From Marinilabiliaceae bacterium (GTDB lineage: Bacteria; Bacteroidota; Bacteroidia; Bacteroidales; Marinilabiliaceae): 64,000 nt of DNA. This document shows, in pieces, positions 1 to 64,000 of this stretch. How positions within the stretch are numbered: position 1 is the stretch's first letter; each line of letters starts with the position of its first letter. The stretch covers positions 2,812-66,811 of the forward strand of contig JBNKRV010000211.1 of NCBI GenBank assembly GCA_050296935.1, written 5' to 3'. The notes below the pieces were generated by a model that made no database searches, had not been told where the DNA came from, and saw only the letters and a list, made by a program, of their open reading frames with translations. The position numbers and the translations under genes were made by a program.

Positions 1-166
1 AAAATATGGCTGTATAGTAGTGAGTTATGGCGGCGTTGAATGGGTTGAATCATAAAAACCACAAATAATAGAGTGCATTAGTATAAGAGTTTTGTAAAGT
101 AGTTAAAGAATAATGTGTATTTTTCCAACTTCAAAATTTTATTTTAATCCAATCAAACTCTTAAAA

Positions 167-994
167 ATGAATTCATCAAACAAAACTTACCCGAATATTG
201 CACAAAGTTGGGGTATTGTAGGTATTGCAATTCTTGCACAAATATTGTTTTCTCCTGTTTTTCTGTTATTAGAAAATGTAATAGGAATGCAAGGTGCAAC
301 ATTAATTTATTATACACTTTCTGTTGGAGGAGCCTTTATTTTTGGTCACTTTATTCGCAAAAAGGAAACCGGCCTAAGTTCATATAATTTTGAGTTGGAT
401 TCATTGAAGTTAGTGGTTCTGATGGCAGTTTTTACTATAGCTATGGCTGTTGGTATTACTGATCCCATTGCAAGTTTAATTCCAATGCCGGATATTTTTA
501 AGCAGATGTTTTTGGAGATGGCATCTCAAAATGGTGTTTTCGGATTTATAACCATTGTGATTGTTGCTCCGATTCTTGAAGAGTTAATTTTTCGAGGTCT
601 GATTCTGGATGGCATGTTAAAAAGGTATTCTCCGGTTAAGTCTGTTTTGTATTCCAGTTTTCTTTTTGCATTTATTCATTTGAATCCGTGGCAGTTTATT
701 GCTGCGTTTTTAATAGGGATTTTCTCTGGATGGATATACTATAAAACACGAAAGCTTTCACTTACAATCATTATACATTTTGTGAATAATTTTGTAGCAT
801 TTATGTCAAGTCAAATGGTAAGTCCGGAAGATCAATTGGATCAATCTTTAATTGATTTTTATGGCGGACTGGTAAATGCGATCATTATTATTTCCGGGTG
901 TGTTTTATTGTGTCTGATTAGTTTATGGTTCATTTTTCAACATATTAATTCAAAAGAGGAGCGGGAAGTAGAAGCGGTTAATTCCTTTCAGTAA
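167..994 (+). CDS. CPBP family intramembrane glutamic endopeptidase (CAAX-protease-like membrane protein)
   Basis: ORF 113..994. Multi-pass hydrophobic protein with CPBP motifs EELIFRG, FAFIHL and HFVNN. The ATG at 167 (MNSSNK...) is preferred over the ATG at 113. Confidence 0.8.
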   Translation: MNSSNKTYPNIAQSWGIVGIAILAQILFSPVFLLLENVIGMQGATLIYYTLSVGGAFIFGHFIRKKETGLSSYNFELDSLKLVVLMAVFTIAMAVGITDPIASLIPMPDIFKQMFLEMASQNGVFGFITIVIVAPILEELIFRGLILDGMLKRYSPVKSVLYSSFLFAFIHLNPWQFIAAFLIGIFSGWIYYKTRKLSLTIIIHFVNNFVAFMSSQMVSPEDQLDQSLIDFYGGLVNAIIIISGCVLLCLISLWFIFQHINSKEEREVEAVNSFQ

Positions 995-1218
995 TTTACG
1001 AATAGGGCCTTGTGGGGTTTTAATTTCAAATATCCCGAAGCATGAAATTGTAATCTGAGATTCCTGATATGATAAGAAAACAGGTGAAATTCTACTGAAT
1101 TTGATTATTCTGTGATTTTTATTAAAAGTTTTTTATTTTGTAATCGTCTGTAGTGTTGGTGAATATGTAATTAAAAGATCGGATTGAGGATGTATGGATT
1201 AAAATATAGCTAGCACTG

Positions 1219-1250
1219 TTTGGATATTGGAATTAAAACGCATATATTTG
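1219..1250 (+). promoter_or_regulatory. Bacteroidota sigma-A type promoter (TTTG-N20-TAtaTTTG) upstream of the tRNA pair
   Basis: TTTG at 1219-1222 and TATATTTG at 1243-1250, with 20-nt spacing. It ends about 40 nt upstream of the first tRNA. Confidence 0.5.
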
Positions 1251-1289
1251 CAATCGCAAAAAAGGAAACTTATTTAGTTAAAAATATAT

Positions 1290-1362
<73 letters not shown>

Positions 1363-1366
1363 CTAT

Positions 1367-1399
1367 AAAACCGATAAGAGCTAATCTTTCGGTTTTTTT
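1367..1399 (+). terminator. hairpin plus T-run after the first tRNA
   Basis: AAACCGA(T)AAG ... CTTTCGGTTT stem with one bulge, followed by TTTTTTT. Confidence 0.5.
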
Positions 1400-1437
1400 A
1401 TGAGACTAAGAGTGATTTTAAATCACAAAAGATATAT

Positions 1438-1510
<73 letters not shown>

Positions 1511-1517
1511 CTATAAG

Positions 1518-1550
1518 AAGCCGATAGATTTTTTCTATCGGCTTTTTTTT
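1518..1550 (+). terminator. intrinsic terminator after the tRNA pair
   Basis: Perfect 11-bp stem AAGCCGATAGA / TCTATCGGCTT with a T5 loop, followed by a T-run. Confidence 0.8.
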
Positions 1551-1646
1551 ATGGCAAATATTTGTTTTGGGTAGAATTTATATTTACAATCTAAAGTTAT
1601 GTTTTCAATAACAAAAAGGTGAAAACTCCCATGTTTTTAGAATTAC

Positions 1647-1806
1647 TCTAAGTAGTGTTCGTCTATAAAGTCCAACTACTACGTTGTTGCTCAAAATCCA
1701 AATCCTCATATACACAAGTATACTGCGGTTTGAATTTTTCACACGCCTTGTATTTAAACTTTATAATCCAAACATCCGACTTTATGGACGGGCACTAAGT
1801 AGACAA
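1647..1806 (+). repeat. MITE-like hairpin repeat, family 1, copy A (full length)
   Basis: Imperfect terminal inverted repeats CTAnnnAGTGyyCGTCyATAAAGTC. The internal arms are also partly self-complementary. Alignable along its length with 10599..10750 and, inverted, with 61958..62103. Confidence 0.8.
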
Positions 1807-2101
1807 TTCAATTTGCATTTTGAGTAACTGTTATTGACTAATTATGTGTTTATGTTTCATTTATGCAGAAAATAAAACAAGTAATTAGGATATGCTTAAT
1901 CAGTTTTAGTAGCTTGTTTGCGCCAATTGGATATGGCAAAAAAATGAACTAATAGATTGATTTTAAAGATTATAAATTCTATTCAATTAATCAAATATTT
2001 TTATTTAAGCATGGTTAATTAAAGAAAATTAAATAACTTACCTTCGTTATGATGGATTAAATTTAAACCAGATATGAAAATCTACAGTCTATATATCTCA
2101 A

Positions 2102-3016
2102 ATGAAACATCACTCAAAAATTTATTTATGGAAGAATCCTGTTTTATTTATTAAGGATAAATTTAAAACAGGTTTTAATCAGAAAGGATTATATGCAATT
2201 TCTTCGCTACCTTCTATACCCTTAATAATTGGACTGATTGCTGACTTTAAGAACATATGGAATATTTCTGATAATATTACGACATTAACTTTATTATGGT
2301 TCTTATTTTTCTATGGCTTAATAAATACGGCAATGGTTTTTGTTATTCAAAGATCTAGTATTAGATTAAGAAAAGAAAAGAAATCTTTTCGAATTCTTCA
2401 TAAGATTATTTGCGAGGGTATTAGGCAATATGTTACAGATAAAGAATCTTCACAAACATTAAGTAAGGATAGAATAGCCGAGCGTATAGAAAAAATTTTA
2501 GCCGAATTCAATAAGCAGTTTATGGAAGTTTACCATAGGCCAAACATAACAATGACATTAAAATATCTTGTTAATGATCAACTTTTCCCCATAAGGGTTG
2601 GGGATGATAAAGACAATCGTCTATACTGCCCTGAACAAAAAGACGATTCGTTTGTTTATCAGTCACTTAATCAGACGGGAAACAAACTTCGCTATTTATA
2701 CGTAAAGAATATAAATAAAACTGATAAATTCGAAAATGAAGTAATTTTAAATCTTGTAGATATAAAGGCAAGAGCAAGGGATAATTACCAAACATTTATA
2801 GCACTTCCTATTAGGAGCGGGACAGTGAATGATGTCGTTGAGAATAGTGGTGTAAAAGTTAAACATGATTTAGGTATTTTAGGTATAGACATGAAGGAAG
2901 CGTATGGTTTTGGCAATTTTGAAAGTCATGAACTAGATATACTTGGTTGTCTAACAGATTTATTAGCATTGCCAACAAGCGATATTATTAAGATTTCAAA
3001 AGATCAGACCAATTAA
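2102..3016 (+). CDS. hypothetical membrane protein, N-terminal 2 TM helices plus C-terminal GAF-like domain
   Basis: 304-aa ORF with two hydrophobic helices (about residues 30-50 and 60-85). The C-terminal pattern TFIALPIRSG...DLGILGIDM...ELDILGCLTDLL resembles the core of a GAF fold. No family was recognised. Confidence 0.55.
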   Translation: MKHHSKIYLWKNPVLFIKDKFKTGFNQKGLYAISSLPSIPLIIGLIADFKNIWNISDNITTLTLLWFLFFYGLINTAMVFVIQRSSIRLRKEKKSFRILHKIICEGIRQYVTDKESSQTLSKDRIAERIEKILAEFNKQFMEVYHRPNITMTLKYLVNDQLFPIRVGDDKDNRLYCPEQKDDSFVYQSLNQTGNKLRYLYVKNINKTDKFENEVILNLVDIKARARDNYQTFIALPIRSGTVNDVVENSGVKVKHDLGILGIDMKEAYGFGNFESHELDILGCLTDLLALPTSDIIKISKDQTN

Positions 3017-3030
3017 TTAAATACTATATT

Positions 3031-3258
3031 ATGAATAAAACTTCTTTAGAATCAAGGTTAGATAGGATTCCTCAGAGAATCAAAGATATTTTAAGCACTT
3101 ACTTCGCAGATGAAAAAAATTTTCAGGTGCTGAGTGATGCTGTCTTAAAGAGTTCTATGGTAATAGAATTGGGTAATTATCAGTTGATGATTGAAGATCG
3201 AGAAGAGTTAGAAAGAATTAAAGTATTACTTACCAATGTAAGCTGTGAATTTGCGTAA
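3031..3258 (+). CDS. hypothetical small protein (75 aa), apparently co-transcribed with 2102..3016
   Basis: ORF starts 15 nt after the upstream stop, on the same strand. No family was recognised. Confidence 0.45.
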   Translation: MNKTSLESRLDRIPQRIKDILSTYFADEKNFQVLSDAVLKSSMVIELGNYQLMIEDREELERIKVLLTNVSCEFA

Positions 3259-3378
3259 GTATTGAAATCACAAAAATAAATGGAATTGTTCAACTTATGG
3301 ACAATTCGGATCACCTAGTAAATTTGGGTTAACTAAAAAGAGTTATGTTAGATTTGCAAAAAAAACTAACAAACAAAT

Positions 3379-3594
3379 ATGTACTCTCAAGATATCAATG
3401 CCCAATTACTAGAACTTATTCTACCTGCAGGGATTTTAGAACACTTTACAATTACAGACTTCCATCAGGAAGCCAGTGGTCAGAATTTATATACCAAGAA
3501 ACTTACGATCCATTTAGAGGAGAAGAAAGTTGTACCTGAGGAATATATGTCGATTATACATTTAAAGCAAGTGGATTTATGCCTGCCAGGTTAA
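3379..3594 (+). pseudogene. possible N-terminal remnant of a Bacteroidota-type transposase
   Basis: LLELILPAGILEHFTITDF...LTIHLEEKKVVPEEY resembles, from memory, the N-terminus of a transposase class common in Bacteroidota. The ORF ends after 71 aa, an adjacent frame continues as FKASGFMPAR for a few codons, and no catalytic domain follows. Confidence 0.3.
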
Positions 3595-3599
3595 TTAAT

Positions 3600-3685
3600 G
3601 GGTAATCCATTTATATTTCAATACAGCCTCCGGTATGGAGGTGTGTAGGCAACCCTGTGGTAGAGGCCAGGTGCTGTGTTGCTTT
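3600..3685. repeat. Y-like module fragment downstream of the GNAT stop codon
   Basis: Shares GGAGGTGTG(A)TAGG with 4617-4631 and contains the hairpin CCTCC-GGTAT-GGAGG. Confidence 0.4.
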
Positions 3686-4216
3686 TTAAATGTAATCCGT
3701 TTTATCTTTGTTTTCAATCATGAATTCACAAAAAAAATCTCCACTATCAGTTTGTCCCTCATTAATCAGACTCATACCACAACTTTCTGATAGTTTAATC
3801 GAGGCAATATTTTGTTTAAACATACGTGCAGTTAATTTCTCTAGTTTTAATTTTTGAAATCCATAATCAATCAATGAATTACAAATCTCAGAGCCATATC
3901 CCTTTCTCCAGAATCTATTATCTAGAATGTATCCTAACTCCAGATGTTTTAAATTTTGAAATGAATTAAACAATCCAGCTTCTCCAATTATAGAATCAGT
4001 GTTTTTGGTCAGAACTGTGAATATTCCAAATCCGTTATTGTAATCCTGATTTATTTTATCGTATTTCTCTTTGAGTTTTTCTTTAGTCCATTTAAAATCT
4101 GAATTTGGGATGTAAATCATATTTTTTGAGTCGTTTAAAATCTTGAGTAAAGAGTTTAAATCATCACTTTTAACTTCTCTAATCCAAAGTCTTTGGGTTT
4201 CAATTATAATATTCAT
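3686..4216 (-). CDS. GNAT family N-acetyltransferase (RimJ/RimL-like)
   Basis: 176 aa. The N-terminal ETQRLWIRE and the WRKGYGSE acetyl-CoA loop are typical of the Acetyltransf_3/RimJ class. Confidence 0.85.
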   Translation of the reverse strand: MNIIIETQRLWIREVKSDDLNSLLKILNDSKNMIYIPNSDFKWTKEKLKEKYDKINQDYNNGFGIFTVLTKNTDSIIGEAGLFNSFQNLKHLELGYILDNRFWRKGYGSEICNSLIDYGFQKLKLEKLTARMFKQNIASIKLSESCGMSLINEGQTDSGDFFCEFMIENKDKTDYI

Positions 4217-4356
4217 TTTTTAATCCGGGAATTAAATTTAAATCTCCATTTTTATCTTTCTATTTGTAAAATGCAGGGGGGTGATGCCTCATGGTGTTCA
4301 GTGTATGATTTCGGAGAGCGTTCCTGTTGACCGTTACGCTTTATTTTAATAAATAA

Positions 4357-4494
4357 GCAGTAGTACACTCACACCTGACGTTCTTGAAAAAGTTTAAAAA
4401 TACAAATTATCTTCAGTAAATCTGGATTGTGGGTATTTTTTATCCTTAGGGTGTAAGCCTCAAGTGGGCGGTCTGGCTGCTGCAGGATCGAACC
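4357..4494. repeat. array repeat module X, copy 1
   Basis: Near-identical to 6104..6238 (2 substitutions, at 4446 and 4463) and to 8984..9105. Confidence 0.85.
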
Positions 4495-4568
4495 GTTAAC
4501 AAGTGATACCTTTTTGCCTCAGCAAAATCGTAGTGGTTGACGGTGACGATAGTAGTCAAGGTTTTTTT
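4493..4568. repeat. array repeat module Z, copy 1 (nested hairpin plus T7 run)
   Basis: CCGTTAAC ... GTTGACGG outer stem enclosing TTTTGC-CTCA-GCAAAA. Alignable with 9104..9178. Confidence 0.75.
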
Positions 4569-4666
4569 GAGCGATGATATACCAGAAGAACCGCTGTATG
4601 CGAGGCTTGTATGTACGGAGGTGTGATAGGTGTATTAGTGGGTAAGCTCACTGGCCATCTGCTCGA
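4569..4666. repeat. array repeat module Y-like, abutting the stop of ORF 4667..5206
   Basis: The start, GATGATATACCAGAAGAACCGCTGTATGC, aligns with 6269-6297 and 7816-7842. It also carries the GATAGG motif at 4626-4631. Confidence 0.6.
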
Positions 4667-5206
4667 TTACAGCACGTTTTTCTTTTTGTCAATCAGTCTT
4701 TTTGAAGCTATCACCCAATGCTCCACGTACTTTTCAGGATTATCAACAACCTCCTGTAAATCATCAATTGATTTATGCTCGTGTTTTTTCATAAAACTAA
4801 TAATCCGTTGTTCATCATTTTCCTTCTTTTCTTCTTCTGTCAATTCTTGCATATTGCCATACAGTATATTAATGATTTTTTTATTAACCGATAAGAACAA
4901 TAAAAGGATTATTAAAATAATGAGATTAAATCCGAAAGAGTCAATTCCCCAAATGGTAATTGAAAATCCAAAATCAATATGCGAAAATTTAATAAGATTT
5001 AAAGTCCCAAGAACTAATAATACTCCTAAAATATAATTACTTAGTTGAACTGATTTTAAGCGAATAGCAAAAGAAGCCAACACACAAACCAATCCAATGT
5101 AAAATTTATTGTCTACTACATAATTGGTCAATAAGCTCAATATTAGTGAAAATATTGAGGAAGAAATCAGTAAGGTGTAAATTGAAAGTTCTATAGTCTT
5201 TTTCAT
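4667..5206 (-). CDS. hypothetical membrane protein (about 4 TM helices, charged C-terminal tail)
   Basis: 179-aa ORF with a hydrophobic N-terminal two thirds. No family was recognised. Confidence 0.55.
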   Translation of the reverse strand: MKKTIELSIYTLLISSSIFSLILSLLTNYVVDNKFYIGLVCVLASFAIRLKSVQLSNYILGVLLVLGTLNLIKFSHIDFGFSITIWGIDSFGFNLIILIILLLFLSVNKKIINILYGNMQELTEEEKKENDEQRIISFMKKHEHKSIDDLQEVVDNPEKYVEHWVIASKRLIDKKKNVL

Positions 5207-5306
5207 TAAAGATTCTTTTTAATTTTCATGTTTAGTTCAACAAAACCTCCTCTAATAAAGCGTATGAAAACAACGCTTTATTAGAGCTTAGTGTTGCCAG
5301 TAGTTT

Positions 5307-5957
5307 TTAATTCAATTTGTATGGAATTCTATTTTTCACTTCTCTGATAATTGGATTTGTAATCAACATTGGCGTCGTAAAATACATTCCTTGATTCCAA
5401 TGATTAAATTGCCATATCAAATCTCCTGATTTCCCATCATAAATTTGATTTATAATTTTGACTTCAGAAGTAGGTTCCGTTGAATAAGAACCTGTTGTCA
5501 AGGCCATTATATAATCTTTTGCTAATTCTCCTGCTTGGCTACTTGTAGATGCAGTCCTTACGCAATAAATAAATACTGCGTCGGCGTTCAAATCGCGTGC
5601 AATTTTGGGTATTTGGTCAATTGAGAATTTCTTGTCACCATCTTCAATCCGTTTTGCGAAATACTGGTCAATAATCTTTAAGTCTATAATTTCGATACCT
5701 AATGATTCCTCTTTTAATTTTTCAACTAATTTTTCCCTAAACGCTAATCCGAAAAATTGATCAACAGGGTATTTATCCATATGTGGTTGTTGGTTATTCA
5801 ATTCTGTCTTCAAGTCAAAATTAATTGGCAATACCGCCAATGTTTTATGCTCTTGCGTTAAAGTTTTATATTTCTCTGGATAATAAACTTTAGTACAGCT
5901 GATTAACATAAATATTATCAATCCTAAAATCTGAAATTTAAAGTTCTTGGTTTTCAT
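5307..5957 (-). CDS. hypothetical lipoprotein
   Basis: The internal ATG at 5957 gives MKTKNFKFQILGLIIFMLISC, a lipoprotein signal peptide with lipobox Cys. The upstream part of ORF 5307..6068 runs toward the X2 repeat (6104-6238) and is unlikely to be coding. Confidence 0.65.
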   Translation of the reverse strand: MKTKNFKFQILGLIIFMLISCTKVYYPEKYKTLTQEHKTLAVLPINFDLKTELNNQQPHMDKYPVDQFFGLAFREKLVEKLKEESLGIEIIDLKIIDQYFAKRIEDGDKKFSIDQIPKIARDLNADAVFIYCVRTASTSSQAGELAKDYIMALTTGSYSTEPTSEVKIINQIYDGKSGDLIWQFNHWNQGMYFTTPMLITNPIIREVKNRIPYKLN

Positions 5958-6103
5958 TAGCAATGTGTCTGTTTTTAAATTACTGGCAACGTTACAGCTT
6001 TGGTCTGAGCCGCCACTTTCTAAATACAACTCCAAAATCAGACTCTGTATCCAAACGAGCTGCGGCATTAGCTATCAGCTGCTGTGTGAGCCCTGCATGA
6101 GTA

Positions 6104-6238
6104 GCAGTACACTCACACCTGACGTTCTTGAAAAAGTTTAAAAATACAAATTATCTTCAGTAAATCTGGATTGTGGGTATTTTTTATCCGTAGGGTGTAA
6201 GCCTCACGTGGGCGGTCTGGCTGCTGCAGGATCGAACC
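6104..6238. repeat. array repeat module X, copy 2
   Basis: See 4357..4494. Confidence 0.85.
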
Positions 6239-6262
6239 ACCAGCAACAGTGAAGTTTTTTTT

Positions 6263-6425
6263 GAGGGATAGTATACCGGATGAACCGCCGTATATGCTTG
6301 ATGTGAAAGCTCAGGTAGAGCTTTTATCGAAAAGAATAAGCGTAGCTACCTGTATGTAGGTACAATGAGAGGCTTTCAGATAGGCACTTATCCAGTTGGT
6401 TGGCTACTTGAATGTACGCTGGTAT
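6263..6425. repeat. array repeat module Y, abutting the stop of the ATPase gene
   Basis: Alignable with 7812..7951. Both have the hairpin AAAGCTC-loop-GAGCTTT with different loops, the palindrome GTAGCTAC, and a GATAGG motif. Confidence 0.75.
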
Positions 6426-7547
6426 TTATTTTATTACTACAAAATCTCTAAAATTAGTTCTGTCAATCACTTCTTCTTTTGCATTATAAGTATTCACAAA
6501 TGTCTTTGGTAGTTTAACTTTCTTTTTGGAATTCCATTTAAATTCGTATCCAATTAGTTGACCATTTATTTCTTCAACAAGATCAACTTCTTGCTGTTGC
6601 TGAGTGCGCCAAAAATACATTTTCGCATAACTGTTTTTGTAATTATTCTGTTTTACTCTTTCTGTGATTAGAAAATTTTCCCACAAAGCTCCTGTATCCT
6701 GCCGAAGATCTAAACTGTTAAAATTCCCAAGAATCATATTCCTTACACCATTATCATAAAAGTATATTTTCCTGTTCTTTTTTATTTCATTTCTTAGATT
6801 CTTACTATAAGCATTAAGCCTATAAACAACAAAACCTTTCTCCAGGATATCAATATAATTTGATACCGTGTTTTTATCGACTCCAACAATTTGAGATAAT
6901 TCGTTGTAATTTACTTCACTTCCGATCTGTAATGCCAATGCTTGAACTAATTTCTCTAGTACTTCTGGCTTTCGTATATTTGAATATGCTAGAATATCCC
7001 GATATAAATAACTGTTTACAAGTTGTTTTAATATTTCCTTTTCCTCTCCTGGGCTATTAAGAATATCTGGATAAAAACCATACAATAATCTGTTTTCGAC
7101 TTGTTGTTCAGCCACTAGATATCCATGTGTATCTTCATACTCTTCCCAACTAATAGGGTGTAATTCATACTCCCACTTCTGACCTGTTAATGGCTCATTT
7201 AATTCTTGAGATAAACTAAATGAAGAAGATCCACTCACAAATAATTGAATATCTTTAAATTGATCTGTAATTATTTTTAGAGTTAAACCTATTCCTGATA
7301 TTCTTTGGGCTTCATCTATAAATACAGTTTTGTATTTACCTAATATTGATCTTATTTGCTCTGTATTCGGATTGTTGAGTAAGCTTCGAACCGTAGGATC
7401 ATCAGCATCAAGAAATAAATGCTTTTTATCTGAGACTATCTGATTTATTAAAGTTGTTTTTCCAACTTGTCTTGGGCCAATTAATAGAATAGCCTTTCCC
7501 TTTCCGGTCTTATTATCAATTACTCTTCTTAATGTCCGTGAATACAT
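6426..7547 (-). CDS. AAA family ATPase with DUF4143-type C-terminal domain
   Basis: Walker A GPRQVGKTT and Walker B FIDEAQ. Length and C-terminal layout are typical of the AAA_14/DUF4143 class. Confidence 0.85.
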   Translation of the reverse strand: MYSRTLRRVIDNKTGKGKAILLIGPRQVGKTTLINQIVSDKKHLFLDADDPTVRSLLNNPNTEQIRSILGKYKTVFIDEAQRISGIGLTLKIITDQFKDIQLFVSGSSSFSLSQELNEPLTGQKWEYELHPISWEEYEDTHGYLVAEQQVENRLLYGFYPDILNSPGEEKEILKQLVNSYLYRDILAYSNIRKPEVLEKLVQALALQIGSEVNYNELSQIVGVDKNTVSNYIDILEKGFVVYRLNAYSKNLRNEIKKNRKIYFYDNGVRNMILGNFNSLDLRQDTGALWENFLITERVKQNNYKNSYAKMYFWRTQQQQEVDLVEEINGQLIGYEFKWNSKKKVKLPKTFVNTYNAKEEVIDRTNFRDFVVIK

Positions 7548-7655
7548 ATCTCTAATTTTAATTCAAATATATGCAATAAGTATTGTATTCACCAATTACT
7601 ATATTATTATGTGAATTAATTTATCGTTTGGATTTTTTGCTTGTGTACAATGGTA

Positions 7656-7713
7656 AGTAGTGCCTGTTCATTAAGTCTGGTGTCTGGACTTTATAGACGA
7701 ACACAAAGTAGAC
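7656..7713 (-). repeat. MITE-like repeat family 1, internally deleted mini copy D
   Basis: The two terminal repeats AGTGCCTGTTCATTAAGTC and GGACTTTATAGACGAACAC are joined by about 8 nt. The flanks TAAGTAGTG / AAAGTAGAC match copy A. Confidence 0.65.
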
Positions 7714-7811
7714 ACTTGCGGGCTTCAGACTTGTCAAATCATTACCGAATTGAAGCGGACTGCAAACTTTGAGTTTGCAAGACCTTTCTTAAAGTGTTGA
7801 AAAGAGCTGTT

Positions 7812-7951
7812 GTAGTATTCCGGATGAACCGCCATGTATGCTTGGTGTGAAAGCTCTGATAGAGCTTTTAACGAAAAGAACAAGCGTAGCTACCTGTACA
7901 TGCGTTGGAGATAGAGGTTCTCTGATAGGTCAGCCTGTCGGCTGCCTATGA
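7812..7951. repeat. array repeat module Y, abutting the stop of GNAT 7952..8512
   Basis: Alignable with 6263..6425. It ends in the inverted repeat ATAGG(T)CAGCC-TGTC-GGCTGCCTAT at 7925-7949, 2 nt from the stop codon. Confidence 0.75.
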
Positions 7952-8512
7952 TTAGCGGTTTGTTGTTAATTTATTTCTAGTCATTATTACATTATCAATA
8001 TACTCTCCGAATTTTGTTTTTATAAATCCCTTCTGCCTACCAGTTTCTTCAAATCCCATGTTTGAATATATCTGTAATCCTTTTTTATTGTTGCTGAAAG
8101 CTTGTAGCCAAAGAATTTCAATATCTGGATTTTGGTCAACCCAATCAATAATAACTTTAAACATTGCTGTCCCGATTCCTTGTCCTTGCCATTCCTCATG
8201 AATTCCCATCCCTATGTAGCCAGTATGTTTCAGCATTTGTCGACCATTAATCATTAAGTCAATATTTCCGACAATAGTACCTTCATGTTCTGCAATTAAT
8301 AACAAATCATTTTTTCCATCTATAAATTTTCTAATCCATTCTTCGTGATTTTTAGCAAGTTCATTAAACTCTGCTTCAGTTAAAGGAATCAGTTTGCTTT
8401 TCAGATATGATTTAACACATTTTTGCAATTCTACCGAATCAGAAATCTTACCTTCTCTTATTAAAATCCGGTTTCCCTGTTTATCAATTATTTCTTGTGG
8501 TTCTATTTTCAT
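7952..8512 (-). CDS. GNAT family N-acetyltransferase
   Basis: 186 aa. The QGQGIGTAMF acetyl-CoA binding loop and overall layout are typical of GNAT proteins. Confidence 0.85.
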   Translation of the reverse strand: MKIEPQEIIDKQGNRILIREGKISDSVELQKCVKSYLKSKLIPLTEAEFNELAKNHEEWIRKFIDGKNDLLLIAEHEGTIVGNIDLMINGRQMLKHTGYIGMGIHEEWQGQGIGTAMFKVIIDWVDQNPDIEILWLQAFSNNKKGLQIYSNMGFEETGRQKGFIKTKFGEYIDNVIMTRNKLTTNR

Positions 8513-8522
8513 TTCAATTCTA

Positions 8523-8942
8523 TTAACTAGGAGTTGATACAGATTCCATAAATATCACGTGGTACTTGATTAATTCAAATCCAGACTTTTTATATAATCC
8601 ATGAGCATCATCAGTTGCTAATTCCCAGCGTTGAAGGTTTTGTAGTTCAGCATGATTCATTATTGATTTCATAAGTTTTACTCCCAAACCTTGTTTTCTG
8701 TACTCTTTCAAGATAAAAACATCTAAAATTCATGCAAAGACTGCGGAATCAGATACAACGCGGGCAAATCCAATTTGCTGTGAATCCATATAAACGCCAA
8801 AACAAAGTGAATTGTCAACAGATTTTCGAATCGTCTCAAGACTTCGACCTTTTGCCCAATAGGAGTCATTATTTAAGAAATCAAGAATCAACTTGACATC
8901 AGGCTTTTCTTTATCAGTCGATATATAAATTTCGTTATTCAT
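8523..8942 (-). pseudogene. GNAT family N-acetyltransferase interrupted by one in-frame TGA
   Basis: ORFs 8730..8942 and 8523..8711 are in the same frame. Reading through the TGA at 8730-8732 gives ...SDSAVFA-x-ILDVFILKEYRKQGLG..., a continuous GNAT core with Trp (TGG) expected at x. Confidence 0.7.
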
Positions 8943-8983
8943 TAATTTATGTTTGCAATGTCGTATTTTTCAATAACCGCTAA

Positions 8984-9105
8984 CCTGACGTTCTTGAAAA
9001 AGTTTAAAAATACAAATTATCTTCAGTAAATCTGGATTGTGGGTATTTTTTTATCCGTAGGGTGTAAGCCTCAAGTGGGTAGTCTGGCTGCTGCAGGATT
9101 GAACC
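8984..9105. repeat. array repeat module X, copy 3
   Basis: See 4357..4494. About 5 differences from copy 2. Confidence 0.85.
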
Positions 9106-9178
9106 GTTAACAAGAGATACCTTCTGCCCCGGCAAAATCGTAGTGGTTGACGGTGACGATAGTAGTGAAGTTTTTTTT
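9104..9178. repeat. array repeat module Z, copy 2
   Basis: Same outer stem as 4493..4568. The inner hairpin is kept with a changed loop (CCCG instead of CTCA), and a T8 run follows. Confidence 0.75.
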
Positions 9179-9306
9179 AACGATGATATGCAAGGTGAAC
9201 TTCAGGTATGATGAGTGAGAAGTACACCTTTAGTCTTTTAGCCTATCGGATGCCTACTCCGGTTATGTGTGGTTGTGCATTACTAAACTATTACAATCTC
9301 ATGCGA

Positions 9307-9807
9307 TCAATTTTCCTTAAAATCAGTGATGAATATTTGCGTACTCAATCCTCCATAATAACCATCAGGATAATAACCTGTGCAAATAATCTTTGTAGGA
9401 TAATAATAACTCTCATGGTATTCGACCTCTATTTTAGCTCCAGTCATATGGCTGTCAGAAGAATTAATTTGCTCATTACAACTCTCTACGGTACTATTTA
9501 TATAATTAAATACGTCGTCTATTGTTTCATAGTGTACAAGATCTTTAACCGAATCGTCTGAGTCATTGGACTGGATATAAATTGTATCTAACTCGCCATT
9601 TTTAACGATGGTTATTAATCCAGGTTGTCCGCCATTGTAACTTGCCGATTGCTCTTGAGTAAAAGAATAATCTAACATTCCTCTATTCTCCCATAATTCA
9701 CGATTAGTATGATATGAATCTTGATTAAAAAGCAGTCCAATAGAATCATCCGTATCACTGCATGAAACAATAACGAATGACAGTAATAATAAAAAGATAT
9801 ATTTCAT
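9307..9807 (-). CDS. hypothetical lipoprotein
   Basis: The ATG at 9807 gives MKYIFLLLLSFVIVSC, a lipoprotein signal peptide. The ORF track extends to 9885 without coding-like sequence. Confidence 0.6.
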   Translation of the reverse strand: MKYIFLLLLSFVIVSCSDTDDSIGLLFNQDSYHTNRELWENRGMLDYSFTQEQSASYNGGQPGLITIVKNGELDTIYIQSNDSDDSVKDLVHYETIDDVFNYINSTVESCNEQINSSDSHMTGAKIEVEYHESYYYPTKIICTGYYPDGYYGGLSTQIFITDFKEN

Positions 9808-10077
9808 AGTATAGTATTTAAAGTTTGCTGTTAGATGTATTTTTATTTTAATTGGTTGCGCAAATCTGTTTTTGAGATGAATCATTTTGAAATAAGTAAT
9901 CAGGAGAATCTAACTGTTACAATAAATACTCTATTTGATTCTTTCTACCCAATGAGCATTGTTGTTTATCAGTAAAGTAAGCGGTACGGGGAAAATACAC
10001 TTTAATTCAGGCAGTAGTTGTGTGCAATGATGTATTGTTTCAAAATGCTGGAATGATAGAAAGTCCTGAAGGTTTTG

Positions 10078-10470
10078 TTAGATATGAGCACCATCCACGT
10101 AAACCCATTTCCCATCTTCTTTTTCAAAAAATGATTTCTCGTGAATATGGTTTAATTTTCCATCCTCAATAAAAATGGCTTTGAATTCCACATATCCTGT
10201 TTGATCATTTTCCATTCCTTTTTCTGTGGACGAAATAGAAAGATTGACCCATGTAACGGATTGACTCCATTCTTTTATTTCTCTTTTTTCATTAACAGGT
10301 CTGGTGCTGGAATGATGACTTTTCATCAGGTAATCAATATTGGCTAAAGTAAATGCAGTATATCGTGATCGCATTAATTCTTCTGCAGTAGCAGCATCTT
10401 TTTTATTCTCAATGATTGGTTCGCAACATTGAGAAAAATCTTTATTTGATCCGCAAGGGCATTTTTTCAT
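10078..10470 (-). CDS. ychJ: YchJ family protein (SEC-C motif, UPF0225)
   Basis: CPCGS...FSQCC N-terminal SEC-C metal-binding motif, RSRYTAF, and a length of 130 aa. Confidence 0.8.
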   Translation of the reverse strand: MKKCPCGSNKDFSQCCEPIIENKKDAATAEELMRSRYTAFTLANIDYLMKSHHSSTRPVNEKREIKEWSQSVTWVNLSISSTEKGMENDQTGYVEFKAIFIEDGKLNHIHEKSFFEKEDGKWVYVDGAHI

Positions 10471-10598
10471 GATGGTAATTTTTAGAGTGCAGGTTGCAAA
10501 ATTATACTCTTCTCACAATAAATTATGGACTAAGGAAGAAAATATTTGAAGATTATTAAATTTCACTGGAAGTGAAATTTGCTAGCCTTGGTTTTTAA

Positions 10599-10750
10599 CT
10601 AGTGTTCGCCTATAAAGTCCAGCTACTTCGTTGTTGCTCATAATACAAATCCTCATATACCCTGGTATACTGCGGTTTGTGTTTTTCACACGCCTTGTGT
10701 TTTAACTTTATAGCCCCAACGTCCCACTTTATAGACAGTCACTAATAGTC
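10599..10750 (+). repeat. MITE-like hairpin repeat family 1, copy B (full length)
   Basis: Co-linear with copy A (1647..1806) in the same orientation. Confidence 0.8.
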
Positions 10751-10901
10751 AACATTGATATTCGGTTTTAAGGTAATTGTTGATTTTATAGTATACAGAA
10801 TTAGCTTCCATTGATCAACTTATGTTTCTTATGAACTATATACCTAACTGGTTTTATTTTTTAACTTTGCAACAGTTAAAATCTGGAATATAAATTATCT
10901 C

Positions 10902-11780
10902 ATGGATACTGCCAAAGACAAAAAGAATTTCTTACAAAGAATACGTAACAAATATCGTTTAGCCATATTTAATGAACAAACCTACGAAGAAGTATGGCAA
11001 ATGCGGTTATCACGATTAAATGTATTTACTGTGGTGGGTACATCAGCTATTGTACTGATTGTTCTTGTGATTTTGCTCATTGCCTATACCGGACTTAAAG
11101 AATATATACCGGGGTATCCAGATGGTAATCAGCGTATCCTGATGGTTCGGAATGTAAATCGCGTTGATTCCTTAATACAGGAAATAAATAAGCGCGACGA
11201 GTTTTTTAAATCCATTAAAGCCGTTGTTCAGGGCGAAGTTCCTGCTTATGAAGATGTGGAAGAGGATAATAATCAGAATCAGAAAAATATCGAACCTGTA
11301 TCTTTTGAGAAGAGTAAAGATGATATAGAGTTTAGAGAACAAGTAGAGCAGGAGGAAAAATATAATCTTTCTGTTTTTAACGATAATTCAAATATCCCCG
11401 AATTAAACCAGGTTTATTTTTTTACGCCATTAAAAGGTATTGTGGTAAAGCGGTTTATTGAAAGTGAAAATCATTTTGGCGTTGATATCGTATCAAAGCC
11501 GGGCGAAACAGTTTCTTCAATTCTTAGCGGAACTGTTATTTTTTCGGGCTGGACTGTAGAAACAGGTTATGTGATAATGATTCAGCATGATAATGATTTA
11601 GTTTCTTGTTATAAGCATAATTCTAAGTTACTTAAAAAATCAGGGAGTAAAATTAAAGCAGGAGAAGCTATAGCTAATGTTGGAAATTCAGGTGAATTAA
11701 CAACCGGACCGCATCTACATTTTGAATTATGGTATAAGGGTGAAGCAATGAATCCCGAAGAGTATATTTTATTTGAATAA
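10902..11780 (+). CDS. M23 family metallopeptidase
   Basis: N-terminal TM anchor. C-terminal HFGVD ... GNSGELTTGPHLHFEL motifs of LytM/M23 peptidases. Confidence 0.85.
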   Translation: MDTAKDKKNFLQRIRNKYRLAIFNEQTYEEVWQMRLSRLNVFTVVGTSAIVLIVLVILLIAYTGLKEYIPGYPDGNQRILMVRNVNRVDSLIQEINKRDEFFKSIKAVVQGEVPAYEDVEEDNNQNQKNIEPVSFEKSKDDIEFREQVEQEEKYNLSVFNDNSNIPELNQVYFFTPLKGIVVKRFIESENHFGVDIVSKPGETVSSILSGTVIFSGWTVETGYVIMIQHDNDLVSCYKHNSKLLKKSGSKIKAGEAIANVGNSGELTTGPHLHFELWYKGEAMNPEEYILFE

Positions 11781-11800
11781 AAACAGATATCCACAACAAT

Positions 11801-12955
11801 ATGAAGAAACGGGTAGCAGTGCTGGGCTCAACAGGCTCAATAGGAACACAAACCCTTGATGTAATATCAAAAAATCCAGATAAATTTGAAGTAGAAGTAT
11901 TGACGGCAAATAATCGTTTAGGAAGATTAGTTGAACAATGTCGTACTTTCGTTCCAAATGTGGTTGTAATAGCTAATAAAGAAAAGTACCCTCAGCTAAA
12001 GGAGGCGCTGAAAGATTTACCTATTAAAGTATATGCAGGTAGCGAAGCCATTGCACAGGTGGTGGAGATGTCAACAGTAGATGTTGTATTGACGGCGATG
12101 GTTGGGTTTTCAGGATTATTGCCCACATTAAACGCCATTAAAGCTAAAAAACCTATAGCATTAGCGAACAAAGAAACTCTTGTAGTAGCCGGTGATATTA
12201 TCACGGAGATGGCAGCCGTTAATAAGGTGCCCATATTACCCGTTGACTCTGAACATTCTGCTATATTTCAATGTTTAGTTGGGGAGTTTCACAATCCTAT
12301 AGAAAAGATATACTTAACGGCCTCAGGTGGTCCATTCAGAGGGGAAAACAAGGAATTCCTGAAAAATGTTAAACCGGAACAGGCTCTGAATCATCCAAAC
12401 TGGGAGATGGGGAATAAAATTACAATTGATTCAGCCAGTATGATGAATAAGGGTTTGGAGGTGATTGAAGCGAAGTGGTTATTTGGATTGAAACCAGAGC
12501 AAATTGATGTAATTGTACACCCACAGAGTATTGTGCATAGTATTGTTCAGTTTACTGATGGCTCCATGAAAGCTCAAATGGGTTTGCCTGATATGAGATT
12601 GCCGATTCAATATGCCTTAACATATCCGGAAAGAATTCAAAGTGATTTTCAAAGGTTTAACTTTATGCAGTATCCAAATCTATCTTTTGAACAACCGGAT
12701 CTGGATTCATTTAAGAATCTGGCACTGGCATTTGAGGCTCTGAAAAAAGGGGGGAATGCTCCTTGTATCATAAATGCTGCTAATGAAGTTGTTGTGGAGG
12801 CTTTTCTGGAACAGAAAGTAGGATTTTTACAAATGTCTGATATTATTGAAAATACCTTGAGCAAAGCAACGTTTATAAATAAACCATCTTTTGATGATTA
12901 TTTTGATTCGGATAAAGAAGCCAGACAAATAGCAAAAACAATGATTGCTCATTAG
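11801..12955 (+). CDS. dxr: 1-deoxy-D-xylulose-5-phosphate reductoisomerase
   Basis: VAVLGSTGSIGTQTLDV NADPH-binding N-terminus, LANKE, and the SEHSA and NKGLE motifs. Confidence 0.95.
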   Translation: MKKRVAVLGSTGSIGTQTLDVISKNPDKFEVEVLTANNRLGRLVEQCRTFVPNVVVIANKEKYPQLKEALKDLPIKVYAGSEAIAQVVEMSTVDVVLTAMVGFSGLLPTLNAIKAKKPIALANKETLVVAGDIITEMAAVNKVPILPVDSEHSAIFQCLVGEFHNPIEKIYLTASGGPFRGENKEFLKNVKPEQALNHPNWEMGNKITIDSASMMNKGLEVIEAKWLFGLKPEQIDVIVHPQSIVHSIVQFTDGSMKAQMGLPDMRLPIQYALTYPERIQSDFQRFNFMQYPNLSFEQPDLDSFKNLALAFEALKKGGNAPCIINAANEVVVEAFLEQKVGFLQMSDIIENTLSKATFINKPSFDDYFDSDKEARQIAKTMIAH

Positions 12956-13003
12956 AATAAAAAAAGAATATATTTGTAGCTTAATTTTTTTGAAATAGAA
13001 TAA

Positions 13004-14317
13004 ATGGAATTTTTAATAAAAGCAGGACAGTTAATTTTAAGTCTTTCAATATTAGTGATATTACATGAGTTTGGACATTTCTTTTTTGCCAAACTATTTA
13101 AAACAAGGGTAGAGAAATTCTATCTCTTTTTTGACCCTTGGTTTTCATTATTGAAATTTAAAAAAGGGGATACTGAATATGGAGTAGGTTGGTTGCCCTT
13201 GGGGGGATATGTGAAAATATCCGGAATGATTGATGAATCAATGGATAAGGAGGCTATGAAAGAAGAGCCAAAACCATTCGAATTCAGATCTAAGAAAGCA
13301 TACCAGCGATTACTGATTATGATTGGTGGTGTTTTGGTGAATTTTCTGTTGGCCTTTTTCTTGTTTTGGATGATTCTGTTCAAATGGGGTGAGGGATATA
13401 TAGATGTTAAAGATGCTAAATTCGGGTTGGCTTATCATCCGCTGGCGCATGAAATTGGATTGCAAGATGGTGATGTTGTTACCAGCGTGGATACTTTTAA
13501 GGTAACTAATGCTTCAGATATTGCTTCTCATATATTGTTAGAGAGTGCAACAGAGCTTACTGTTAAAAGAGGAGATTCAACTTTTGTACTTCCTATTCCT
13601 GAGAATTTTAAAGATTCATTCCTGCAAAAAGAGGTGAAAAGTTTTGCCGTTGTTCGTATGCCTTTTGTTGTAGATTCGGTTTTACCGAAAAGCAATGCAG
13701 ATAAAGCAGGTTTACTGTCGGGGGATAGTTTGGTTTCGATTGAAGGTAAGCCAGCGCCTTATTACAGGGTTGCAACCGAACTTTTAAGCGAAAATGCTGA
13801 TAAAAGTATTACTTTAACTGTGTTTAGAAATGGAACTCTGGAAAATGTTCAATGTGATGTTTCTAAAAAAGGTAAAATAGGAGTTTATCCCAAAGCCGAT
13901 TATTTTAACGTAACAAAGGTAACCTATGGCTTTTGGGAGGCATTACCTGCAGGTATCTCAAAAGGTGTAAATACCTTGGTTGGGTATATAAAACAATTTA
14001 AACTGGTATTTTCAAAAGAAGGAGTGAAACAATTGGGTGGTTTTGGAGCTATTGGAAATTTATTTCCTCCACATTGGGATTGGGCTTCATTCTGGTCGTT
14101 AACGGCATTCTTATCTATTGTATTAGCATTTATGAATATTCTACCTATACCGGCACTGGATGGAGGCCATGTTCTGTTTTTGCTTTATGAAATTGTCTCA
14201 GGAAGAAAACCAAGTGAAAAGTTCCTTGAGTATGCTCAGATTGTTGGTATGGTATTGCTATTTAGCTTGTTAATTTTCGCCAACGGTAATGATTTATATA
14301 GGTTGTTATTTAAATAA
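13004..14317 (+). CDS. rseP: RIP metalloprotease RseP (site-2 protease)
   Basis: HEFGHF zinc motif in TM1, central PDZ regions, and the C-terminal NILPIPALDGG motif. Confidence 0.9.
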   Translation: MEFLIKAGQLILSLSILVILHEFGHFFFAKLFKTRVEKFYLFFDPWFSLLKFKKGDTEYGVGWLPLGGYVKISGMIDESMDKEAMKEEPKPFEFRSKKAYQRLLIMIGGVLVNFLLAFFLFWMILFKWGEGYIDVKDAKFGLAYHPLAHEIGLQDGDVVTSVDTFKVTNASDIASHILLESATELTVKRGDSTFVLPIPENFKDSFLQKEVKSFAVVRMPFVVDSVLPKSNADKAGLLSGDSLVSIEGKPAPYYRVATELLSENADKSITLTVFRNGTLENVQCDVSKKGKIGVYPKADYFNVTKVTYGFWEALPAGISKGVNTLVGYIKQFKLVFSKEGVKQLGGFGAIGNLFPPHWDWASFWSLTAFLSIVLAFMNILPIPALDGGHVLFLLYEIVSGRKPSEKFLEYAQIVGMVLLFSLLIFANGNDLYRLLFK

Positions 14318-14361
14318 ATGGGTAATTATTAGTAAATTTGTAAGAAATTAACGGATATTTT

Positions 14362-14559
14362 ATGATGATTAATTCAATTTACTTTTGTGGTTTTCTGGGA
14401 GGTTATGAATGGATATTGATAATTTTAGCCATTATCTTACTTTTTGGAGGGAAAAAAATTCCTGAATTAATGAAGGGCTTAGGTCAGGGCATGAAAGAAT
14501 TTAAAAACGCACGAAATGAGTCCGCTGATGATTCAAAAAAAGATGATAAAAAGGAATAA
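14362..14559 (+). CDS. tatA: twin-arginine translocase TatA/TatE family subunit
   Basis: ILIILAIILLFGGKKIPELMKGLGQGMKEFKNA is the TatA TM plus amphipathic helix signature. The exact start is uncertain. Confidence 0.8.
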   Translation: MMINSIYFCGFLGGYEWILIILAIILLFGGKKIPELMKGLGQGMKEFKNARNESADDSKKDDKKE

Positions 14560-14577
14560 GTGTTATTCAATATAATT

Positions 14578-14609
14578 AAAAGGCTGTGCAATTTTGCACA
14601 GCCTTTTTT
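14578..14609 (+). terminator. intrinsic terminator after tatA
   Basis: AAAAGGCTGTGCAA / TTGCACAGCCTTTT hairpin followed by a T-run. Confidence 0.8.
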
Positions 14610-14880
14610 CGTTTATTTAAGTTGATTGTGCTTCGTTTTTTTGGTAACTTTTCATAAGGAAAAATCATTTTTGTGGCGATTATGGATAAACCAACCATCT
14701 GATTTAAATTGCTTTATCGAACTGAGGTTAATAGGTAGGTTATTGTTGATTTTATTTGATGATCCATCTGACCTGAAAAATAAAAATAGAATGCTCACAT
14801 GTACAGAGCAAATACTTGGGCATACACGAGCATGATTGAAATTAGCATGGGTTATTTAGGTTTTACTAAAATATAAGCAC

Positions 14881-15315
14881 ATGAAAAATATACTGGTAGC
14901 AATCGATTTTAGAGAAGGAACAGATAAAATATTGCAATTTGCAAAGGAATTTGCGCAGCAATACATGGCTAGTGTCTGGATTATACATGTTTCTGCACCA
15001 GAACCGGATTTTGTGGGTTACAGTGTAGGACCTCAGTATATCAAGGATTTAAGAGGGGTGGAGCTAAAGGAAGAACATAAGGTGTTAAAGAAATATGCTG
15101 AAGAATTAAATGACAAAGGCATAAAAACCGAAAGTATAATGCTTAATGGAGGAACTATTGAAATGTTAGTGGCAGAGGTTGAGAAATTACATGTTGATAT
15201 GGTAATTATTGGCCACCGGAAACACGGATTCTTCCACAAAGCGTTTTTCGGTCATACAGATATTGCGCTCGTTGGGCATGTTAATGTTCCAACATTTCTT
15301 GTGCCGGTTCCTTAA
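14881..15315 (+). CDS. universal stress protein (UspA family)
   Basis: 144 aa. ILVAIDF start and the C-terminal VIIGHRKHG...GHT motif are typical of the Usp fold. Confidence 0.85.
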   Translation: MKNILVAIDFREGTDKILQFAKEFAQQYMASVWIIHVSAPEPDFVGYSVGPQYIKDLRGVELKEEHKVLKKYAEELNDKGIKTESIMLNGGTIEMLVAEVEKLHVDMVIIGHRKHGFFHKAFFGHTDIALVGHVNVPTFLVPVP

Positions 15316-15343
15316 CGGAAAGTTTGATTTATTATAGATTACA

Positions 15344-16114
15344 TTAGTTGATATTGTTATTGATTGCTTTTGTTCCACTTACTTCTCCATTTTTGTAAAT
15401 GGTTATTGATATTAATTTGCCATCGTCGTTATAATTAAACTTTTCACCATCGATTAATTCACCATTAACAAAGTACCCTTTTGTTTCTACTTTGCCTGTC
15501 ATGCTAATAATGGTATGATTTCCTGTGCCATGAAATTTTTCTCTGTTGACCGTCCCAGACTTGGTGGATGATTTATCTTTTGCCGCAATAATTTGCTGTT
15601 GATCTCTGGTGGCATTCAGTTTACCTGAAGCGTAAACTTTTTCCTGAATGAGGACTCCGTCTTCACTATATACTTTTAAAACGCCTTCTGTTTTGCCGTT
15701 TATCCAAATTCCTGCATACTTATTTTCTCCATTTTTATGGAAATATTTTTGTTCTCCTTCTCTTTTGCCTTTTTCGTTATATTCCCAATCATACGAAAGC
15801 TGTCCGGATTCGTAGTAATATTTGTAATCACCTACCCAATGATCAACCTGCCAGTTCCCTGATTCCCTAATATTTCCATTCGGATAATAGAAGATTGCTT
15901 TACCTTTTGGCACACCGTTTTCATAGTTGATTTCTGATTTTTTCTCACCATTATTATAATAGATAATCCATATTCCTTGTTTTAAGCCATTTTTATCAGT
16001 TTGATTTATAGTGTCGTTCTGATTTATTTGCGTTAAAGCATTACAATTTGCTTCAGATCTGGTCCAGAAGCAAATAAAGATAAATAAGATTATAATTTTG
16101 AATGTGAAGGACAT
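15344..16114 (-). CDS. MORN-repeat (YwqK-like) secreted protein
   Basis: Signal peptide followed by repeated G.W..YY.NG....E..Y..G...G units. Confidence 0.7.
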   Translation of the reverse strand: MSFTFKIIILFIFICFWTRSEANCNALTQINQNDTINQTDKNGLKQGIWIIYYNNGEKKSEINYENGVPKGKAIFYYPNGNIRESGNWQVDHWVGDYKYYYESGQLSYDWEYNEKGKREGEQKYFHKNGENKYAGIWINGKTEGVLKVYSEDGVLIQEKVYASGKLNATRDQQQIIAAKDKSSTKSGTVNREKFHGTGNHTIISMTGKVETKGYFVNGELIDGEKFNYNDDGKLISITIYKNGEVSGTKAINNNIN

Positions 16115-16340
16115 GAATTTGTTATTTCAATTTTTTCAGGTTGTTTTCTAATTGTTTTATACCCAAAAAATTAAATAAAGTTCTAATTCGGGGTGAAAAA
16201 TATGGAAGGATATTTATTAACTTCAATTATCGAATTATTGTTGGATTTATATATTGATTAATTCTTGGGCTAACAATAAAAGGACTACTAATGTATATTG
16301 ACTTAAAAGTGTTACTTTGCAATAAAATAATTTCGATCTC

Positions 16341-18506
16341 ATGGGAGGTAAAAAGAAGAAGAGTAAAACAAGAACCAGAGGGCTGAAAAAACACCAGATT
16401 GTTGGTTTAATACAAGGGGTGTTTTCAAATAATCCTAAAAGAACATATAACTACAAGCAGATTTCAGAGTTGCTTGAATTAAAAAAAATTTCGCTCAGAC
16501 AAACTGTTGTTGAGATTTTATATGAATTGCTTGAGAGCGGGTTTTTAACAGAGGTTGCGAAAGGAAAATTTAAGCTGCTTTCCAGAGGAGCCTTTGTTGA
16601 AGGAGTAGTTGATGCCACCAGTTCAGGTGCGGCATACATAGTTCCGAAGGATGGAGTGGGAGATGATATATTTGTTAGCCAGCAAAACCTGAAGAATGCC
16701 TTGAATGGCGATTTGGTTAAGGTGCAGGTTTTTGCCAAAAAAAGAAGGCGTTCGTTGGAGGGTGAAGTGGTGGAAGTTATTGAAAGAAAGCGTGATACTT
16801 TTGTGGGTAGGATTGAAATGTCTCAGAATTTTGCTTTTCTGGTAACGGATAAAAAAACAATGTTCAAAGACCTGTTTATTCCGCTTGAAAAGTTAAATGG
16901 GGCAAAAGGTGGACAACTCGCTGTGGGTAAGATAACTGATTGGAAGGATTATACTAAAAATCCTTTTGGAGAGATCATTGATGTACTTGGAGATGTTGGG
17001 GAAAATAATGCTGAAATCCATGCGATTCTGGCTGAATTTAATTTGCCCTATGAATATCCTCAAAAAGTAATAGAAGCAGCAGAAAAAATCGATGAGGTTA
17101 TCAGTTCTGAAGAAATAAAAGCCCGTCGTGATTTTAGAAAAATAACCACATTTACTATTGACCCCAAAGATGCCAAGGACTTTGATGATGCATTGTCTAT
17201 TCAGCAATTATCCAATGGAAACTGGGAAGTTGGTGTGCATATTGCCGATGTAACCCACTATGTAAAACCCAATTCAGTTATTGATAAGGAGGGTTTTGAA
17301 AGAGCCACATCGGTTTATTTAGTAGATCGTGTTGTACCCATGCTACCAGAACGGTTAAGTAATGGAATTTGTTCCTTACGCCCTAATGAAGAAAAGTTAT
17401 GCTTTTCGGTGGTTTTTGAATTGGATGAAGAGGCTAATTTACTGGATACCTGGTATGGAAAAACGGTAATATATAGTGATAAGAGATTTACTTATGAAGA
17501 AGCTCAGGATATTATAGAAACAGGAGAAGGTGATTTTAAGGACGAAGTGTTGACTTTAAATAAACTGGCCAAAGGTTTAAGGAAAAATAGATTTGAGAAT
17601 GGAGCCATTTCATTTGAGCGAATTGAGGTGAAATTTGACATTGATGAAAAAGGGAAACCATTAAGTGTATTTTTTAAAGAATCCAAAGAAGCTCATAAAC
17701 TCATAGAAGAGTTTATGCTTTTGGCCAATAAACGGGTTGCCGAGTATATTGGGAAGAAAGAGATATCCAAGGGAAGAGGAACAAATCCAAAAACATTCGT
17801 ATACCGTGTGCATGATAATCCGGATCCCGAAAAATTTGAAAATTTTGCACGTTTTGTGCGTCGTTTCGGTTATGAGGCAATGCCCGTTGGAGAAGAAAAA
17901 ATTAGTAGTTCAATAAACCGGCTCCTTACGCAGGTGGAAGGTAAGAAGGAACAAAATATCATTGAAACTCTGGCCATACGAACCATGGCCAAAGCGTCCT
18001 ATTCAACGCACAATGTAGGTCATTATGGTTTAGCTTTTAAACATTATTCTCATTTTACTTCACCCATCAGGCGATATCCGGATATGATGGTTCATCGTTT
18101 ATTGGAATCCTATATGGATGGCGGACGTTCGGCTAATGAAAGTAAAACTGAAGATCAGTGTAAGCACTGCTCCAAAATGGAATTGGTTGCTTCAGAGGCA
18201 GAAAGAGCTTCCATTAAATTTAAGCAGGTTGAGTTTATGAAAGAACATGTAGGAAAGGAATTTTCAGGTGTTATTTCAGGAGTTACAGAATGGGGTTTTT
18301 ATGTTGAACTGGATGAAAATAAGTGTGAAGGGATGGTTTCCATTCGTAATCTGGAGGATGACTATTATAGGTTTGACGATGAAAACTATTGTATTGTTGG
18401 TAGAAAGTATCAAAAAAAGTATCAGTTGGGAGATCAGGTTACCATATTGGTGGCCAGTGCTAACCTAATCAAAAAACAACTTGATTTTGAATTAGTAAGT
18501 GAATAA
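16341..18506 (+). CDS. rnr: ribonuclease R
   Basis: RNB catalytic domain (DPKDAKDFDDALS, HYGL..YSHFTSPIRRYPD), cold-shock-like N-terminal domains and a C-terminal S1 domain. Confidence 0.95.
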   Translation: MGGKKKKSKTRTRGLKKHQIVGLIQGVFSNNPKRTYNYKQISELLELKKISLRQTVVEILYELLESGFLTEVAKGKFKLLSRGAFVEGVVDATSSGAAYIVPKDGVGDDIFVSQQNLKNALNGDLVKVQVFAKKRRRSLEGEVVEVIERKRDTFVGRIEMSQNFAFLVTDKKTMFKDLFIPLEKLNGAKGGQLAVGKITDWKDYTKNPFGEIIDVLGDVGENNAEIHAILAEFNLPYEYPQKVIEAAEKIDEVISSEEIKARRDFRKITTFTIDPKDAKDFDDALSIQQLSNGNWEVGVHIADVTHYVKPNSVIDKEGFERATSVYLVDRVVPMLPERLSNGICSLRPNEEKLCFSVVFELDEEANLLDTWYGKTVIYSDKRFTYEEAQDIIETGEGDFKDEVLTLNKLAKGLRKNRFENGAISFERIEVKFDIDEKGKPLSVFFKESKEAHKLIEEFMLLANKRVAEYIGKKEISKGRGTNPKTFVYRVHDNPDPEKFENFARFVRRFGYEAMPVGEEKISSSINRLLTQVEGKKEQNIIETLAIRTMAKASYSTHNVGHYGLAFKHYSHFTSPIRRYPDMMVHRLLESYMDGGRSANESKTEDQCKHCSKMELVASEAERASIKFKQVEFMKEHVGKEFSGVISGVTEWGFYVELDENKCEGMVSIRNLEDDYYRFDDENYCIVGRKYQKKYQLGDQVTILVASANLIKKQLDFELVSE

Positions 18507-19209
18507 TGCAAATCTTTTTCCGAATACTCAGAGGCGATGCCCTTAAGTGTTCGGAAAGATGTATCGGGTGTAGTTGCGGTCCATCATAACAATCTCTTCC
18601 TGTTCAAAAGAAGATTTCATGGATAGTAACGAACTTGGAGCTTTTTTTTTGGAAAGCCTATAAACCACAACGTGGTTTTACAATTCGTCTAAATCGCATA
18701 ATTCATGGTTAAAAAAGAAAATCTGACTTGCTGATTATCAGATATGAATTTTTTGCCGTATTTTTTATAAACTTTAATAATTTAACAAAACCTTGATGCC
18801 CAATTATCTGCTCTGGACATGCCGGTTTTAAATGACTGAACTTTATAATCTTTTGAGATATGGAAAGCATCAGTGGTACTATATCCGGAATTTTATGTTT
18901 AAGGTAGGTTAATAGGTATAATTAATAAAAGAGCAGGGGGTAATTAGCGCTTAACTTTGGCATTTTTTATTAGTTAAATTGAAGGTGACTAATAGAAATA
19001 AATCGTTAGTTTTTGGGCATGTTGAATAATAGACAATATAATTCATTGTCTGTAAAAGTGTTGTAATTATTTGATTATAGTGTTGTTTTAATCGACTTTT
19101 ATTTATCTTGCTAGTAATATGAATTACTTTTTGTTGCCATATTATTTTTATATACCCCAACAATTAGCTAATTTTGTGAATCAAGTAAGATATTAATTTT
19201 CAAAAACTT

Positions 19210-19809
19210 ATGATAAGCGAAAATCTTAATTACAACGAAACAGTACGCGTATCAATTTTAGATGCAGCAAGAGTTCTTTTTGCCAAATTTGGCTATAAGA
19301 AAACAACTATGGAGGATATTGCACAGGAGCTACATAAGGGAAAGAGTTCTTTGTATTATTATTTTAAAAATAAAGAAGAAATATTTCAGGCAGTTATCGA
19401 CTGGGAGCAAGGCGTTTTGTTGTCTAAACTTCATGATATTGTTGAATCTGATTTAAATCCCAAAGATAAACTCAATGAATATGTGCTGATTCGAATGAAA
19501 ACCATTAGTGAGCTTGAAAATTATTTTAAAGCATTAACTGATGAAAGATTTGGCGGACTTGAGTTTGTTAAAAAGGTAAAAGAGAGTAGTGAGAAGGAAG
19601 AGGTAGATATGATTCAAAAGATTCTTCAGGCAGGAATTGAAGATGAATCATTTCAAATAAAAAATACATACATGGGAGCTATGGCAATTGCTCTTTCTTT
19701 AAAAGGTGTTGAAATACCTATGTTTTCAGCTACCAATAAGTATGAAGATATGGTTGAACAAGTTCAAAATGTAATGAATATTTTATTTTTCGGCTTAATA
19801 AAAAGGTAA
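19210..19809 (+). CDS. TetR/AcrR family transcriptional regulator
   Basis: N-terminal HTH FAKFGYKKTTMEDIAQELHKGKSSLYYYFKNKEEIF. Confidence 0.9.
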   Translation: MISENLNYNETVRVSILDAARVLFAKFGYKKTTMEDIAQELHKGKSSLYYYFKNKEEIFQAVIDWEQGVLLSKLHDIVESDLNPKDKLNEYVLIRMKTISELENYFKALTDERFGGLEFVKKVKESSEKEEVDMIQKILQAGIEDESFQIKNTYMGAMAIALSLKGVEIPMFSATNKYEDMVEQVQNVMNILFFGLIKR

Positions 19810-19833
19810 AATGTCATTGTAATTGAAAAATTT

Positions 19834-19860
19834 AGGCCGTACTTTACGGCCTTTGTTATT
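19834..19860 (+). terminator. hairpin AGGCCGTA-CTT-TACGGCCT plus T-rich tail
   Basis: 8-bp GC-rich stem directly after the TetR stop. Confidence 0.6.
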
Positions 19861-19874
19861 TAAAACGAATTATT

Positions 19875-20792
19875 ATGCCCATTAAAATTCCAGATAAACT
19901 TCCTGCCAAAAGTGTTCTTGAAGGTGAGAACGTTTTTATAATGGATGAGAGTAGAGCGATGCATCAGGATATTAGACCATTAAGGATTGTTGTGTTTAAT
20001 TTAATGCCACTGAAAATCACTACTGAAGCACAAATAATGCGAGTGCTTTCTAATACACCACTTCAGGTTGAAGTGGATTTGTTAATGACAAGATCACATG
20101 CACCATCCAATACACCCAAGGAGCACTTGCTGAACTTTTATAAGACTTTTGAACAAGTCAGAAAGAATAAATACGATGGTATGATTATTACCGGTGCACC
20201 AGTTGAACATCTGGAGTTTGATGAAGTAACATACTGGGACGAATTGAAAGATATTATGGAGTGGAGCCGGCGGAATGTCACCAGCACACTTCATATTTGC
20301 TGGGGTGCGCAGGCTGGATTATATTATCATTATGGTATTCCAAAGCATCCATTGGCTGAAAAGTTATTTGGTGTATTTGAGCATGAAGTAAAGGATTCAA
20401 AGGAACCTCTGATGAGAGGGTTTGATGATGTTTTTTATGCCCCTCATTCCAGATTTACAGGAGTAAGACAAAAGGATATTAATAAAGTTCAGGGACTTAA
20501 GGTCTTAGCTGATTCAAAGGATGCCGGCATACATATTGTAATCTCTCCGGATAAGCGATTGATTTTTATTACCGGACATGCTGAGTATGATCCGTTTACC
20601 CTAAAAGAAGAGTATTATCGTGATCTGGAAAAAGGAGATAATATAACAATACCTAAAAATTATTTTCCTGATGATGATACTTCAAAGGAACCTGTTGTCC
20701 GGTGGAGAAGTCACGCTAGTCTGTTGTTTACTAATTGGTTGAATTACTACGTGTATCAGGAAACTCCTTATGATTTTGTTGAGTTACATTAA
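19875..20792 (+). CDS. metA: homoserine O-acyltransferase (MetA family)
   Basis: [11 protein letters not shown] start, NLMP.K..TE motif, and ICWGAQA with the catalytic Cys context. Confidence 0.9.
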
Positions 20793-20942
20793 TGAATTTT
20801 GTTACCATAATAGTAAGGATTTTAAAAAAGTAGTATAATATTAATTGAAATTGTAATTTGTTCTTTTAATGACTTTTCCCCATGAAAAAAAATGGAAAAT
20901 TATTTTAATTTTGAAAGGCATTAATTATTAAAATAAATACAA

Positions 20943-21320
20943 ATGAATATTCCTGAGAATTTAAAGTATACAAAAGATCACGAGTGGGTTTTAGTCGAAG
21001 GCGATAAAGCTACTGTAGGTATTACAGATTTTGCCCAAGGAGAATTGGGTGATATTGTTTTTGTTGAAATTGAAACCGAAGGAGAGAATCTTGAAAAAGA
21101 AGAAGTATTTGGTACAATTGAGGCAGTGAAAACGGTGTCTGATTTATATATGCCGGTTTCGGGTAAGGTTTTAGAGGTTAATCCTGAACTTGAAAGAAAT
21201 CCTGAGCTGGTAAATAAAGAGCCTTATAAAGGAGGTTGGATGGTGAAAATTCAAGCTGATAATGCTGCAGATTTTGATCAGTTACTAACTGCAAATCAGT
21301 ATCAGGAGTTAATAGGATAG
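20943..21320 (+). CDS. gcvH: glycine cleavage system protein H
   Basis: YTKDHEW ... [12 protein letters not shown] lipoyl-lysine motif. Length 125 aa. Confidence 0.95.
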
Positions 21321-21343
21321 CATTTAAAAAAAATATCAAAATA

Positions 21344-21380
21344 AAAAGCCTGAAGAGATTCTCTTCAGGCTTTTTGTTTT
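21344..21380 (+). terminator. intrinsic terminator after gcvH
   Basis: GCCTGAAGAG-ATT-CTCTTCAGGC followed by TTTTTGTTTT. Confidence 0.8.
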
Positions 21381-21395
21381 GATATTAACCTGATT

Positions 21396-21445
21396 TCGAC
21401 ATGAAACATTGTTCTATCGAATACCTTATAAATAAATATTTATGA
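21396..21445 (-). repeat. partial inverted copy of repeat family 3
   Basis: The reverse complement TATAAGGTATTCGATAGAACAATGTTTCATGTCGA aligns with 57268-57300 and 49591-49623. Confidence 0.5.
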
Positions 21446-21480
21446 GGAAAATGCTAAAAATTTTAATCGAACAAAGGTTG

Positions 21481-22062
21481 TTAATTCTTCAGCGCTTTTA
21501 AGATGTTTTTTACCGACATTCTGTTTTTATAATTTTCATCAAAGAAGGCATTTTTGATTTTGCCATCCTTACCTATAATATAAGTCGCCGGCACAGGAAG
21601 TGCATTGTCGTTATTTCCGCTTGCTTCATTTATGTCAATTCCCCAACCTTTATATAATGCATTTTTTGCCTTCGAAAGAAGGAAAGTCACATGGTATAAA
21701 TCCATAATCTGATGGTTTTTATCGTAAATAATAGGGAAGTTGGCTTGTGTCTTTTCAATTGTTTTCTTTATCTCCTCAGGTTTTTCAGGTGTTATGGCAA
21801 TTACTGTAGCTCCTAAATCATATATTAATTGAATAGAATCTTGTAGTTCGCTCATTTGTTTATTGCAATAGGGACACCATTGACCTCTGTAAAACAGTAA
21901 AACGACTGGCTTTCCCTTTAAGGTTTCTTCTAAGTTAAACGGATTATTTTTGAAAGTAATAGCTGAGAAATGAGGTGCTTTTGTTCCAATCTCCAATTGT
22001 TGTTGAGTAAAACTACTCTGATAGACAAAAATTATTGCCATCAATAAAAGTAAATATTTCAT
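21481..22062 (-). CDS. secreted thioredoxin-fold protein (AhpC/TSA / redoxin family)
   Basis: Signal peptide, WCPYC redox motif and redoxin-like layout. Confidence 0.8.
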   Translation of the reverse strand: MKYLLLLMAIIFVYQSSFTQQQLEIGTKAPHFSAITFKNNPFNLEETLKGKPVVLLFYRGQWCPYCNKQMSELQDSIQLIYDLGATVIAITPEKPEEIKKTIEKTQANFPIIYDKNHQIMDLYHVTFLLSKAKNALYKGWGIDINEASGNNDNALPVPATYIIGKDGKIKNAFFDENYKNRMSVKNILKALKN

Positions 22063-22121
22063 GTTATAAATCTTTTGTTTGTTAATTGGACGAATCTTTT
22101 GAAAATACTGACAGAATAAAA

Positions 22122-22153
22122 TAAAAAAAGGCAGATAAAATTTATCTGCCTTT
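22122..22153 (-). terminator. intrinsic terminator downstream of aroA
   Basis: GGCAGATAA / TTATCTGCC stem, followed on the minus strand by a T7 run. Confidence 0.75.
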
Positions 22154-22179
22154 AACCGTGATACTATGGTGTGGTTTAT

Positions 22180-23400
22180 CTATTTTTTTGAGAAGCCATA
22201 TTCAGTCAGATGATCCCAGTATCTGGGGTATGATTTTGACACAACAGCAGGATCTTCAATTATCAGGTCACCAATTATTGAGGCTGCAGGAGCAAAGGCC
22301 ATAGCCATTCTGTGATCTTTGTATGTCTTAATGCCTGGAACCTCATCTTTTTCGCAAGTTTCTCCATCCCAGATTAAATTATCAATTTGGTTTGATTGTA
22401 AAACAAAGCCCATTTTTCTTAATTCATCAATAAGGGCATTTATCCTGTCAGTTTCTTTGATTTTTAATGTCTGAAGTCCAGTGAAATTAAATGGGATACC
22501 TAGGCAACAACAGGTAACAGCGAATGTTTGTGCCAGGTCAGGTTGTTCAATAAAATTGTAGTTAAATTGCTTCACCACATCACCGGTGTGTTTTAGAGTT
22601 AGTCCTTTATTGGAAAACCTGGAATTAACTCCAAGTTGTTGGAATAGTTCTGCAACCTTCGAATCACCTTGTTCACTATATCTTTTTACACCTTTTAAAA
22701 TAAGCTCGCTTCCTTTGTTCAAAGCCGCTATTTCAAACCAGTATGATGCAGCACTCCAATCTGCCTCAACAGTAAATTCAGTGGCATTGTAATTTCCTTC
22801 CGGTACTGAAATAACGTTTCCTTTCCATTCACTTTTAATTCCGAATGTTTCCATCATCTTAAGAGTTAGTGAGATGTAGGGTCTTGAAATTATTTCTCCC
22901 GTTAAAGTAAGATTAAGCCCGTTTTTCATGGTTGGTCCTATCATCAGTAATGCTGATATATACTGACTGCTAACATCTCCGGCAAGTTCCAGGTCACCAC
23001 CTTCAAGCGCACTTCCAAAAATCTTTAATGGAGGGTATCCTTCTTTTTCAACGTATTCTATTTTTGCACCAAGTTTATTTAAGGCTTCCACCAATATTTT
23101 TATCGGACGCTGTTTCATTCTTTCAGAACCTGTAATGGTCCATTCGCCAACTATTTTCGATAAAAATGCAGTTAGAAAGCGCATAGTGGTACCAGCAGCA
23201 CCTACGTCAAAAGTATTGCCTTCTGATTGTAAGGCTTTTATTAAAAGCTGAGTATCATCACTATCAGATAAGTTTTTAATTGGTAATGCGCTGTATGCTA
23301 GTGCATTTAAAATAAGAGCCCTGTTACTAATACTCTTGGATGTGGGTAAAGCAACTGTATATGAGTTTGTTATTGATGGAGCAGAAATTAAATATTGCAT
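22180..23400 (-). CDS. aroA: 3-phosphoshikimate 1-carboxyvinyltransferase (EPSP synthase)
   Basis: LPTSKSISNRALIL, GAAGTTMRFL and KETDRI motifs. Confidence 0.9.
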   Translation of the reverse strand: MQYLISAPSITNSYTVALPTSKSISNRALILNALAYSALPIKNLSDSDDTQLLIKALQSEGNTFDVGAAGTTMRFLTAFLSKIVGEWTITGSERMKQRPIKILVEALNKLGAKIEYVEKEGYPPLKIFGSALEGGDLELAGDVSSQYISALLMIGPTMKNGLNLTLTGEIISRPYISLTLKMMETFGIKSEWKGNVISVPEGNYNATEFTVEADWSAASYWFEIAALNKGSELILKGVKRYSEQGDSKVAELFQQLGVNSRFSNKGLTLKHTGDVVKQFNYNFIEQPDLAQTFAVTCCCLGIPFNFTGLQTLKIKETDRINALIDELRKMGFVLQSNQIDNLIWDGETCEKDEVPGIKTYKDHRMAMAFAPAASIIGDLIIEDPAVVSKSYPRYWDHLTEYGFSKK

Positions 23401-23407
23401 ATTGAGA

Positions 23408-24475
23408 TTAAAGGTTTTTGTAATAAGTTAAGGCTTCAATGATTTCCTCTTTGGAACAAGTTTGGTTTATCTGAATCTGTCCGATATTTTCGAGAAGGGT
23501 AAAGTTGATTTTATTCTTTTCATTTTTCTTATCATGAGTCATCAAATAGAATAAGTCATCAAAATCATCATCATCGAAATCAAATTTACCGTAAATGGAT
23601 TCTATTAATTGCGTAATCTCCTTTAGTTTTGCCATTGGAAATCCACATTTTTTATTGCCCAGATATAATTCAGGAATAATACCGTATGCTACGGCATATC
23701 CATGCAATATCGGGCGGTTGGTTTTCATGGCATAGCTTTCAAAAGCATGGCCTATCGTATGTCCGAAATTGAGGGATTTACGAACATTTTGTTCTGTTGG
23801 ATCTGCCTTAACAAAATGCTCTTTGATATGAATGGAGTTAATTACCAGATCTTTTAAGGCTTCGAAGTCCGGGTTTTGTATGTCAAATGCTTTAAGAGTA
23901 TTCCAATCCTTATCAGAATATATGAGTGCATGTTTAATCATCTCTGCAAAACCGGAAGCTATATTTTCCTGATCCTGAGTTTTAATGAATTCATTATCAA
24001 CCAGAACGGCAGTGGCATGTTTAAATGCACCAATTTCATTTTTAAAGTTATGAAAGTTTATTCCTGTTTTTCCGCCAACACTTGCGTCCACCTGACTTAA
24101 TAGCGTTGTGGGAATGTTTATGAAATTTATTCCTCGTTTAAAAGTCGCTGCAGCAAAACCACCCAGGTCACAGGGCATTCCACCTGCAAGGTTAATTAAT
24201 GTAGATTTTCTATCGGCTCCATGGGTGCTTAGAAATTCCCAAACCTTTGAAATGGCTTTGATGTTTTTATTCTGATCGCCTTGTTCAATGACTATGATGT
24301 TGTCTTCATCTATATCCGCCATCCCTTTTAGCCTGGGGTAGCAGTATTGGTATGAACCGGAATCCACAAGCAGAAAAACTTTGCCATTGTTGTACTTTTG
24401 AATTAGCTCAGAAAGGTCTTTCTTTAAATCTTCTGCTCCATAAACCCTTGATTCACTCTCTTCAATTATGTGCAT
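23408..24475 (-). CDS. aroB: 3-dehydroquinate synthase
   Basis: GGGMPCDLGGFAAATFKRGI..IPTTLLSQVDASVGGKTG signature. The ATG at 24475 is preferred over the TTG at 24508. Confidence 0.9.
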   Translation of the reverse strand: MHIIEESESRVYGAEDLKKDLSELIQKYNNGKVFLLVDSGSYQYCYPRLKGMADIDEDNIIVIEQGDQNKNIKAISKVWEFLSTHGADRKSTLINLAGGMPCDLGGFAAATFKRGINFINIPTTLLSQVDASVGGKTGINFHNFKNEIGAFKHATAVLVDNEFIKTQDQENIASGFAEMIKHALIYSDKDWNTLKAFDIQNPDFEALKDLVINSIHIKEHFVKADPTEQNVRKSLNFGHTIGHAFESYAMKTNRPILHGYAVAYGIIPELYLGNKKCGFPMAKLKEITQLIESIYGKFDFDDDDFDDLFYLMTHDKKNEKNKINFTLLENIGQIQINQTCSKEEIIEALTYYKNL

Positions 24476-24752
24476 TAACTTATTTTTTGTAGAAAAATTT
24501 TGCGTCAAAAATAAATAAAAAAGGAGTTTGTAGCACTAATTAGTTAGCAAAATATGGGCTTTTATTTTGATATATTTATATCTTCATTAAAAATGCTTCA
24601 AATTGTAACTTATTATCAACTTTGTGCTTTGTTGCAATTGTAGTTTTTTTACTTTTATAGGAACAAAAAATAGTGAGTTGTATTTATATTGAAATGTAAC
24701 GATAAGGTTTATTTTTCAGTTTGAAAAAAGAACATACAGAAATATATCATTA

Positions 24753-25199
24753 ATGAATAATAAGAAAACAGCAGGAAGAATTCAACTTTTGTTTACACTT
24801 GGTATTATATTACTTTCATGTTTATTGATTTGTAGTATAACCATAGAAGCTCTTGAGATTAGTGTTATTCAGTGGGGGAGTGGGATTTTAGCAATATTAT
24901 TACTGATTTTTTTTATTGCCGGAGGGTATTATTATATAGAATTATCAGCAGAGAAAGAGTTTATTGAAATAAAATTTTACAATATTTTCCCCTTTGCAAG
25001 AGAATTTAAAATGTATCGAATTCCTGTTTCTTCATTTATTAAGTATGAAATCAAGGGAAGTCGTTTCTATAAACAGAAACTGATAATGTATCAAATGTCA
25101 TCAAGTCAATTGGCAAAATATCCACCAGTTTATATTGCTGCGTTTTCAAATAATGACTTAAGAAATCTGGAATCTTTTTTTGCAAAACTCAAAAGCTAA
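24753..25199 (+). CDS. hypothetical membrane protein
   Basis: 148-aa ORF with two N-terminal TM helices. No family was recognised. Confidence 0.5.
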   Translation: MNNKKTAGRIQLLFTLGIILLSCLLICSITIEALEISVIQWGSGILAILLLIFFIAGGYYYIELSAEKEFIEIKFYNIFPFAREFKMYRIPVSSFIKYEIKGSRFYKQKLIMYQMSSSQLAKYPPVYIAAFSNNDLRNLESFFAKLKS

Positions 25200-25336
25200 G
25201 GCATGATTTGTGCCTTTGAAAGGATCATATAAATACCATAATAATTATATGAGTTTGGATGTTTTTATGATATTGACGATTTGATGTGCATTTGAAAGGC
25301 TGCTTACATTTTTAATTTATCCTTTTTTGGTAGAGG

Positions 25337-26230
25337 TTAATTACGTTGGTTTAAAATCTCTTTTGTTACCTGTATAGAGTCACGTGATATGGAATACACC
25401 CTGAAGAATCCTCTGGCTCCATTACTTATATTGGTTGGAACATTGGCCGGAGGTCCGCTGAATAGTGGTATTTTTAATCCGGTTTCCTCATGAACCGCTG
25501 AAATAAAGTCGTAATAATCTTCATTGATGGTTTGCATTTCTAATGTTACCCAGTCTCCCTCTTTTAGTTCATAATCTGTTTTTTTGCCTTCCCCATCTTC
25601 CTCCACAATACTTTGAACCGATTTGCCGTTAATATCGTTTCCATTAAAATAGTCATCATTAAAAACTTCAATATCAGATATTTTAGAGGATACTAATGCG
25701 TTGTTTAAGTATACCAAAAATGCATAAGAATCTCCTGGCTCTTCGTTGTCTTTTGAGAATAACTTAACCAGCCACTGTTTTTGCCCTTGAGTCAAACTCC
25801 AGGAAAGGTCAACGGCGTCAACCCGTGTTGCAGGTTTTAAAATATTTGAAGCCTGGTGATTTTCTTCAATGCCATCATTATTTATATCTATACCCGTAAT
25901 TTCGATGGTATATTTTCGACCATAAAATGCTTTAAAACCGGCCGGAATTATATACCAGCCTTCATGTAAAGAGGATTCATGGAGGGTAATGGTGTTGTAT
26001 CCATCCGAAAACAGAATATGAGCCCCAGATACTGCAGGGTTTTGTTCGTTGGAGAAATAATCTGCAGTAACAGATAATTTCACCCAATGATCAATAGGTT
26101 GGTCAGTAAATACAGCATCAACAATTAATTCTTTTTTACCTGTTTTAAGGTTAAGATCAATTTCTTCAGTGCAGGATATTGTGAATACAACGGATATATA
26201 TATAATACTTTTCACTAGGGTGTTCATCAT
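25337..26230 (-). CDS. DUF4249-type lipoprotein, partner of the upstream TonB-dependent receptor
   Basis: Lipoprotein signal (VVFTISC). Size and position immediately downstream of a CarboxypepD_reg-type TonB-dependent receptor are typical of DUF4249. Confidence 0.7.
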   Translation of the reverse strand: MMNTLVKSIIYISVVFTISCTEEIDLNLKTGKKELIVDAVFTDQPIDHWVKLSVTADYFSNEQNPAVSGAHILFSDGYNTITLHESSLHEGWYIIPAGFKAFYGRKYTIEITGIDINNDGIEENHQASNILKPATRVDAVDLSWSLTQGQKQWLVKLFSKDNEEPGDSYAFLVYLNNALVSSKISDIEVFNDDYFNGNDINGKSVQSIVEEDGEGKKTDYELKEGDWVTLEMQTINEDYYDFISAVHEETGLKIPLFSGPPANVPTNISNGARGFFRVYSISRDSIQVTKEILNQRN

Positions 26231-28579
26231 CTAAAATTTAAAGTTATAAGTGACGGAAGGAATAATTTGGAATAAAAAGGTTTTTTGAGCAGTTGATTTA
26301 TAGGGGTCACCTTCATCTTGTTCAAAATAAATTGACCATGCATTTTTGCGTGCATATAAATTATAAATTGCAAAATTCCATTCTCCCTGCCATTTTCTGT
26401 TGGTTTTATTTTTTGTTTTGATGGTATATGAAAGATCCATCCGGTGATAGTCAGGTAATTTTTCTTCATTCCTTTTGGAGTATCTGGGAATAATATCACC
26501 ACCTATAAACATACGACCATTGGGAGCTGTAAATGGAGCGCCACTGAAATATACCCAGTTCATACTAATTTGACTTCTGGCTGATATTTTATGGTTTACT
26601 ACTATTGAAATATCATGATCATGATTATAAGGAGATAAGTATTTTTCACCATTGTTAACGCCATCTATTTTTCTGTAAGATTTACTCCATGTATATCCAA
26701 TCCAACCACTAAATCGTTCCTTGTTAATCTTTAAAAGAAACTCAGCTCCATAAGCCCATGAATTTCCGGTTCGTATTTCTCCCTCCATCTTATCATTTAA
26801 TAGTAGTTTAGGATGATCTTTAAAATCAATTGAATTCTTCATGTCCTTATAAAAGAATTCGACTGACGCTTCAATCGTATTATTTGATAGATTTTTAAAG
26901 TATCCCATTGAATACTGATCACTAATTTGTGGTTTTATATTGGGAGATGACATAAACCAAACATCTAAAGGAGTTGTTGATGTGGAATTAGTGGCCAGAT
27001 GAATATACTGTCGCGTTTTTGAATAACTTGCTTTTAGAGAAGAAGTTTTACCTACTACATATGATGCACTGATTCTCGGTTCTATTCCCCAATAGGAATT
27101 AAAAAATTCCCCTGATTGATAGTTGTTTTTCTTTGTAGCCTCGTAATTGTTATCAAACTCATAACTGACTCCTTTACCAATATTCTGAATGCCGGATAAA
27201 CGGATTCCATATTTAAGGTTTAATCGAGGGTGAAGGTTTTGTTCGTTTGATATGTATATGGCATGCTCAAGCCCGTAATTATCCGGAATCTTAACGTAAT
27301 TAAATAGTGTATTATCCCCTGAAGGATTGGCTGTGCCTGGATTTATAGAATGGTAAATGGTTTGGAATCCGAAACCGATGGTATTTTCAGGATTTACATA
27401 ATAATTATAATCCAGCTTTAAACCGAAATCATTCAGTTTGCTTTTCCAGACAAAACCAGAAGCTTCTTCATTACTACCTAGTTTATAATCGTATTTACTT
27501 CTGATTAATGATAGGTTCGAAAAGAGTTTGTTATTATAAACATGATTCCATCTGAACGTATAGGTTTGATTTCCATATTCAATTTCCGATATTACCTCTT
27601 TAAATACATCTCTTCCCATATAGGAGCTAAAATAGACTCTGTTGTTATTATTAATAACGTGCTTGATCTTTGCATTCAGGTCGTAGAAATGGACTTTGTT
27701 ATCGTGTATGCTTTCGTCAGAAAAAAGTGGTAAAAATAAATCTGCATAGGTGCGTCGACCACTTAGAATAAAAGAGGTTTTTTCTTTTATAATAGGCCCC
27801 TCCAGTGTTAAACGTGATGAGATTAATCCAATGCCGCCTTTGCCTTCTAATTTTTTATTGTTGCCATCATTCATTCTGATGTCGACGAGTGATGATAATC
27901 TACCACCTGAACTTGCCGGGATGTCTCCTTTATATAACTTAACATCTTTAACGGCGTCGTTATTAAATACGGAAAAGAATCCTAATAAATGACCTGCGTT
28001 GTAAACAATAGCTTCGTCCAGCAGAATCAGGTTTTGATCCGGATTTCCTCCTCGAACGTTAAATCCGCTTGATCCTTCGCTGGTGGCCTGAACTCCTGGC
28101 ATTAATTGCAGAACCTTTATAACATCCACTTCACCCATTAATGCAGGAACAGTACTAATATCTTTGCTTTGTAGCTTTTGGACACTCATTTGTGGGTCAC
28201 GCACATTGGCATCCATTCTTTTTGAACTGATAACCACTTCTTCAATATTTTCTGTTTCTGCCTTCAGGTCAATATCTAAACGGGTATCCTTTGTAATTTC
28301 TAATTTTCTGTTTATGGTTTCATATCCTAAATAAACATATTGAATTTCGTACGTGCCCGGGGGTACACCGTAAGAATAGAATCCATAAAGGTTTGTAATG
28401 GTTCCTGTTTTGAGTTCTTTAAAATATACAGTTGCTCCAATTAACAATTCCCCGGTACCTCCATCTTTTACATATCCGCTTAAAACCACAAGGTTTTTAT
28501 CAGAATTAATTATTGCGGATGTTATCTGATGTGAAATAAAGATAAGAAAAGTGAGTGTTAGTAGTTTGAATTTATTCAT
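26231..28579 (-). CDS. TonB-dependent receptor with N-terminal carboxypeptidase-regulatory-like domain
   Basis: Signal peptide, CarboxypepD_reg segment (GYVKDGGTGELLIGATV), plug (DVIKVLQLMPGV) and a C-terminal beta-barrel ending in F. Confidence 0.9.
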   Translation of the reverse strand: MNKFKLLTLTFLIFISHQITSAIINSDKNLVVLSGYVKDGGTGELLIGATVYFKELKTGTITNLYGFYSYGVPPGTYEIQYVYLGYETINRKLEITKDTRLDIDLKAETENIEEVVISSKRMDANVRDPQMSVQKLQSKDISTVPALMGEVDVIKVLQLMPGVQATSEGSSGFNVRGGNPDQNLILLDEAIVYNAGHLLGFFSVFNNDAVKDVKLYKGDIPASSGGRLSSLVDIRMNDGNNKKLEGKGGIGLISSRLTLEGPIIKEKTSFILSGRRTYADLFLPLFSDESIHDNKVHFYDLNAKIKHVINNNNRVYFSSYMGRDVFKEVISEIEYGNQTYTFRWNHVYNNKLFSNLSLIRSKYDYKLGSNEEASGFVWKSKLNDFGLKLDYNYYVNPENTIGFGFQTIYHSINPGTANPSGDNTLFNYVKIPDNYGLEHAIYISNEQNLHPRLNLKYGIRLSGIQNIGKGVSYEFDNNYEATKKNNYQSGEFFNSYWGIEPRISASYVVGKTSSLKASYSKTRQYIHLATNSTSTTPLDVWFMSSPNIKPQISDQYSMGYFKNLSNNTIEASVEFFYKDMKNSIDFKDHPKLLLNDKMEGEIRTGNSWAYGAEFLLKINKERFSGWIGYTWSKSYRKIDGVNNGEKYLSPYNHDHDISIVVNHKISARSQISMNWVYFSGAPFTAPNGRMFIGGDIIPRYSKRNEEKLPDYHRMDLSYTIKTKNKTNRKWQGEWNFAIYNLYARKNAWSIYFEQDEGDPYKSTAQKTFLFQIIPSVTYNFKF

Positions 28580-28832
28580 TTCCCTGATGGATCATTATGG
28601 TTATTCTGAGTAAAGGACATTCGATTGTCTGATAAGTTGCATCGTAGATACACATAGAAATTGTAAATATAATGAAACTGTACGTACTTAAGTTTCTTAT
28701 AATAATCGTTAAAGTTAGGGATTGTATTCCTTATATCATCCTAAAATATTAAGAAGAGTGTTTTTTTATAGTTCGAGTGTAAGTTTTGAAAATAAATTGT
28801 CATTAACAGGATGAAGATGGGAATCTCTGAAA

Positions 28833-28866
28833 ATAAAAAAAACCTGTCCCTTTTATAAGGACAGGT
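28833..28866 (-). terminator. orphan intrinsic terminator (minus strand)
   Basis: ACCTGTCC / GGACAGGT stem, followed on the minus strand by a T8 run. No credible CDS lies upstream of it. Confidence 0.55.
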
Positions 28867-29690
28867 AAGTTTAGGGGTCAGGTTATGAAACGGGAATTTA
28901 ACACCAGAATAAAAACAATAAACTCAAGTCAGGATCAGGTGTTTTGATTTAGTTTAGAAAATATGTTTGGTTTATTTGTTGATACAAAGAAAGTAACTGC
29001 TGGCATATTTGAAGAAAATATGGCGTGACAAAAGTGTGACAAAAGGTAATGGTGTGATATGTAGTGTATTAAGAAATGATGTTTTTCGTTGTGTTTTTTT
29101 GTAGGGATCTGGAAAAATGCCATTATTAGCAGTTACTGCAGGGATGAGATGCTTTATTGCTGATGCAATAGGTTGTATTTTGTACCTCTATTAGCAATGA
29201 CTCTTCGTTTTTTTTCTGTCTTTCCGTACTCAATGTATCATTAAAACTTCAAGATTATTTTCGAATTTATTACCCGGAATTCATAGAGAGGTCATGCTGT
29301 TTTTTTAAAATTACATGACCTTTTTACCATTTATTGTAAATGAATTTATAAGAGAATCTTTATTTTTTTACCAATTTATTTGAACTCGTAGTATGTATTA
29401 GAAATTCGTCATGAACATTGAAAGTACGATAAAACAAGGCTTCAGCGAAACGAGGCATAGCATCGTTCTGGTGAGTTGAGGAGAAGCAACGAAGTATCTT
29501 GTTTTGAAGTAAGTTCAATGTGCAATAGACTTTCTAATGCATATTGCGGGTTGAAAGAAGTGATGCTGTTTCGATGAGTATGAGCCATTAATTTTATGTC
29601 GAACTGTGGTTAATAAGAATATTGTCTTCATAGTTATATTTTTTAATGATAATATGCTTATGAAGGATGTAGCAAGAATTAAAATTCCAT

Positions 29691-29722
29691 AAAAAAGCCA
29701 GATTTTCAACTGAAAATCTGGC
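29691..29722 (-). terminator. intrinsic terminator downstream of lpxA
   Basis: GCCAGATTTT / AAAATCTGGC stem, followed on the minus strand by T6. Confidence 0.7.
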
Positions 29723-29747
29723 TGAGTATATTTTTTAACAGACGTTA

Positions 29748-30536
29748 TTAATCGTTTGCTACACTATATCCTTTAATAATTCCTCGCTGAGAATTTTTAA
29801 TGAAAAGAATTATTTCGTCTCTTTCTTTCGACGCAGGGAGTTCAGCTTCCAGCTTTTCAATGGCATCAGAATTATTTAATCCGCTTTGGAAAATAACTCT
29901 ATAAATATTCTGAACCTCAGTGATTTGTTCGTTTGTAAAATTACGTCTTCTTAATCCAATAGAATTAATTCCTGCATAGGATAATTTTGCTCTACCTGCT
30001 TTAATGTACGGGGGAATATCTTTACTAACTAAAGAGCCACCCTGAACCATAACATGAGATCCGATATGTACAAATTGGTGAACGGCTGAAGCACCTCCAA
30101 TAATTGCAAAATCATCAATTTTAACCTCGCCTGCCACCTGAGTTGCATTGGAAATGATAACGTTATTACCAACAATACAATCATGTGCGATATGTACATA
30201 TGCCATTAGCAGGCAGTTACTTCCCACAACAGTTTTACCTCTTGATGAAGTTCCCCTATTTACAGTAACACATTCGCGAATGGTGGTATTGTCGCCTATT
30301 ATGGCTACAGTATCTTCTCCTGAAAATTTCAAATCCTGTGGAATAGCCGAGATAACAGCACCTGGGAAAATTGTACAGTTTTTCCCAATTCTGGCTCCTT
30401 CTAAAATGGTCACATTAGATCCGATTGTGGTTCCTTCTTCAATTACCACGTTTTTATCAATTGTAACAAATGGCTCAATAACCACATTCGAAGCAATTTT
30501 AGCTTCAGGATGAATGTATGCCAACGGTTGTTTCAT
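29748..30536 (-). CDS. lpxA: acyl-ACP--UDP-N-acetylglucosamine O-acyltransferase
   Basis: Left-handed beta-helix hexapeptide repeats plus the C-terminal helical domain. The ATG at 30536 (MKQPLAYIHPEA) gives the usual length of about 262 aa. The ORF stays open to 30617. Confidence 0.9.
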   Translation of the reverse strand: MKQPLAYIHPEAKIASNVVIEPFVTIDKNVVIEEGTTIGSNVTILEGARIGKNCTIFPGAVISAIPQDLKFSGEDTVAIIGDNTTIRECVTVNRGTSSRGKTVVGSNCLLMAYVHIAHDCIVGNNVIISNATQVAGEVKIDDFAIIGGASAVHQFVHIGSHVMVQGGSLVSKDIPPYIKAGRAKLSYAGINSIGLRRRNFTNEQITEVQNIYRVIFQSGLNNSDAIEKLEAELPASKERDEIILFIKNSQRGIIKGYSVAND

Positions 30537-30906
30537 ATTTTCTGTTTTACTTTTTGAGCTTTGCTCTGATTCAACCTGAATCTTTTGCACCTCAGTCAAT
30601 TCACACGTTTTACTCATTATCGGTCGTATCGACTTAATATTTATACGTAGAGGTGATTATTACCTCAAAAATTTTCCGGTGCGAAAATAGTTTAACTATC
30701 TTAATAAAAAAAATAAATTCTTAATATTAAATTTTCATTAATGTTTCTGAATTTCAATATTCCGCATCGCGCAGCTACGCTATTGTTTCTTTCGATGATT
30801 GTTTTCAGTCAGCATTCTCAGATCTCTGAATAGCAATATTAATATTGGAGCGTTCAGTTTCTATCGTAATCTCATATACAAATACTAAGAACTTTGAATC
30901 AATAAG

Positions 30907-32307
30907 CTATGCCTTGTTTCTTGAGATGTTGGCCATAAATTCACCTTCCGCAACAATGGCGTCACCAACGTAAGCCGTTCCTCTCATATTAGCAACACCT
31001 CTTCGCATAGGTGTAATTAAATCGAGCTTAAAAATTACGGTATCCCCGGGTATCACTTTTTTGCGAAATTTGATATTATCTAATTTCATGAAATAGGTAG
31101 AGTAGTTCTCTGGATCTTCAACCTGATTTAAAACAAATATTCCTCCGCATTGCGCCATGGCTTCCACTAATAAAACACCTGGCATAACCGGTTCAGTAGG
31201 AAAGTGTCCCTGAAAGAAAGGTTCGTTGAGAGTAACATTTTTAATGCCTACAATATAGTTCTCCTGAAGATCAATAATTTTATCTACTAATAAAAAAGGA
31301 TACCTGTGTGGTAGCATTTTTTTTATAGCATTAATATCAAAAACAGGTTCTTCTGCAGGGTTATATTCGGGTACTACAGGTTTATTAGAACACTTTTTAA
31401 TTTCGCAGCGAATCATTTTAGCAAACTCAACATTCGCCTGATGCCCCGGACGTGTGGCTATAATCTTACCTTTAATTGGTAAACCAGCTAATGTAAGATC
31501 TCCAATAACATCTAATAATTTATGTCGGGCAGGTTCATTCCGGTGTATTAATTCCAGATTATTTAATATGCCAATTGGTTTAATTTCAATTCTTGGTTGA
31601 TTAAATAAGTCAGCTAATCTGTCAAGTTCTTCCTGAGAAACTTCCCTGTCTATAATTATAATAGCATTGTCTAAGTCTCCACCCTTTATCAGGTTATGTT
31701 GCATTAACATTTCTACTTCATGTAGAAAAACAAAAGTACGGCATGCGCTAATCTCATCTTCAAAGTCATCGAGTGAATCAATGGAAGCAAACTGGTTTTC
31801 CAGCAATACGGATTTGCTAAAAGAGATATGCGTATCTACGCTGAAATTGTCGTCAGGTAAAGCAATAATTTTGATTCCCTTCTCTTTCTCTTCATAAACC
31901 ATCTTTTCTTTAACAACAAAGTATTTTCTTTCCGCTTGTTGTACTTGTATTCCAGTCTTTTTTATAGCCTGAACGAAATATTTTGCACTTCCATCTAATA
32001 TCGGAACCTCAGGGCCATCAATATCAATTAAACAGTTATCTATACCACATCCTCTTAATGCGGCTAAACAATGTTCTATTGTACTTATAGATACGTCTTT
32101 TTTTTGTAATACTGTTCCACGTTCAGTAAAAGCAACATTTTCGGCTACAGCATTAATTATAGGTTGATCTTCGAGATCGATTCTTTTAAACTTATAACCA
32201 TAATTCTCAGGAGCAGGATTTAAAACAATAGTAACCTCTGCTCCGGTGTGTAATCCCTTCCCTTTTAAGGTTACTGCACCATTAAGTGTATTTTGATTTT
32301 CTATCAT
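30907..32307 (-). CDS. lpxC: bifunctional UDP-3-O-acyl-GlcNAc deacetylase / 3-hydroxyacyl-ACP dehydratase (LpxC-FabZ fusion)
   Basis: N-terminal LpxC (GKGLHTG, HQANVEF) and C-terminal FabZ hot-dog (LPHRYPFLLVD, FFQGHFP). Confidence 0.95.
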   Translation of the reverse strand: MIENQNTLNGAVTLKGKGLHTGAEVTIVLNPAPENYGYKFKRIDLEDQPIINAVAENVAFTERGTVLQKKDVSISTIEHCLAALRGCGIDNCLIDIDGPEVPILDGSAKYFVQAIKKTGIQVQQAERKYFVVKEKMVYEEKEKGIKIIALPDDNFSVDTHISFSKSVLLENQFASIDSLDDFEDEISACRTFVFLHEVEMLMQHNLIKGGDLDNAIIIIDREVSQEELDRLADLFNQPRIEIKPIGILNNLELIHRNEPARHKLLDVIGDLTLAGLPIKGKIIATRPGHQANVEFAKMIRCEIKKCSNKPVVPEYNPAEEPVFDINAIKKMLPHRYPFLLVDKIIDLQENYIVGIKNVTLNEPFFQGHFPTEPVMPGVLLVEAMAQCGGIFVLNQVEDPENYSTYFMKLDNIKFRKKVIPGDTVIFKLDLITPMRRGVANMRGTAYVGDAIVAEGEFMANISRNKA

Positions 32308-32344
32308 ATTCAGGATGTCTTTACAGCAGTCGTATTGTGGTAAT

Positions 32345-33382
32345 TTATTCTTCTTTAAGTTTTTTTATTTCATTTTTAAGCTCTTTTATATCACTTGCCA
32401 TATCCGGAAGGTGCTTAAAATGAATAAATGAACGGTTAAACAATTTTATCGGCATTGAAGGTGCGCCCCGGAGAATCTCACCTTCCTTTTTTATTGAGTT
32501 ACTAACACCCGTAAAGGCTCCGATTTTTGTATTGTCGGCTATGTTGATGTGTCCGGCTATTGCCGAATGGCCTCCAACCATACATCTTTTACCAATGGAG
32601 GTTGATCCGGCTATTCCTGAAAGAGCAGCTATCACAGTGTGCTCTCCGATTTCCACATTATGAGCAACCTGTATTAAGTTATCCAATTTTACACCTTCAC
32701 GTATAAATGTTGAACCCATTGTTGCCCTGTCGATAGTTGTATTGGCTCCAATTTCACAATTATCCTCTACTATAACATTACCTAATTGAGGAATTTTATC
32801 GTAACTGTTATCTTCATTTGGAGCAAAACCAAAGCCATCAGAACCAATAACAGAGCCTGCATGTATGATGCAGTTACTGCCCACTTTACAATCCTGGTAT
32901 ATTTTAACGCCGGCAAAAATGGTTGTATTGTCTCCGATGGTTACATTATCTCCAATGTAACTGTTTGGATAAATACTAACATTATTTCCTGTTTTAACGT
33001 TATCACCGATATAAGCAAATGCACCAACGTATGGAAATTCACCAATGCTTGCTGATTCTGAAATAAAAGAGGGATTTTCAATTCCCGTTTTACGGGGTTT
33101 CATTTCCTGATACATTTGCATAAGTTTTGCAACTGCAACATAGGCATCTTCAACCTGAATCATTGTTGTTGATACTTCTTTTTCAGGTACAAATGATTTA
33201 TTTACAATTACTATTGATGCTTCTGTATCGTATATATGTCTGGTGTATTTGGGGTTGGATAAAAAGGATATTGTGCCGGGTTTTCCTTCTTCAATCTTTG
33301 AAACGTTGCCCACTAATGCTTCTGGGTCTCCTACAATAACGCCGTCTATAAGTTCGGCAATCTGTTTTGCTGAAAATTTCAT
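32345..33382 (-). CDS. lpxD: UDP-3-O-(3-hydroxyacyl)glucosamine N-acyltransferase
   Basis: N-terminal uridine-binding domain followed by hexapeptide repeats. Operon context with lpxC/fabZ and lpxA. Confidence 0.95.
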
Positions 33383-33434
33383 TGCTTATAATTTGCTGCA
33401 AATCTAGCAATATTATCTTCATTAAAAAAGCCGA

Positions 33435-34733
33435 TTATAAGTTACCAACCCATTTGCGTAATGCTTTAGGGTAGCAAAGAATGTTTTTTCTTACATTTTT
33501 ACCCAGAACGGAAAGGTTTAGTATGTCAGAGGCTTTGGATACATCCTGAATGTCGCCGTTGGAATATAGAATGTTAATATTTTCATCTGTTATGCTATAG
33601 GCGTGATTTTCAATGGTGTCTTTATATACGAAATACGAAATTTCTTCTTGACTATTTAAGTGGTATAAATCTTTGACTTTTTGTCTGATTTGTTTGATTG
33701 TTGTTTTTTCAAAAGGATCTTTTCTCAAATCAATATGAAGTAAATCTCTGTTAAGTATTGCTTTTGATAATTCGGATAAGATAAAATCATCATGACCGGC
33801 CCATACTTTTATGGCAGACATGATATCTCCATCATCCAGTAATGCGAAATTTTCCAGCACTAACTTGTTTTGTTCAAAGTCTTCCTTGGTTATGGATTTA
33901 TCCATAAAATAGGATAGGTGAGGAGGTGCAAATAATGTATGGTCAGATTGGAATACAAACCTGGCACGCTGTAATACCTTAACAAGTATTTTTTCGGCAA
34001 CAATGGCTGTTTTGTGCAAATATACCTGCCAATACATTAATCTTCTGGCAATCAGGAATTTTTCAATCGAATATATTCCTTTTGATTCAACAACCAATTG
34101 GTCGTTTTTTACATGTAGCATCTTAATTATTCTATCAGAACCAATAATACCTTCTGTAACGCCTGAAAAAAAACTATCTCGTCGAAGATAATCCAGCCTG
34201 TCCATATCTAACTGGCTGCTTACTAACTGATGTAAAAATTTTTTAGGATAGTTATTTAAGAAAATTTCAATCGCTAAATTTAGTTTGCCATTAAACTCTT
34301 CGTTTAACCGGTTCATAAATATAAGCGAGATATCTTCATGTGATACTTCATCAACAACAGAGTTTTCCAGAGCATGAGAAAAAGGACCATGCCCTATATC
34401 GTGAAGCAATATTGCGATGTGAACAGCTTCAGATTCTTCTTCCGAAATCTCAATACCTTTTGATTGTAATACAGAAACGGCAGAACTCATTAAATGCATA
34501 GCACCTACTGCATGTTGAAATCGGTTATGCATAGCACCGGGGTATACCAGCGAAGTGAGTCCTAATTGCTTAATGCCTCTTAATCGTTGAAAATAACGAT
34601 GTTGTAACAGGTCATAAATAAAGCTGAAAGGTACCTTTACAAATCCGTAAACCGGATCATTTATTATTTTTAGTTTATTTAATACGATTTCTTTACTCAC
34701 GTTACTATGTTTAGGAATACAGAATAAAAGCAC
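33435..34733 (-). CDS. HD domain-containing phosphohydrolase (dNTPase-like)
   Basis: RFQHAVGAMHL and LLHDIGHGPFSH HD motifs. The start is uncertain: GTG at 34733 or GTG at 34700. Confidence 0.85.
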   Translation of the reverse strand: MLLFCIPKHSNVSKEIVLNKLKIINDPVYGFVKVPFSFIYDLLQHRYFQRLRGIKQLGLTSLVYPGAMHNRFQHAVGAMHLMSSAVSVLQSKGIEISEEESEAVHIAILLHDIGHGPFSHALENSVVDEVSHEDISLIFMNRLNEEFNGKLNLAIEIFLNNYPKKFLHQLVSSQLDMDRLDYLRRDSFFSGVTEGIIGSDRIIKMLHVKNDQLVVESKGIYSIEKFLIARRLMYWQVYLHKTAIVAEKILVKVLQRARFVFQSDHTLFAPPHLSYFMDKSITKEDFEQNKLVLENFALLDDGDIMSAIKVWAGHDDFILSELSKAILNRDLLHIDLRKDPFEKTTIKQIRQKVKDLYHLNSQEEISYFVYKDTIENHAYSITDENINILYSNGDIQDVSKASDILNLSVLGKNVRKNILCYPKALRKWVGNL

Positions 34734-34895
34734 TGCAAAAATAAATTTAATTCTATAAAGTTACTGTTATAGAGTAAATAGAATGAAAGAAATCCGGTTT
34801 TGTGAATGCACTATGTGTATTTCACCTCTGAATTTCATTATTGACAAGCTGCTGAAATTAATTAATTTATACAATAATAAATCAATTGGGACTCC

Positions 34896-34926
34896 TTGCA
34901 TATTAAACACATTATATCTATCTTTG
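34896..34926 (+). promoter_or_regulatory. Bacteroidota sigma-A type promoter (TTG-N20-TAtcTTTG) of the rimP-nusA-infB operon
   Basis: TTG at 34896-34898 and TATCTTTG at 34919-34926. Confidence 0.5.
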
Positions 34927-34955
34927 CACCGGATTTAATTAAATGTCTTAAAAGG

Positions 34956-34982
34956 TAGGGGGCGGGTGTCCCCTATTTTATT
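34956..34982 (+). promoter_or_regulatory. leader hairpin plus U-run upstream of rimP (possible attenuator)
   Basis: TAGGGG-GCGGGTGT-CCCCTA followed by TTTTATT, ending 12 nt before the rimP ATG. Confidence 0.4.
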
Positions 34983-34993
34983 ACTATTAGGCC

Positions 34994-35458
34994 ATGATTA
35001 CAAAGGAAAGCATCAGTGAAATTATAGAAGAAAGAGTAGCAGAAGATAACTGTTATTTAGTTGATGTTAAAGTGTCAACTGGAAATAAGATCATTGTATT
35101 GGTAGATAGTTATTCGGGTGTTAATATTGATTATTGCATTCAGATAAGTCGTTTGATTGAAGGGACTTTAGATAGGGATCAGGAAGATTTTGAGCTTGAG
35201 GTTTCAACACCGGGACTGGGTCAGCCATTTAAAGTGCTTAACCAATATAAAAAAAATGTAGGGAAAGAGGTTGAAGTAAATCCTCTGGAGGGAGCCCCAC
35301 TTAAAGGGAAATTAACCGAAGTTTCTGATTCAGGATTTGTAATTGAAGAAGAAAAAAAAGTTAAGGTAGAAGGTAAAAAGAAAAAAGAAATAAAGATATT
35401 TAGTCATAACTATAAGTTCGACGAGGTTAAATCGGTAAAGGTAATTATTTCGTTTTAA
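34994..35458 (+). CDS. rimP: ribosome maturation factor RimP
   Basis: Size and position upstream of nusA. LEVSTPG motif. Confidence 0.9.
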   Translation: MITKESISEIIEERVAEDNCYLVDVKVSTGNKIIVLVDSYSGVNIDYCIQISRLIEGTLDRDQEDFELEVSTPGLGQPFKVLNQYKKNVGKEVEVNPLEGAPLKGKLTEVSDSGFVIEEEKKVKVEGKKKKEIKIFSHNYKFDEVKSVKVIISF

Positions 35459-35479
35459 CAAGCTGACAAATAACAAGTC

Positions 35480-36715
35480 ATGGAAAACATTAATTTAATT
35501 GATACTTTTTCGGAGTTTAAAGAGCTTAAAAGCATTGATCGTGCAACCATGATCAGAGTGCTTGAAGATTCTTTTAGAAGTGTTTTAATTAAGAGATTTG
35601 GTACAGATGAAAATTTCGATGTTATTATTAACACTGATAAAGGAGATTTTGAAATCTGGAGAAATAGAGAGATTGTTGAGGATGATGAATTAGAGGATGA
35701 GAATCTTCAGATATCACTTTCGGAGGCAAAGAAAATAGATCAGGATTACGAAGTAGGCGAAGAGGTTACTGATGAAGTCAAATTTCTTGATTTTGGACGA
35801 AGAGCCATATTAAGTTTACGTCAAAACTTATCTGCCCGTATCCTTGAATTAGAAAAAGATAATATATATCACAAGTACAAAGATCGTATTGGTGATATTA
35901 TTACGGGTGAAGTATATCAGATTTGGAAAAGAGAGATCTTAATCCAGGATGATGAAGGAAATGAATTGATCTTACCAAAAGCGGAACAAATTCCATCTGA
36001 TTTTTTCAGAAAAGGAGATAATGTTCGTGCAGTTGTAGTGAAAGTGGAAATTCGTAACAATAATCCATTAATTATTGTATCCCGTACTTCTCCTGTATTT
36101 CTGGAAAGATTATTTGAATTAGAAGTACCTGAGATTTTTGATGGACTTATTACCATCAAAAAAATTGTTCGTGTTCCTGGAGAAAGAGCAAAGGTTGCTG
36201 TTGAATCGTACGATGAACGTATTGATCCTGTAGGAGCTTGTGTGGGTATGAAGGGAAGCCGGATTCACGGAATAGTTCGTGAGTTAAGAAATGAAAATAT
36301 TGATGTAATCAATTATACTACTAATGTTCAACTTTTTATTCAAAGAGCGTTGAATCCTGCTAAGATAAATAGTATCAAACTATTTGATGAGGATAACAGA
36401 GCTCAGGTGTATCTACGCCCTGAAGAAGTAAGTCTGGCTATTGGTAAAGGCGGTTTAAATATTAAGTTAGCAAGTCAGTTAACTGGTTATGAGCTTGATG
36501 TGTATCGCGAGATGGAGGAAGATGATGAAGATGTGAGCCTGGATGAATTTGCAGATGAAATTGAAAGCTGGATTTTGGATGAAATAAAATCTATAGGTTG
36601 TGACACTGCAAAGTCCGTACTGGATTTATCTGTTGAAGACTTGGTGAAAAGAACAGATCTTGAGCAAGAAACGATAGAAGAAGTAATAAGAATATTGAGT
36701 GCAGAATTTGAATAA
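35480..36715 (+). CDS. nusA: transcription termination/antitermination factor NusA
   Basis: N-terminal domain, S1 domain and two KH domains (GACVGMKGSRI, AIGKGGLNIKLA). Confidence 0.95.
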   Translation: MENINLIDTFSEFKELKSIDRATMIRVLEDSFRSVLIKRFGTDENFDVIINTDKGDFEIWRNREIVEDDELEDENLQISLSEAKKIDQDYEVGEEVTDEVKFLDFGRRAILSLRQNLSARILELEKDNIYHKYKDRIGDIITGEVYQIWKREILIQDDEGNELILPKAEQIPSDFFRKGDNVRAVVVKVEIRNNNPLIIVSRTSPVFLERLFELEVPEIFDGLITIKKIVRVPGERAKVAVESYDERIDPVGACVGMKGSRIHGIVRELRNENIDVINYTTNVQLFIQRALNPAKINSIKLFDEDNRAQVYLRPEEVSLAIGKGGLNIKLASQLTGYELDVYREMEEDDEDVSLDEFADEIESWILDEIKSIGCDTAKSVLDLSVEDLVKRTDLEQETIEEVIRILSAEFE

Positions 36716-36782
36716 ATCTAGTATTTTTGTCTGCATCAATAATTTATAATAGCATTTAATAGAGAAAACATTAATTTCCAAT

Positions 36783-39700
36783 ATGGCAGTTGGTAAAACA
36801 AATAGACTAAGTAAAGTTGCAAGAGAGTTCAATGTTGGGATTCATACAATTGTTGAATTTCTTCAGAAAAAAGGATTTGAGGTTGAAACTAATCCCAATA
36901 CCAAAGTAACTGAAGAGATGTATCATCATATTGAAAATGAATACAATACGGACTTGAATGTTCGTAAGAAATCAGAAGCTCTCAGCAAACAGAAACATCA
37001 AAAAGAAACGATCTCTATAGAAGATATCAGAAAAGATCTTGATGCTCCTGCTGAGAAAGAATCAACTCCGAAAGAGGAGGTAAAACCTGAAAAAATTGAG
37101 ATTCCTCATAAAGAGGCTCCTAAAGTATTGGGTAAGATTGATCTGGATAATGTTTCTGGTAAGAAAACACAACCAAAGGAGGAAGTGAAAGATACTCCGG
37201 TAGAAGAAGCTAAGTCTTCCGTAAAGGAAGCTGAAAAGCCTGCAGAACAAAAAAAGGAAGAGCCTGAAAAGGAAGAATCAAAGAAAGAAGAACCTAAAAA
37301 GGAAGAACCTAAAAAGGAAGAGCCTAAAAAAGACGTTGAGGAGCCTCATAAACCAACTGCCAAAAGAACAATTGAGGAACCAAAGGTTTTAGGTAAAATA
37401 GATATTGATTCTGTGAATAAACCTCAAAAGAGTAAAAAGAAACCTGAGAAAGTCGAAAGTCGTTCTGAAGAAAAGGAAGCTACTCCTCCTGAAAAGGAAA
37501 CTCCAAAGGTAGAGGAACAGCCTAAAAAAATAGAAAAGGTGGAGCATAAACCTAAAAATGAGAAATCCCCTGAAACTCCAGTGCTGAATAAAAAGGAAGG
37601 TTCAGAGGAAAAAAGTGATAGCGTATTTAAACCTACTCAGGTTAAAAAGCTTTCAGGTCCTACAGTGGTAGGTAAAATTGAATTGCCTAAAACTCCGGTT
37701 AAATCGGATAATGCAGGCGATAAAAATAAGAAGAAGAAGAGAAAACGTATACGCAAAGATAAAGAGCGTGTAAATATAAATGAAAAACAAAGCCAGCAAG
37801 GTAGTGGAGGTAACCAACAACAAGGAGGTGGCCAGAAACAAAGAGGACCTGGTGGACAACAGAATAATCAAAGAAATCAGGATAGACCTAATCGCAGGCA
37901 GAAACCAGTGCATCGTCGTCCTGTAAAAGCTGAGATTAGTGAAGAAGACGTTCAAAAGCAGATTAAAGATACACTAGCCAGATTAACTGCGGGAAAAGGA
38001 AAGTCAAAAGCTTCCCGTCACCGTAGAGATAAGCGGGATGCAGTTAGTCAGAAGCAAATGGCCGAAATGGAAAAGGCCAGCCAGGAAAAGAATGTTATTA
38101 AGGTAACAGAATTTGTGACGGTTGCGGAATTGGCATCGATGATGAATGTTCAGGTAAACCAGATTATTGCATCTTGTATGAGTCTTGGTTTGTTCGTGTC
38201 TATAAATCAGAGATTAGATGCGGAAACCATTACTTTGGTTGCTGAAGAGTTTGATCATACCGTAGAATTTATTAGTGTTGAAGTTGCTGCTGCAATTGAA
38301 GAGGATGAAATTGAGGATGAAACTCAATTAGAACCACGTTCTCCTATTGTTACAGTAATGGGGCATGTTGACCACGGTAAAACATCTTTACTGGATCATA
38401 TTCGTAATGCTAATGTGATTCAGGGTGAAGCCGGGGGTATTACTCAGCATATTGGTGCGTATTCCGTTACTTTGGAATCAGGACGTAAGATTACATTCCT
38501 TGATACTCCGGGTCATGAGGCTTTTACCGCCATGCGTGCTCGTGGAGCCCAGGTTACTGATATCGCCATTATTATTGTAGCTGCGGATGATAATGTGATG
38601 CCTCAAACGGTTGAAGCTATCAATCACGCTTCTGCTGCAGGTGTGCCAATTGTGTTTGCTATCAATAAAATAGATAAACCAGGTGCTAATCCTGATAAGA
38701 TAAAAGAAGAACTGGCAAATATGAATTACCTGGTTGAAGACTGGGGAGGTAAATATCAGTGTCAGGAAATTTCAGCTAAAAACGGTATTAATATAGATGT
38801 ACTTCTTGAAAAAGTACTTTTAGAAGCTGATCTTTTAGAGCTTCAGGCCGTGAAGGAAAAAAGAGCTGTTGGTTCAGTTATTGAATCATCATTAGATAAA
38901 GGTAGAGGATATGTAACAACAGTATTGGTACAATCAGGTACTTTACGTGTTGGAGATATTATTCTGGCGGGTAGTTACATGGGGCACGTGAAAGCCATGT
39001 TTAACGAAAGAAATAAGAAAGTTGATGAAGCAGGTCCTTCAGAACCAGTGTTAATGCTGGGTTTAAACGGAGCAGCTCAGGCGGGTGAGAAGTTCAATGT
39101 TATGGAAAGCGAACGTGAGGCTAAAGAGATTACGAATAAACGTACTCAGTTACAGCGTGAGCAAGGAATGAGAACTAAAAAGCATATTACGCTTGATGAA
39201 ATTGGTCGTCGTATCGCCATTGGAAACTTCCAGGAATTGAATGTTATTGTGAAGGGTGATGTGGATGGTTCTATTGAAGCATTAGCAGATTCGTTGATCA
39301 AACTTTCTACTGATGAAATTCAGGTTAATGTGATACATAAAGCGGTAGGACAAATATCTGAGTCAGATATCATGTTGGCGGCAGCATCCAATGCTATTGT
39401 AATTGGATTCCAGGTTCGTCCTTCTATTGCAGCCAGAAAGATTGCAGAAAAAGAAGAGATTGATATCAGACTTTACTCTATCATCTACGATGCTATTGAA
39501 GAATTGAAGTCTGCTATGGAAGGAATGTTATCTCCTGAAATAAAAGAGCAAATTATTGCATCGCTTGAAATTCGCGAAACCTTTAAAATTACTAAGGTGG
39601 GTACGATTGCAGGTTGTATGGTTAAGGAAGGTAAGATTAAACGTAGTTCTAAAATCCGCCTGATTCGAGAAGGTATTGTAATATATACTGGATTGTTAGG

Positions 39701-39842
39701 TTCATTGAAGCGATTTAAAGATGACGCTAAAGAAGTAGCTTCTGGTTATGAATGTGGATTAAATATCGAAAATTACAACGATATCAAAGTTGGTGACGTT
39801 GTGGAAGCATTTGAAGAAGTGGAAGTGTCTAGGAAGTTATAA
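36783..39842 (+). CDS. infB: translation initiation factor IF-2
   Basis: GTPase motifs [14 protein letters not shown] and NKID. Long K/E/P- and Q/G-rich N-terminal region. Confidence 0.95.
37251..37333 (+). repeat. in-frame 15-nt tandem repeat (KKEEP units) inside infB
   Basis: GAAGAACCTAAAAAG-like unit repeated about 5 times, encoding EEPKK low-complexity sequence. Confidence 0.6.
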
Positions 39843-39864
39843 AAGAGATTTATAATATATCATT

Positions 39865-39903
39865 AAAAAACCCCTGTTCATTTTATATGAACAGGGTTTT
39901 TTT
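39865..39903 (+). terminator. intrinsic terminator after infB
   Basis: CCCTGTTCA-TTTTATA-TGAACAGGG followed by T7. Confidence 0.85.
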
Positions 39904-40043
39904 GTAAAGCATAAACGGTATGAATCAGAATTTTATCGAAAGCCTTATAAACAATTACTAAGAAGGGAAATCTAAAATTTGATATCGAACACAGGTTTAT
40001 GCATATTCTGGTTACTGCTTGATGTAAACCTCAGCAACAGTAG

Positions 40044-41366
40044 TTATTGAAAATTGAATATCAATGTTCTTGAGCTCTTTATATTATTATTTTTCAACTT
40101 AGCAGGTTCCCATTTTCCCATTTCAATTATCTTATCCTTAAGCAATTTTTCAAAACGAATTTCTGTTTGTGTAATCATTTCTATATGGGTAACCTCACCA
40201 GTATTTGAAATAATCAGTTCAACTTCAACTTTTTTGTTTTCGTGGTTTGAATTCGGGAAACTGTTTTTTAAACTATTCTCTATCTTTCGGATATACCTTT
40301 TAATATTAATAGGTGGTTTAGGTGGAGTTTCAGGTTCAAGAATCTCATCAGACTGTATTGCTTCTGAGCTTTCAATGTCATTGATCGAATGTTTTTCTTT
40401 TTTTTGATATTCCACTCCAATCAATTCTTGCATGGCAAATATGTCACTTTCTAAAACGATATCACCAATAGAATCTTTATCTATAGTAATTCTCTTTTTT
40501 TTATGTCCCAGGTAATCTACTTTTATATTATGTTCTTCGTTTTTGGGAACGGTTATCTTAAAATCCCCTTCTTTATTGGTTACAGTAGCGGTACTTGATT
40601 GTGTATCAAATACAGAGACTACTGGTAATGGTTTTCCATTTTCATCAATAACTTTTCCTTTTACTTGAATAAATGAATCAGGTGTGATCTTTTTTGTGCC
40701 GTCTAAAATATAGGATTCTCTGGATGTTCTTGTTTTATTTGAGGTTATTGTAGCTGCTGCAATTCTGCCTTTAATTGATTTATGTGTTGTAGTCTCTGAA
40801 TCGGTTCTTAAAATATGGCTTTTAATAGCGTTCTTTTTATATAAAGAGGTGTTGTCTGTTGTGCTTGAACTTAATGAATGTAACGGCTGAGGTTTAACTG
40901 GTGAATTACTTTCTGCTATTTTTGATTCAGCAGTTGTTGTGTTTCTTTCTTCCATTGTTATTGGAACGATTACTTCTTCTTCTATTGTGATATCATTATT
41001 TTCTATAGGTTCACTGAATTTTGTAGGGTTATCAAATGCCTTTTCCTGATTCTTACTTAATAACTTTTCATTTTGTATGGTGTTAATAAATATCAAAATT
41101 GAAATGCCAATAGTTAGTAATGATATGGCTGCAATTCGAATCCAGACAGGCAGAATTATACCAGATTTCTGCTTGTTAAATTTCTTTTCAATTTCCTGTA
41201 AAGAGGCTTTTATTTCATCTGGATTTATTTGTTCATATCCTTCAACAGCATCTTTTAAAAAAGGATCAATTTCCATTTCTCGTTCAAACATATGCCTTTC
41301 CCTGTCCGACATTTGATTTGTCAGATATTGAATAATTTTTGATATGTATTGGTTGCTATTTGACAT
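40044..41366 (-). CDS. putative anti-sigma factor / membrane protein with CarboxypepD_reg-like and TonB-C-like domains
   Basis: Overlaps the stop of the ECF sigma gene. Cytoplasmic N-terminus, one TM helix (WIRIAAISLLTIGISILIF), then a VKGKVIDENGKPLP beta-sandwich segment. Confidence 0.6.
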   Translation of the reverse strand: MSNSNQYISKIIQYLTNQMSDRERHMFEREMEIDPFLKDAVEGYEQINPDEIKASLQEIEKKFNKQKSGIILPVWIRIAAISLLTIGISILIFINTIQNEKLLSKNQEKAFDNPTKFSEPIENNDITIEEEVIVPITMEERNTTTAESKIAESNSPVKPQPLHSLSSSTTDNTSLYKKNAIKSHILRTDSETTTHKSIKGRIAAATITSNKTRTSRESYILDGTKKITPDSFIQVKGKVIDENGKPLPVVSVFDTQSSTATVTNKEGDFKITVPKNEEHNIKVDYLGHKKKRITIDKDSIGDIVLESDIFAMQELIGVEYQKKEKHSINDIESSEAIQSDEILEPETPPKPPINIKRYIRKIENSLKNSFPNSNHENKKVEVELIISNTGEVTHIEMITQTEIRFEKLLKDKIIEMGKWEPAKLKNNNIKSSRTLIFNFQ

Positions 41367-41943
41367 GGTTGTTCTTCAGACAAATTTTTAAGTTACGTTT
41401 GGCATTTTGAATGTAGCTTTTCACTTTTTTAACCTCGATATTCATTTTCAGGGATATCTGTTGATAGCTGAGTTCATTAAAATAGAAAAGTTCAATGCTT
41501 TCTTTCTGTTGGAATTTAAGTTTGTCAATGCAATTTTTCAATGCTTTTTCGTTACTCATTTTATCTTCTTCATCTATAGGATGAATTATGTAGTTGGATT
41601 CCATAAGTTCTGAGCTGAAAAAGTGCTCATCGTCAATTGAAATATTTTGATGCTTTTTCTTTCTTAATTCCATCAGGCAGTAGTTTTTGGTTACTACATA
41701 TAGCCAGGGTTTAAAATTCTCAATATTGGAGGTTATGATGGATTTGGCAATTTTCTCAAATATAAGAGTAACCATATCCTGAGAATCCTCTTTGTCTTTT
41801 AAATATTTTAAACAAACACCATAAACCAGATCCATATATCTGGAATATAACTGTCCTAAAGTATTCAGATCACCATTATGTATATATTGGGTAAGTAAAT
41901 CAGCGTCAGATATATTTTTCGATTTTGAGAATATGGTTTTCAT
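41356..41943 (-). CDS. RNA polymerase sigma-70 factor, ECF subfamily
   Basis: Region 2 (LYSRYMDLVYGVCLKYL, FKPWLYVVTKN) and a region 4 HTH (LSYQQISLKMNIEVKKVKSYI). Confidence 0.85.
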   Translation of the reverse strand: MKTIFSKSKNISDADLLTQYIHNGDLNTLGQLYSRYMDLVYGVCLKYLKDKEDSQDMVTLIFEKIAKSIITSNIENFKPWLYVVTKNYCLMELRKKKHQNISIDDEHFFSSELMESNYIIHPIDEEDKMSNEKALKNCIDKLKFQQKESIELFYFNELSYQQISLKMNIEVKKVKSYIQNAKRNLKICLKNNHVK

Positions 41944-42510
41944 CTGATTATATTAAACTGCAGTTAAAAGTAGAAAAGTTTAAGACAAATATTACAGAAT
42001 ATTTTAAAAACGGTCTAATTCAATGCTTATATTCTTAAAAAACCATAAAATTATTGTGATAATGTATGTACAATGTTCTATTGAGTACTCAAATTGTTAC
42101 CTTTGTTTTATATCCACCTGTTTATTTAAAACGAGTAAGTGTTGCTTGTGTTTTATTGAGTAAATTAATTACTTGAATATCTGACACTTGTCTCTGCGTT
42201 CCCTCTGGTCTTGATGTTTGTTATGTAAAGTTGAGCCGTTTTTTACACCAATTCATTTAAGTTTTGATTTTGAGAAAGTCAATTTTCAATTGATTTTCAA
42301 TTTATTGCTTATTTAGACTGGCTTAATTTTATTTAATCTAAATAGTTTGTTAATTTTGCGTTTTTCAATGCAGTAATATGTGATTTATTTCATGTTATTA
42401 TTGTGTTGAAGTATAAGTTAAATATTATTCAATGCTGTAATCCGGTAAATAATTTAGATGAACTCATGTATGTTTAAATTGTTAGAGGATAAAGATATAG
42501 ATAAGAAGTT

Positions 42511-43959
42511 ATGGCAGAAGATCAGGATAAAATTTTAGAAGAAGTTACTGGAGGTGAATATAAATATGGTTTCTCTACTGATATTGAAACAGATTTTATT
42601 CCTAAAGGACTCAATGAAGATGTGGTTAGGATTATTTCGGCTAAGAAAAATGAGCCCGAATGGATGCTTGAATTCAGACTTAAAGCATATAGGCATTGGT
42701 TGACGATGAAGTCACCCAGTTGGGCAAAACTGAATCTTCCGGAAATCGATTTTCAGGAAATCATCTATTATGCTGCTCCTAAAAAGAAACCTCAGTTAGA
42801 CAATATGGATGAGGTGGATCCTGAGTTAAAGGCAACCTTTGATAAATTAGGAATTCCATTGGATGAACAAAAGATTTTGGCTGGAGTTGCTGTGGATGCT
42901 GTTATGGATAGCGTTTCGGTTAAAACAACCTTTAAAGAAACATTAGCTGAGAAAGGAATTATTTTTTGCAGCTTTAGTGAAGCTGTTCAGGAATATCCCG
43001 ATTTAGTGAAAAAATATATGGGATCAGTTGTTCCTTACACAGATAATTATTTCGCAGCACTTAATTGTGCCGTTTTTAGCGATGGTTCCTTTGTATATAT
43101 CCCTAAAGGTGTGAGATGTCCAATAGAACTGTCTACCTATTTTAGAATTAATGCAATAAATACCGGACAATTTGAGCGTACTTTAATTGTAGCTGATGAT
43201 GATAGTTATGTAAGTTATCTTGAGGGCTGTACAGCTCCGCAACGAGATGAAAATCAATTGCATGCTGCTATTGTTGAAATAATTGCAATGGAACGTGCTG
43301 AGGTAAAATATTCGACCGTTCAGAATTGGTACCCGGGCGATAAAAATGGTAAGGGAGGAATTTACAATTTTGTTACCAAAAGAGGAAATTGTAAAGGAGA
43401 CTACTCCAAGATCATGTGGACACAGGTGGAGACTGGTTCTGCAATTACCTGGAAATATCCAAGCTGTATTTTAATGGGGGATCATTCTGTTGGTGAGTTT
43501 TATTCCGTTGCAGTAACAAATAATCACCAGCAAGCGGATACAGGTACCAAAATGATTCATATAGGTAAAAACACCAGAAGTTTAATTGTATCTAAAGGTG
43601 TTTCTGCAGGAAAAAGTCAGAATAGTTACAGAGGATTGGTTAGAGTGAATAAGAAGGCAGAGAATGCACGTAATTTTTCACAGTGTGATTCATTGTTAAT
43701 GGGAGACCAATGTGGTGCTCATACTTTTCCATATCTCGAGATTAATAATAATTCTGCTGTGGTTGAGCACGAAGCTACAACCTCAAAAATCGGAGAGGAT
43801 CAGATCTTTTATTGTAATACGAGAGGTTTGTCAACCGAGGATGCCGTAGGATTAATTGTGAATGGATATGTTAAAGAAGTAATTAACCAATTACCAATGG
43901 AGTTTGCTGTAGAAGCACAAAAATTATTGCAAATTAGTTTAGAAGGTAGTGTAGGGTAA
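42511..43959 (+). CDS. sufB: Fe-S cluster assembly protein SufB
   Basis: Highly conserved SufB sequence ([19 protein letters not shown]). Confidence 0.95.
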
Positions 43960-44069
43960 GTGTACTTATCTGTTCATTGCAAAAATGAAAGAACTCTTAT
44001 TGTTGTATAATTATAAGAGTAGTACGCTTAACTAACTATCAGTTTTATAAACTTTTTAATACAAATAGA

Positions 44070-44822
44070 ATGCTAGAAATTAAAGACTTACATGCTAAAA
44101 TAGAGGATAAAGAAATACTAAGAGGGATTAATCTTACCGTTAAGCCGGGTGAGGTTCATGCTATTATGGGACCAAACGGATCAGGTAAAAGTACCTTGTC
44201 CTCGGTGTTAGCTGGAAGTGAGGTTTTTGAAGTTTCAGAAGGTTCTGCTACTTTTTTTGGTAAGAATCTATTAGAAATGCCTGCTGAAGATAGAGCACGA
44301 GAAGGTCTGTTCTATAGTTTTCAATATCCGGTAGAGATACCTGGAGTAAGTATGGTTAATTTTATGCGAACTGCTGTTAATGAGCATCGTAAATACCGCA
44401 ATGAAAAGGCATTGACTGCAAGTGAGTTTTTGAAACTGATGCGCGAAAAGAAAAATTTGGTTGAAATAGATTCTAATCTTACAAATCGTTCTGTAAACGA
44501 AGGTTTTTCAGGAGGGGAGAAAAAGAAGAATGAGATTTTTCAGATGGCTATGTTACAACCCAGAGTATCTATTCTTGATGAAACAGATTCGGGATTGGAT
44601 ATTGATGCTTTGCGTATTGTTGCTAATGGAGTAAATAAGTTAAAGTCAAAAGATAATGCAACTATAGTAATTACCCATTATCAAAGGTTACTTGATTATA
44701 TAGTACCTGATTTTGTACATGTATTGTATAAAGGAAGAATTGTTATGTCTGCAGGAAAGGAATTAGCTTTTGAGTTGGAAGAAAAAGGTTACGACTGGAT
44801 TAAGAAACAGTTTGAAGATTAG
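44070..44822 (+). CDS. sufC: Fe-S cluster assembly ATPase SufC
   Basis: Walker A GPNGSGKST, ABC signature FSGGEKK and Walker B ILDETDSGLD. Confidence 0.95.
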   Translation: MLEIKDLHAKIEDKEILRGINLTVKPGEVHAIMGPNGSGKSTLSSVLAGSEVFEVSEGSATFFGKNLLEMPAEDRAREGLFYSFQYPVEIPGVSMVNFMRTAVNEHRKYRNEKALTASEFLKLMREKKNLVEIDSNLTNRSVNEGFSGGEKKKNEIFQMAMLQPRVSILDETDSGLDIDALRIVANGVNKLKSKDNATIVITHYQRLLDYIVPDFVHVLYKGRIVMSAGKELAFELEEKGYDWIKKQFED

Positions 44823-44893
44823 GTTTGCATCAGGTAGATACTTAAAATGTATTTACGTTTCTTAATCACTTTTATCATTTAAACCTTAGTAAG

Positions 44894-46288
44894 ATGAGTA
44901 TAACAGATACAGATATTAAAATAGAAGATAAATATATTTCTCTTTATCAGGAATCGTTAAGTGATTTAAATAAAGTAGTTTCCACTGAGATTTCAGATCA
45001 AAGAGATAATGCCATCCGTATTTTTGAGGATAAAGGGATTCCTACACGAAAGGTTGAAAGTTACAAATATACCAACTTAGGGGCGCAATTCGAAAATGAT
45101 TATGGCTTTGACTTTAAGCATGAAATTTTCAGTAAAAATCTATCAGAGGTTTTTAATTGTAATGTGCACGAGTTGGAGGCTACAACCATCTATTTAATTA
45201 ACGGGTGGTATTACAGGCAAAATCAATTGCCTACAGCTTTACCGGAAGGCGTACTTATAGGAAGTTTAGCTTCCTATTCGAAATCTCATCCTCATTTGTT
45301 TGAAGAGCATTATAATAAATATGCAAAAAATGACGTGCACAGTTTGGTGGCTTTAAATACAGCCTTTGCTCAGGATGGATTCTTTATTTATATACCCAGA
45401 GGAGTTGTTATTGAAAAGCCTATTCAGGTTGTAAATATCATGCAATCAGATGATGATTTAATGACCTTCCCAAGGAATTTAATTATTGTTGAAGAAAATG
45501 CGCAAGCCAAGGTTTTGGTTTGCGAACATACACTGTCGGATAATAAGTTTCTATTGAATGGTGTAACAGAGGCTTATGTCGATAAAAATGCAGTTTTTGA
45601 TATTTATAACATCCAGAATCAGCATAATTTGGCTACAAATATTTCTTCTGTTTTTATTCAGCAAAAGGAGCACTCCAGTGTTTTAACTCATAATCTGACA
45701 CTTCATACAGGCATTACGCGAAATAACATCTATGTACACATGGACGATGAACATTGTGAATCTCATGTGTATGGATTGTTTATCTCAGATAAAAGTCAGC
45801 ATGTGGATAATTATACCTATATCGATCATGCTAAGCCCAATTGTTATAGTGAGGAATTGTTTAAAGGAGTGTTAGATGATTCTGCTACCGGTGCTTTTGC
45901 CGGAAAAATTATGGTGCGTAAAGATGCTCAGAAAACAAGTGCCTTTCAGCGCAACGATAATTTATTGCTCACCGATTCAGCAAAAATGAATACAAAACCT
46001 ATGTTGGAAATTTATGCTGATGATGTGAAATGTTCGCATGGAGCAACTGTAGGACAACTGGATGAAAAATCAATGTTTTATCTTCGTTCGAGAGGAATTA
46101 ACAAAGATGAGGCCCGGATTCTTTTAATGTATGCATTTGCTTATGAGGCGGTAGAAAAAATAAGAGTAGAGGCATTGCGCGAGCAAATAAGAGATTTAGT
46201 TGAGCATGTTTTCAGAGGAGAGTTAAATAAATGTCATTCATGCGTTTTGTGTGGTCAACAGGCCGGAAGTGAGTATACCTGCATGTAA
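44894..46288 (+). CDS. sufD: Fe-S cluster assembly protein SufD
   Basis: SufBD beta-helix C-terminal region (LEIYADDVKCSHGATVGQLD) and operon position. Confidence 0.9.
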   Translation: MSITDTDIKIEDKYISLYQESLSDLNKVVSTEISDQRDNAIRIFEDKGIPTRKVESYKYTNLGAQFENDYGFDFKHEIFSKNLSEVFNCNVHELEATTIYLINGWYYRQNQLPTALPEGVLIGSLASYSKSHPHLFEEHYNKYAKNDVHSLVALNTAFAQDGFFIYIPRGVVIEKPIQVVNIMQSDDDLMTFPRNLIIVEENAQAKVLVCEHTLSDNKFLLNGVTEAYVDKNAVFDIYNIQNQHNLATNISSVFIQQKEHSSVLTHNLTLHTGITRNNIYVHMDDEHCESHVYGLFISDKSQHVDNYTYIDHAKPNCYSEELFKGVLDDSATGAFAGKIMVRKDAQKTSAFQRNDNLLLTDSAKMNTKPMLEIYADDVKCSHGATVGQLDEKSMFYLRSRGINKDEARILLMYAFAYEAVEKIRVEALREQIRDLVEHVFRGELNKCHSCVLCGQQAGSEYTCM

Positions 46289-46329
46289 TTGATAAATTAT
46301 AAAATCACTATCACACAGTTTGTTTTGTT

Positions 46330-47550
46330 ATGGGATTAAATTTGAATCATATTAGGGAGCAATTCCCAATATTAGATAGTGTTATATATGGGAAACCTCT
46401 GGCCTATTTCGACAATGCAGCTACTACTCATAAGCCGTTGAGAGTTACGAAAAAGGTGGATGAAGTCTATCATACTTTAAATAGTAATATACATCGAGGA
46501 GTTCATTACCTGAGTAATCAGGCTACCATTGCCTATGAGGAGGCAAGAGGGAAAGTTCAGAAATTTATAAATGCAAAGCATTCTCATGAAGTAATATTTA
46601 CTTCCGGAGCAACTGCTGCAATAAATCTTTTGGCTTGTTCGTTTGGCGATACATATATTAATGAAGGGGATGAGATTTTGATCTCAACTATGGAGCATCA
46701 TTCTAATATTGTCCCCTGGCAAATGATGTGTAAGCGAAAAAAGGCAATTCTTAAGGTAATACCAATAGATTTGAATGGAAATCTGGATATGGAATCCTTT
46801 GAAAAATTGCTATCGGAGAAAACCAGATTAGTTGCAGTAACTTATGTTTCAAATGCGTTAGGTACTGTAAATCCGGTAAAAGAAATTATTGAAAAAGCGC
46901 ATTTAAATAATTCCGGAATTATGTTGGATGCCTCTCAGGCTGTTCAGCATATGAATGTGGATGTACAGGAATTAGATGTTGATTTTCTGGTTTTTTCAGG
47001 ACATAAAATATATGGGCCTACAGGAACCGGAGTGGTCTATGGAAAAGAGGAGTTCATGAACGAGATGGTGCCATGGCAAGGTGGTGGTGAAATGATCAAA
47101 ACGGTTACATTTGAAGAAACCAGTTACAATGAGCTTCCATTTAAATTTGAGGCCGGCACTCCAAATATTGCAGGTGCAATAGGTTTAGGAGAAGCCATTG
47201 ATTTTGTATCAGAATTAGGCCTTGAAAATATTTACAATCATGAACATGAGTTGTTAACTTATGCTACTGAAAAGTTTAAGACCATAGATGGAATGAGGAT
47301 AATAGGAGAAGCTAAAGAGAAATCAAGTGTCATCTCCTTTTTGGTTCGTCAGATACATCCATTTGATATGGGTACTATGCTGGATAAAATGGGTCTGGCA
47401 GTCAGAACAGGACATCATTGTGCACAACCTATCATGGATTTTTATGGAATACCAGGTACTTTAAGGGCTTCTTTTGCTGTATATAATACCAAAGAGGAGA
47501 TTGATAGATTAGTTGAAGGTATTGCCAGGGTTGCCATGTTATTTGGGTAA
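46330..47550 (+). CDS. sufS: cysteine desulfurase, SufS subfamily
   Basis: PLP-lysine context SGHKIYGPTG and catalytic Cys loop RTGHHCAQP. Confidence 0.95.
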   Translation: MGLNLNHIREQFPILDSVIYGKPLAYFDNAATTHKPLRVTKKVDEVYHTLNSNIHRGVHYLSNQATIAYEEARGKVQKFINAKHSHEVIFTSGATAAINLLACSFGDTYINEGDEILISTMEHHSNIVPWQMMCKRKKAILKVIPIDLNGNLDMESFEKLLSEKTRLVAVTYVSNALGTVNPVKEIIEKAHLNNSGIMLDASQAVQHMNVDVQELDVDFLVFSGHKIYGPTGTGVVYGKEEFMNEMVPWQGGGEMIKTVTFEETSYNELPFKFEAGTPNIAGAIGLGEAIDFVSELGLENIYNHEHELLTYATEKFKTIDGMRIIGEAKEKSSVISFLVRQIHPFDMGTMLDKMGLAVRTGHHCAQPIMDFYGIPGTLRASFAVYNTKEEIDRLVEGIARVAMLFG

Positions 47551-47620
47551 GGATTTTAATTTTATCATATTTGCAGAGATAAAATACGACAATTACATTA
47601 TATATTGAGATTGTAAAAGT

Positions 47621-48043
47621 ATGACTATAAAAGAAATACAGGAAGAAATAATTGATGAGTTCGCATCATTTGAAGAGTGGATGGATAAATATGCTTATTT
47701 AATTGAGTTGGGAAATGATCTGGAACCATTTGATGATAAGTATCGTTTAGATGAGAATTTATTGGATGGATGTCAGTCGAAGGTATGGTTGCATGCATGG
47801 ATGGAAGATGGTAAAGTGTATTATATGGGAGATAGTGATGCCATAATTGTGAAAGGTATTGTGGCTTTGATGATACGTGCTTTATCAGGTCAAAGTCCTG
47901 CAGAGATTCTTGAAAATGAACCTACTTTTATTGATGAAATAGGCTTAAAAGAGCATTTATCACCAACGCGATCAAATGGTTTAGTGGCTATGATTAAACA
48001 AATGAGATTATTTGCACTGGCGTTTAAAGCTAAACAGGCTTAA
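47621..48043 (+). CDS. sufE: SufE family sulfur acceptor
   Basis: LDGCQSKVWL active-site Cys motif. Length 140 aa. Confidence 0.85.
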   Translation: MTIKEIQEEIIDEFASFEEWMDKYAYLIELGNDLEPFDDKYRLDENLLDGCQSKVWLHAWMEDGKVYYMGDSDAIIVKGIVALMIRALSGQSPAEILENEPTFIDEIGLKEHLSPTRSNGLVAMIKQMRLFALAFKAKQA

Positions 48044-48119
48044 ACAATCGATTACGATTGACTGTTTTATTGAAAAGTAACGTATTGATTACTTTGTTTT
48101 ATCAATTGACATTTGAATT

Positions 48120-48437
48120 ATGACAAACGAGTTTTTATCTATAGAAGAGGAAATAGTAAGTACTTTAAAAACAATATTCGACCCGGAAATACCTGTAAAT
48201 ATCTATGATTTAGGTTTGATTTATGAGGTGAATGTGGATGAAGAAGGAAAGGCTATTATTGTGATGACATTGACATCGCCAAACTGTCCGGTTGCAGAAT
48301 CAATGCCTGAAGAGGTTTTTGACAAGGTGAGTGAAATTGAAGGAGTTACTCATGTTGATTTGAATTTAACTTTTGATCCGCCATGGACAAAGGATATGCT
48401 TTCAGATGAGGCTTTGTTAGAGTTAGGATTATTGTAA
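48120..48437 (+). CDS. sufT: DUF59/MIP18 family Fe-S assembly protein (SufT-like)
   Basis: DPEIPVNIYDLGLIY and TLTSPNCPV motifs. Confidence 0.8.
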   Translation: MTNEFLSIEEEIVSTLKTIFDPEIPVNIYDLGLIYEVNVDEEGKAIIVMTLTSPNCPVAESMPEEVFDKVSEIEGVTHVDLNLTFDPPWTKDMLSDEALLELGLL

Positions 48438-48578
48438 AAAATAATATTTACCTTAGAAAGTAAATGAAAATTAATTTCTCGCTTATCAGTATTAGGGCGA
48501 GATATAGCGTATTCGGTGGAATTAGATAATAATTCCTTTTTTTATTGGTTTTAAGATGTCTATGGGGATGTTAAAAAT

Positions 48579-49520
48579 ATGGAGTTGATTAAAACCCAAT
48601 ATAGTGAATTAATAAAAATCAAAGCCCGGGAATTGGGTTTTGATGATTGTGGATTTACAAATGCTGCTGAATTAACCGATGATAAGGAAAGACTTAATAG
48701 TTGGTTAAGTGATAATAAGCATGGGAACATGCACTATATGGCCAATCATTTTGCCAAAAGAACCAATCCTTCTCTTTTAGTTGAAAATGCCAGATCGGTA
48801 ATCGTTTTACTATCGAATTACTATCCTAAAGAAAAACCTCTTCATGATGATTCTCCCATTGTGGCACGATATGCCTATGGCGAAGATTATCATCATGTAA
48901 TTAAAGCAAAATTAAAGGAACTTTTCAATTTTATTAAAACAGAGATTTACCCATCTCTCGAAGGTAGATTTTTTGTTGATTCCGCTCCTGTACTGGAAAG
49001 GAGTCTTGCAGTAAAGGCAGGATTGGGATGGATTGGTAAAAATACCAATTTGATACATAAAAGACTGGGAAGTTATGTATTCATCTCCGAATTAATCATC
49101 AATCTTGAATTACCCGAAGATAAACCTATGGAAGAGGCTTGTGGAGGATGCACGCGTTGTATTGATGCTTGCCCTACAAAAGCTATTTTATCTCCCCGGG
49201 ATTTAGATGCGCGAAAATGTATATCTTACCTTACCATTGAAAATCGCGATGAAATTCCAAATACGTATTCAGGAATGTTTAATAATCGTGTATATGGGTG
49301 CGATATCTGCCAGGAAGTTTGCCCATGGACATGGAAGTCTCGTCCTCATAATATTCAGGAGTTGAAGCCTGATCAATCGTTATTGGAACTCACCAAAAAA
49401 GATTGGGCTGAATTATCGCAGGAAAAATACAATGCTATATTTAAAAAATCTGCCATAAAAAGAGCAAAATATTCTGGCTTACGCAGAAATATTGATTTTC
49501 TACTTTCTAAAAAAGATTAG
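48579..49520 (+). CDS. queG: tRNA epoxyqueuosine(34) reductase
   Basis: Ferredoxin-type clusters CGGCTRCIDACPT and CDICQEVCPW, plus the cobalamin-binding N-terminal layout. Confidence 0.9.
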   Translation: MELIKTQYSELIKIKARELGFDDCGFTNAAELTDDKERLNSWLSDNKHGNMHYMANHFAKRTNPSLLVENARSVIVLLSNYYPKEKPLHDDSPIVARYAYGEDYHHVIKAKLKELFNFIKTEIYPSLEGRFFVDSAPVLERSLAVKAGLGWIGKNTNLIHKRLGSYVFISELIINLELPEDKPMEEACGGCTRCIDACPTKAILSPRDLDARKCISYLTIENRDEIPNTYSGMFNNRVYGCDICQEVCPWTWKSRPHNIQELKPDQSLLELTKKDWAELSQEKYNAIFKKSAIKRAKYSGLRRNIDFLLSKKD

Positions 49521-49563
49521 GCTCTCCTATAGACTTATTAACCAGAGTTCGACATAAAAATTT

Positions 49564-49752
49564 GGATTTATCGCATATAATTAATGATTATATAGATATT
49601 CGATAGAACTATGTTTCAGACCGTTTATAAATAGTCAGATTCAACTCAATATTCAGACTATTATAAAGAATTTTTGAGATGAAGATCGCTGTTTATATGA
49701 GGAAAACTAAAGTTTTTGCCCTAAAAAGCTGATTTACTGCGTTAAATTTTAA
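49564..49752 (+). repeat. repeat family 3, copy a (interrupted by an insertion of about 90 nt)
   Basis: 49564-49640 and 49731-49752 align with 57241-57333. Contains the near-palindrome ATATAATT-AAT-GATTATAT at 49575-49593. Confidence 0.75.
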
Positions 49753-49818
49753 GCGAATACAGGTTATTATAAAAAAACTTTATTAAATTTATGTAGCTGC
49801 AATTGCAATTTAACATAA

Positions 49819-50673
49819 ATGAGTAAGGTTAGTATTTCAAATTTTTACATTAAATCTATTGATGGTTTATTGCTACATGGTAACTATTGGAAGCCTGCAG
49901 GCAATACTAATGCGATAATATATCTTATACATGGATTAGGTGGTCATATTGGCCGTTTTTCCGATTTTGCTAACTCTTTTTGCAATAAGAATATTGCAGT
50001 TATTGGTATTGACTTAAGAGGGCATGGTCGATCGGAAGGTAAAAGGGGACATGCCAATAATTTATCAGAATTGATAGGTGATATCCATGCAATGATTATT
50101 TATGGGCAAGAATTAACCGGAAGTGAGATTCCTTATTTTTTATATGGAAATAGTATGGGTGGGTTGCTCGCAGTTCAATATGTGAATAGGATGAATGTTG
50201 AATTTAAAGGGGTTATATTGGCAGCACCATGGTTTCGGTTAACAAATACTCCTTCCGGATCCCTGATAAGAATTCTCCATATTATAAATTATTTTGTTCC
50301 TGAGTTCATAATAAGATCAAAAGTGAAATCTGAAGAATTACGAAGTGAAGTTGCTTATCAGGAGGAAGCCAGAAATGATAAGTTAGCCCATAATAGAATT
50401 TCAGTGCGACTATTGTTATTAGTATTAAAACTTGGAATAGATGTGTTGAAAACTAGGATGAAAAGTCCTCATTTGCCAGTGTTGATTTTTCATGGTGAAG
50501 ATGATCCTGTTACAAGTTCAGACGCAAGTAAGGATTTTTATACCTTAAATACATCACAGTGTACTTTAGTGATTTTAAAGGATACACTTCATGAAATACA
50601 TTTGGAACCTTGTTTTTATAATGTATTAAATCAAATAGAAAACTGGATAAAAGAAAATGATAAAAGGGAATAG
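49819..50673 (+). CDS. alpha/beta hydrolase (lysophospholipase / monoglyceride lipase-like)
   Basis: HGLGGH oxyanion region, nucleophile elbow GNSMGG, and C-terminal His (LHEI). Confidence 0.8.
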   Translation: MSKVSISNFYIKSIDGLLLHGNYWKPAGNTNAIIYLIHGLGGHIGRFSDFANSFCNKNIAVIGIDLRGHGRSEGKRGHANNLSELIGDIHAMIIYGQELTGSEIPYFLYGNSMGGLLAVQYVNRMNVEFKGVILAAPWFRLTNTPSGSLIRILHIINYFVPEFIIRSKVKSEELRSEVAYQEEARNDKLAHNRISVRLLLLVLKLGIDVLKTRMKSPHLPVLIFHGEDDPVTSSDASKDFYTLNTSQCTLVILKDTLHEIHLEPCFYNVLNQIENWIKENDKRE

Positions 50674-51652
50674 TTTTAGAACTGAAGTAGAGCCAGATAA
50701 ACATTTTTCAAGTATTGAATATGACAGTCCTGTTGTATTCATAGGTTCTTGCTTTGCGAATAATATTGGCGAAAAGTTTAAACAGAGCAGGATGAATGTT
50801 TTGGTAAATCCATATGGAGTTATTTACAATCCATATAGTGTCTCAAATACCATTAAATCAATTATTAACAAAAGAAAATATACGGCTTCAGATTTAAATT
50901 ATTACAACGGACTTTGGCATAGCTTTGCTCACCATAGTTCATTTTCAGATAAAGATCAGGATGTATGTCTTTCAAAAATAAACAATTCAAATGAGCAGGC
51001 AAATAGCTATTTAAAGAAGGCTGAATTTGTTTTTATCACTTTTGGAACGGCATGGGTATATCAAATGGTTGATACAGAGGTAGTCGTTTCTAATTGTCAT
51101 AAATATCCTGCTAAACGTTTCAATAGGTTTATTTTGAGTGTCGAAGAAATCGTAAAGGCCTATAAACATTTATTAACAGAATTGTTAGTTTTCAATCCTG
51201 AAGTTCAAGTGATATTTACTGTGAGTCCTGTTCGTCATTGGAAAGATGGTGCACATGGAAACCAGATTAGTAAAGCAACGCTTATGTTAGCTATTGATAG
51301 TCTGACAGAACAGTTTGAAAGTTGTAGCTATTTTCCTGCATTTGAATTGTTAATGGATGATCTAAGAGACTATCGGTTTTATGATGATGACATGCTACAT
51401 CCTAATAATCTGGCTATAGAATATATATGGAATAAGTTTAAATCTTGCTTTTTTTCATCTAATGCATTGCAATATCAAAAGGAGATGATTAAATTAGAGA
51501 AAGCTATTCAGCATAGACCTTATGATTCTACTTCTGAATCATATCAAATATTTCTCAAAAATCAGATTGAGAAAATTGAAAATCATAAAACAAAGTTTCC
51601 CAATGCGGATTTTGATATTGATTTAAATTATTTACGTAATAAATTAATTTAA
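50657..51652 (+). CDS. GSCFA domain-containing protein
   Basis: Eponymous FIGSCFA motif near the N-terminus. Overlaps the upstream stop by 17 nt. Confidence 0.8.
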   Translation: MIKGNSFRTEVEPDKHFSSIEYDSPVVFIGSCFANNIGEKFKQSRMNVLVNPYGVIYNPYSVSNTIKSIINKRKYTASDLNYYNGLWHSFAHHSSFSDKDQDVCLSKINNSNEQANSYLKKAEFVFITFGTAWVYQMVDTEVVVSNCHKYPAKRFNRFILSVEEIVKAYKHLLTELLVFNPEVQVIFTVSPVRHWKDGAHGNQISKATLMLAIDSLTEQFESCSYFPAFELLMDDLRDYRFYDDDMLHPNNLAIEYIWNKFKSCFFSSNALQYQKEMIKLEKAIQHRPYDSTSESYQIFLKNQIEKIENHKTKFPNADFDIDLNYLRNKLI

Positions 51653-51835
51653 ATTGATGTTATTTATCCTTAAAAAAATACAAAATATTACTAAAATAGC
51701 GTTTTAAATTACAGATTGTTATAAATTTAATGAAGAATTTTAAATGATTTGGAACCAGGTTTCAGATTATTCCCTATGAATAGTTTTGTGTTATTTAATG
51801 CTTTTTTGTTGTGAATAAAATAAACAGTTAAATTA

Positions 51836-53767
51836 ATGTCCTATCTAACTTTTGAAAAATCCAAATTGATTAATCTTGAGCAATCTCTATTTAAGGAGAT
51901 TCTCAGAACAAACCGGGCAGGATCTTATTCAAGTTCCAGTATTATTGGTTGCAATACCCGAAAATATCATGGTTTGTTAGTTTGCCCTTTACCAAATTTT
52001 GAAATGACCCGGTATGTACTTCTAAGTACATTAGATGCTACTGTAGTTCAGCATGATAAGGAATTTAATCTAGGTATTCATAAATATAGTAATAATCATT
52101 ATGAACCTAAAGGACATAAATATATACGTGATCTCGAATTTGATGTCCTCCCAAGAAAAGTATATCGTGTTGGGGGTGTTTTACTTTCAGTTGAAGAGGT
52201 TCTTGTTGAAAAAGAAGAGCAAATATTAGTAAAATATACGCTTTTGGAAGCTCATTCAGAGACTCGCCTTAAACTAAAACCGTTTTTAGCCAATAGAAGT
52301 GTTCATGAACTGACCTTTCAAAACCTGGAGGCTAATACCAGATTTGAAAACATTCCTAATGGGATAAGTTTGCAGATGTATCCTGATATTCCGGGGTTAA
52401 ATATGCAGCTAAATAAAAAAAGCGAATTTGTCGCCATTCCGGATTGGTATAGGGGTATTGAATATTTTAAAGAGGAGAGAAGAGGGTATCATTATAAAGA
52501 AGATTTATATGTGCCCGGATATTTTGAGGTTGAAATAAAAAAGGGTGAAAGTGTTATTTTTTCTGCTTCCACTAAGGAATTCAATCCCGAAGGATTTACG
52601 GCTCGTTTTAATAAAGAAGTAGAAAAGCGGATTCCCAGAGATGGATTTTACAGTAACCTATTGAACTCTGCTCAGCAGTTTTTTGTATCCAATGGCAAAA
52701 TTGTAACCATGGTTGCTGGATATCACTGGTATAAAGACAGACTTAGAGATACCTTGATTGCTGCACCTATGTTAACAGAATCCCTGGGCGATTTTGAGCT
52801 GTTTTTAAAAGTTATGGAATCAACTGCCAATATCATAACGAAAACGATAAAGGATAAGCACATTGAAAATATGAAAGAAGCTGATACCCCACTGTGGTTC
52901 TTTTGGACTCTACAGCAATGTTGGCGAAAATCTTGTTTAGTTGAAATGTTTGCCAGATACCAGAGTTTTCTTGAAATGGTGATTGACACATATCTCAACG
53001 GACGATTTAAAAATGCTAAAGTGGAGGATGATGGTTTAATATCTATTTATGATGAAAATACTCCTCTAACATGGATGAATGGTATTGTTGATGGGAAACC
53101 TGTTACACCGCGAAATGGAAAATGTGTAGAAATTAATGCTTTGTGGTATAATGCATTAAAAATGTATCTGGATATTTCAGAAAAAGTAAAGAATAACAGT
53201 GAATTTACAACCAAAGTTAAAGAAGTACTGGATAAATTAGAAACCTCTTTTGTTGATGTATTCTGGAATGATGAGGAAGAGTGTCTTTATGATCTGGTGG
53301 ATGGGGAATTTAAGGATTCATCTATAAGACCGAATCAGGTTTTTACAACAGCCTTTGAATTTTCACCTCTTACAAACGAACAGAAAAAGAGTGTGATTGA
53401 TATCGCAAAAGAGGATTTATTGACACCCAAAGGACTTAGGTCTTTATCACCTAAGAATCCATTGTACGATGGCGTTATGGGTGGAATTTCTCATAAGAGG
53501 GAGGTCGGATTCCATCAAGGTACAGTTTGGCCATGGTTAATATCTTTTTATGCTGAAGGTTTCTTAAAGCTACATAAACAAAGTGGAATAAGTCATATAA
53601 AGCGCATTGCAGATAATTTTGAAGAAGAAATTACGCATCATTGCATAGGAACATTATCTGAATATTACGACGGAAGCCCGCCACATATGGGTAAAGGTGC
53701 TGTAAGTATGGCATGGAACGTAGCAGGAGTACTTAAAATTTTAAAACTAATTGAAATATACAGCTAA
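51836..53767 (+). CDS. glycogen debranching enzyme family protein (amylo-alpha-1,6-glucosidase, GH133)
   Basis: N-terminal GDE_N-type segment (CNTRKYHGLLV) and a C-terminal (alpha/alpha)6 GDE_C region (HQGTVWPW). Confidence 0.85.
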   Translation: MSYLTFEKSKLINLEQSLFKEILRTNRAGSYSSSSIIGCNTRKYHGLLVCPLPNFEMTRYVLLSTLDATVVQHDKEFNLGIHKYSNNHYEPKGHKYIRDLEFDVLPRKVYRVGGVLLSVEEVLVEKEEQILVKYTLLEAHSETRLKLKPFLANRSVHELTFQNLEANTRFENIPNGISLQMYPDIPGLNMQLNKKSEFVAIPDWYRGIEYFKEERRGYHYKEDLYVPGYFEVEIKKGESVIFSASTKEFNPEGFTARFNKEVEKRIPRDGFYSNLLNSAQQFFVSNGKIVTMVAGYHWYKDRLRDTLIAAPMLTESLGDFELFLKVMESTANIITKTIKDKHIENMKEADTPLWFFWTLQQCWRKSCLVEMFARYQSFLEMVIDTYLNGRFKNAKVEDDGLISIYDENTPLTWMNGIVDGKPVTPRNGKCVEINALWYNALKMYLDISEKVKNNSEFTTKVKEVLDKLETSFVDVFWNDEEECLYDLVDGEFKDSSIRPNQVFTTAFEFSPLTNEQKKSVIDIAKEDLLTPKGLRSLSPKNPLYDGVMGGISHKREVGFHQGTVWPWLISFYAEGFLKLHKQSGISHIKRIADNFEEEITHHCIGTLSEYYDGSPPHMGKGAVSMAWNVAGVLKILKLIEIYS

Positions 53768-53768
53768 T

Positions 53769-55067
53769 ATGAGGGTATTAATGTTTGGCTGGGAGTTTCC
53801 TCCTCATATTACAGGTGGGCTCGGAACAGCATGTTATGGTTTAACAAGAGGATTATCACACATTAAGGATTTAGACGTACTATTTGTCGTTCCAAAGGCA
53901 TATGGTGATGAAGATCAAAGTGCGATTAGGTTAATGGGAGCTAATGATGTATCCATTCGTCAGATGAAAATTGATCTCAAAAAGTTTGAGAAAGAAATGG
54001 ATTATATTGAGGTGGATACACATATTATCCCCTATGTTGATCCTGAGGATTACTGGAAATTAACCAAAACAAAGGTTAAGGGAGAAAAGAAAATTGTGCA
54101 TACAAATGAGGAGGGTAAAATTGACTTTTCAGGAAAGTATGGAGCAGATTTACTTCATGAAATATCAAATTATGCATTGGTCTCTTCTGTAATTGCCCAG
54201 CAAAATGAGTTTGATGTTATTCATGCACACGACTGGCTGGCTTATCCGGCTGGAATTGCTGCAAAAGAAGCATCAGGAAAACCTTTGGTTGTTCATGTGC
54301 ATGCAACAGATTTTGATAGAAGCGGAGGAAGTGTGAATCCTGCAGTTTATGAAATTGAGAAACGAGGATTAGATGCTGCGGATAAAGTGATCACTGTGAG
54401 TAATCTGACCCGAAACATCGTAGTGGAAAAGTACGGTGTAGATCCGGATAAGGTTGTTACTGTGTACAATGCAGTGGAGCCCAAGGAAGAAGATGTAAGT
54501 AATCCTGTTAAAAAGAAAAAGGGTGAGAAAATTGTTACTTTTTTAGGAAGAATTACCATGCAAAAGGGGCCTGAGTATTTTATTGAGGCCGCCTACAGGG
54601 TGTTGCAGAAGATGGATAATGTGAGGTTTGTGATGGCCGGAAGTGGAGATATGATGGAGAAAATGATACGGAGAGCAGCAGAATTAAAGATAACAGATAA
54701 ATTCCACTTTACGGGTTTCTTAAAGGGAGAGGAAGTTTTTACCATGCTGCGGATGAGTGATTTGTACGTGATGCCTTCTGTGTCTGAACCATTTGGAATA
54801 TCACCATTGGAGGCTATGCAAAGCAATGTTCCGGTTCTTATATCATATCAATCCGGTGTTGCAGAGATACTTAATCACGCCATAAAAACAAATTTCTGGG
54901 ATATTGACGCCATGGCAGATGCCATGTATGGAGTATTGAAATATCCTTCTTTATCAACTATGTTTATACATCATGGGAAAAGTGAAGTAGAGGCTTTAAA
55001 ATGGGAAGATTCTGCCATAAAAGTTAAAGAAGTATATGATTCTGTTGTCCCTGTATCAACTATCTAA
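53769..55067 (+). CDS. glycosyltransferase family 4 (glycogen-synthase-like)
   Basis: MRVLMFGWEFPPHITGGLG start (ATG at 53769, directly after the upstream stop) and the EPFGISPLEAM motif of GT-B retaining transferases. Confidence 0.85.
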   Translation: MRVLMFGWEFPPHITGGLGTACYGLTRGLSHIKDLDVLFVVPKAYGDEDQSAIRLMGANDVSIRQMKIDLKKFEKEMDYIEVDTHIIPYVDPEDYWKLTKTKVKGEKKIVHTNEEGKIDFSGKYGADLLHEISNYALVSSVIAQQNEFDVIHAHDWLAYPAGIAAKEASGKPLVVHVHATDFDRSGGSVNPAVYEIEKRGLDAADKVITVSNLTRNIVVEKYGVDPDKVVTVYNAVEPKEEDVSNPVKKKKGEKIVTFLGRITMQKGPEYFIEAAYRVLQKMDNVRFVMAGSGDMMEKMIRRAAELKITDKFHFTGFLKGEEVFTMLRMSDLYVMPSVSEPFGISPLEAMQSNVPVLISYQSGVAEILNHAIKTNFWDIDAMADAMYGVLKYPSLSTMFIHHGKSEVEALKWEDSAIKVKEVYDSVVPVSTI

Positions 55068-55087
55068 CCATTAAAATCCAAAGTATT

Positions 55088-56410
55088 ATGAAAACTATCT
55101 GCTTATATTTTCAAGTTCATCAACCATTAAGATTTCGTCGTTACCGATTCTTTGATATCGGCAATAATCACTATTACTATGATGATTATACAAATGAGAG
55201 CATACTACTAAAGATTGCACAAAAATGCTATTTACCGACAAATGAAATATTATTAAAGTTAATTAAGAATAATAAAGGTAAATTTAAGGTTGCCTTTTCT
55301 ATTTCAGGTATCGCTATAAAACAATTTCAGTTGTATGTGCCAGAGGTAATTGAGAGTTTTAAAAGACTTGCAGACACCGGACAGGTGGAGTTTTTAGCTG
55401 AAACATATTGTCATTCATTAGTTTCGTTGAAAGATAAGAATGAATTTGAAAGACAAGTTAAAAAACATCATCAGGTTATAAAGGAGTTGTTTAATCAGGA
55501 GCCCAGAGTATTTAGAAATACGGAGCTGATCTATTCTGATGAAATGGGTGATATGGTCTCCAAACTGGGGTATCAAGCCATGTTGACGGAAGGAGCAAAG
55601 CATGTTTTAGGATGGAAGAGTCCGAATTATCTATACTGTAATAGTGTGAACCCCAAACTTAAAGTCTTACTTAAAAACTTTGTGCTAAGTGATGATATTG
55701 CTTTTCGTTTTGGAAATAAAGGTTGGAGTGAATGGCCTTTAACTCCGGAAAAATATACCCAATGGTTGAAGGATCTTGATCCAAAATCAGAGGTTGTTAA
55801 CTTGTTTTTAGATTATGAAACTTTTGGGGAACATCAATGGAAAGATACTGGTATTTTTGAGTTTCTTGAAAGATGGCCGGAGGTTTTACTCAAAGAAAAA
55901 GGGTTTTCATTTTCAACACCTTCAGAGGTAGCTAAAGACTTACAGCCGGTTTCAGCAATAAATGTACCTTATCCAATATCATGGGCTGATGAAGAAAGAG
56001 ATTTAACGGCATGGCTGGGTAATGAAATGCAGGAAGAGGCCTTTAATAAACTGTATGCCTTGCTTCCAAAAATAGAGAAATGTACAGATCCAAAGTTGTG
56101 TGATGATTGGATTTATCTTCAGGCTAGTGATCATTTTTATTATATGTGTACAAAATATTTTTCCGATGGAGATGTTCATGCATATTTTAATCCTTATGAA
56201 TCACCATATCAGGCATTTATTAATTATATGAATGTGCTTAGTGACTTTACTTTAAGATTAAATGCTGCAGTTCCTGAGAGTAGTGAGGATGAGACTATTT
56301 CGCACCTTTCCCAAATATTATCCGAAAAAGAAACGAAAATAGCACAACTCGAAGCTGATATTAATAAGTTAAGAGCAAAAAAACTAAAAACCAAAAGTAA
56401 AGTGTTGTAA
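55088..56410 (+). CDS. glycoside hydrolase family 57 protein
   Basis: FQVHQP start, catalytic region DYETFGEH, and a C-terminal coiled-coil tail. Confidence 0.85.
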   Translation: MKTICLYFQVHQPLRFRRYRFFDIGNNHYYYDDYTNESILLKIAQKCYLPTNEILLKLIKNNKGKFKVAFSISGIAIKQFQLYVPEVIESFKRLADTGQVEFLAETYCHSLVSLKDKNEFERQVKKHHQVIKELFNQEPRVFRNTELIYSDEMGDMVSKLGYQAMLTEGAKHVLGWKSPNYLYCNSVNPKLKVLLKNFVLSDDIAFRFGNKGWSEWPLTPEKYTQWLKDLDPKSEVVNLFLDYETFGEHQWKDTGIFEFLERWPEVLLKEKGFSFSTPSEVAKDLQPVSAINVPYPISWADEERDLTAWLGNEMQEEAFNKLYALLPKIEKCTDPKLCDDWIYLQASDHFYYMCTKYFSDGDVHAYFNPYESPYQAFINYMNVLSDFTLRLNAAVPESSEDETISHLSQILSEKETKIAQLEADINKLRAKKLKTKSKVL

Positions 56411-56626
56411 ATCATGCGAGCATTAAATAATGCATGCTATAACCGCGACTACTATAGTTATAATGAATCGAAATAATTTGGGGGATTAATTCCCGGGAAG
56501 TTATTTTGGATAATACTTCAATAATAAATTGGTATTTAATGGATGTTGTAATTTATTTCTTTATTAACTTTCAGTAGAATAAACAATAAGCCTAATTAGT
56601 CACAATTTAAATAATCAGAGAAAATT

Positions 56627-56938
56627 ATGAGTATCAAAAAGCAATTCTTAAAAAGTAAACCAGAGTGTAAAGTTACATTCAAGTTCGAAAAACAAAATGG
56701 TTTAACACCTGAAACCGTAAAGTTAATTGGAGACTTTAATGGTTGGGATACTACAGTTGAACCAATGAAACCCCTGAAATCTGGTGATTTTACTCAAACC
56801 GTTAATCTTACCAGCGGAACTCAGGTTCAGTTTAGATATCTGGTTAATGATGCTGAGTGGATTAATGAAGAGGAAGCTGATGGTTATATTGATAACGGAA
56901 TGGGAACTTTCGAAAAGAATAGTATTTTAAATCTTTAG
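56627..56938 (+). CDS. stand-alone glycogen-binding domain protein (CBM48 / isoamylase N-terminal-like)
   Basis: GDFNGWD and FRYLVND motifs of the early-set/CBM48 fold. Length 103 aa. Confidence 0.75.
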   Translation: MSIKKQFLKSKPECKVTFKFEKQNGLTPETVKLIGDFNGWDTTVEPMKPLKSGDFTQTVNLTSGTQVQFRYLVNDAEWINEEEADGYIDNGMGTFEKNSILNL

Positions 56939-56964
56939 TGATTTAGGTTACTTACTTTTTATTA

Positions 56965-57016
56965 AACCTACAATGCACGTTGTACATTTAACATGGTGCA
57001 TATGTAGGTTGTTTTT
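56965..57016 (+). terminator. long hairpin plus T-run after the CBM48 gene
   Basis: AACCTACAATGCAC ... GTGCATATGTAGGTT followed by GTTTTT. Confidence 0.65.
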
Positions 57017-57240
57017 CTATGTATATATTGAATAATTAGTACCATCATTTATTCAATTATATATCAGGAAATTAAGTATTGTATATGCTTGTATTATTGG
57101 AATTTCCTTCAAAATATGGTAGGCTTTGTTGTAGAAGGATGGAAATTTATTCATTTAAAACACAAACTCAATACTTTTTTCAATGAGATTATTCTGTATT
57201 ATTTAAAATATCTAATAGCCTGAGTTTGATATAAAATTCT

Positions 57241-57333
57241 GAATTTATCTCATATAATCAATGATTATATAGGTATTCGATAGAACTATGTTTCAGACCG
57301 CTTAATAAATAGTGATCTACTGCGTTAAATTTT
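57241..57333 (+). repeat. repeat family 3, copy b (uninterrupted)
   Basis: Aligns with 49564..49752. Perfect palindrome ATATAATC-AAT-GATTATAT at 57252-57270. Confidence 0.75.
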
Positions 57334-57542
57334 TTGAGCTAGTGAGCTAGCCCTGCAAAATTTACCTCGTATATCAGCCTTTTAATCAATCTGAATTCGA
57401 AAATTTTAATTGAATTCAGGTTAAGAGTAGTGTTTGTTCTGTAAATGCCTGTAAAAGAAAATTTTAAAGGCAAGTATTGTAAGGGAAAATTTTTTTTCGG
57501 AATGTCGGTGGAAACCGCACATATATTAATATCTGATTAACA

Positions 57543-60500
57543 ATGATAGATAATAATTTAAAACCTGATTTTGTTTTTGAAACAAGCTGGGAGGTATGTA
57601 ATAAATTAGGCGGTATTCATACCGTGTTGTCTACTAAGGCTCTGACTTTAGTTGAGAATTTTGGCGACAAAGTGGTTTTTATTGGTCCGGATGTTTTTGC
57701 CGGAGGAAAAAAAACTGATGAATTTGAACAAGACAACAGCTTGTTTCCGGAATGGAAACATTTGCTGGAAAAAGAAGGGTTAAGAGTGCGTACCGGACGA
57801 TGGAAGGTTGTAGGTAGACCAATTACTTTACTAATCGACTTCAGTACCTTTGTGCCTCAGAAAAATGATATTTTATCTAGATTCTGGGAATTGTATCATG
57901 TCGATTCACTTTCCGGCCAATGGGATTATATCGAATCTGTTGTTTTTGGATTTGCAGTAGGTAAAATTATAGAAAGCTTTTATAAATGTTATTTAAACGT
58001 AAATACAAAGGTTGTTGCTCAATTTAATGAGTGGATGACAGGGGGTGGTGCTTTGTACTTAAAATCAAGTCTTCCACAGGTTGGAACAATATTTACAACA
58101 CATGCTACAGTTGTTGGCCGTTCATTAGCAGGTCATGGTGAGCCTATGTATGATGAATTATCAAGTTTTGATGCAGATATGCGTTCGCACGACCTTGGTG
58201 TTGTGGCCAAGCATTCCATTGAGAAAAAAAGTGCCATAAATGTTGATTGCTTTACTACTGTTTCTGCAATTACTGCTAAAGAATGTGAGCAGTTTATGGA
58301 TCGTAAAGTAGATGTAATAACGCCTAATGGTTTTGAAAATAACTTCGTACCAAAGGAAGGCGAGTTTGAAGAGAAACGTCAGTTTGCACGCCTGAAACTA
58401 AAAAATGTATCAGAGGCATTGTTGGGGTGTGAATTATCTGAAGATGCTTTGTTTGTTGCTAATAGTGGAAGATATGAGTATAGAAATAAAGGGATAGATG
58501 TATTTCTGGATAGTCTTAAGCATCTTAATGAGGATAAAAATTACAATCGTGAAACCATTGTTTTTATATTGATTCCGGCAAATAATTTTGGAGCAAGAAA
58601 AGATTTAATTGCCAAACTAAATGGTAATAATGAAAGTGTATTGGAAAATCCATTTCTCACACATGGATTAAACGATTTAGGATATGACCCTATTATTAAT
58701 AAAATTCAGGACATCCATTTGAATAATGATAAGGATGATAAGGTGAAATTAATTTTTGTACCCTCTTATTTAAATGGAGATGATGGTATCTTTAATATAC
58801 CTTATTACGATATTCTGATAGGAATGGATTTAACTGTTTTTCCTTCTTATTATGAACCTTGGGGCTACACCCCTCTGGAGAGCCTTGCTTTTTATATTCC
58901 TACCATAACCACAAATCTGGCCGGTTTTGGAATCTGGGCCAGTCAGTTTTCAAAAAGTATTGATGAAGGAGTTGAAGTGGTTGAACGCAATGACCACAAC
59001 ATAGATGATGCCACTATTCAGATTGCAAATGCTATTAAAAACTTTGCCTCCAAAAGTGTTGAGGAAGTATCAGTAATCAGAAATAAATCTCAGGAAATCT
59101 CCCGTAAAGTTGAATGGGATTACTTGTTTGATAATTATTTAAAAGCTTATCATATTGCACTAGAGGCTGTTTCCAGCAGAAAAGAACAGATTGAAGAAGT
59201 TAAGCATGAAAAAAGAATTCATGTAAAACCTGAAAAATCATCTTTACCTGTGTGGAAAAAATTAGTAGTTAAGTGTAAGTTGCCACCAAAAATACAACAC
59301 TTAACCGAGTTGTCTCATAATTTGTGGTGGACATGGAATTATAAAGCTGCAGATCTTTTTGAATCTATTGAGCCTGAGATGTGGCTTAAATCGGGTAAAA
59401 ATCCTATTCGATTATTGGAAAGAGTAAGCTACGATTATCTGGTTGAACTTTCTGAAAAACCGAAGTTTATTGAGGATCTGAATCATGTATATGGATTGTT
59501 CAAGGCGTATATGGATCGGGAAAAGAGAGAAGATCCTTCTATTGCTTATTTCAGTATGGAATATGGAATAAATGATGTGTTGAAAATTTATTCCGGAGGA
59601 TTAGGTGTATTAGCAGGAGACTATTTGAAGGAAGCGAGCGATTCAAATGTAAATATGACTGCTATTGGTTTATTGTACAAATATGGATATTTCAGGCAGT
59701 CGCTTACCATACATGGAGATCAACAATCTAATTTTGATTTGCAGGAGTTTTCAACACTGCCATTAACAGAGGTGAAGAAAAGTGATGGGTCGCCTTTGGT
59801 GATGGAAATGAGCGCTCCCGGTAGAACGGTTCATGTTAAAGTATGGAGAGCTGATGTTGGTAGGGTGGCGTTATATCTGTTAGATACAGATCATGATTTT
59901 AATAGTGAAAGTGACCGTCATATCACCCATAGTTTGTACGGTGGAGATTGGGAGAACAGGCTAAAGCAGGAGATATTGCTAGGTATGGGAGGTATACAGC
60001 TGCTTGATGAACTGGGAATTAAAACCAACCTGTTTCACTGTAATGAAGGGCATGCTGCATTAATTAATATTTCGCGCTTAATGAAATATATGCATGAACA
60101 TTACAGTTTCTCTGAGGCGTTAGAGTTAGTAAGAGCTTCTTCTTTATTTACAACTCATACTCCGGTTCCTGCTGGTCATGATAAATTTCAAGAGGATTTG
60201 ATCAGAGTATATTTCAGGCATATTCCAGAAGTACTACAAATATCATGGAATGATTTTATGGCATTAGGTAGAGAAAATCCTGATGATTTTAATGAAAAGT
60301 TTTCCATGAGTGTGCTGGCAGTAAAAACATCGCAGAAGATTAATGGTGTAAGCTGGCTTCACGGTGAAGTGTCTCGTCAAATGTTTAAAAACTTATGGAA
60401 AGGGTATTTCCCTGAGGAAGTACCTATTGGGTATGTGACCAATGGCGTGCACTATGGAACATGGACAGCTAGTGATTGGCAGGAATTATATGCAAAGGAG

Positions 60501-61775
60501 TTTGGTAGTGATTTTTCAAGAGATTACTCAAATAAAGATTTCTGGAGGAAAATACATAATGTATCTGACCAGAAAGTCTGGAGTGTTCGGCTTTCACTTA
60601 AAAGGAAACTGATTGAATATGTGAAAAACAGGATGGTATCTAATATGGTAGATGGTCAGTCTGATCCTTCACAAATAATAGAAGCAATTGATCAAATTGA
60701 TGATAAGGCATTAACCATTGGTTTTGCAAGAAGATTTGCTACTTACAAAAGAGCTCACCTGTTGTTTACAGATGAGGAACGATTAGATGAAATAGTGAAC
60801 AATCCGGATCGTCCTGTTCAATTTATTTTTGCAGGAAAAGCACATCCTGCAGATGGAGGTGGTCAATCATTAATTAAACATATTGTAGAGATATCAAAAA
60901 AACCACAGTTTTTAGGTAAAATCATATTTCTGGAAAATTATGATATGGAATTGGCAAAAAAATTGGTGAGTGGAGTTGATATCTGGTTAAATACGCCAAC
61001 GCGTCCATTGGAAGCATCGGGTACAAGTGGAGAGAAGGCTGAGTTGAATGGAGTTCTTAATTTTAGTGTGCTCGATGGATGGTGGTACGAAGGATATCAG
61101 GAAGGAGCAGGCTGGAGTATTACCGATAAACGGACTTATGCAGATCAAAATCTTCAGAATGAGTTGGATGCAGCTACCATTTATAGTATGTTGGAGAATG
61201 AAATTGTACCGGCATTCTACAAGAAGGGCGAAGATGGTATATCAACAGAATGGATACAATTCATTAAGAACTCAATTGCTGAAATTGCGCCTGTTTATAC
61301 AACTAAAAGAATGATGGATGATTATTTGAGTAGGTTCTATTTGAAAATGGATGACAGGCTAAGGGAGCTTAAAGTGGATGATTTTGCCCTGGTACGTAAA
61401 ATTACGGATTTAAAACGTAAAATAAGATCTAATTGGAATGATATTGAGGTAGTTAAAGTTGAAATGCCTGATATTTATTCGTATCAATTGGGTATTGGAG
61501 AAATATATAGAATTAACCTGGTTATTGATTTAAAATTGTTAGATGGTCTGGATATCTCTGTTCAGGCGATATTTGCAGATGTTTCTGAAGATGGAACTCC
61601 AAAAATGTTAAGTATGGAAGAATTTGAGCTTGAAAAGAAGGACGGTACCAGGCTTTATTATGCTTTGAATCATAAATTGAATATTCCCGGCGTTTATAAT
61701 TTTGGAATTCGTATGGTACCTGATTGCGACATGTTAATTAATAAGCAAGATATATGTTGTGTTAGATGGATATAA
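57543..61775 (+). CDS. fusion protein: GT3 (eukaryote-type) glycogen synthase plus GT35 alpha-glucan phosphorylase
   Basis: The N-terminal ~550 aa carries FETSWEVCNKLGGIHTVLSTKA, the GT3 glycogen synthase signature. The C-terminal ~830 aa has a DUF3417-type segment (NLWWTWN), NEGHAAL, FAGKAHPADGGGQ and EASGTSGEKA with the PLP lysine. Confidence 0.9.
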   Translation: MIDNNLKPDFVFETSWEVCNKLGGIHTVLSTKALTLVENFGDKVVFIGPDVFAGGKKTDEFEQDNSLFPEWKHLLEKEGLRVRTGRWKVVGRPITLLIDFSTFVPQKNDILSRFWELYHVDSLSGQWDYIESVVFGFAVGKIIESFYKCYLNVNTKVVAQFNEWMTGGGALYLKSSLPQVGTIFTTHATVVGRSLAGHGEPMYDELSSFDADMRSHDLGVVAKHSIEKKSAINVDCFTTVSAITAKECEQFMDRKVDVITPNGFENNFVPKEGEFEEKRQFARLKLKNVSEALLGCELSEDALFVANSGRYEYRNKGIDVFLDSLKHLNEDKNYNRETIVFILIPANNFGARKDLIAKLNGNNESVLENPFLTHGLNDLGYDPIINKIQDIHLNNDKDDKVKLIFVPSYLNGDDGIFNIPYYDILIGMDLTVFPSYYEPWGYTPLESLAFYIPTITTNLAGFGIWASQFSKSIDEGVEVVERNDHNIDDATIQIANAIKNFASKSVEEVSVIRNKSQEISRKVEWDYLFDNYLKAYHIALEAVSSRKEQIEEVKHEKRIHVKPEKSSLPVWKKLVVKCKLPPKIQHLTELSHNLWWTWNYKAADLFESIEPEMWLKSGKNPIRLLERVSYDYLVELSEKPKFIEDLNHVYGLFKAYMDREKREDPSIAYFSMEYGINDVLKIYSGGLGVLAGDYLKEASDSNVNMTAIGLLYKYGYFRQSLTIHGDQQSNFDLQEFSTLPLTEVKKSDGSPLVMEMSAPGRTVHVKVWRADVGRVALYLLDTDHDFNSESDRHITHSLYGGDWENRLKQEILLGMGGIQLLDELGIKTNLFHCNEGHAALINISRLMKYMHEHYSFSEALELVRASSLFTTHTPVPAGHDKFQEDLIRVYFRHIPEVLQISWNDFMALGRENPDDFNEKFSMSVLAVKTSQKINGVSWLHGEVSRQMFKNLWKGYFPEEVPIGYVTNGVHYGTWTASDWQELYAKEFGSDFSRDYSNKDFWRKIHNVSDQKVWSVRLSLKRKLIEYVKNRMVSNMVDGQSDPSQIIEAIDQIDDKALTIGFARRFATYKRAHLLFTDEERLDEIVNNPDRPVQFIFAGKAHPADGGGQSLIKHIVEISKKPQFLGKIIFLENYDMELAKKLVSGVDIWLNTPTRPLEASGTSGEKAELNGVLNFSVLDGWWYEGYQEGAGWSITDKRTYADQNLQNELDAATIYSMLENEIVPAFYKKGEDGISTEWIQFIKNSIAEIAPVYTTKRMMDDYLSRFYLKMDDRLRELKVDDFALVRKITDLKRKIRSNWNDIEVVKVEMPDIYSYQLGIGEIYRINLVIDLKLLDGLDISVQAIFADVSEDGTPKMLSMEEFELEKKDGTRLYYALNHKLNIPGVYNFGIRMVPDCDMLINKQDICCVRWI

Positions 61776-61957
61776 AATAACATAGCTATATAGTACTTGT
61801 ACGGAAACTCAAGTGGCAGATAAGAAAGCTTCATTTCTGAGGCTTTCGAAGCTCGGAAAATGTGAGTCTACTATCGTAAATGATCATTTTGAGAGCAAGA
61901 GTAGCAGCCTGCCCCGATTATTTCGGGGAAAAAAAGATTTTTCTTGCAGACAACTAT

Positions 61958-62103
61958 ACAGTGCCTGTCCATAAAGTCGGGTGTTTGGATTATAAAGTTT
62001 AAAAACAAGGCGTGAGAAAAATTCAAACCGCATCAGTATGTATGAGGATTTGGATTTTGAGCAACAAAGCAGTCGTTGGACTTTATAGACGAACGCAATG
62101 TAG
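61958..62103 (-). repeat. MITE-like hairpin repeat family 1, copy C (full length, inverted)
   Basis: Its reverse complement is co-linear with copies A and B. Confidence 0.8.
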
Positions 62104-62114
62104 AAGAAATAAAT

Positions 62115-62140
62115 AAAGCCGTTGATAAATCAACGGCTTT
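62115..62140 (-). terminator. hairpin terminator downstream of the branching-enzyme gene (possibly bidirectional)
   Basis: AAAGCCGTTGA-TAAA-TCAACGGCTTT with T-rich sequence on both sides. Confidence 0.7.
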
Positions 62141-62169
62141 ATTTATTCTACGATTTTATAGAACTCCGG

Positions 62170-64000
62170 TTAATAAATACTTTTCGATGGCATCCTTTCA
62201 AGAATAATTGCAGACCGGGCAGGTAAATATAACTTTAACTGAAAGTGGTTTTTATCAAATGGCATTTGTTCTGGAAAATACAGATAGCTCTCATCAATAT
62301 TTCCAAAACCACCAAATTCTGTACTGTCAGTATTCAAACGGATTTTGAATTTACCAGGTTCGGCACTAATTCCATAGTCAGTATATGAGTTGGTAGGAGA
62401 AAAATTAAATACAATATAATAGTTGCCCCTTTTAAAGCACATAACCTGATCAGCTTCGTTGATAGTTAATCCATAACATATTTCATTATTAGCTAAATAT
62501 CCTTTTTTAGCCAAGTCAACCATGGCCTTATCAAATTTCTTCATGTATTTGAATTTCAAATCGTCATGATCCATAAGGCTCCATTGTCTTCTGGCATATT
62601 TATAAGACCAACCATTTCCTTCTCTTGGGAAATCAATCCATTCAGGATGCCCGAATTCATTTCCCATAAAATTCAGATAACCCCCATATGAAGTAGATAT
62701 AGTTGCCAGCCTGATCATTTTATGCAAGGCAATTCCCCGGTCAATAATCAGGCTTTCAGATTTAATATCCATTTTGTCATACATCTCTTTATCAACCAAT
62801 CTGAATATTATTGTTTTATCTCCAACAAGCGCCTGATCATGAGATTCGGCATAGGAAACCACTTTCTCTCCAGGGCGATGTTGTGTAAGCTCATGAAATA
62901 TCTGACCCACATTCCAATCTTCGTCATTTTTCTCTTTAATCATTTTAATCCAGAAATCAGGAACCCCCATTGATAAACGATAATCAAATCCGACACCTCC
63001 ATTCTCAATAGTTTCGGATAAACCGGGATAACCGCTCATGTCTTCTGCAATAGTAATTGCATTGGGATTAATCTGATGTATTAATTGATTAGCAAGTGTT
63101 AGGTAAGTAAGTGCATCTATATCTTCAGTTTCATTAAAATAATCAGAATACGATGAAAAACTATATTCAAGACCATGATGAAGATACAGCATGCTTGTTA
63201 CTCCGTCAAACCTATATCCGTCAAAATGAAATTCTTCAATCCAGTATTTACAATTGGCGAGTAAAAACTGTAATACTTCAAATTTTCCATAATTAAAGCA
63301 TTTACTGTCCCATGCAGGGTGTTCACCTTTGCCACCGTCATGAAAATACTGATAAACAGTCCCGTCAAAGCGGCCCAGTCCTTCAACTTCGTTTTTCACT
63401 GCATGAGAGTGAACAATATCCATAATTACAGAAATGCCATTCTTATGCGCCTCATTAATTAAATCTTTTAATTCTTCGGGTGTGCCAAAACGTGATGAAA
63501 CAGCAAAGAAATTGGAAACATGATAACCAAAACTACCATAATAAGGGTGCTCCTGAATGGCCATTAATTGAATGGTATTATAGCCGGCATTAATGATATG
63601 AGGAAGAACTTCATTTTTAAATTCAGTATATGAATTTACCTTTTGATCTTCAGAAGACATGCCAATATGTGCCTCGTATATTAAAAGAGGATTAGTTTGG
63701 GGTTTAAATTCCTGATCCTCCCAGGTAAATTTATCCTTAGGTTGCCAAACCTGAGCACTAAATATTTTTGTGTTTTCATCCTGAACAACTCTGTTGATGT
63801 AGCTTGGTAATCTTAAGCCATCTCCGCCTTCCCAGAAAATATGAAATTTGAACAAATCGCCATGTTTCAGAATTTCTTTTGAAATGGTAATCTCCCAATT
63901 GCCATTGTCTGTTTTATGTAAGCGATGTTCGTTATTTGTGGTCCAGTTATTAAAATCACCTATTAAAAATATCTCTGTAGCATTAGGTGCCCATTCTCTT
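62170..64000 (-). CDS. glgB: 1,4-alpha-glucan branching enzyme, GH13 (eukaryote-like subfamily), 5' end outside the window
   Basis: GH13 regions DIVHSHA, DGYRFDGVTSM, GNEFGHPEW and ESHDQALVGDKT. The frame stays open past 63855 to the window edge (REWAPNATEIFLIGDFNNW, a CBM48-like N-terminus). Confidence 0.9.
   Translation of the reverse strand, partial: REWAPNATEIFLIGDFNNWTTNNEHRLHKTDNGNWEITISKEILKHGDLFKFHIFWEGGDGLRLPSYINRVVQDENTKIFSAQVWQPKDKFTWEDQEFKPQTNPLLIYEAHIGMSSEDQKVNSYTEFKNEVLPHIINAGYNTIQLMAIQEHPYYGSFGYHVSNFFAVSSRFGTPEELKDLINEAHKNGISVIMDIVHSHAVKNEVEGLGRFDGTVYQYFHDGGKGEHPAWDSKCFNYGKFEVLQFLLANCKYWIEEFHFDGYRFDGVTSMLYLHHGLEYSFSSYSDYFNETEDIDALTYLTLANQLIHQINPNAITIAEDMSGYPGLSETIENGGVGFDYRLSMGVPDFWIKMIKEKNDEDWNVGQIFHELTQHRPGEKVVSYAESHDQALVGDKTIIFRLVDKEMYDKMDIKSESLIIDRGIALHKMIRLATISTSYGGYLNFMGNEFGHPEWIDFPREGNGWSYKYARRQWSLMDHDDLKFKYMKKFDKAMVDLAKKGYLANNEICYGLTINEADQVMCFKRGNYYIVFNFSPTNSYTDYGISAEPGKFKIRLNTDSTEFGGFGNIDESYLYFPEQMPFDKNHFQLKLYLPARSAIILERMPSKSIY

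Follow-up and report, generated by a model that had tools for sequence, protein, structure and literature searches.

The window, that is the whole 64-kb stretch of Marinilabiliaceae chromosome analysed here, contains a probable cassette array of about 6.4 kb flanked by ychJ and an insertion sequence remnant. Its limits, genes and gene-associated elements are as follows.

3595–9975, minus strand: entire array, bounded by the point past ychJ where synteny breaks (...TTACTGATAAAC, 9975–9964) and by the IS remnant
10078–10470: YchJ gene, beside the array (family search)
9307–9807, minus strand: DUF6174 lipoprotein gene, first array unit (Pfam PF19671)
8523–8942, minus strand: GNAT pseudogene, with a single in-frame stop
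7952–8512, minus strand: GNAT gene, second of the GNAT pair (family search)
7660–7702, minus strand: unrelated MITE-like repeat M, short form (copies at 1655–1795 and 61960–62092, and also in L006)
7548–7600, minus strand: predicted ATPase-gene promoter of Bacteroidetes type, TTG-N21-TATATTTG, −7 box at 7571–7564
6426–7547, minus strand: AAA_14/DUF4143 ATPase gene, a defence candidate (PADLOC PDC-S01, E 3e-165)
5307–5957, minus strand: lipoprotein gene, no family match in Pfam, NCBIfam or PADLOC
4667–5206, minus strand: membrane protein gene, no family match in Pfam, NCBIfam or PADLOC
3686–4216, minus strand: GNAT (Acetyltransf_3) gene (Pfam)
3379–3594, plus strand: truncated ISAon1-family transposase N-terminal ORF, at the array end (NCBIfam NF049916, E 8.5e-8)

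The gene labels proposed in the initial annotation agree with the Pfam, NCBIfam and PADLOC results, including the nonsense-disrupted GNAT, which contains one in-frame stop, and the transposase remnant, which corresponds to the ISAon1 N-terminal region. The ORF listing likewise places every ORF between 3686 and 9885 on the minus strand, and the array spacers are indeed GC-rich (39.7% GC versus 27.1% in the remaining 31 intergenic regions; Mann–Whitney p = 2e-4). Proximity to tRNA genes, which had been counted as a hallmark, is not informative: the tRNA-Met genes lie 2 kb off, with unrelated plus-strand ORFs in between. Note that the predicted ATPase promoter provides the sole perfect consensus match to the −7 box on the gene strand within the array.

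The spacers are built from three repeats, X (three copies), Y (five copies) and Z (two copies), several of which are delimited below. These repeats, modular as the initial annotation had it, are confined to the array, as judged from nhmmer searches of the full 64 kb with the individual spacers; no repeat match is expected in shuffled sequence.

9179–9306, minus strand: divergent spacer A copy of Y, with the end ...GAAGTTCACCTTG (9203–9191), found by nhmmer spacer to spacer and by alignment
9103–9178, minus strand: A8 run (9178–9171) and Z3, palindrome ACCGTCAAC (9154–9146) ... GTTAACGGT (9111–9103)
8984–9111, minus strand: X3, opening G|TTAACGGTTCAATCC and closing ...AAGAACGTCAG|G
7812–7951, minus strand: spacer B copy of Y, occupying the position of the GNAT cassette 3' site and sharing 91% identity with the spacer C copy
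6263–6425, minus strand: spacer C copy of Y, with an R''-like AGTAGCCAAC near its 5' end and a 3' box GGCGGTTCATCCGG (6289–6276)
6104–6262, minus strand: A8 run (6262–6255) and X2, without Z
4569–4666, minus strand: Y copy in spacer D, short form, duplex E −12.4
4357–4568, minus strand: A7 run (4568–4562), Z1 and X1, with the Z1 palindrome ACCGTCAAC (4544–4536) ... GTTAACGGT (4500–4492)

The X copies extend over 4353–4515, 6097–6259 and 8964–9126 and share a 69-nt core (4373–4441, 6117–6185 and 8983–9051) that is identical in all three, while their flanks (the left part) differ by about 10%, which indicates that X is constrained. The best-matching Y stretches (6269–6354 and 7813–7898) show 91% identity, the other spacers holding more divergent copies; the Z copies (4512–4568 and 9122–9178) are also 91% identical, with covariance-model hits at E 1.6 for Z1 and, weak, at E 3.8 for Z3 (9101–9156).

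Among the array genes, homologues from other genomes were compared for the lipoprotein, the membrane protein and the GNAT pair. These homologues lie in arrays of co-oriented genes separated by attC-like hairpin sites, and one array is headed by an Xer-like tyrosine recombinase; the cassettes start with G|TTnnnnnnn and end with its exact reverse complement, nnnnnnnAAC. The lipoprotein homologue (75% amino acid identity) is located in L014, directly downstream of the recombinase, in an array of at least 12 cassettes that all carry the G|TT/AAC signature (8 with perfect 10-mers, 4 with one mismatch). The membrane-protein homologues form cassettes in L023 and L024, and the GNAT pair (88–89%) constitutes one 1024-nt cassette, GTTAGCGGTT...AACCGCTAAC, in L025 and L028–L032, where it follows five different upstream sites with the junction always at G|TT. 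By contrast with these arrays, the homologues found outside arrays (L015–L022) lack the G|TT/AAC boxes, which they would share if the boxes belonged to conserved gene flanks.

Cassettes and recognised or putative sites in the window are as follows.

7951–8984, minus strand: two-gene GNAT cassette, start GTTAGCGGTT (8984–8975), R'' AACCGCTAAT (7960–7951) with last base C->T
5988–6126, minus strand: 139-nt stretch, AACGT...ACGTT, whose two ends pair, reaching from where X2 stops to the G that opens the lipoprotein cassette
5239–5990, minus strand: lipoprotein cassette, start GTTGCCAGTA (5990–5981), R'' TACTGGCAAC (5302–5293), short site AAC(5295)...GTT(5239)
4666–5241, minus strand: membrane-protein cassette, junction G|TTGAACTAA (5241–5232), R'' GTGCTGTAAT (4675–4666; C->T)
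4270–4335, minus strand: remnant of a 124-nt-class site, R'' AACGGTCAAC (4335–4326) and 21-mer ACAGGAACGCTCTCCGAAATC (4327–4307)
3615–4216, minus strand: GNAT gene and degenerate short-type site, R'' AAAAAGCAAC (3687–3678), R' GTT->ATT at about 3620

The start and R'' box of the lipoprotein cassette are complementary at 10/10 positions and separated by 688 nt, a spacing identical in the L014 homologue, whose boxes (GTTACCAGTA/TACTGGTAAC) differ from those of the window by a compensatory change. Complementarity reaches 9/10 in the GNAT cassette, the start of which coincides exactly with the right edge of X3, so that the last G of X3 opens the cassette. The 5' junction of the membrane-protein cassette differs from that of the L023 and L024 cassettes (GTTACAGCAC...GTGCTGTAAC). 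Altogether, start/R'' complementarity holds for 2 of about 9 putative units, the others scoring 4–8 of 10 (partly by inspection); for the DUF6174 unit, a possible start GTTAGATTCT (9914–9905) and an R''-like box AGATTGTAAT (9299–9290) match at 7/10 positions, a boundary placed by eye and not significant. Three units, namely the GNAT pair, the lipoprotein gene and the membrane-protein gene, qualify as genuine mobile cassettes, as the integron/CALIN-like reading of the locus had implied. The true boundaries are the classical G|TT and AAC boxes rather than X, Y and Z, and the proposed succession of X, ORF and Y does not match them. For instance, the lipoprotein and membrane-protein genes, previously taken as one unit, are two cassettes. 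Across genomes, these cassettes turn up in many contexts, and the breakpoints fall exactly at G|TT.

The recombination sites themselves are mostly relics. An intact short site (5295–5239), missed earlier, lies between the lipoprotein and membrane-protein genes; it is of the same type as L023 744–800, with a covarying stem. What had been described as a Y-like fragment at 3600–3685 is instead a different, short attC-type site, degenerate (about 3687–3615) and related to the L023 short sites (nhmmer E 6e-5). In the remnant at 4270–4335, R'' is 8/10 complementary to the start of X1, and the 21-mer is identical to the interior of L014 sites. The 124-nt sites (n = 15) show compensatory changes in 15 of 20 pairs, and a covariance model of this class, R1, retrieved more than 20 further sites in loci outside the training set, all on the cassette strand, and none in loci where homologues sit among core genes. 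Neither the window nor the same-species MAGs yielded a full site with R1, and a strict RYYYAAC...GTTRRRY scan gave no match. X, Y and Z do not match R1, in line with the earlier remark that they differ from canonical attC sites. The 139-nt stretch (DNA fold E −19.8) may act as a site.

As a group, Y copies show neither arm pairing above chance, relative to shuffles, nor significant covariation; the copy in spacer D is the only one whose 5'/3' arm pairing beats shuffles (p about 0.03). In spacer B, Y (fold z −3.1) contains an inner imperfect palindrome of 80 nt, AAC(7906)...GTT(7827), whose energy (E −9.0) is within the range of true sites and equally of background. Simple decay of the cassettes' own sites is insufficient to account for Y, since its copies are 60–91% alike and the same cassettes have unrelated sites elsewhere. 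Y is a lineage-specific sequence family occupying the 3'-site slot, its hairpin largely lost or never present. X gave no significant fold signal, and it resembles the ORF-less modules of other arrays no more than expected by chance. Together with the A-run and Z, X looks like an ORF-less unit that recurs at three places among the gene cassettes, possibly regulatory, and could serve as a promoter or leader for the expression of downstream cassettes.

In the closest relative, L006 (about 94% nucleotide identity in the flanks), synteny runs from window position 19458 to 9964 and then ends, about 110 nt after ychJ; beyond this breakpoint the genes are entirely different, which shows turnover of the locus, and a Y-like element at this locus lies 3' of the only variable gene. 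The window array looks frozen in place: one gene is a pseudogene, AAC has changed to AAT in two R'' boxes, sites are truncated and the ISAon1 remnant is present. As stated in the initial annotation, no recombinase is encoded across the whole 64 kb.

Could X, Y and Z be the sites of a separate, undescribed capture system, its recombinase located elsewhere, that repackages integron-like cassettes downstream of ychJ? Besides the position of the X3 end, the start of Y coincides exactly with that of the 3' site in other genomes, similar Y copies follow unrelated cassettes, L006 carries its Y-like element at the same locus, a box GGCGGTTC(A/T)TC recurs in Y while a similar one, CGGTTCGATCC, opens X, and the R'' boxes preceding Y all read TAAT in place of TAAC. 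We nevertheless consider this improbable: no recombinase is linked to the array, X occurs in no second genome among the collections scanned, the three same-species MAGs show no unit-wise variation, and Y lacks significant pairing or covariation as a group. Moreover, the Y copies of spacers B and C are still similar 17 nt beyond GG|TTC, different units following, so that GGTTC is not a demonstrated crossover point. It is also quite unlikely that X, Y and Z belong to a generic REP/MITE class of intergenic repeats, gathered in a variable islet and unrelated to cassette movement, since 10 copies fall within 6.4 kb, all oriented alike relative to the genes, and the remaining 57 kb of the window has none; 20 kb of L006 hold a single Y-like element, the X 27-mer is absent from the whole L006 MAG and from all collections scanned, and neither terminal inverted repeats nor target duplications were seen by inspection. 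This explanation would accommodate the M family carried by the genome, the presence or absence of Z, a small palindrome, between otherwise similar spacers, and the fact that same-species MAG contigs break inside X, as is typical of multicopy repeats, although three X copies in the locus suffice for such breaks.

Alternatively, the spacer formed by Y, the A-run and X may be a regulatory insulator (3' end or terminator followed by promoter or leader) with no role in recombination, spread among cassettes through gene conversion or duplication and maintained by selection on expression. Consistent with this idea, X, with its invariant core, is always upstream of genes, the coding-strand fold of Y beats shuffles (z −2.5 to −4.9), the window and L006 differ by a compensatory change in one Y hairpin, and related arrays contain ORF-less units that are repeated and have a perfect Bacteroidetes promoter: ORF-less cassettes recur in L014 and L023, the one in L023 carrying a consensus promoter. 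However, X has no canonical promoter TTTG-N19-21-TAnnTTTG on either strand (TATTTTTA occurs alone, without a −33 box), no intrinsic terminator was detected and no Rfam family matched, making this explanation unlikely.

The VCRs of the Vibrio cholerae superintegron, functional attC hairpins bound by IntIA, are mutually similar sequences of about 120–130 nt, each placed after an unrelated cassette within a single chromosomal array. In size and regularity, the L014 and L023 sites of the 124 ± 1 nt class are comparable, whereas the window Y copies lack arm pairing. X recalls ORF-less, promoter-bearing integron cassettes in being a short non-coding unit repeated among gene cassettes, but it has no recognisable promoter, no detectable similarity to the L014 and L023 units, and weak cassette ends (8/10 for X1). 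Like CALINs (2016, PMC4889954) and sedentary chromosomal integrons, the window array comprises co-oriented, mostly promoterless, unrelated small genes, with a G|TT start, a complementary ...AAC box and an imperfect-palindrome site at the end, a given cassette occurring in different arrays and no integrase nearby; the origins proposed for CALINs, namely integrase loss, rearrangement or IS insertion (PMC4889954), agree with the window. Unlike in these systems, the L014 recombinase lacks the IntI-specific insertion, scores below the integron-integrase cut-off and is co-oriented with its cassettes, and in the window most sites are degenerate or replaced by Y, with the ORF-less X unit repeated. The conserved intergenic motifs of rAID-1 have been described as 'reminiscent of integrons' (Ross et al. 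2019, bioRxiv 10.1101/471110; PMC12247911). As in L014, rAID-1 belongs to Bacteroidota and consists of short, co-oriented, low-GC genes headed by an Xer-like tyrosine recombinase, and the related array L024 carries a SUKH/SMI1_KNR4 gene; the window differs in having no recombinase, the defining criterion, in its GNATs, lipoproteins and PDC-S01 ATPase instead of detected immunity-type genes, and in its marine/environmental Marinilabiliaceae host as opposed to gut Bacteroidales.

In conclusion, the locus is probably a chromosomal, recombinase-less, partly decayed array of mobile integron-like cassettes of Bacteroidota, in which the GC-rich X, Y and Z are lineage-specific additions and not canonical recombination sites. 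We call it CALIN/rAID-like because the cassettes are integron-like and of the recombinase-associated kind and because the locus has no recombinase. The underlying system would combine an Xer-type tyrosine recombinase with attC-like folded sites, an architecture reported as rAID in Bacteroidales, each cassette consisting of G|TTnnnnnnn, one or two promoterless genes, nnnnnnnAAC and an imperfect-palindrome site. Cross-genome comparison shows one and the same cassette behind several upstream sites, with the junction exactly at G|TT, and the recombinase-headed L014 array together with integron biology points to the tyrosine recombinase as the agent of exchange. With no recombinase nearby, inactivating changes would then have frozen the array in the Marinilabiliaceae chromosome.

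All open reading frames (ORFs) of the array (window positions 3686-9885) lie on the minus strand, as the initial annotation had stated, and family searches (Pfam, NCBIfam and PADLOC) concur with the gene labels that it had proposed:

3379-3594, plus strand: ISAon1-family transposase, N-terminal region
3686-4216, minus strand: GNAT
4667-5206, minus strand: membrane protein without family match
5307-5957, minus strand: lipoprotein without family match
6426-7547, minus strand: AAA_14/DUF4143 ATPase, PADLOC defence candidate PDC-S01 (E 3e-165)
7952-8512, minus strand: GNAT
8523-8942, minus strand: GNAT with one in-frame stop
9307-9807, minus strand: DUF6174 lipoprotein
10078-10470: YchJ, beyond the array and upstream of it

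The units follow each other in the order DUF6174 / X3 / GNAT pair / ATPase / X2 / lipoprotein / membrane protein / X1 / GNAT, the GNAT pair being the pseudogene at 8523-8942 plus the GNAT gene at 7952-8512, and X1-X3 being copies of one of the three repeat modules (X, Y and Z) of spacers A-E. These modules, first recognized by eye, are real, and their copies were confirmed in the array spacers: Y is present in 5/5 spacers, with two copies 91% identical, X in three copies sharing a 69-nt stretch that is identical throughout (4373-4441, 6117-6185 and 8983-9051), and Z in two. The GC richness ascribed to the spacers also holds (39.7% GC in the array versus 27.1% in 31 other intergenic regions, p = 2e-4), as does the absence of any recombinase gene from the 64-kb window. 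Searching each spacer against the whole 64 kb with nhmmer gave no copies of X, Y or Z in the other 57 kb; a generic REP or MITE would have copies across the genome, beside unrelated core genes. A MITE-like repeat, M, with terminal inverted repeats GTTCGTCTATAAAGTCC / GACTTTATGGACnGGCAC, occurs at 1655-1795 (+), at 61960-62092 (-), at 9717-9874 of L006 (the closest relative) and, as a 43-nt 'solo hairpin' form, inside the spacer upstream of the ATPase gene (7660-7702, -); unlike X, Y and Z, it adjoins core genes. Rfam searches, both at gathering thresholds and at E <= 5, returned tRNAs only and no family matching the array; PHROGs had no match to the proteins of no known family, and the remaining cassette proteins have no close homologues in any of the comparison loci (tblastn). 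On the gene strand, a consensus promoter occurs only upstream of the ATPase gene. Outside the array, two tandem, near-identical tRNA-Met (CAT) genes (1290-1363 and 1438-1511, +) are each followed by a hairpin and then a T-run. Between them and the IS remnant, two plus-strand ORFs (304 and 75 aa, 2102-3258) are conserved in the same-species MAGs; neither has an NCBIfam, PHROGs or PADLOC match, and the 304-aa ORF, the one run against Pfam, has none there.

For the gene families examined (3/3), the gene together with both its boundary boxes is shared with arrays of other, Marinilabiliales-like genomes (L014, L023, L025 and L028 among them). The cassettes of these arrays obey a common grammar: they start with G|TTnnnnnnn, where the bar marks the junction, and end with an R'' box, nnnnnnnAAC, the reverse complement of the start, which opens an attC-like site with R'/L' arms. 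L014, a piece of a 6.09-Mb contig, has a homologue of the window lipoprotein (75% identical), encoded immediately behind a tyrosine recombinase gene and among small co-oriented genes. Every L014 spacer contains an imperfect palindrome, ..TAAC-AAATTGTATATGG-...-CCACATACAAGTGA-CCG|TTA.., and the start of an L014 unit is matched by the opening of its own 3' site over a perfect 10-mer in eight cases and with one mismatch in four; in the positive controls L014, L023 and L025, there are 8-12 perfect pairs each. Homologues of the membrane protein (68% and 54%) are cassettes bounded by GTTACAGCAC...GTGCTGTAAC in L023 and L024. The GNAT pair forms a single intact 1024-nt cassette, GTTAGCGGTT...AACCGCTAAC (88-89% aa identity), in L025 and L028-L032, where it lies behind five different upstream sites and the junction is always G|TT; this provides direct comparative evidence of cassette mobility, with the crossover at G|TT. 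Lipoprotein homologues located among core genes (L015-L022), used as controls, lack the G|TT/AAC boxes.

Some features of these arrays deserve a description of their own. In the array of L025 (JGI 3300044477, Ga0436620_0002674; 1081-13184), defence-gene cassettes adjoin the GNAT pair: KwaA/KwaB (Kiwa), an MmeI-like type IIL restriction-modification enzyme and an AAA_15/AAA_21 ATPase. Two identical 2396-nt units of L023 (798-3194 and 16522-18918) each contain two genes that run against the array, one for an IS91-like Y2 transposase and one for a 295-aa tyrosine recombinase; since the units are bounded by GTTGAACTAA ... TTAGTTCAAC, this transposase/recombinase pair is packaged between ends of the cassette type. 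The R' box of these units, GTTGAACTAA, also follows the short site of the window, at 5241-5232. ORF-less cassettes are found in two or three copies per array, both in L014 (8407-9023 = 15659-16275; 11819-12290, 19219-19696 and 19824-20294) and in L023 (around 9560-9840, 12540-12815 and 4960-5210); in the L023 copies, a perfect Bacteroidetes promoter, TTTG-N19-TAAGTTTG, precedes the start of the following cassette by about 75 nt. L027, from the same genome as L023, harbours a second co-oriented array (8921-12593) devoid of sites of the class modelled below; four consecutive genes there are each preceded by a repeat of its own, about 90 nt long and with two small hairpins, and six tandem copies of a 21-nt repeat occur at 8271-8431. 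This suggests that several kinds of repeat-punctuated arrays exist in such genomes.

Alignment of 15 sites from L014 and L023, which spans 140 nt, defines the anatomy of the site: R'' (TAAC) pairs with R' (GTTA), a spacer is asymmetric and unpaired, and the L''/L' stem covaries, with compensatory changes in 15/20 pairs. The AAC-to-GTT spacing is 124 +/- 1 nt in most sites, with further classes near 57 nt and near 181-189 nt. A covariance model built from the 124-nt class, R1, detected more than 20 further sites in loci outside the training set (nine in L025, four in L028, others in L024, L030, L031 and L033), all on the cassette strand, and none in loci whose homologues sit among core genes. 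Applied to the window, R1 gave no complete site (best match E 0.18, i.e. noise), only a 20-nt internal fragment at 4308-4327 standing out, and it gave no sites in the same-species loci L001 and L003. A strict scan for attC boxes (RYYYAAC/GTTRRRY) gave zero matches, and a structural scan gave three against a background of 1.8 per 6.8 kb.

The recombinase that heads L014, a 378-aa protein encoded in the same orientation as the cassettes, scores 210.8 bits on the integron-integrase model TIGR02249, whose cut-off is 265, and 216.6 on the archaeal XerA/integron-integrase model. Its alignment with VchIntIA (PDB 2a3v) consists of two blocks, between which IntIA residues 180-245 match just 24 residues; the IntI-specific insertion of about 40 aa is therefore absent. 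This insertion is thought to be essential for attC recognition by IntI. The L014 enzyme belongs to a 90%-identity cluster of 16 proteins, several encoded on contigs of 5.5-6.3 Mb.

The window retains several boundaries of this grammar. The lipoprotein cassette is intact: its boxes, GTTGCCAGTA (5990-5981) and TACTGGCAAC (5302-5293), are complementary at 10/10 positions, with a compensatory A/G-T/C change, and lie 688 nt apart, as in L014. Next comes a 57-nt site (5295-5239) of the type seen at L023 744-800, with which it shares the flanks AAC-ACTnAGCnTCTAAT ... GGAGGnnTTTG|TTGAACTAAAC, the inner stem covarying. The lipoprotein and membrane protein genes, taken as one unit in the initial annotation, are thus two cassettes, separated by this site. 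The GNAT cassette starts with GTTAGCGGTT (8984-8975), the G of which is the last base of X3, and ends with AACCGCTAAT (7960-7951), complementary at 9/10 positions, and the membrane protein cassette ends with GTGCTGTAAT. Elsewhere in the window units, the start and R'' box are complementary at 4-8 of 10 positions, so that two units only conform to the cassette logic. Two cassettes have an R'' box for which homologues allow a comparison, namely the GNAT pair (7951-7960) and the membrane protein cassette (4666-4675); in both, AAT replaces the conserved, essential AAC and a Y element comes next. The replacement could be a chance C-to-T change or site inactivation. The supposed Y-like fragment of spacer E turned out to be a degenerate short-type site (3685-3615, nhmmer E 6e-5) whose R' GTT is changed to ATT. 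Downstream of X1, an R'' box, AACGGTCAAC, is accompanied by 21 nt that recur unchanged inside L014 sites, and this remnant (4335-4270) is a deleted site of the 124-nt class. The non-coding stretch in question, ACAGGAACGCTCTCCGAAATC (4307-4327), recurs in two L014 site interiors (9926-9946 and 13420-13440), in a genome whose proteins are merely about 70-75% identical to those of the window. The candidate attC-like elements of the window are one intact short site, one degenerate short site, one 124-class remnant and two Z palindromes.

Y and the 3' site of other genomes start at exactly the same place and are of similar length. The 3' box of Y, CATAC..GGCGGTTC, looks like the L'-R' arm of true sites, and the Y of spacer B shares CATACATG with the L028 site of the homologous cassette. 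Yet Y as a group does not show the pairing expected of attC-like palindromes: duplex energies show that its 5' and 3' arms pair no better than shuffles, except in spacer D (p ~0.03), and the consensus fold (RNAalifold) has two small local hairpins only. The fold of the coding strand nevertheless beats shuffles somewhat (z -2.5 to -4.9), and the window and L006 differ by a compensatory change in one hairpin. The similarity between the Y elements of spacers B and C extends 17 nt past GG|TTC, though the following units differ. We conclude that Y is a lineage-specific family occupying the site slot, either a derived site or a replacement. A reading of ACGGCGGTTC in Y as group II intron domain V had no Rfam support, a gapped Y pattern gave two chance matches in metagenomes, both in unrelated high-GC or coding DNA, and a distant blastn search of plasmids with spacer C found nothing.

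The ends of the small palindrome Z, ACCGTCAAC and GTTAACGGT, are complementary at 8/9 positions, and both copies give weak R1 matches (E 1.6 and 3.8). X1 and X3 start at the G|TT of Z, and X terminates with AAGAAC-GTCAGG; in X2, the ends of the stretch from AAC (6126) to ACGTT (5988) are paired, and this stretch reaches precisely to the start of the lipoprotein cassette; the start of X1 is complementary at 8/10 positions to the R'' remnant downstream. Given these end boxes and pairings, X is best read as an ORF-less unit present in three copies, repeated ORF-less cassettes being typical also of L014 and L023, to whose modules X has no detectable similarity (local alignment, z < 1.3). The core of X shows zero differences among the three copies while its left part differs by about 10%, which points to constraint or recent conversion. 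X may organize expression, a role that we infer. It contains just TATTTTTA without a -33 box instead of a consensus Bacteroidetes promoter and has no significant fold, and a scan for sigma-70 promoters and terminators stayed at chance level. Other readings found no support, namely a tRNA-like or T-loop element at GGTTCGATCC in X (ARAGORN and Rfam) and a plus-strand small RNA ended by Z and a T-run, since the stem has just 5 bp and no terminator was called. Scans of genome, metagenome and viral collections for exact X patterns were negative, none of the collections scanned (the L006 MAG included) contains an exact X 27-mer, and inspection by eye revealed no convincing terminal inverted repeats or target duplications around X.

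Three MAGs (GCA_050296355.1, GCA_050297775.1 and GCA_050297455.1) encode identical proteins, their contigs breaking inside X copies. The closest species representative, the Marinilabiliaceae MAG of L006 (YchJ 98% identical, flanks about 94% identical at the nucleotide level), is syntenic with the window from 19458 to 9964, i.e. until about 110 nt past the ychJ stop codon. Past this breakpoint come, in L006, another small gene, a Y-like element (nhmmer E 4e-5) and then a group II intron remnant and unrelated genes; since gene content differs there, the site downstream of ychJ is a turnover point. The array is, by contrast, fixed within the species. The group II intron remnant of L006 is a reverse transcriptase fragment (12044-12457, -) about 350 nt from the Y-like element, and L028 has a full-length group II intron reverse transcriptase gene (657-2132, +) inside or beside its array, a situation that recalls the attC-targeting group IIC introns of integrons. 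In short-read MAG and Logan contigs, breaks fall inside X, Z or the spacer E site (in window positions, L001 ends at ~6113, L004 starts at ~4445, L005 ends at ~6164/3671 and L002 ends at ~9137), and 12/14 contigs carrying the GNAT cassette are shorter than 2 kb; such arrays will usually end up fragmented in metagenome assemblies.

How does the array relate to known systems? A complete integron has an adjacent intI gene encoding the IntI-specific insertion, and the window encodes no recombinase. A CALIN is defined by at least two attC sites within 4 kb (IntegronFinder/HattCI model), such sites being imperfect palindromes that follow each cassette; its cassette logic, in which a unit opens, from G|TT on, with the reverse complement of its own R'', holds in the window for the two units mentioned. 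The rAID-1 arrays of Bacteroidales (10.1101/471110) have an XerD-like recombinase and co-oriented genes of low GC, with intergenic repeats 'reminiscent of integrons', an architecture that is also that of L014; the biogenesis of rAID-type arrays was called unknown in a 2025 preprint (PMC12247911). A rAID-1 by definition has, at its 5' end, an XerD-like recombinase with at least 44% identity to BF9343_RS08045, then at least two co-oriented downstream genes of GC <=41% with conserved intergenic motifs, and orphan immunity genes. The window shares with rAID-1 the low-GC genes (eight co-oriented ORFs within sliding windows of 26-37% GC) and the repetitive spacers, but ychJ lies upstream of the array in place of a recombinase gene, and no SUKH or Imm families, i.e. 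no orphan immunity genes, were found with Pfam, NCBIfam or PADLOC, the genes encoding GNATs, a DUF6174 protein, the PDC-S01 ATPase and two proteins without match. From L014-type arrays it differs in that R1 detects no 124-nt sites; it shares their cassettes. Strictly, the array is neither an integron, as it lacks IntI, nor a rAID-1, as it lacks both recombinase and immunity genes; it agrees with the CALIN concept within an Xer-type family.

Comparison of the loci shows that a cassette keeps its ends from one array to another and beside different neighbours, with junctions at G|TT, and that the sites form a family of covarying hairpins, one such array being headed by a Xer-like recombinase without the IntI insertion. 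The L014-type recombinase would catalyse exchange on folded single strands, as IntI does, and the window array would have arisen by such exchange before losing contact with the enzyme. It is probably now decaying, as suggested by the pseudogene, the AAC-to-AAT changes, the truncated sites and, at its distal end, the IS remnant. The initial proposal is partly supported: the locus is best read as an integron-like or rAID-like cassette array without recombinase; on present evidence, X, Y and Z are not the new capture architecture that it also envisaged. Alternatively, the composite spacer (Y, A-run, Z in some cases, and X) might be a working enlarged site, or an attI-like pad with an expression signal, served by a Xer-type recombinase in trans. 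We regard this as improbable; if true, this lineage would have second-generation junctions that both recombine and drive expression, with three such heads in one array.

In this family, the window is an example of an array stranded without its enzyme, to which it adds X, an unexplained and strongly conserved non-coding unit. Arrays of this kind in Marinilabiliales-like genomes obey the exact integron grammar (G|TT crossover, complementary AAC box, covarying hairpin sites of the 124-nt class) despite an insertion-less recombinase, and they carry defence and accessory genes from genome to genome, among them Kiwa, MmeI-like restriction-modification, PDC-S01 and GNATs. Integrase-centred annotation tools will overlook such loci. 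Altogether, they provide a concrete, testable model of cassette capture in a phylum with little-studied integrons, and this wider point on integron grammar and defence genes in Bacteroidota arrays may be the more interesting result.

Follow-up and report, generated by a model that had tools for sequence, protein, structure and literature searches.

What is a noncoding sequence of about 125-135 nt, kept near-identical in three copies upstream of unrelated genes, doing in the genome of a Marinilabiliaceae bacterium? The sequence, here called module X, lies in a 64,000-nt stretch of DNA that was analysed as a whole (the window), and the first-pass annotation took it for a functional DNA site (a recombination site or portable promoter) or a structured RNA (a leader or antisense sRNA). 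We found three direct copies as claimed, all on the plus strand and about 96% identical, at 4353-4494 (X1), 6084-6238 (X2) and 8983-9105 (X3), and a chance origin of the repeat is excluded. X1 shared 96.5% identity with 6097-6238 of X2 over 142 nt, and 6117-6238 of X2 shared 95.9% with X3. X3 does show the five differences counted earlier, an extra T included; X1 and X2, said to differ at two sites, differ at four within 4357-4494 (4358, 4361, 4446 and 4463). The copies had been located correctly but drawn too short: X2 starts further 5', at 6084 (GTGTGAGCCC...), and the similarity of X1 and X3 runs on at 92% to 4591 and 9200. Further modules are common to the spacers, namely 4512-4568 with 9122-9178 and, at 91% identity, 6269-6354 with 7813-7898. 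The flanking ORFs are indeed unrelated to one another. The distance of 40-155 nt to the next start codon needs one amendment, as X2 lies 36 nt from the start of the longest ORF; from the start at 5957, implied by a shorter 216-residue gene call in the sister assembly L003, the distance is about 127 nt.

Four public runs also contain the locus. So do NCBI metagenome-assembled genomes, GCA_050297775.1 among them, and there the contigs are interrupted at X. The locus was absent from the RNA runs; run X6 yielded just one contig of 239 nt from it, covering 4225-4463. In the contigs of the four runs, where the genome had a depth of about 15x, the AT-rich tract at 4370-4420 reached 650-1,230x (about 40-80 times the genome depth), 4438-4471 about 160x (about 10 times) and the X-specific tail at 4472-4488 about 56x (about 3.6 times). 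Since the AT-rich tract is far deeper than the rest, X belongs as a local form to a much larger family of repeats, which have the tract in common. The 20-mer CAGTAAATCTGGATTGTGGG (4414-4433) had no match in the genome or metagenome contig collections. The search of further genomes proposed by the annotation succeeded with a 22-mer from the AT-rich core, TTGAAAAAGTTTAAAAATACAA, which occurred at 63 loci in Saccharicrinis, Gaoshiqia, Plebeiibacterium, Prolixibacteraceae and other Bacteroidales genomes, often about 27 nt from contig ends. It was also seen on contigs binned as Phycisphaerales, Sphaerotilus and Bacillota (L025, L031 and L058), probably through mis-binning and otherwise through horizontal transfer.

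In the relatives, the 22-mer lies about 45 nt inside elements of about 2.0 kb that begin GTGYGCCCTGCATRAGCAGC (GUGYG). Downstream of it, the sequence matched the Rfam families RF02001 (group-II-D1D4-3; 113-116 bits) and RF01998 (D1D4-1; 37 bits), and the matching segment is followed by a 451-aa ORF with RVT_1 and GIIM domains (TIGR04416, 369 bits). The best solved relatives of the encoded protein are class C reverse transcriptases (7UIM, 329 bits; the GsI-IIC RT 6AR1, 308 bits), and LtrA and 6ME0 scored 125 and 117 bits. The Saccharicrinis segment L062 carries two copies of the intron that are 96% identical over about 2,028 nt, with 3' ends ...GAACCGCTCAGTACGAGACCCGTACGCTGAGTGGTGTGAGAGG...CTACTCGAT (domains V and VI). 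Using blastn, the window copies were aligned to positions 2-136 (X2, 79%), 16-219 (X1) and 36-218 (X3) of this intron. The crystallised group IIC intron of Oceanobacillus iheyensis is, we presume, closely similar in its 5' GUGUGCCC.GCAUG..., its ...AUAGGGUG.AAGUCCCGA... block and its domain V, GAACCGCCGUAUAC...GUACGGUGGUGUG. We conclude that module X is very likely the opening ~125-155 nt, which form the 5' part of domain I, of internally deleted, ORF-less copies of a group IIC intron; the GC-rich block noted within X is conserved ribozyme core. Membership in a group II intron removes the novelty that the first-pass annotation had made dependent on the lack of a match to a known mobile element or RNA family. 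It agrees with the earlier view that X is not neutral spacer and stems from a structured RNA in a mobile or recombination context.

Membership was tested with two covariance models. The first, which spans 193 positions from the 5' end, was built on 38 introns of other genomes and metagenomes that had been picked by a 20-mer at their 5' end and not by the AT-rich tract; within the window it matched only X2, X1 and X3. The second covered domains V-VI of 14 foreign introns. All of the following parts are on the plus strand. X1 matched the first model at 4360-4538 (64.1 bits, E 3.4e-13) and is without the first ~15-20 intron nucleotides, GUGYG included. It belongs to mini-intron 1 (4353-4667), which goes on with the 4512-4568 module, a deletion junction GG-T7-GAG at about 4563-4575 and domains V-VI (second model, 4576-4667, 50.7 bits, E 1e-11), and ends ...CTCGAT. 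X2 (6086-6284, 93.9 bits, E 6e-20) has an intact intron 5' end, GTGTGAGCCCTGCATGAG..., and mini-intron 2 (6084-6413) continues through the junction GAAG-T8-GAG into a degenerate domain V and a domain VI that ends ...CTACTTGAAT; the second model matched this 3' part weakly (6322-6412, 4.6 bits). X3 (8963-9173, 54.4 bits, E 5e-11) is without the first ~35 intron nucleotides and without the whole attC 5' exon. In mini-intron 3 (8983-9263), X3 is followed by the 9122-9178 module, the junction GAAG-T8-AAC, a largely deleted domain V and a domain VI that ends ...CCTACTCCGGT; its 3' part matched the second model weakly (9170-9263, 13.1 bits), and blastn placed intron positions 1978-2022 at 9215-9259. 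In addition, a 3' remnant of the intron at 7813-7951 (weak match to the second model at 7866-7952) consists of a domain V with an insertion of about 60 nt, then domain VI. The insertion (AAGCTC.G.TAGAGCTTTTA.CGAAAAGAA.AAGCGTAGCTACC) is common to mini-intron 2 (6269-6354) and the remnant (7813-7898) and was absent among the full-length relatives examined. A fifth 3' remnant suspected by eye at about 3600-3685 was rejected, as the second model gave it no support with filters off.

The deletion junction is the same in all three copies, GAAG(G)-T7-8-...GAT.(A/G)TAT(A/G)C...GAAC. Each copy jumps from domain I position ~190-230 (...GTGAAG(G)) via the T7-8 run to about 25 nt before domain V, and this single shared deletion takes out the remaining domain I, domains II-IV and the ORF. 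The Rfam search suggested by the annotation, which identified the relatives, returned only tRNAs from the window itself; the group-II-D1D4 models had no match in the window at E<=10 because the parts that they describe are deleted. Likewise, tblastn over the window detected no remnant of a reverse transcriptase or maturase below E 1. As the intron protein is absent from the window, the copies are relics and not complete members of the family. In group IIC introns, domain I beyond ~190-230 carries the exon-binding sites and core contacts. Judged by established group II intron biology, the relics should be unable to form an active ribozyme, to recognise a target, and to splice or move by themselves. 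A mini-intron of about 165 nt was seen on the metagenome contig L183, where about 45 nt of the 5' end are joined straight to domains V-VI (...CTACTTGAT), so the window is not the only place where this intron family has given rise to ORF-less deletion derivatives.

Before the relatives were known, X could be read as independent of introns: it might have been an sRNA, a leader, the end of a MITE or IS, an integration scar derived from a tRNA, or the recombination site. The minus strand of X holds a T-loop-like GGTTCGATCC, each copy is followed on the plus strand by a hairpin and then the T7-8 run, and the length of the repeat resembles that of attC sites. Such readings are now scarcely credible. 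For the tRNA scar (GGTTCGATCC...CCA-like on the minus strand), ARAGORN and Rfam reported only two tRNA-Met genes and nothing for X, and the 'T-loop' segment aligns to a domain I helix of the intron model. For an sRNA with an intrinsic terminator, a terminator scan found none, and the T-run is the shared deletion junction. A leader or sRNA of the flanking genes, as the annotation had proposed, is contradicted by the position of X on the opposite strand, by the lack of an Rfam match in the window and by folds of both strands that were no better than those of shuffled sequences (z-scores -0.2 to -1.6). X has neither terminal inverted repeats nor target-site duplications, as a MITE or IS end would, and it is without the inverted R''/R' cores of an attC site. 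The attC-like sites are separate sequences that adjoin X, which also argues against the earlier reading of X as a recombination site.

The relics lie in an array of eight cassette-like ORFs on the minus strand (3686-10470, by Pfam scans and the ORF list), which encode a GNAT protein, two proteins of unknown function, an AAA_14/DUF4143 protein, a GNAT, a broken GNAT, a DUF6174 and a YchJ/SEC-C protein; two tRNA-Met genes and housekeeping genes surround the array. Decayed introns were found in four of its six inter-cassette spacers. They run on the plus strand, antisense to the cassette genes, and their 3' ends lie 0-13 nt from a cassette stop codon: base 4667, after the end of mini-intron 1, opens the stop codon of the minus-strand ORF 4667-5206, mini-intron 2 ends 13 nt from the stop of ORF 6426-7547, and the 7813-7951 remnant abuts the stop of the GNAT gene 7952-8512. 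The 5' exons are elements of about 100-130 nt that open ..YAAC beside the start of the next gene.

Several other repeats were noted in the window. A ~150-nt element, D2 (1649-1798, 10596-10745 and, inverted, 61960-62094; a mini copy at about 7655-7712), has terminal inverted repeats AGTGTTCGTCTATAAAGTC...GACTTTATGGACGGGCACT and is flanked by CTAAGTAG-like direct repeats. Its contig depth was about 200 times the genome depth in the sample, so this MITE-like repeat is very abundant. The cassette array lies between two of its copies, and the mini copy adjoins a cassette boundary (GTGTACAAT). The segment 3204-3600, at 2.5-7 times the genome depth in the runs and with many indel variants, holds an ORF at 3379-3594 (71 aa, no Pfam match); it is perhaps a piece of some further repeated or IS-like element that lies at the array end. 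The tRNA-Met (CAT) genes, at 1290-1363 and 1438-1511, stand in tandem at the edge of the variable region and are 97% identical. Two intergenic regions share a 92-nt direct repeat of 87% identity (49536-49627 and 57213-57304) that is unrelated to X.

Sequences resembling attC sites, with their bottom strand on the plus strand of the window, were found at the cassette borders. At 9908-10083, an uninterrupted site has perfect inverted cores, ATCTAAC (9908-9914) and GTTAGAT (10077-10083), the latter overlapping the stop codon of ORF 10078-10470; the cores pair in the DNA fold, which is no more stable than the folds of shuffled sequences. The 5' exon of mini-intron 2 (5984-6083) opens TGGCAAC, the complement of R', and is laid out like the 5' exons of the relatives. 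Between the AAA-ATPase and GNAT cassettes, the site at 7713-7812 resembles 5' exons of the L018 type (...TTGCGGGCTTCA.ACTT.TCAAA...TTGAAGCGG...), and a remnant of the 5' half of a site lies at 4285-4340, where 4296-4338 resembles by eye the 5' exons of relatives such as L013. A further cassette boundary at 8977-8984, CCGCTAAC, is the complement of the R' core (GTTAGCGG), and the homology to the Saccharicrinis segment L047 ends there. The window thus shows inverted cores, R'' (..AAC) and R' (GTT..), and a boundary at G|TT. In the window and in the Saccharicrinis segment L043, the 5' boundary of a cassette, G|TTxxxx, is complementary to the R'' of that same cassette. At its end, the GNAT gene 7952-8512 has CCGCTAA, to which the cassette start TTAGCGG (8977-8984, other strand) corresponds; in the ATPase cassette TTGTACAC matches GCGTACAA. 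In L043, the boundary G|TTGGGGCTA of one cassette is the complement of TAGCCCCAA, with which the cassette's own downstream site opens (GTTGGGGCTA/TAGCCCCAA), and the next cassette has GTTGTACAC/GTGTACAAC; the two match at 9/10 and 9/9 positions. We consider it likely that the context of the relics is one of attC sites and cassettes.

No integron integrase was detected among the ORFs of the array and its flanks that were scanned (1-18.5 kb). Near the related arrays, the search for an integrase returned only tyrosine recombinases below the IntI cut-off, each paired with an IS91-family transposase (L004, 990-2946; L024, 83-970, with L062, 6966-7913); they sit inside intron-rich Saccharicrinis cassette arrays. 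Two 24-kb stretches of such arrays, OY762448.1 4.448-4.472 Mb (L047, L062 and L024) and OY760657.1 4.264-4.288 Mb (L004, L063 and L043), hold five core motifs each, most of them in full-length introns and all antisense to runs of small ORFs, a very high intron load. Integrons are rarely reported from Bacteroidota, with one complete integron in IntegronFinder 2.0 (10.1101/2022.02.28.482270). Because no integrase was found among the ORFs scanned and the recombinases of the related arrays belong to IS91 units, the array is best described as, at most, a CALIN, that is, attC sites without an integrase, with the attC sites assigned by manual criteria. Repeats of 120-130 nt that are near-identical, run in one orientation and separate unrelated small genes recall the Vibrio cholerae repeats and other homogeneous attC sites of sedentary chromosomal integrons; unlike these, X is not itself an attC site.

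The Oceanobacillus iheyensis intron inserts after transcription terminators, in sense orientation. In the family studied here, the rejoined exons read ...NT|T... and can be folded into an R-box stem that contains the junction (CGT|T) and an L stem of about 19-20 bp, with asymmetric spacers and a stability not above that of shuffled sequences. In nearly all sites, positions -1 and +1 of the target are T; position -2 is G in about 40% and T in about 40%, and there is no fixed TTGT. IIC-attC introns are known to insert into the bottom strand of attC sites, antisense, at TTGT/T in R'' (PMC3001079, PMC7923331). The present introns agree with these (S.ma.I2 of Serratia marcescens, E.c.I7 and Kl.pn.I1; Leon, Quiroga, Centron & Roy 2010, PMC3001079) in their class C-type protein, in the use of the attC bottom strand at the R'' core between two T's (TTGT/T there, NT|T here), in their antisense position between the stop codon of one cassette and the next cassette, and in arrays without a nearby integrase. 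They differ in their host (Marinilabiliales of the Bacteroidota here, Proteobacteria there), in the G at -2 of only ~40% of targets, in an extra AU-rich domain I hairpin of about 85 nt, in the apparent lack of a counterpart to the sigma-70-type Pout and in that the window copies are ORF-less relics. Truncated introns have likewise been described in integrase-less attC arrays or CALINs (UHB.F1, H.ha.F1/F2; Sonbol & Siam 2021, PMC7923331); unlike the Halorhodospira fragments, which are group IIB 3' parts, those in the window are a IIC 5' part in three copies with one deletion.

The history of the copies could be followed in one relative. Window positions 7913-8984, with two GNAT cassettes, are collinear with Saccharicrinis OY762448.1 at 89-90% identity (by blastn, 8435-8984 corresponds to L047 7999-7449 at 90%). 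OY762448.1 has full-length introns at both flanking sites, which match X3 and the 7813-7951 remnant; the counterpart of the remnant is in L062. At the X3 end, the homology stops exactly at ...GCTAAC, where L047 goes on into the attC site and the window jumps to intron position ~36. Within the collinear segment, an in-frame stop splits the GNAT gene 8523-8942 into ORFs 8730-8942 and 8523-8711, and its homologue in L047 (7483-7911) is an intact ORF of 142 aa. From established group IIC biology, full-length introns of about 2.0 kb would retrohome into single-stranded hairpin DNA, the attC bottom strand, at NT|T in the R'' core, directly after the stop codon of one cassette and upstream of the next; insertion into the bottom strand would account for their antisense orientation to the cassette genes. 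The copies in the window would then have lost the RT gene, most of domain I and domains II-IV in one shared deletion, and two of them their 5' ends in addition. The window copies are 96% identical to each other vs 70-80% to the full-length introns of OY762448.1 and have the deletion in common, which suggests that a single deletion derivative was propagated through the array by recombination or gene conversion between intron copies. Their near-identity would accordingly reflect recent common descent of this derivative and not selection for a cis-regulatory role.

The shared deletion could instead mean that the mini-introns are still mobile and non-autonomous, and that they spread to several attC sites with the help of the RT of full-length copies elsewhere in the genome. 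The identical junction in X1, X2 and X3 would fit this, as would the ~60-nt domain V insertion in both the X2 copy and the 7813-7951 remnant, the well-scoring domains V-VI of mini-intron 1, the depth, which indicates about 10 related, probably full-length copies in the genome, and the ~165-nt mini-intron of L183. However, all copies are without domain I beyond ~190-230, and with it the exon-binding sites and core contacts, X1 and X3 have no GUGYG 5' end, and copies 2 and 3 have a degenerate or deleted domain V. Moreover, the sites of X3 and the 7813-7951 remnant are occupied by full-length introns in the relative, in keeping with decay in place plus gene conversion. We therefore regard continued mobility as quite improbable, and mobilisation in trans as less likely than recombination or gene conversion among decaying introns. 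A point against the reading of X as a mere relic is that the three copies have kept their 5' parts, at 96%, much better than their 3' parts, a possible sign of selection on X.

What the AT-rich tract of X represents became clear from the intron strand of the relatives. Among introns sampled by their 5' end alone, about 65 of 79 have at its position a three-tier hairpin of about 85 nt. Its outer stem shows many compensatory variants between lineages (CCCACACCCGA/TCGGGTGTGGG, CACCTGCTG/CAGCAGGTG, CACTCGTTG/CAACGAGTG and CACCTATT/AATAGGTG), and a AAAUACAAAU-like motif at its apex is unpaired in 29/34 sequences folded one by one. The covariation check that the first-pass annotation had recommended thus turned out positive with more copies, and the small hairpin GGGTA-TTTTT-TATCC that it had drawn gave way to another pairing: in the relatives, GGGTA forms the 3' side of a long stem, opposite CACCC upstream of the AT-rich tract. 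RNAalifold on a MAFFT alignment did not recover the inserted hairpin, as its 3' arm was misaligned, but per-sequence folding did. In the window, at -10.7 kcal/mol, the hairpin is weaker than in most relatives (-15 to -31). This covarying domain I hairpin of about 85 nt, with the AT-rich tract at its apex, is specific to this intron lineage, and the O. iheyensis intron presumably has no such hairpin between its first helix and the AUAGGGUG block. That the tract is conserved across the intron family is explained by the RNA structure of the intron strand, a hairpin whose stems covary.

This bears on the proposal that X is a portable promoter. In published IIC-attC introns, the next cassette is driven by functional outward promoters that lie in domain I (positions ~76-104; PMC3001079). 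By analogy with this proteobacterial Pout, the complementary strand of X might start transcription of the downstream cassette and so restore expression that an antisense intron blocks. The AT-richness of the tract would suit such a co-opted outward promoter, and X, which precedes three start codons by 40-140 nt, has been kept at 96% even as the 3' parts of the introns diverged or were lost. Nevertheless, on the gene strand from X through the start codons, neither TAnnTTTG nor TTTG-N17-23-TAnnTT[T/A][G/A], the canonical Bacteroidota -33/-7 motifs, was present, and scans with sigma-70 and Bacteroidota promoter motifs gave nothing above chance. The published P1out lies elsewhere in domain I, in a non-homologous part, and the conservation of the AT-rich tract already has its explanation in the RNA hairpin. 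An outward promoter, which a motif search can miss, is therefore doubtful. It is also unlikely, if conceivable, that Marinilabiliales possess an undescribed integron-type cassette system with long conserved attC sites and a dedicated group IIC lineage marked by the extra hairpin, in which X stubs, perhaps co-opted as promoters or insulators, would decide cassette expression.

Module X is best understood as retroelement debris of a known class and niche in a new host lineage, which removes a candidate for a novel regulatory or recombination module. At the same time, the introns would extend attC-targeting by group IIC introns to the Bacteroidota, and they define a lineage-specific, covarying domain I hairpin of about 85 nt with a conserved AAAUACAAAU apex. 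The intron is also present in cultured bacteria, namely Plebeiibacterium marinum D04, P. sediminum AAT, Gaoshiqia sediminis A06 and G. hydrogeniformans Z1-71, and these relatives are organisms in which cassette expression and intron mobility can be tested.
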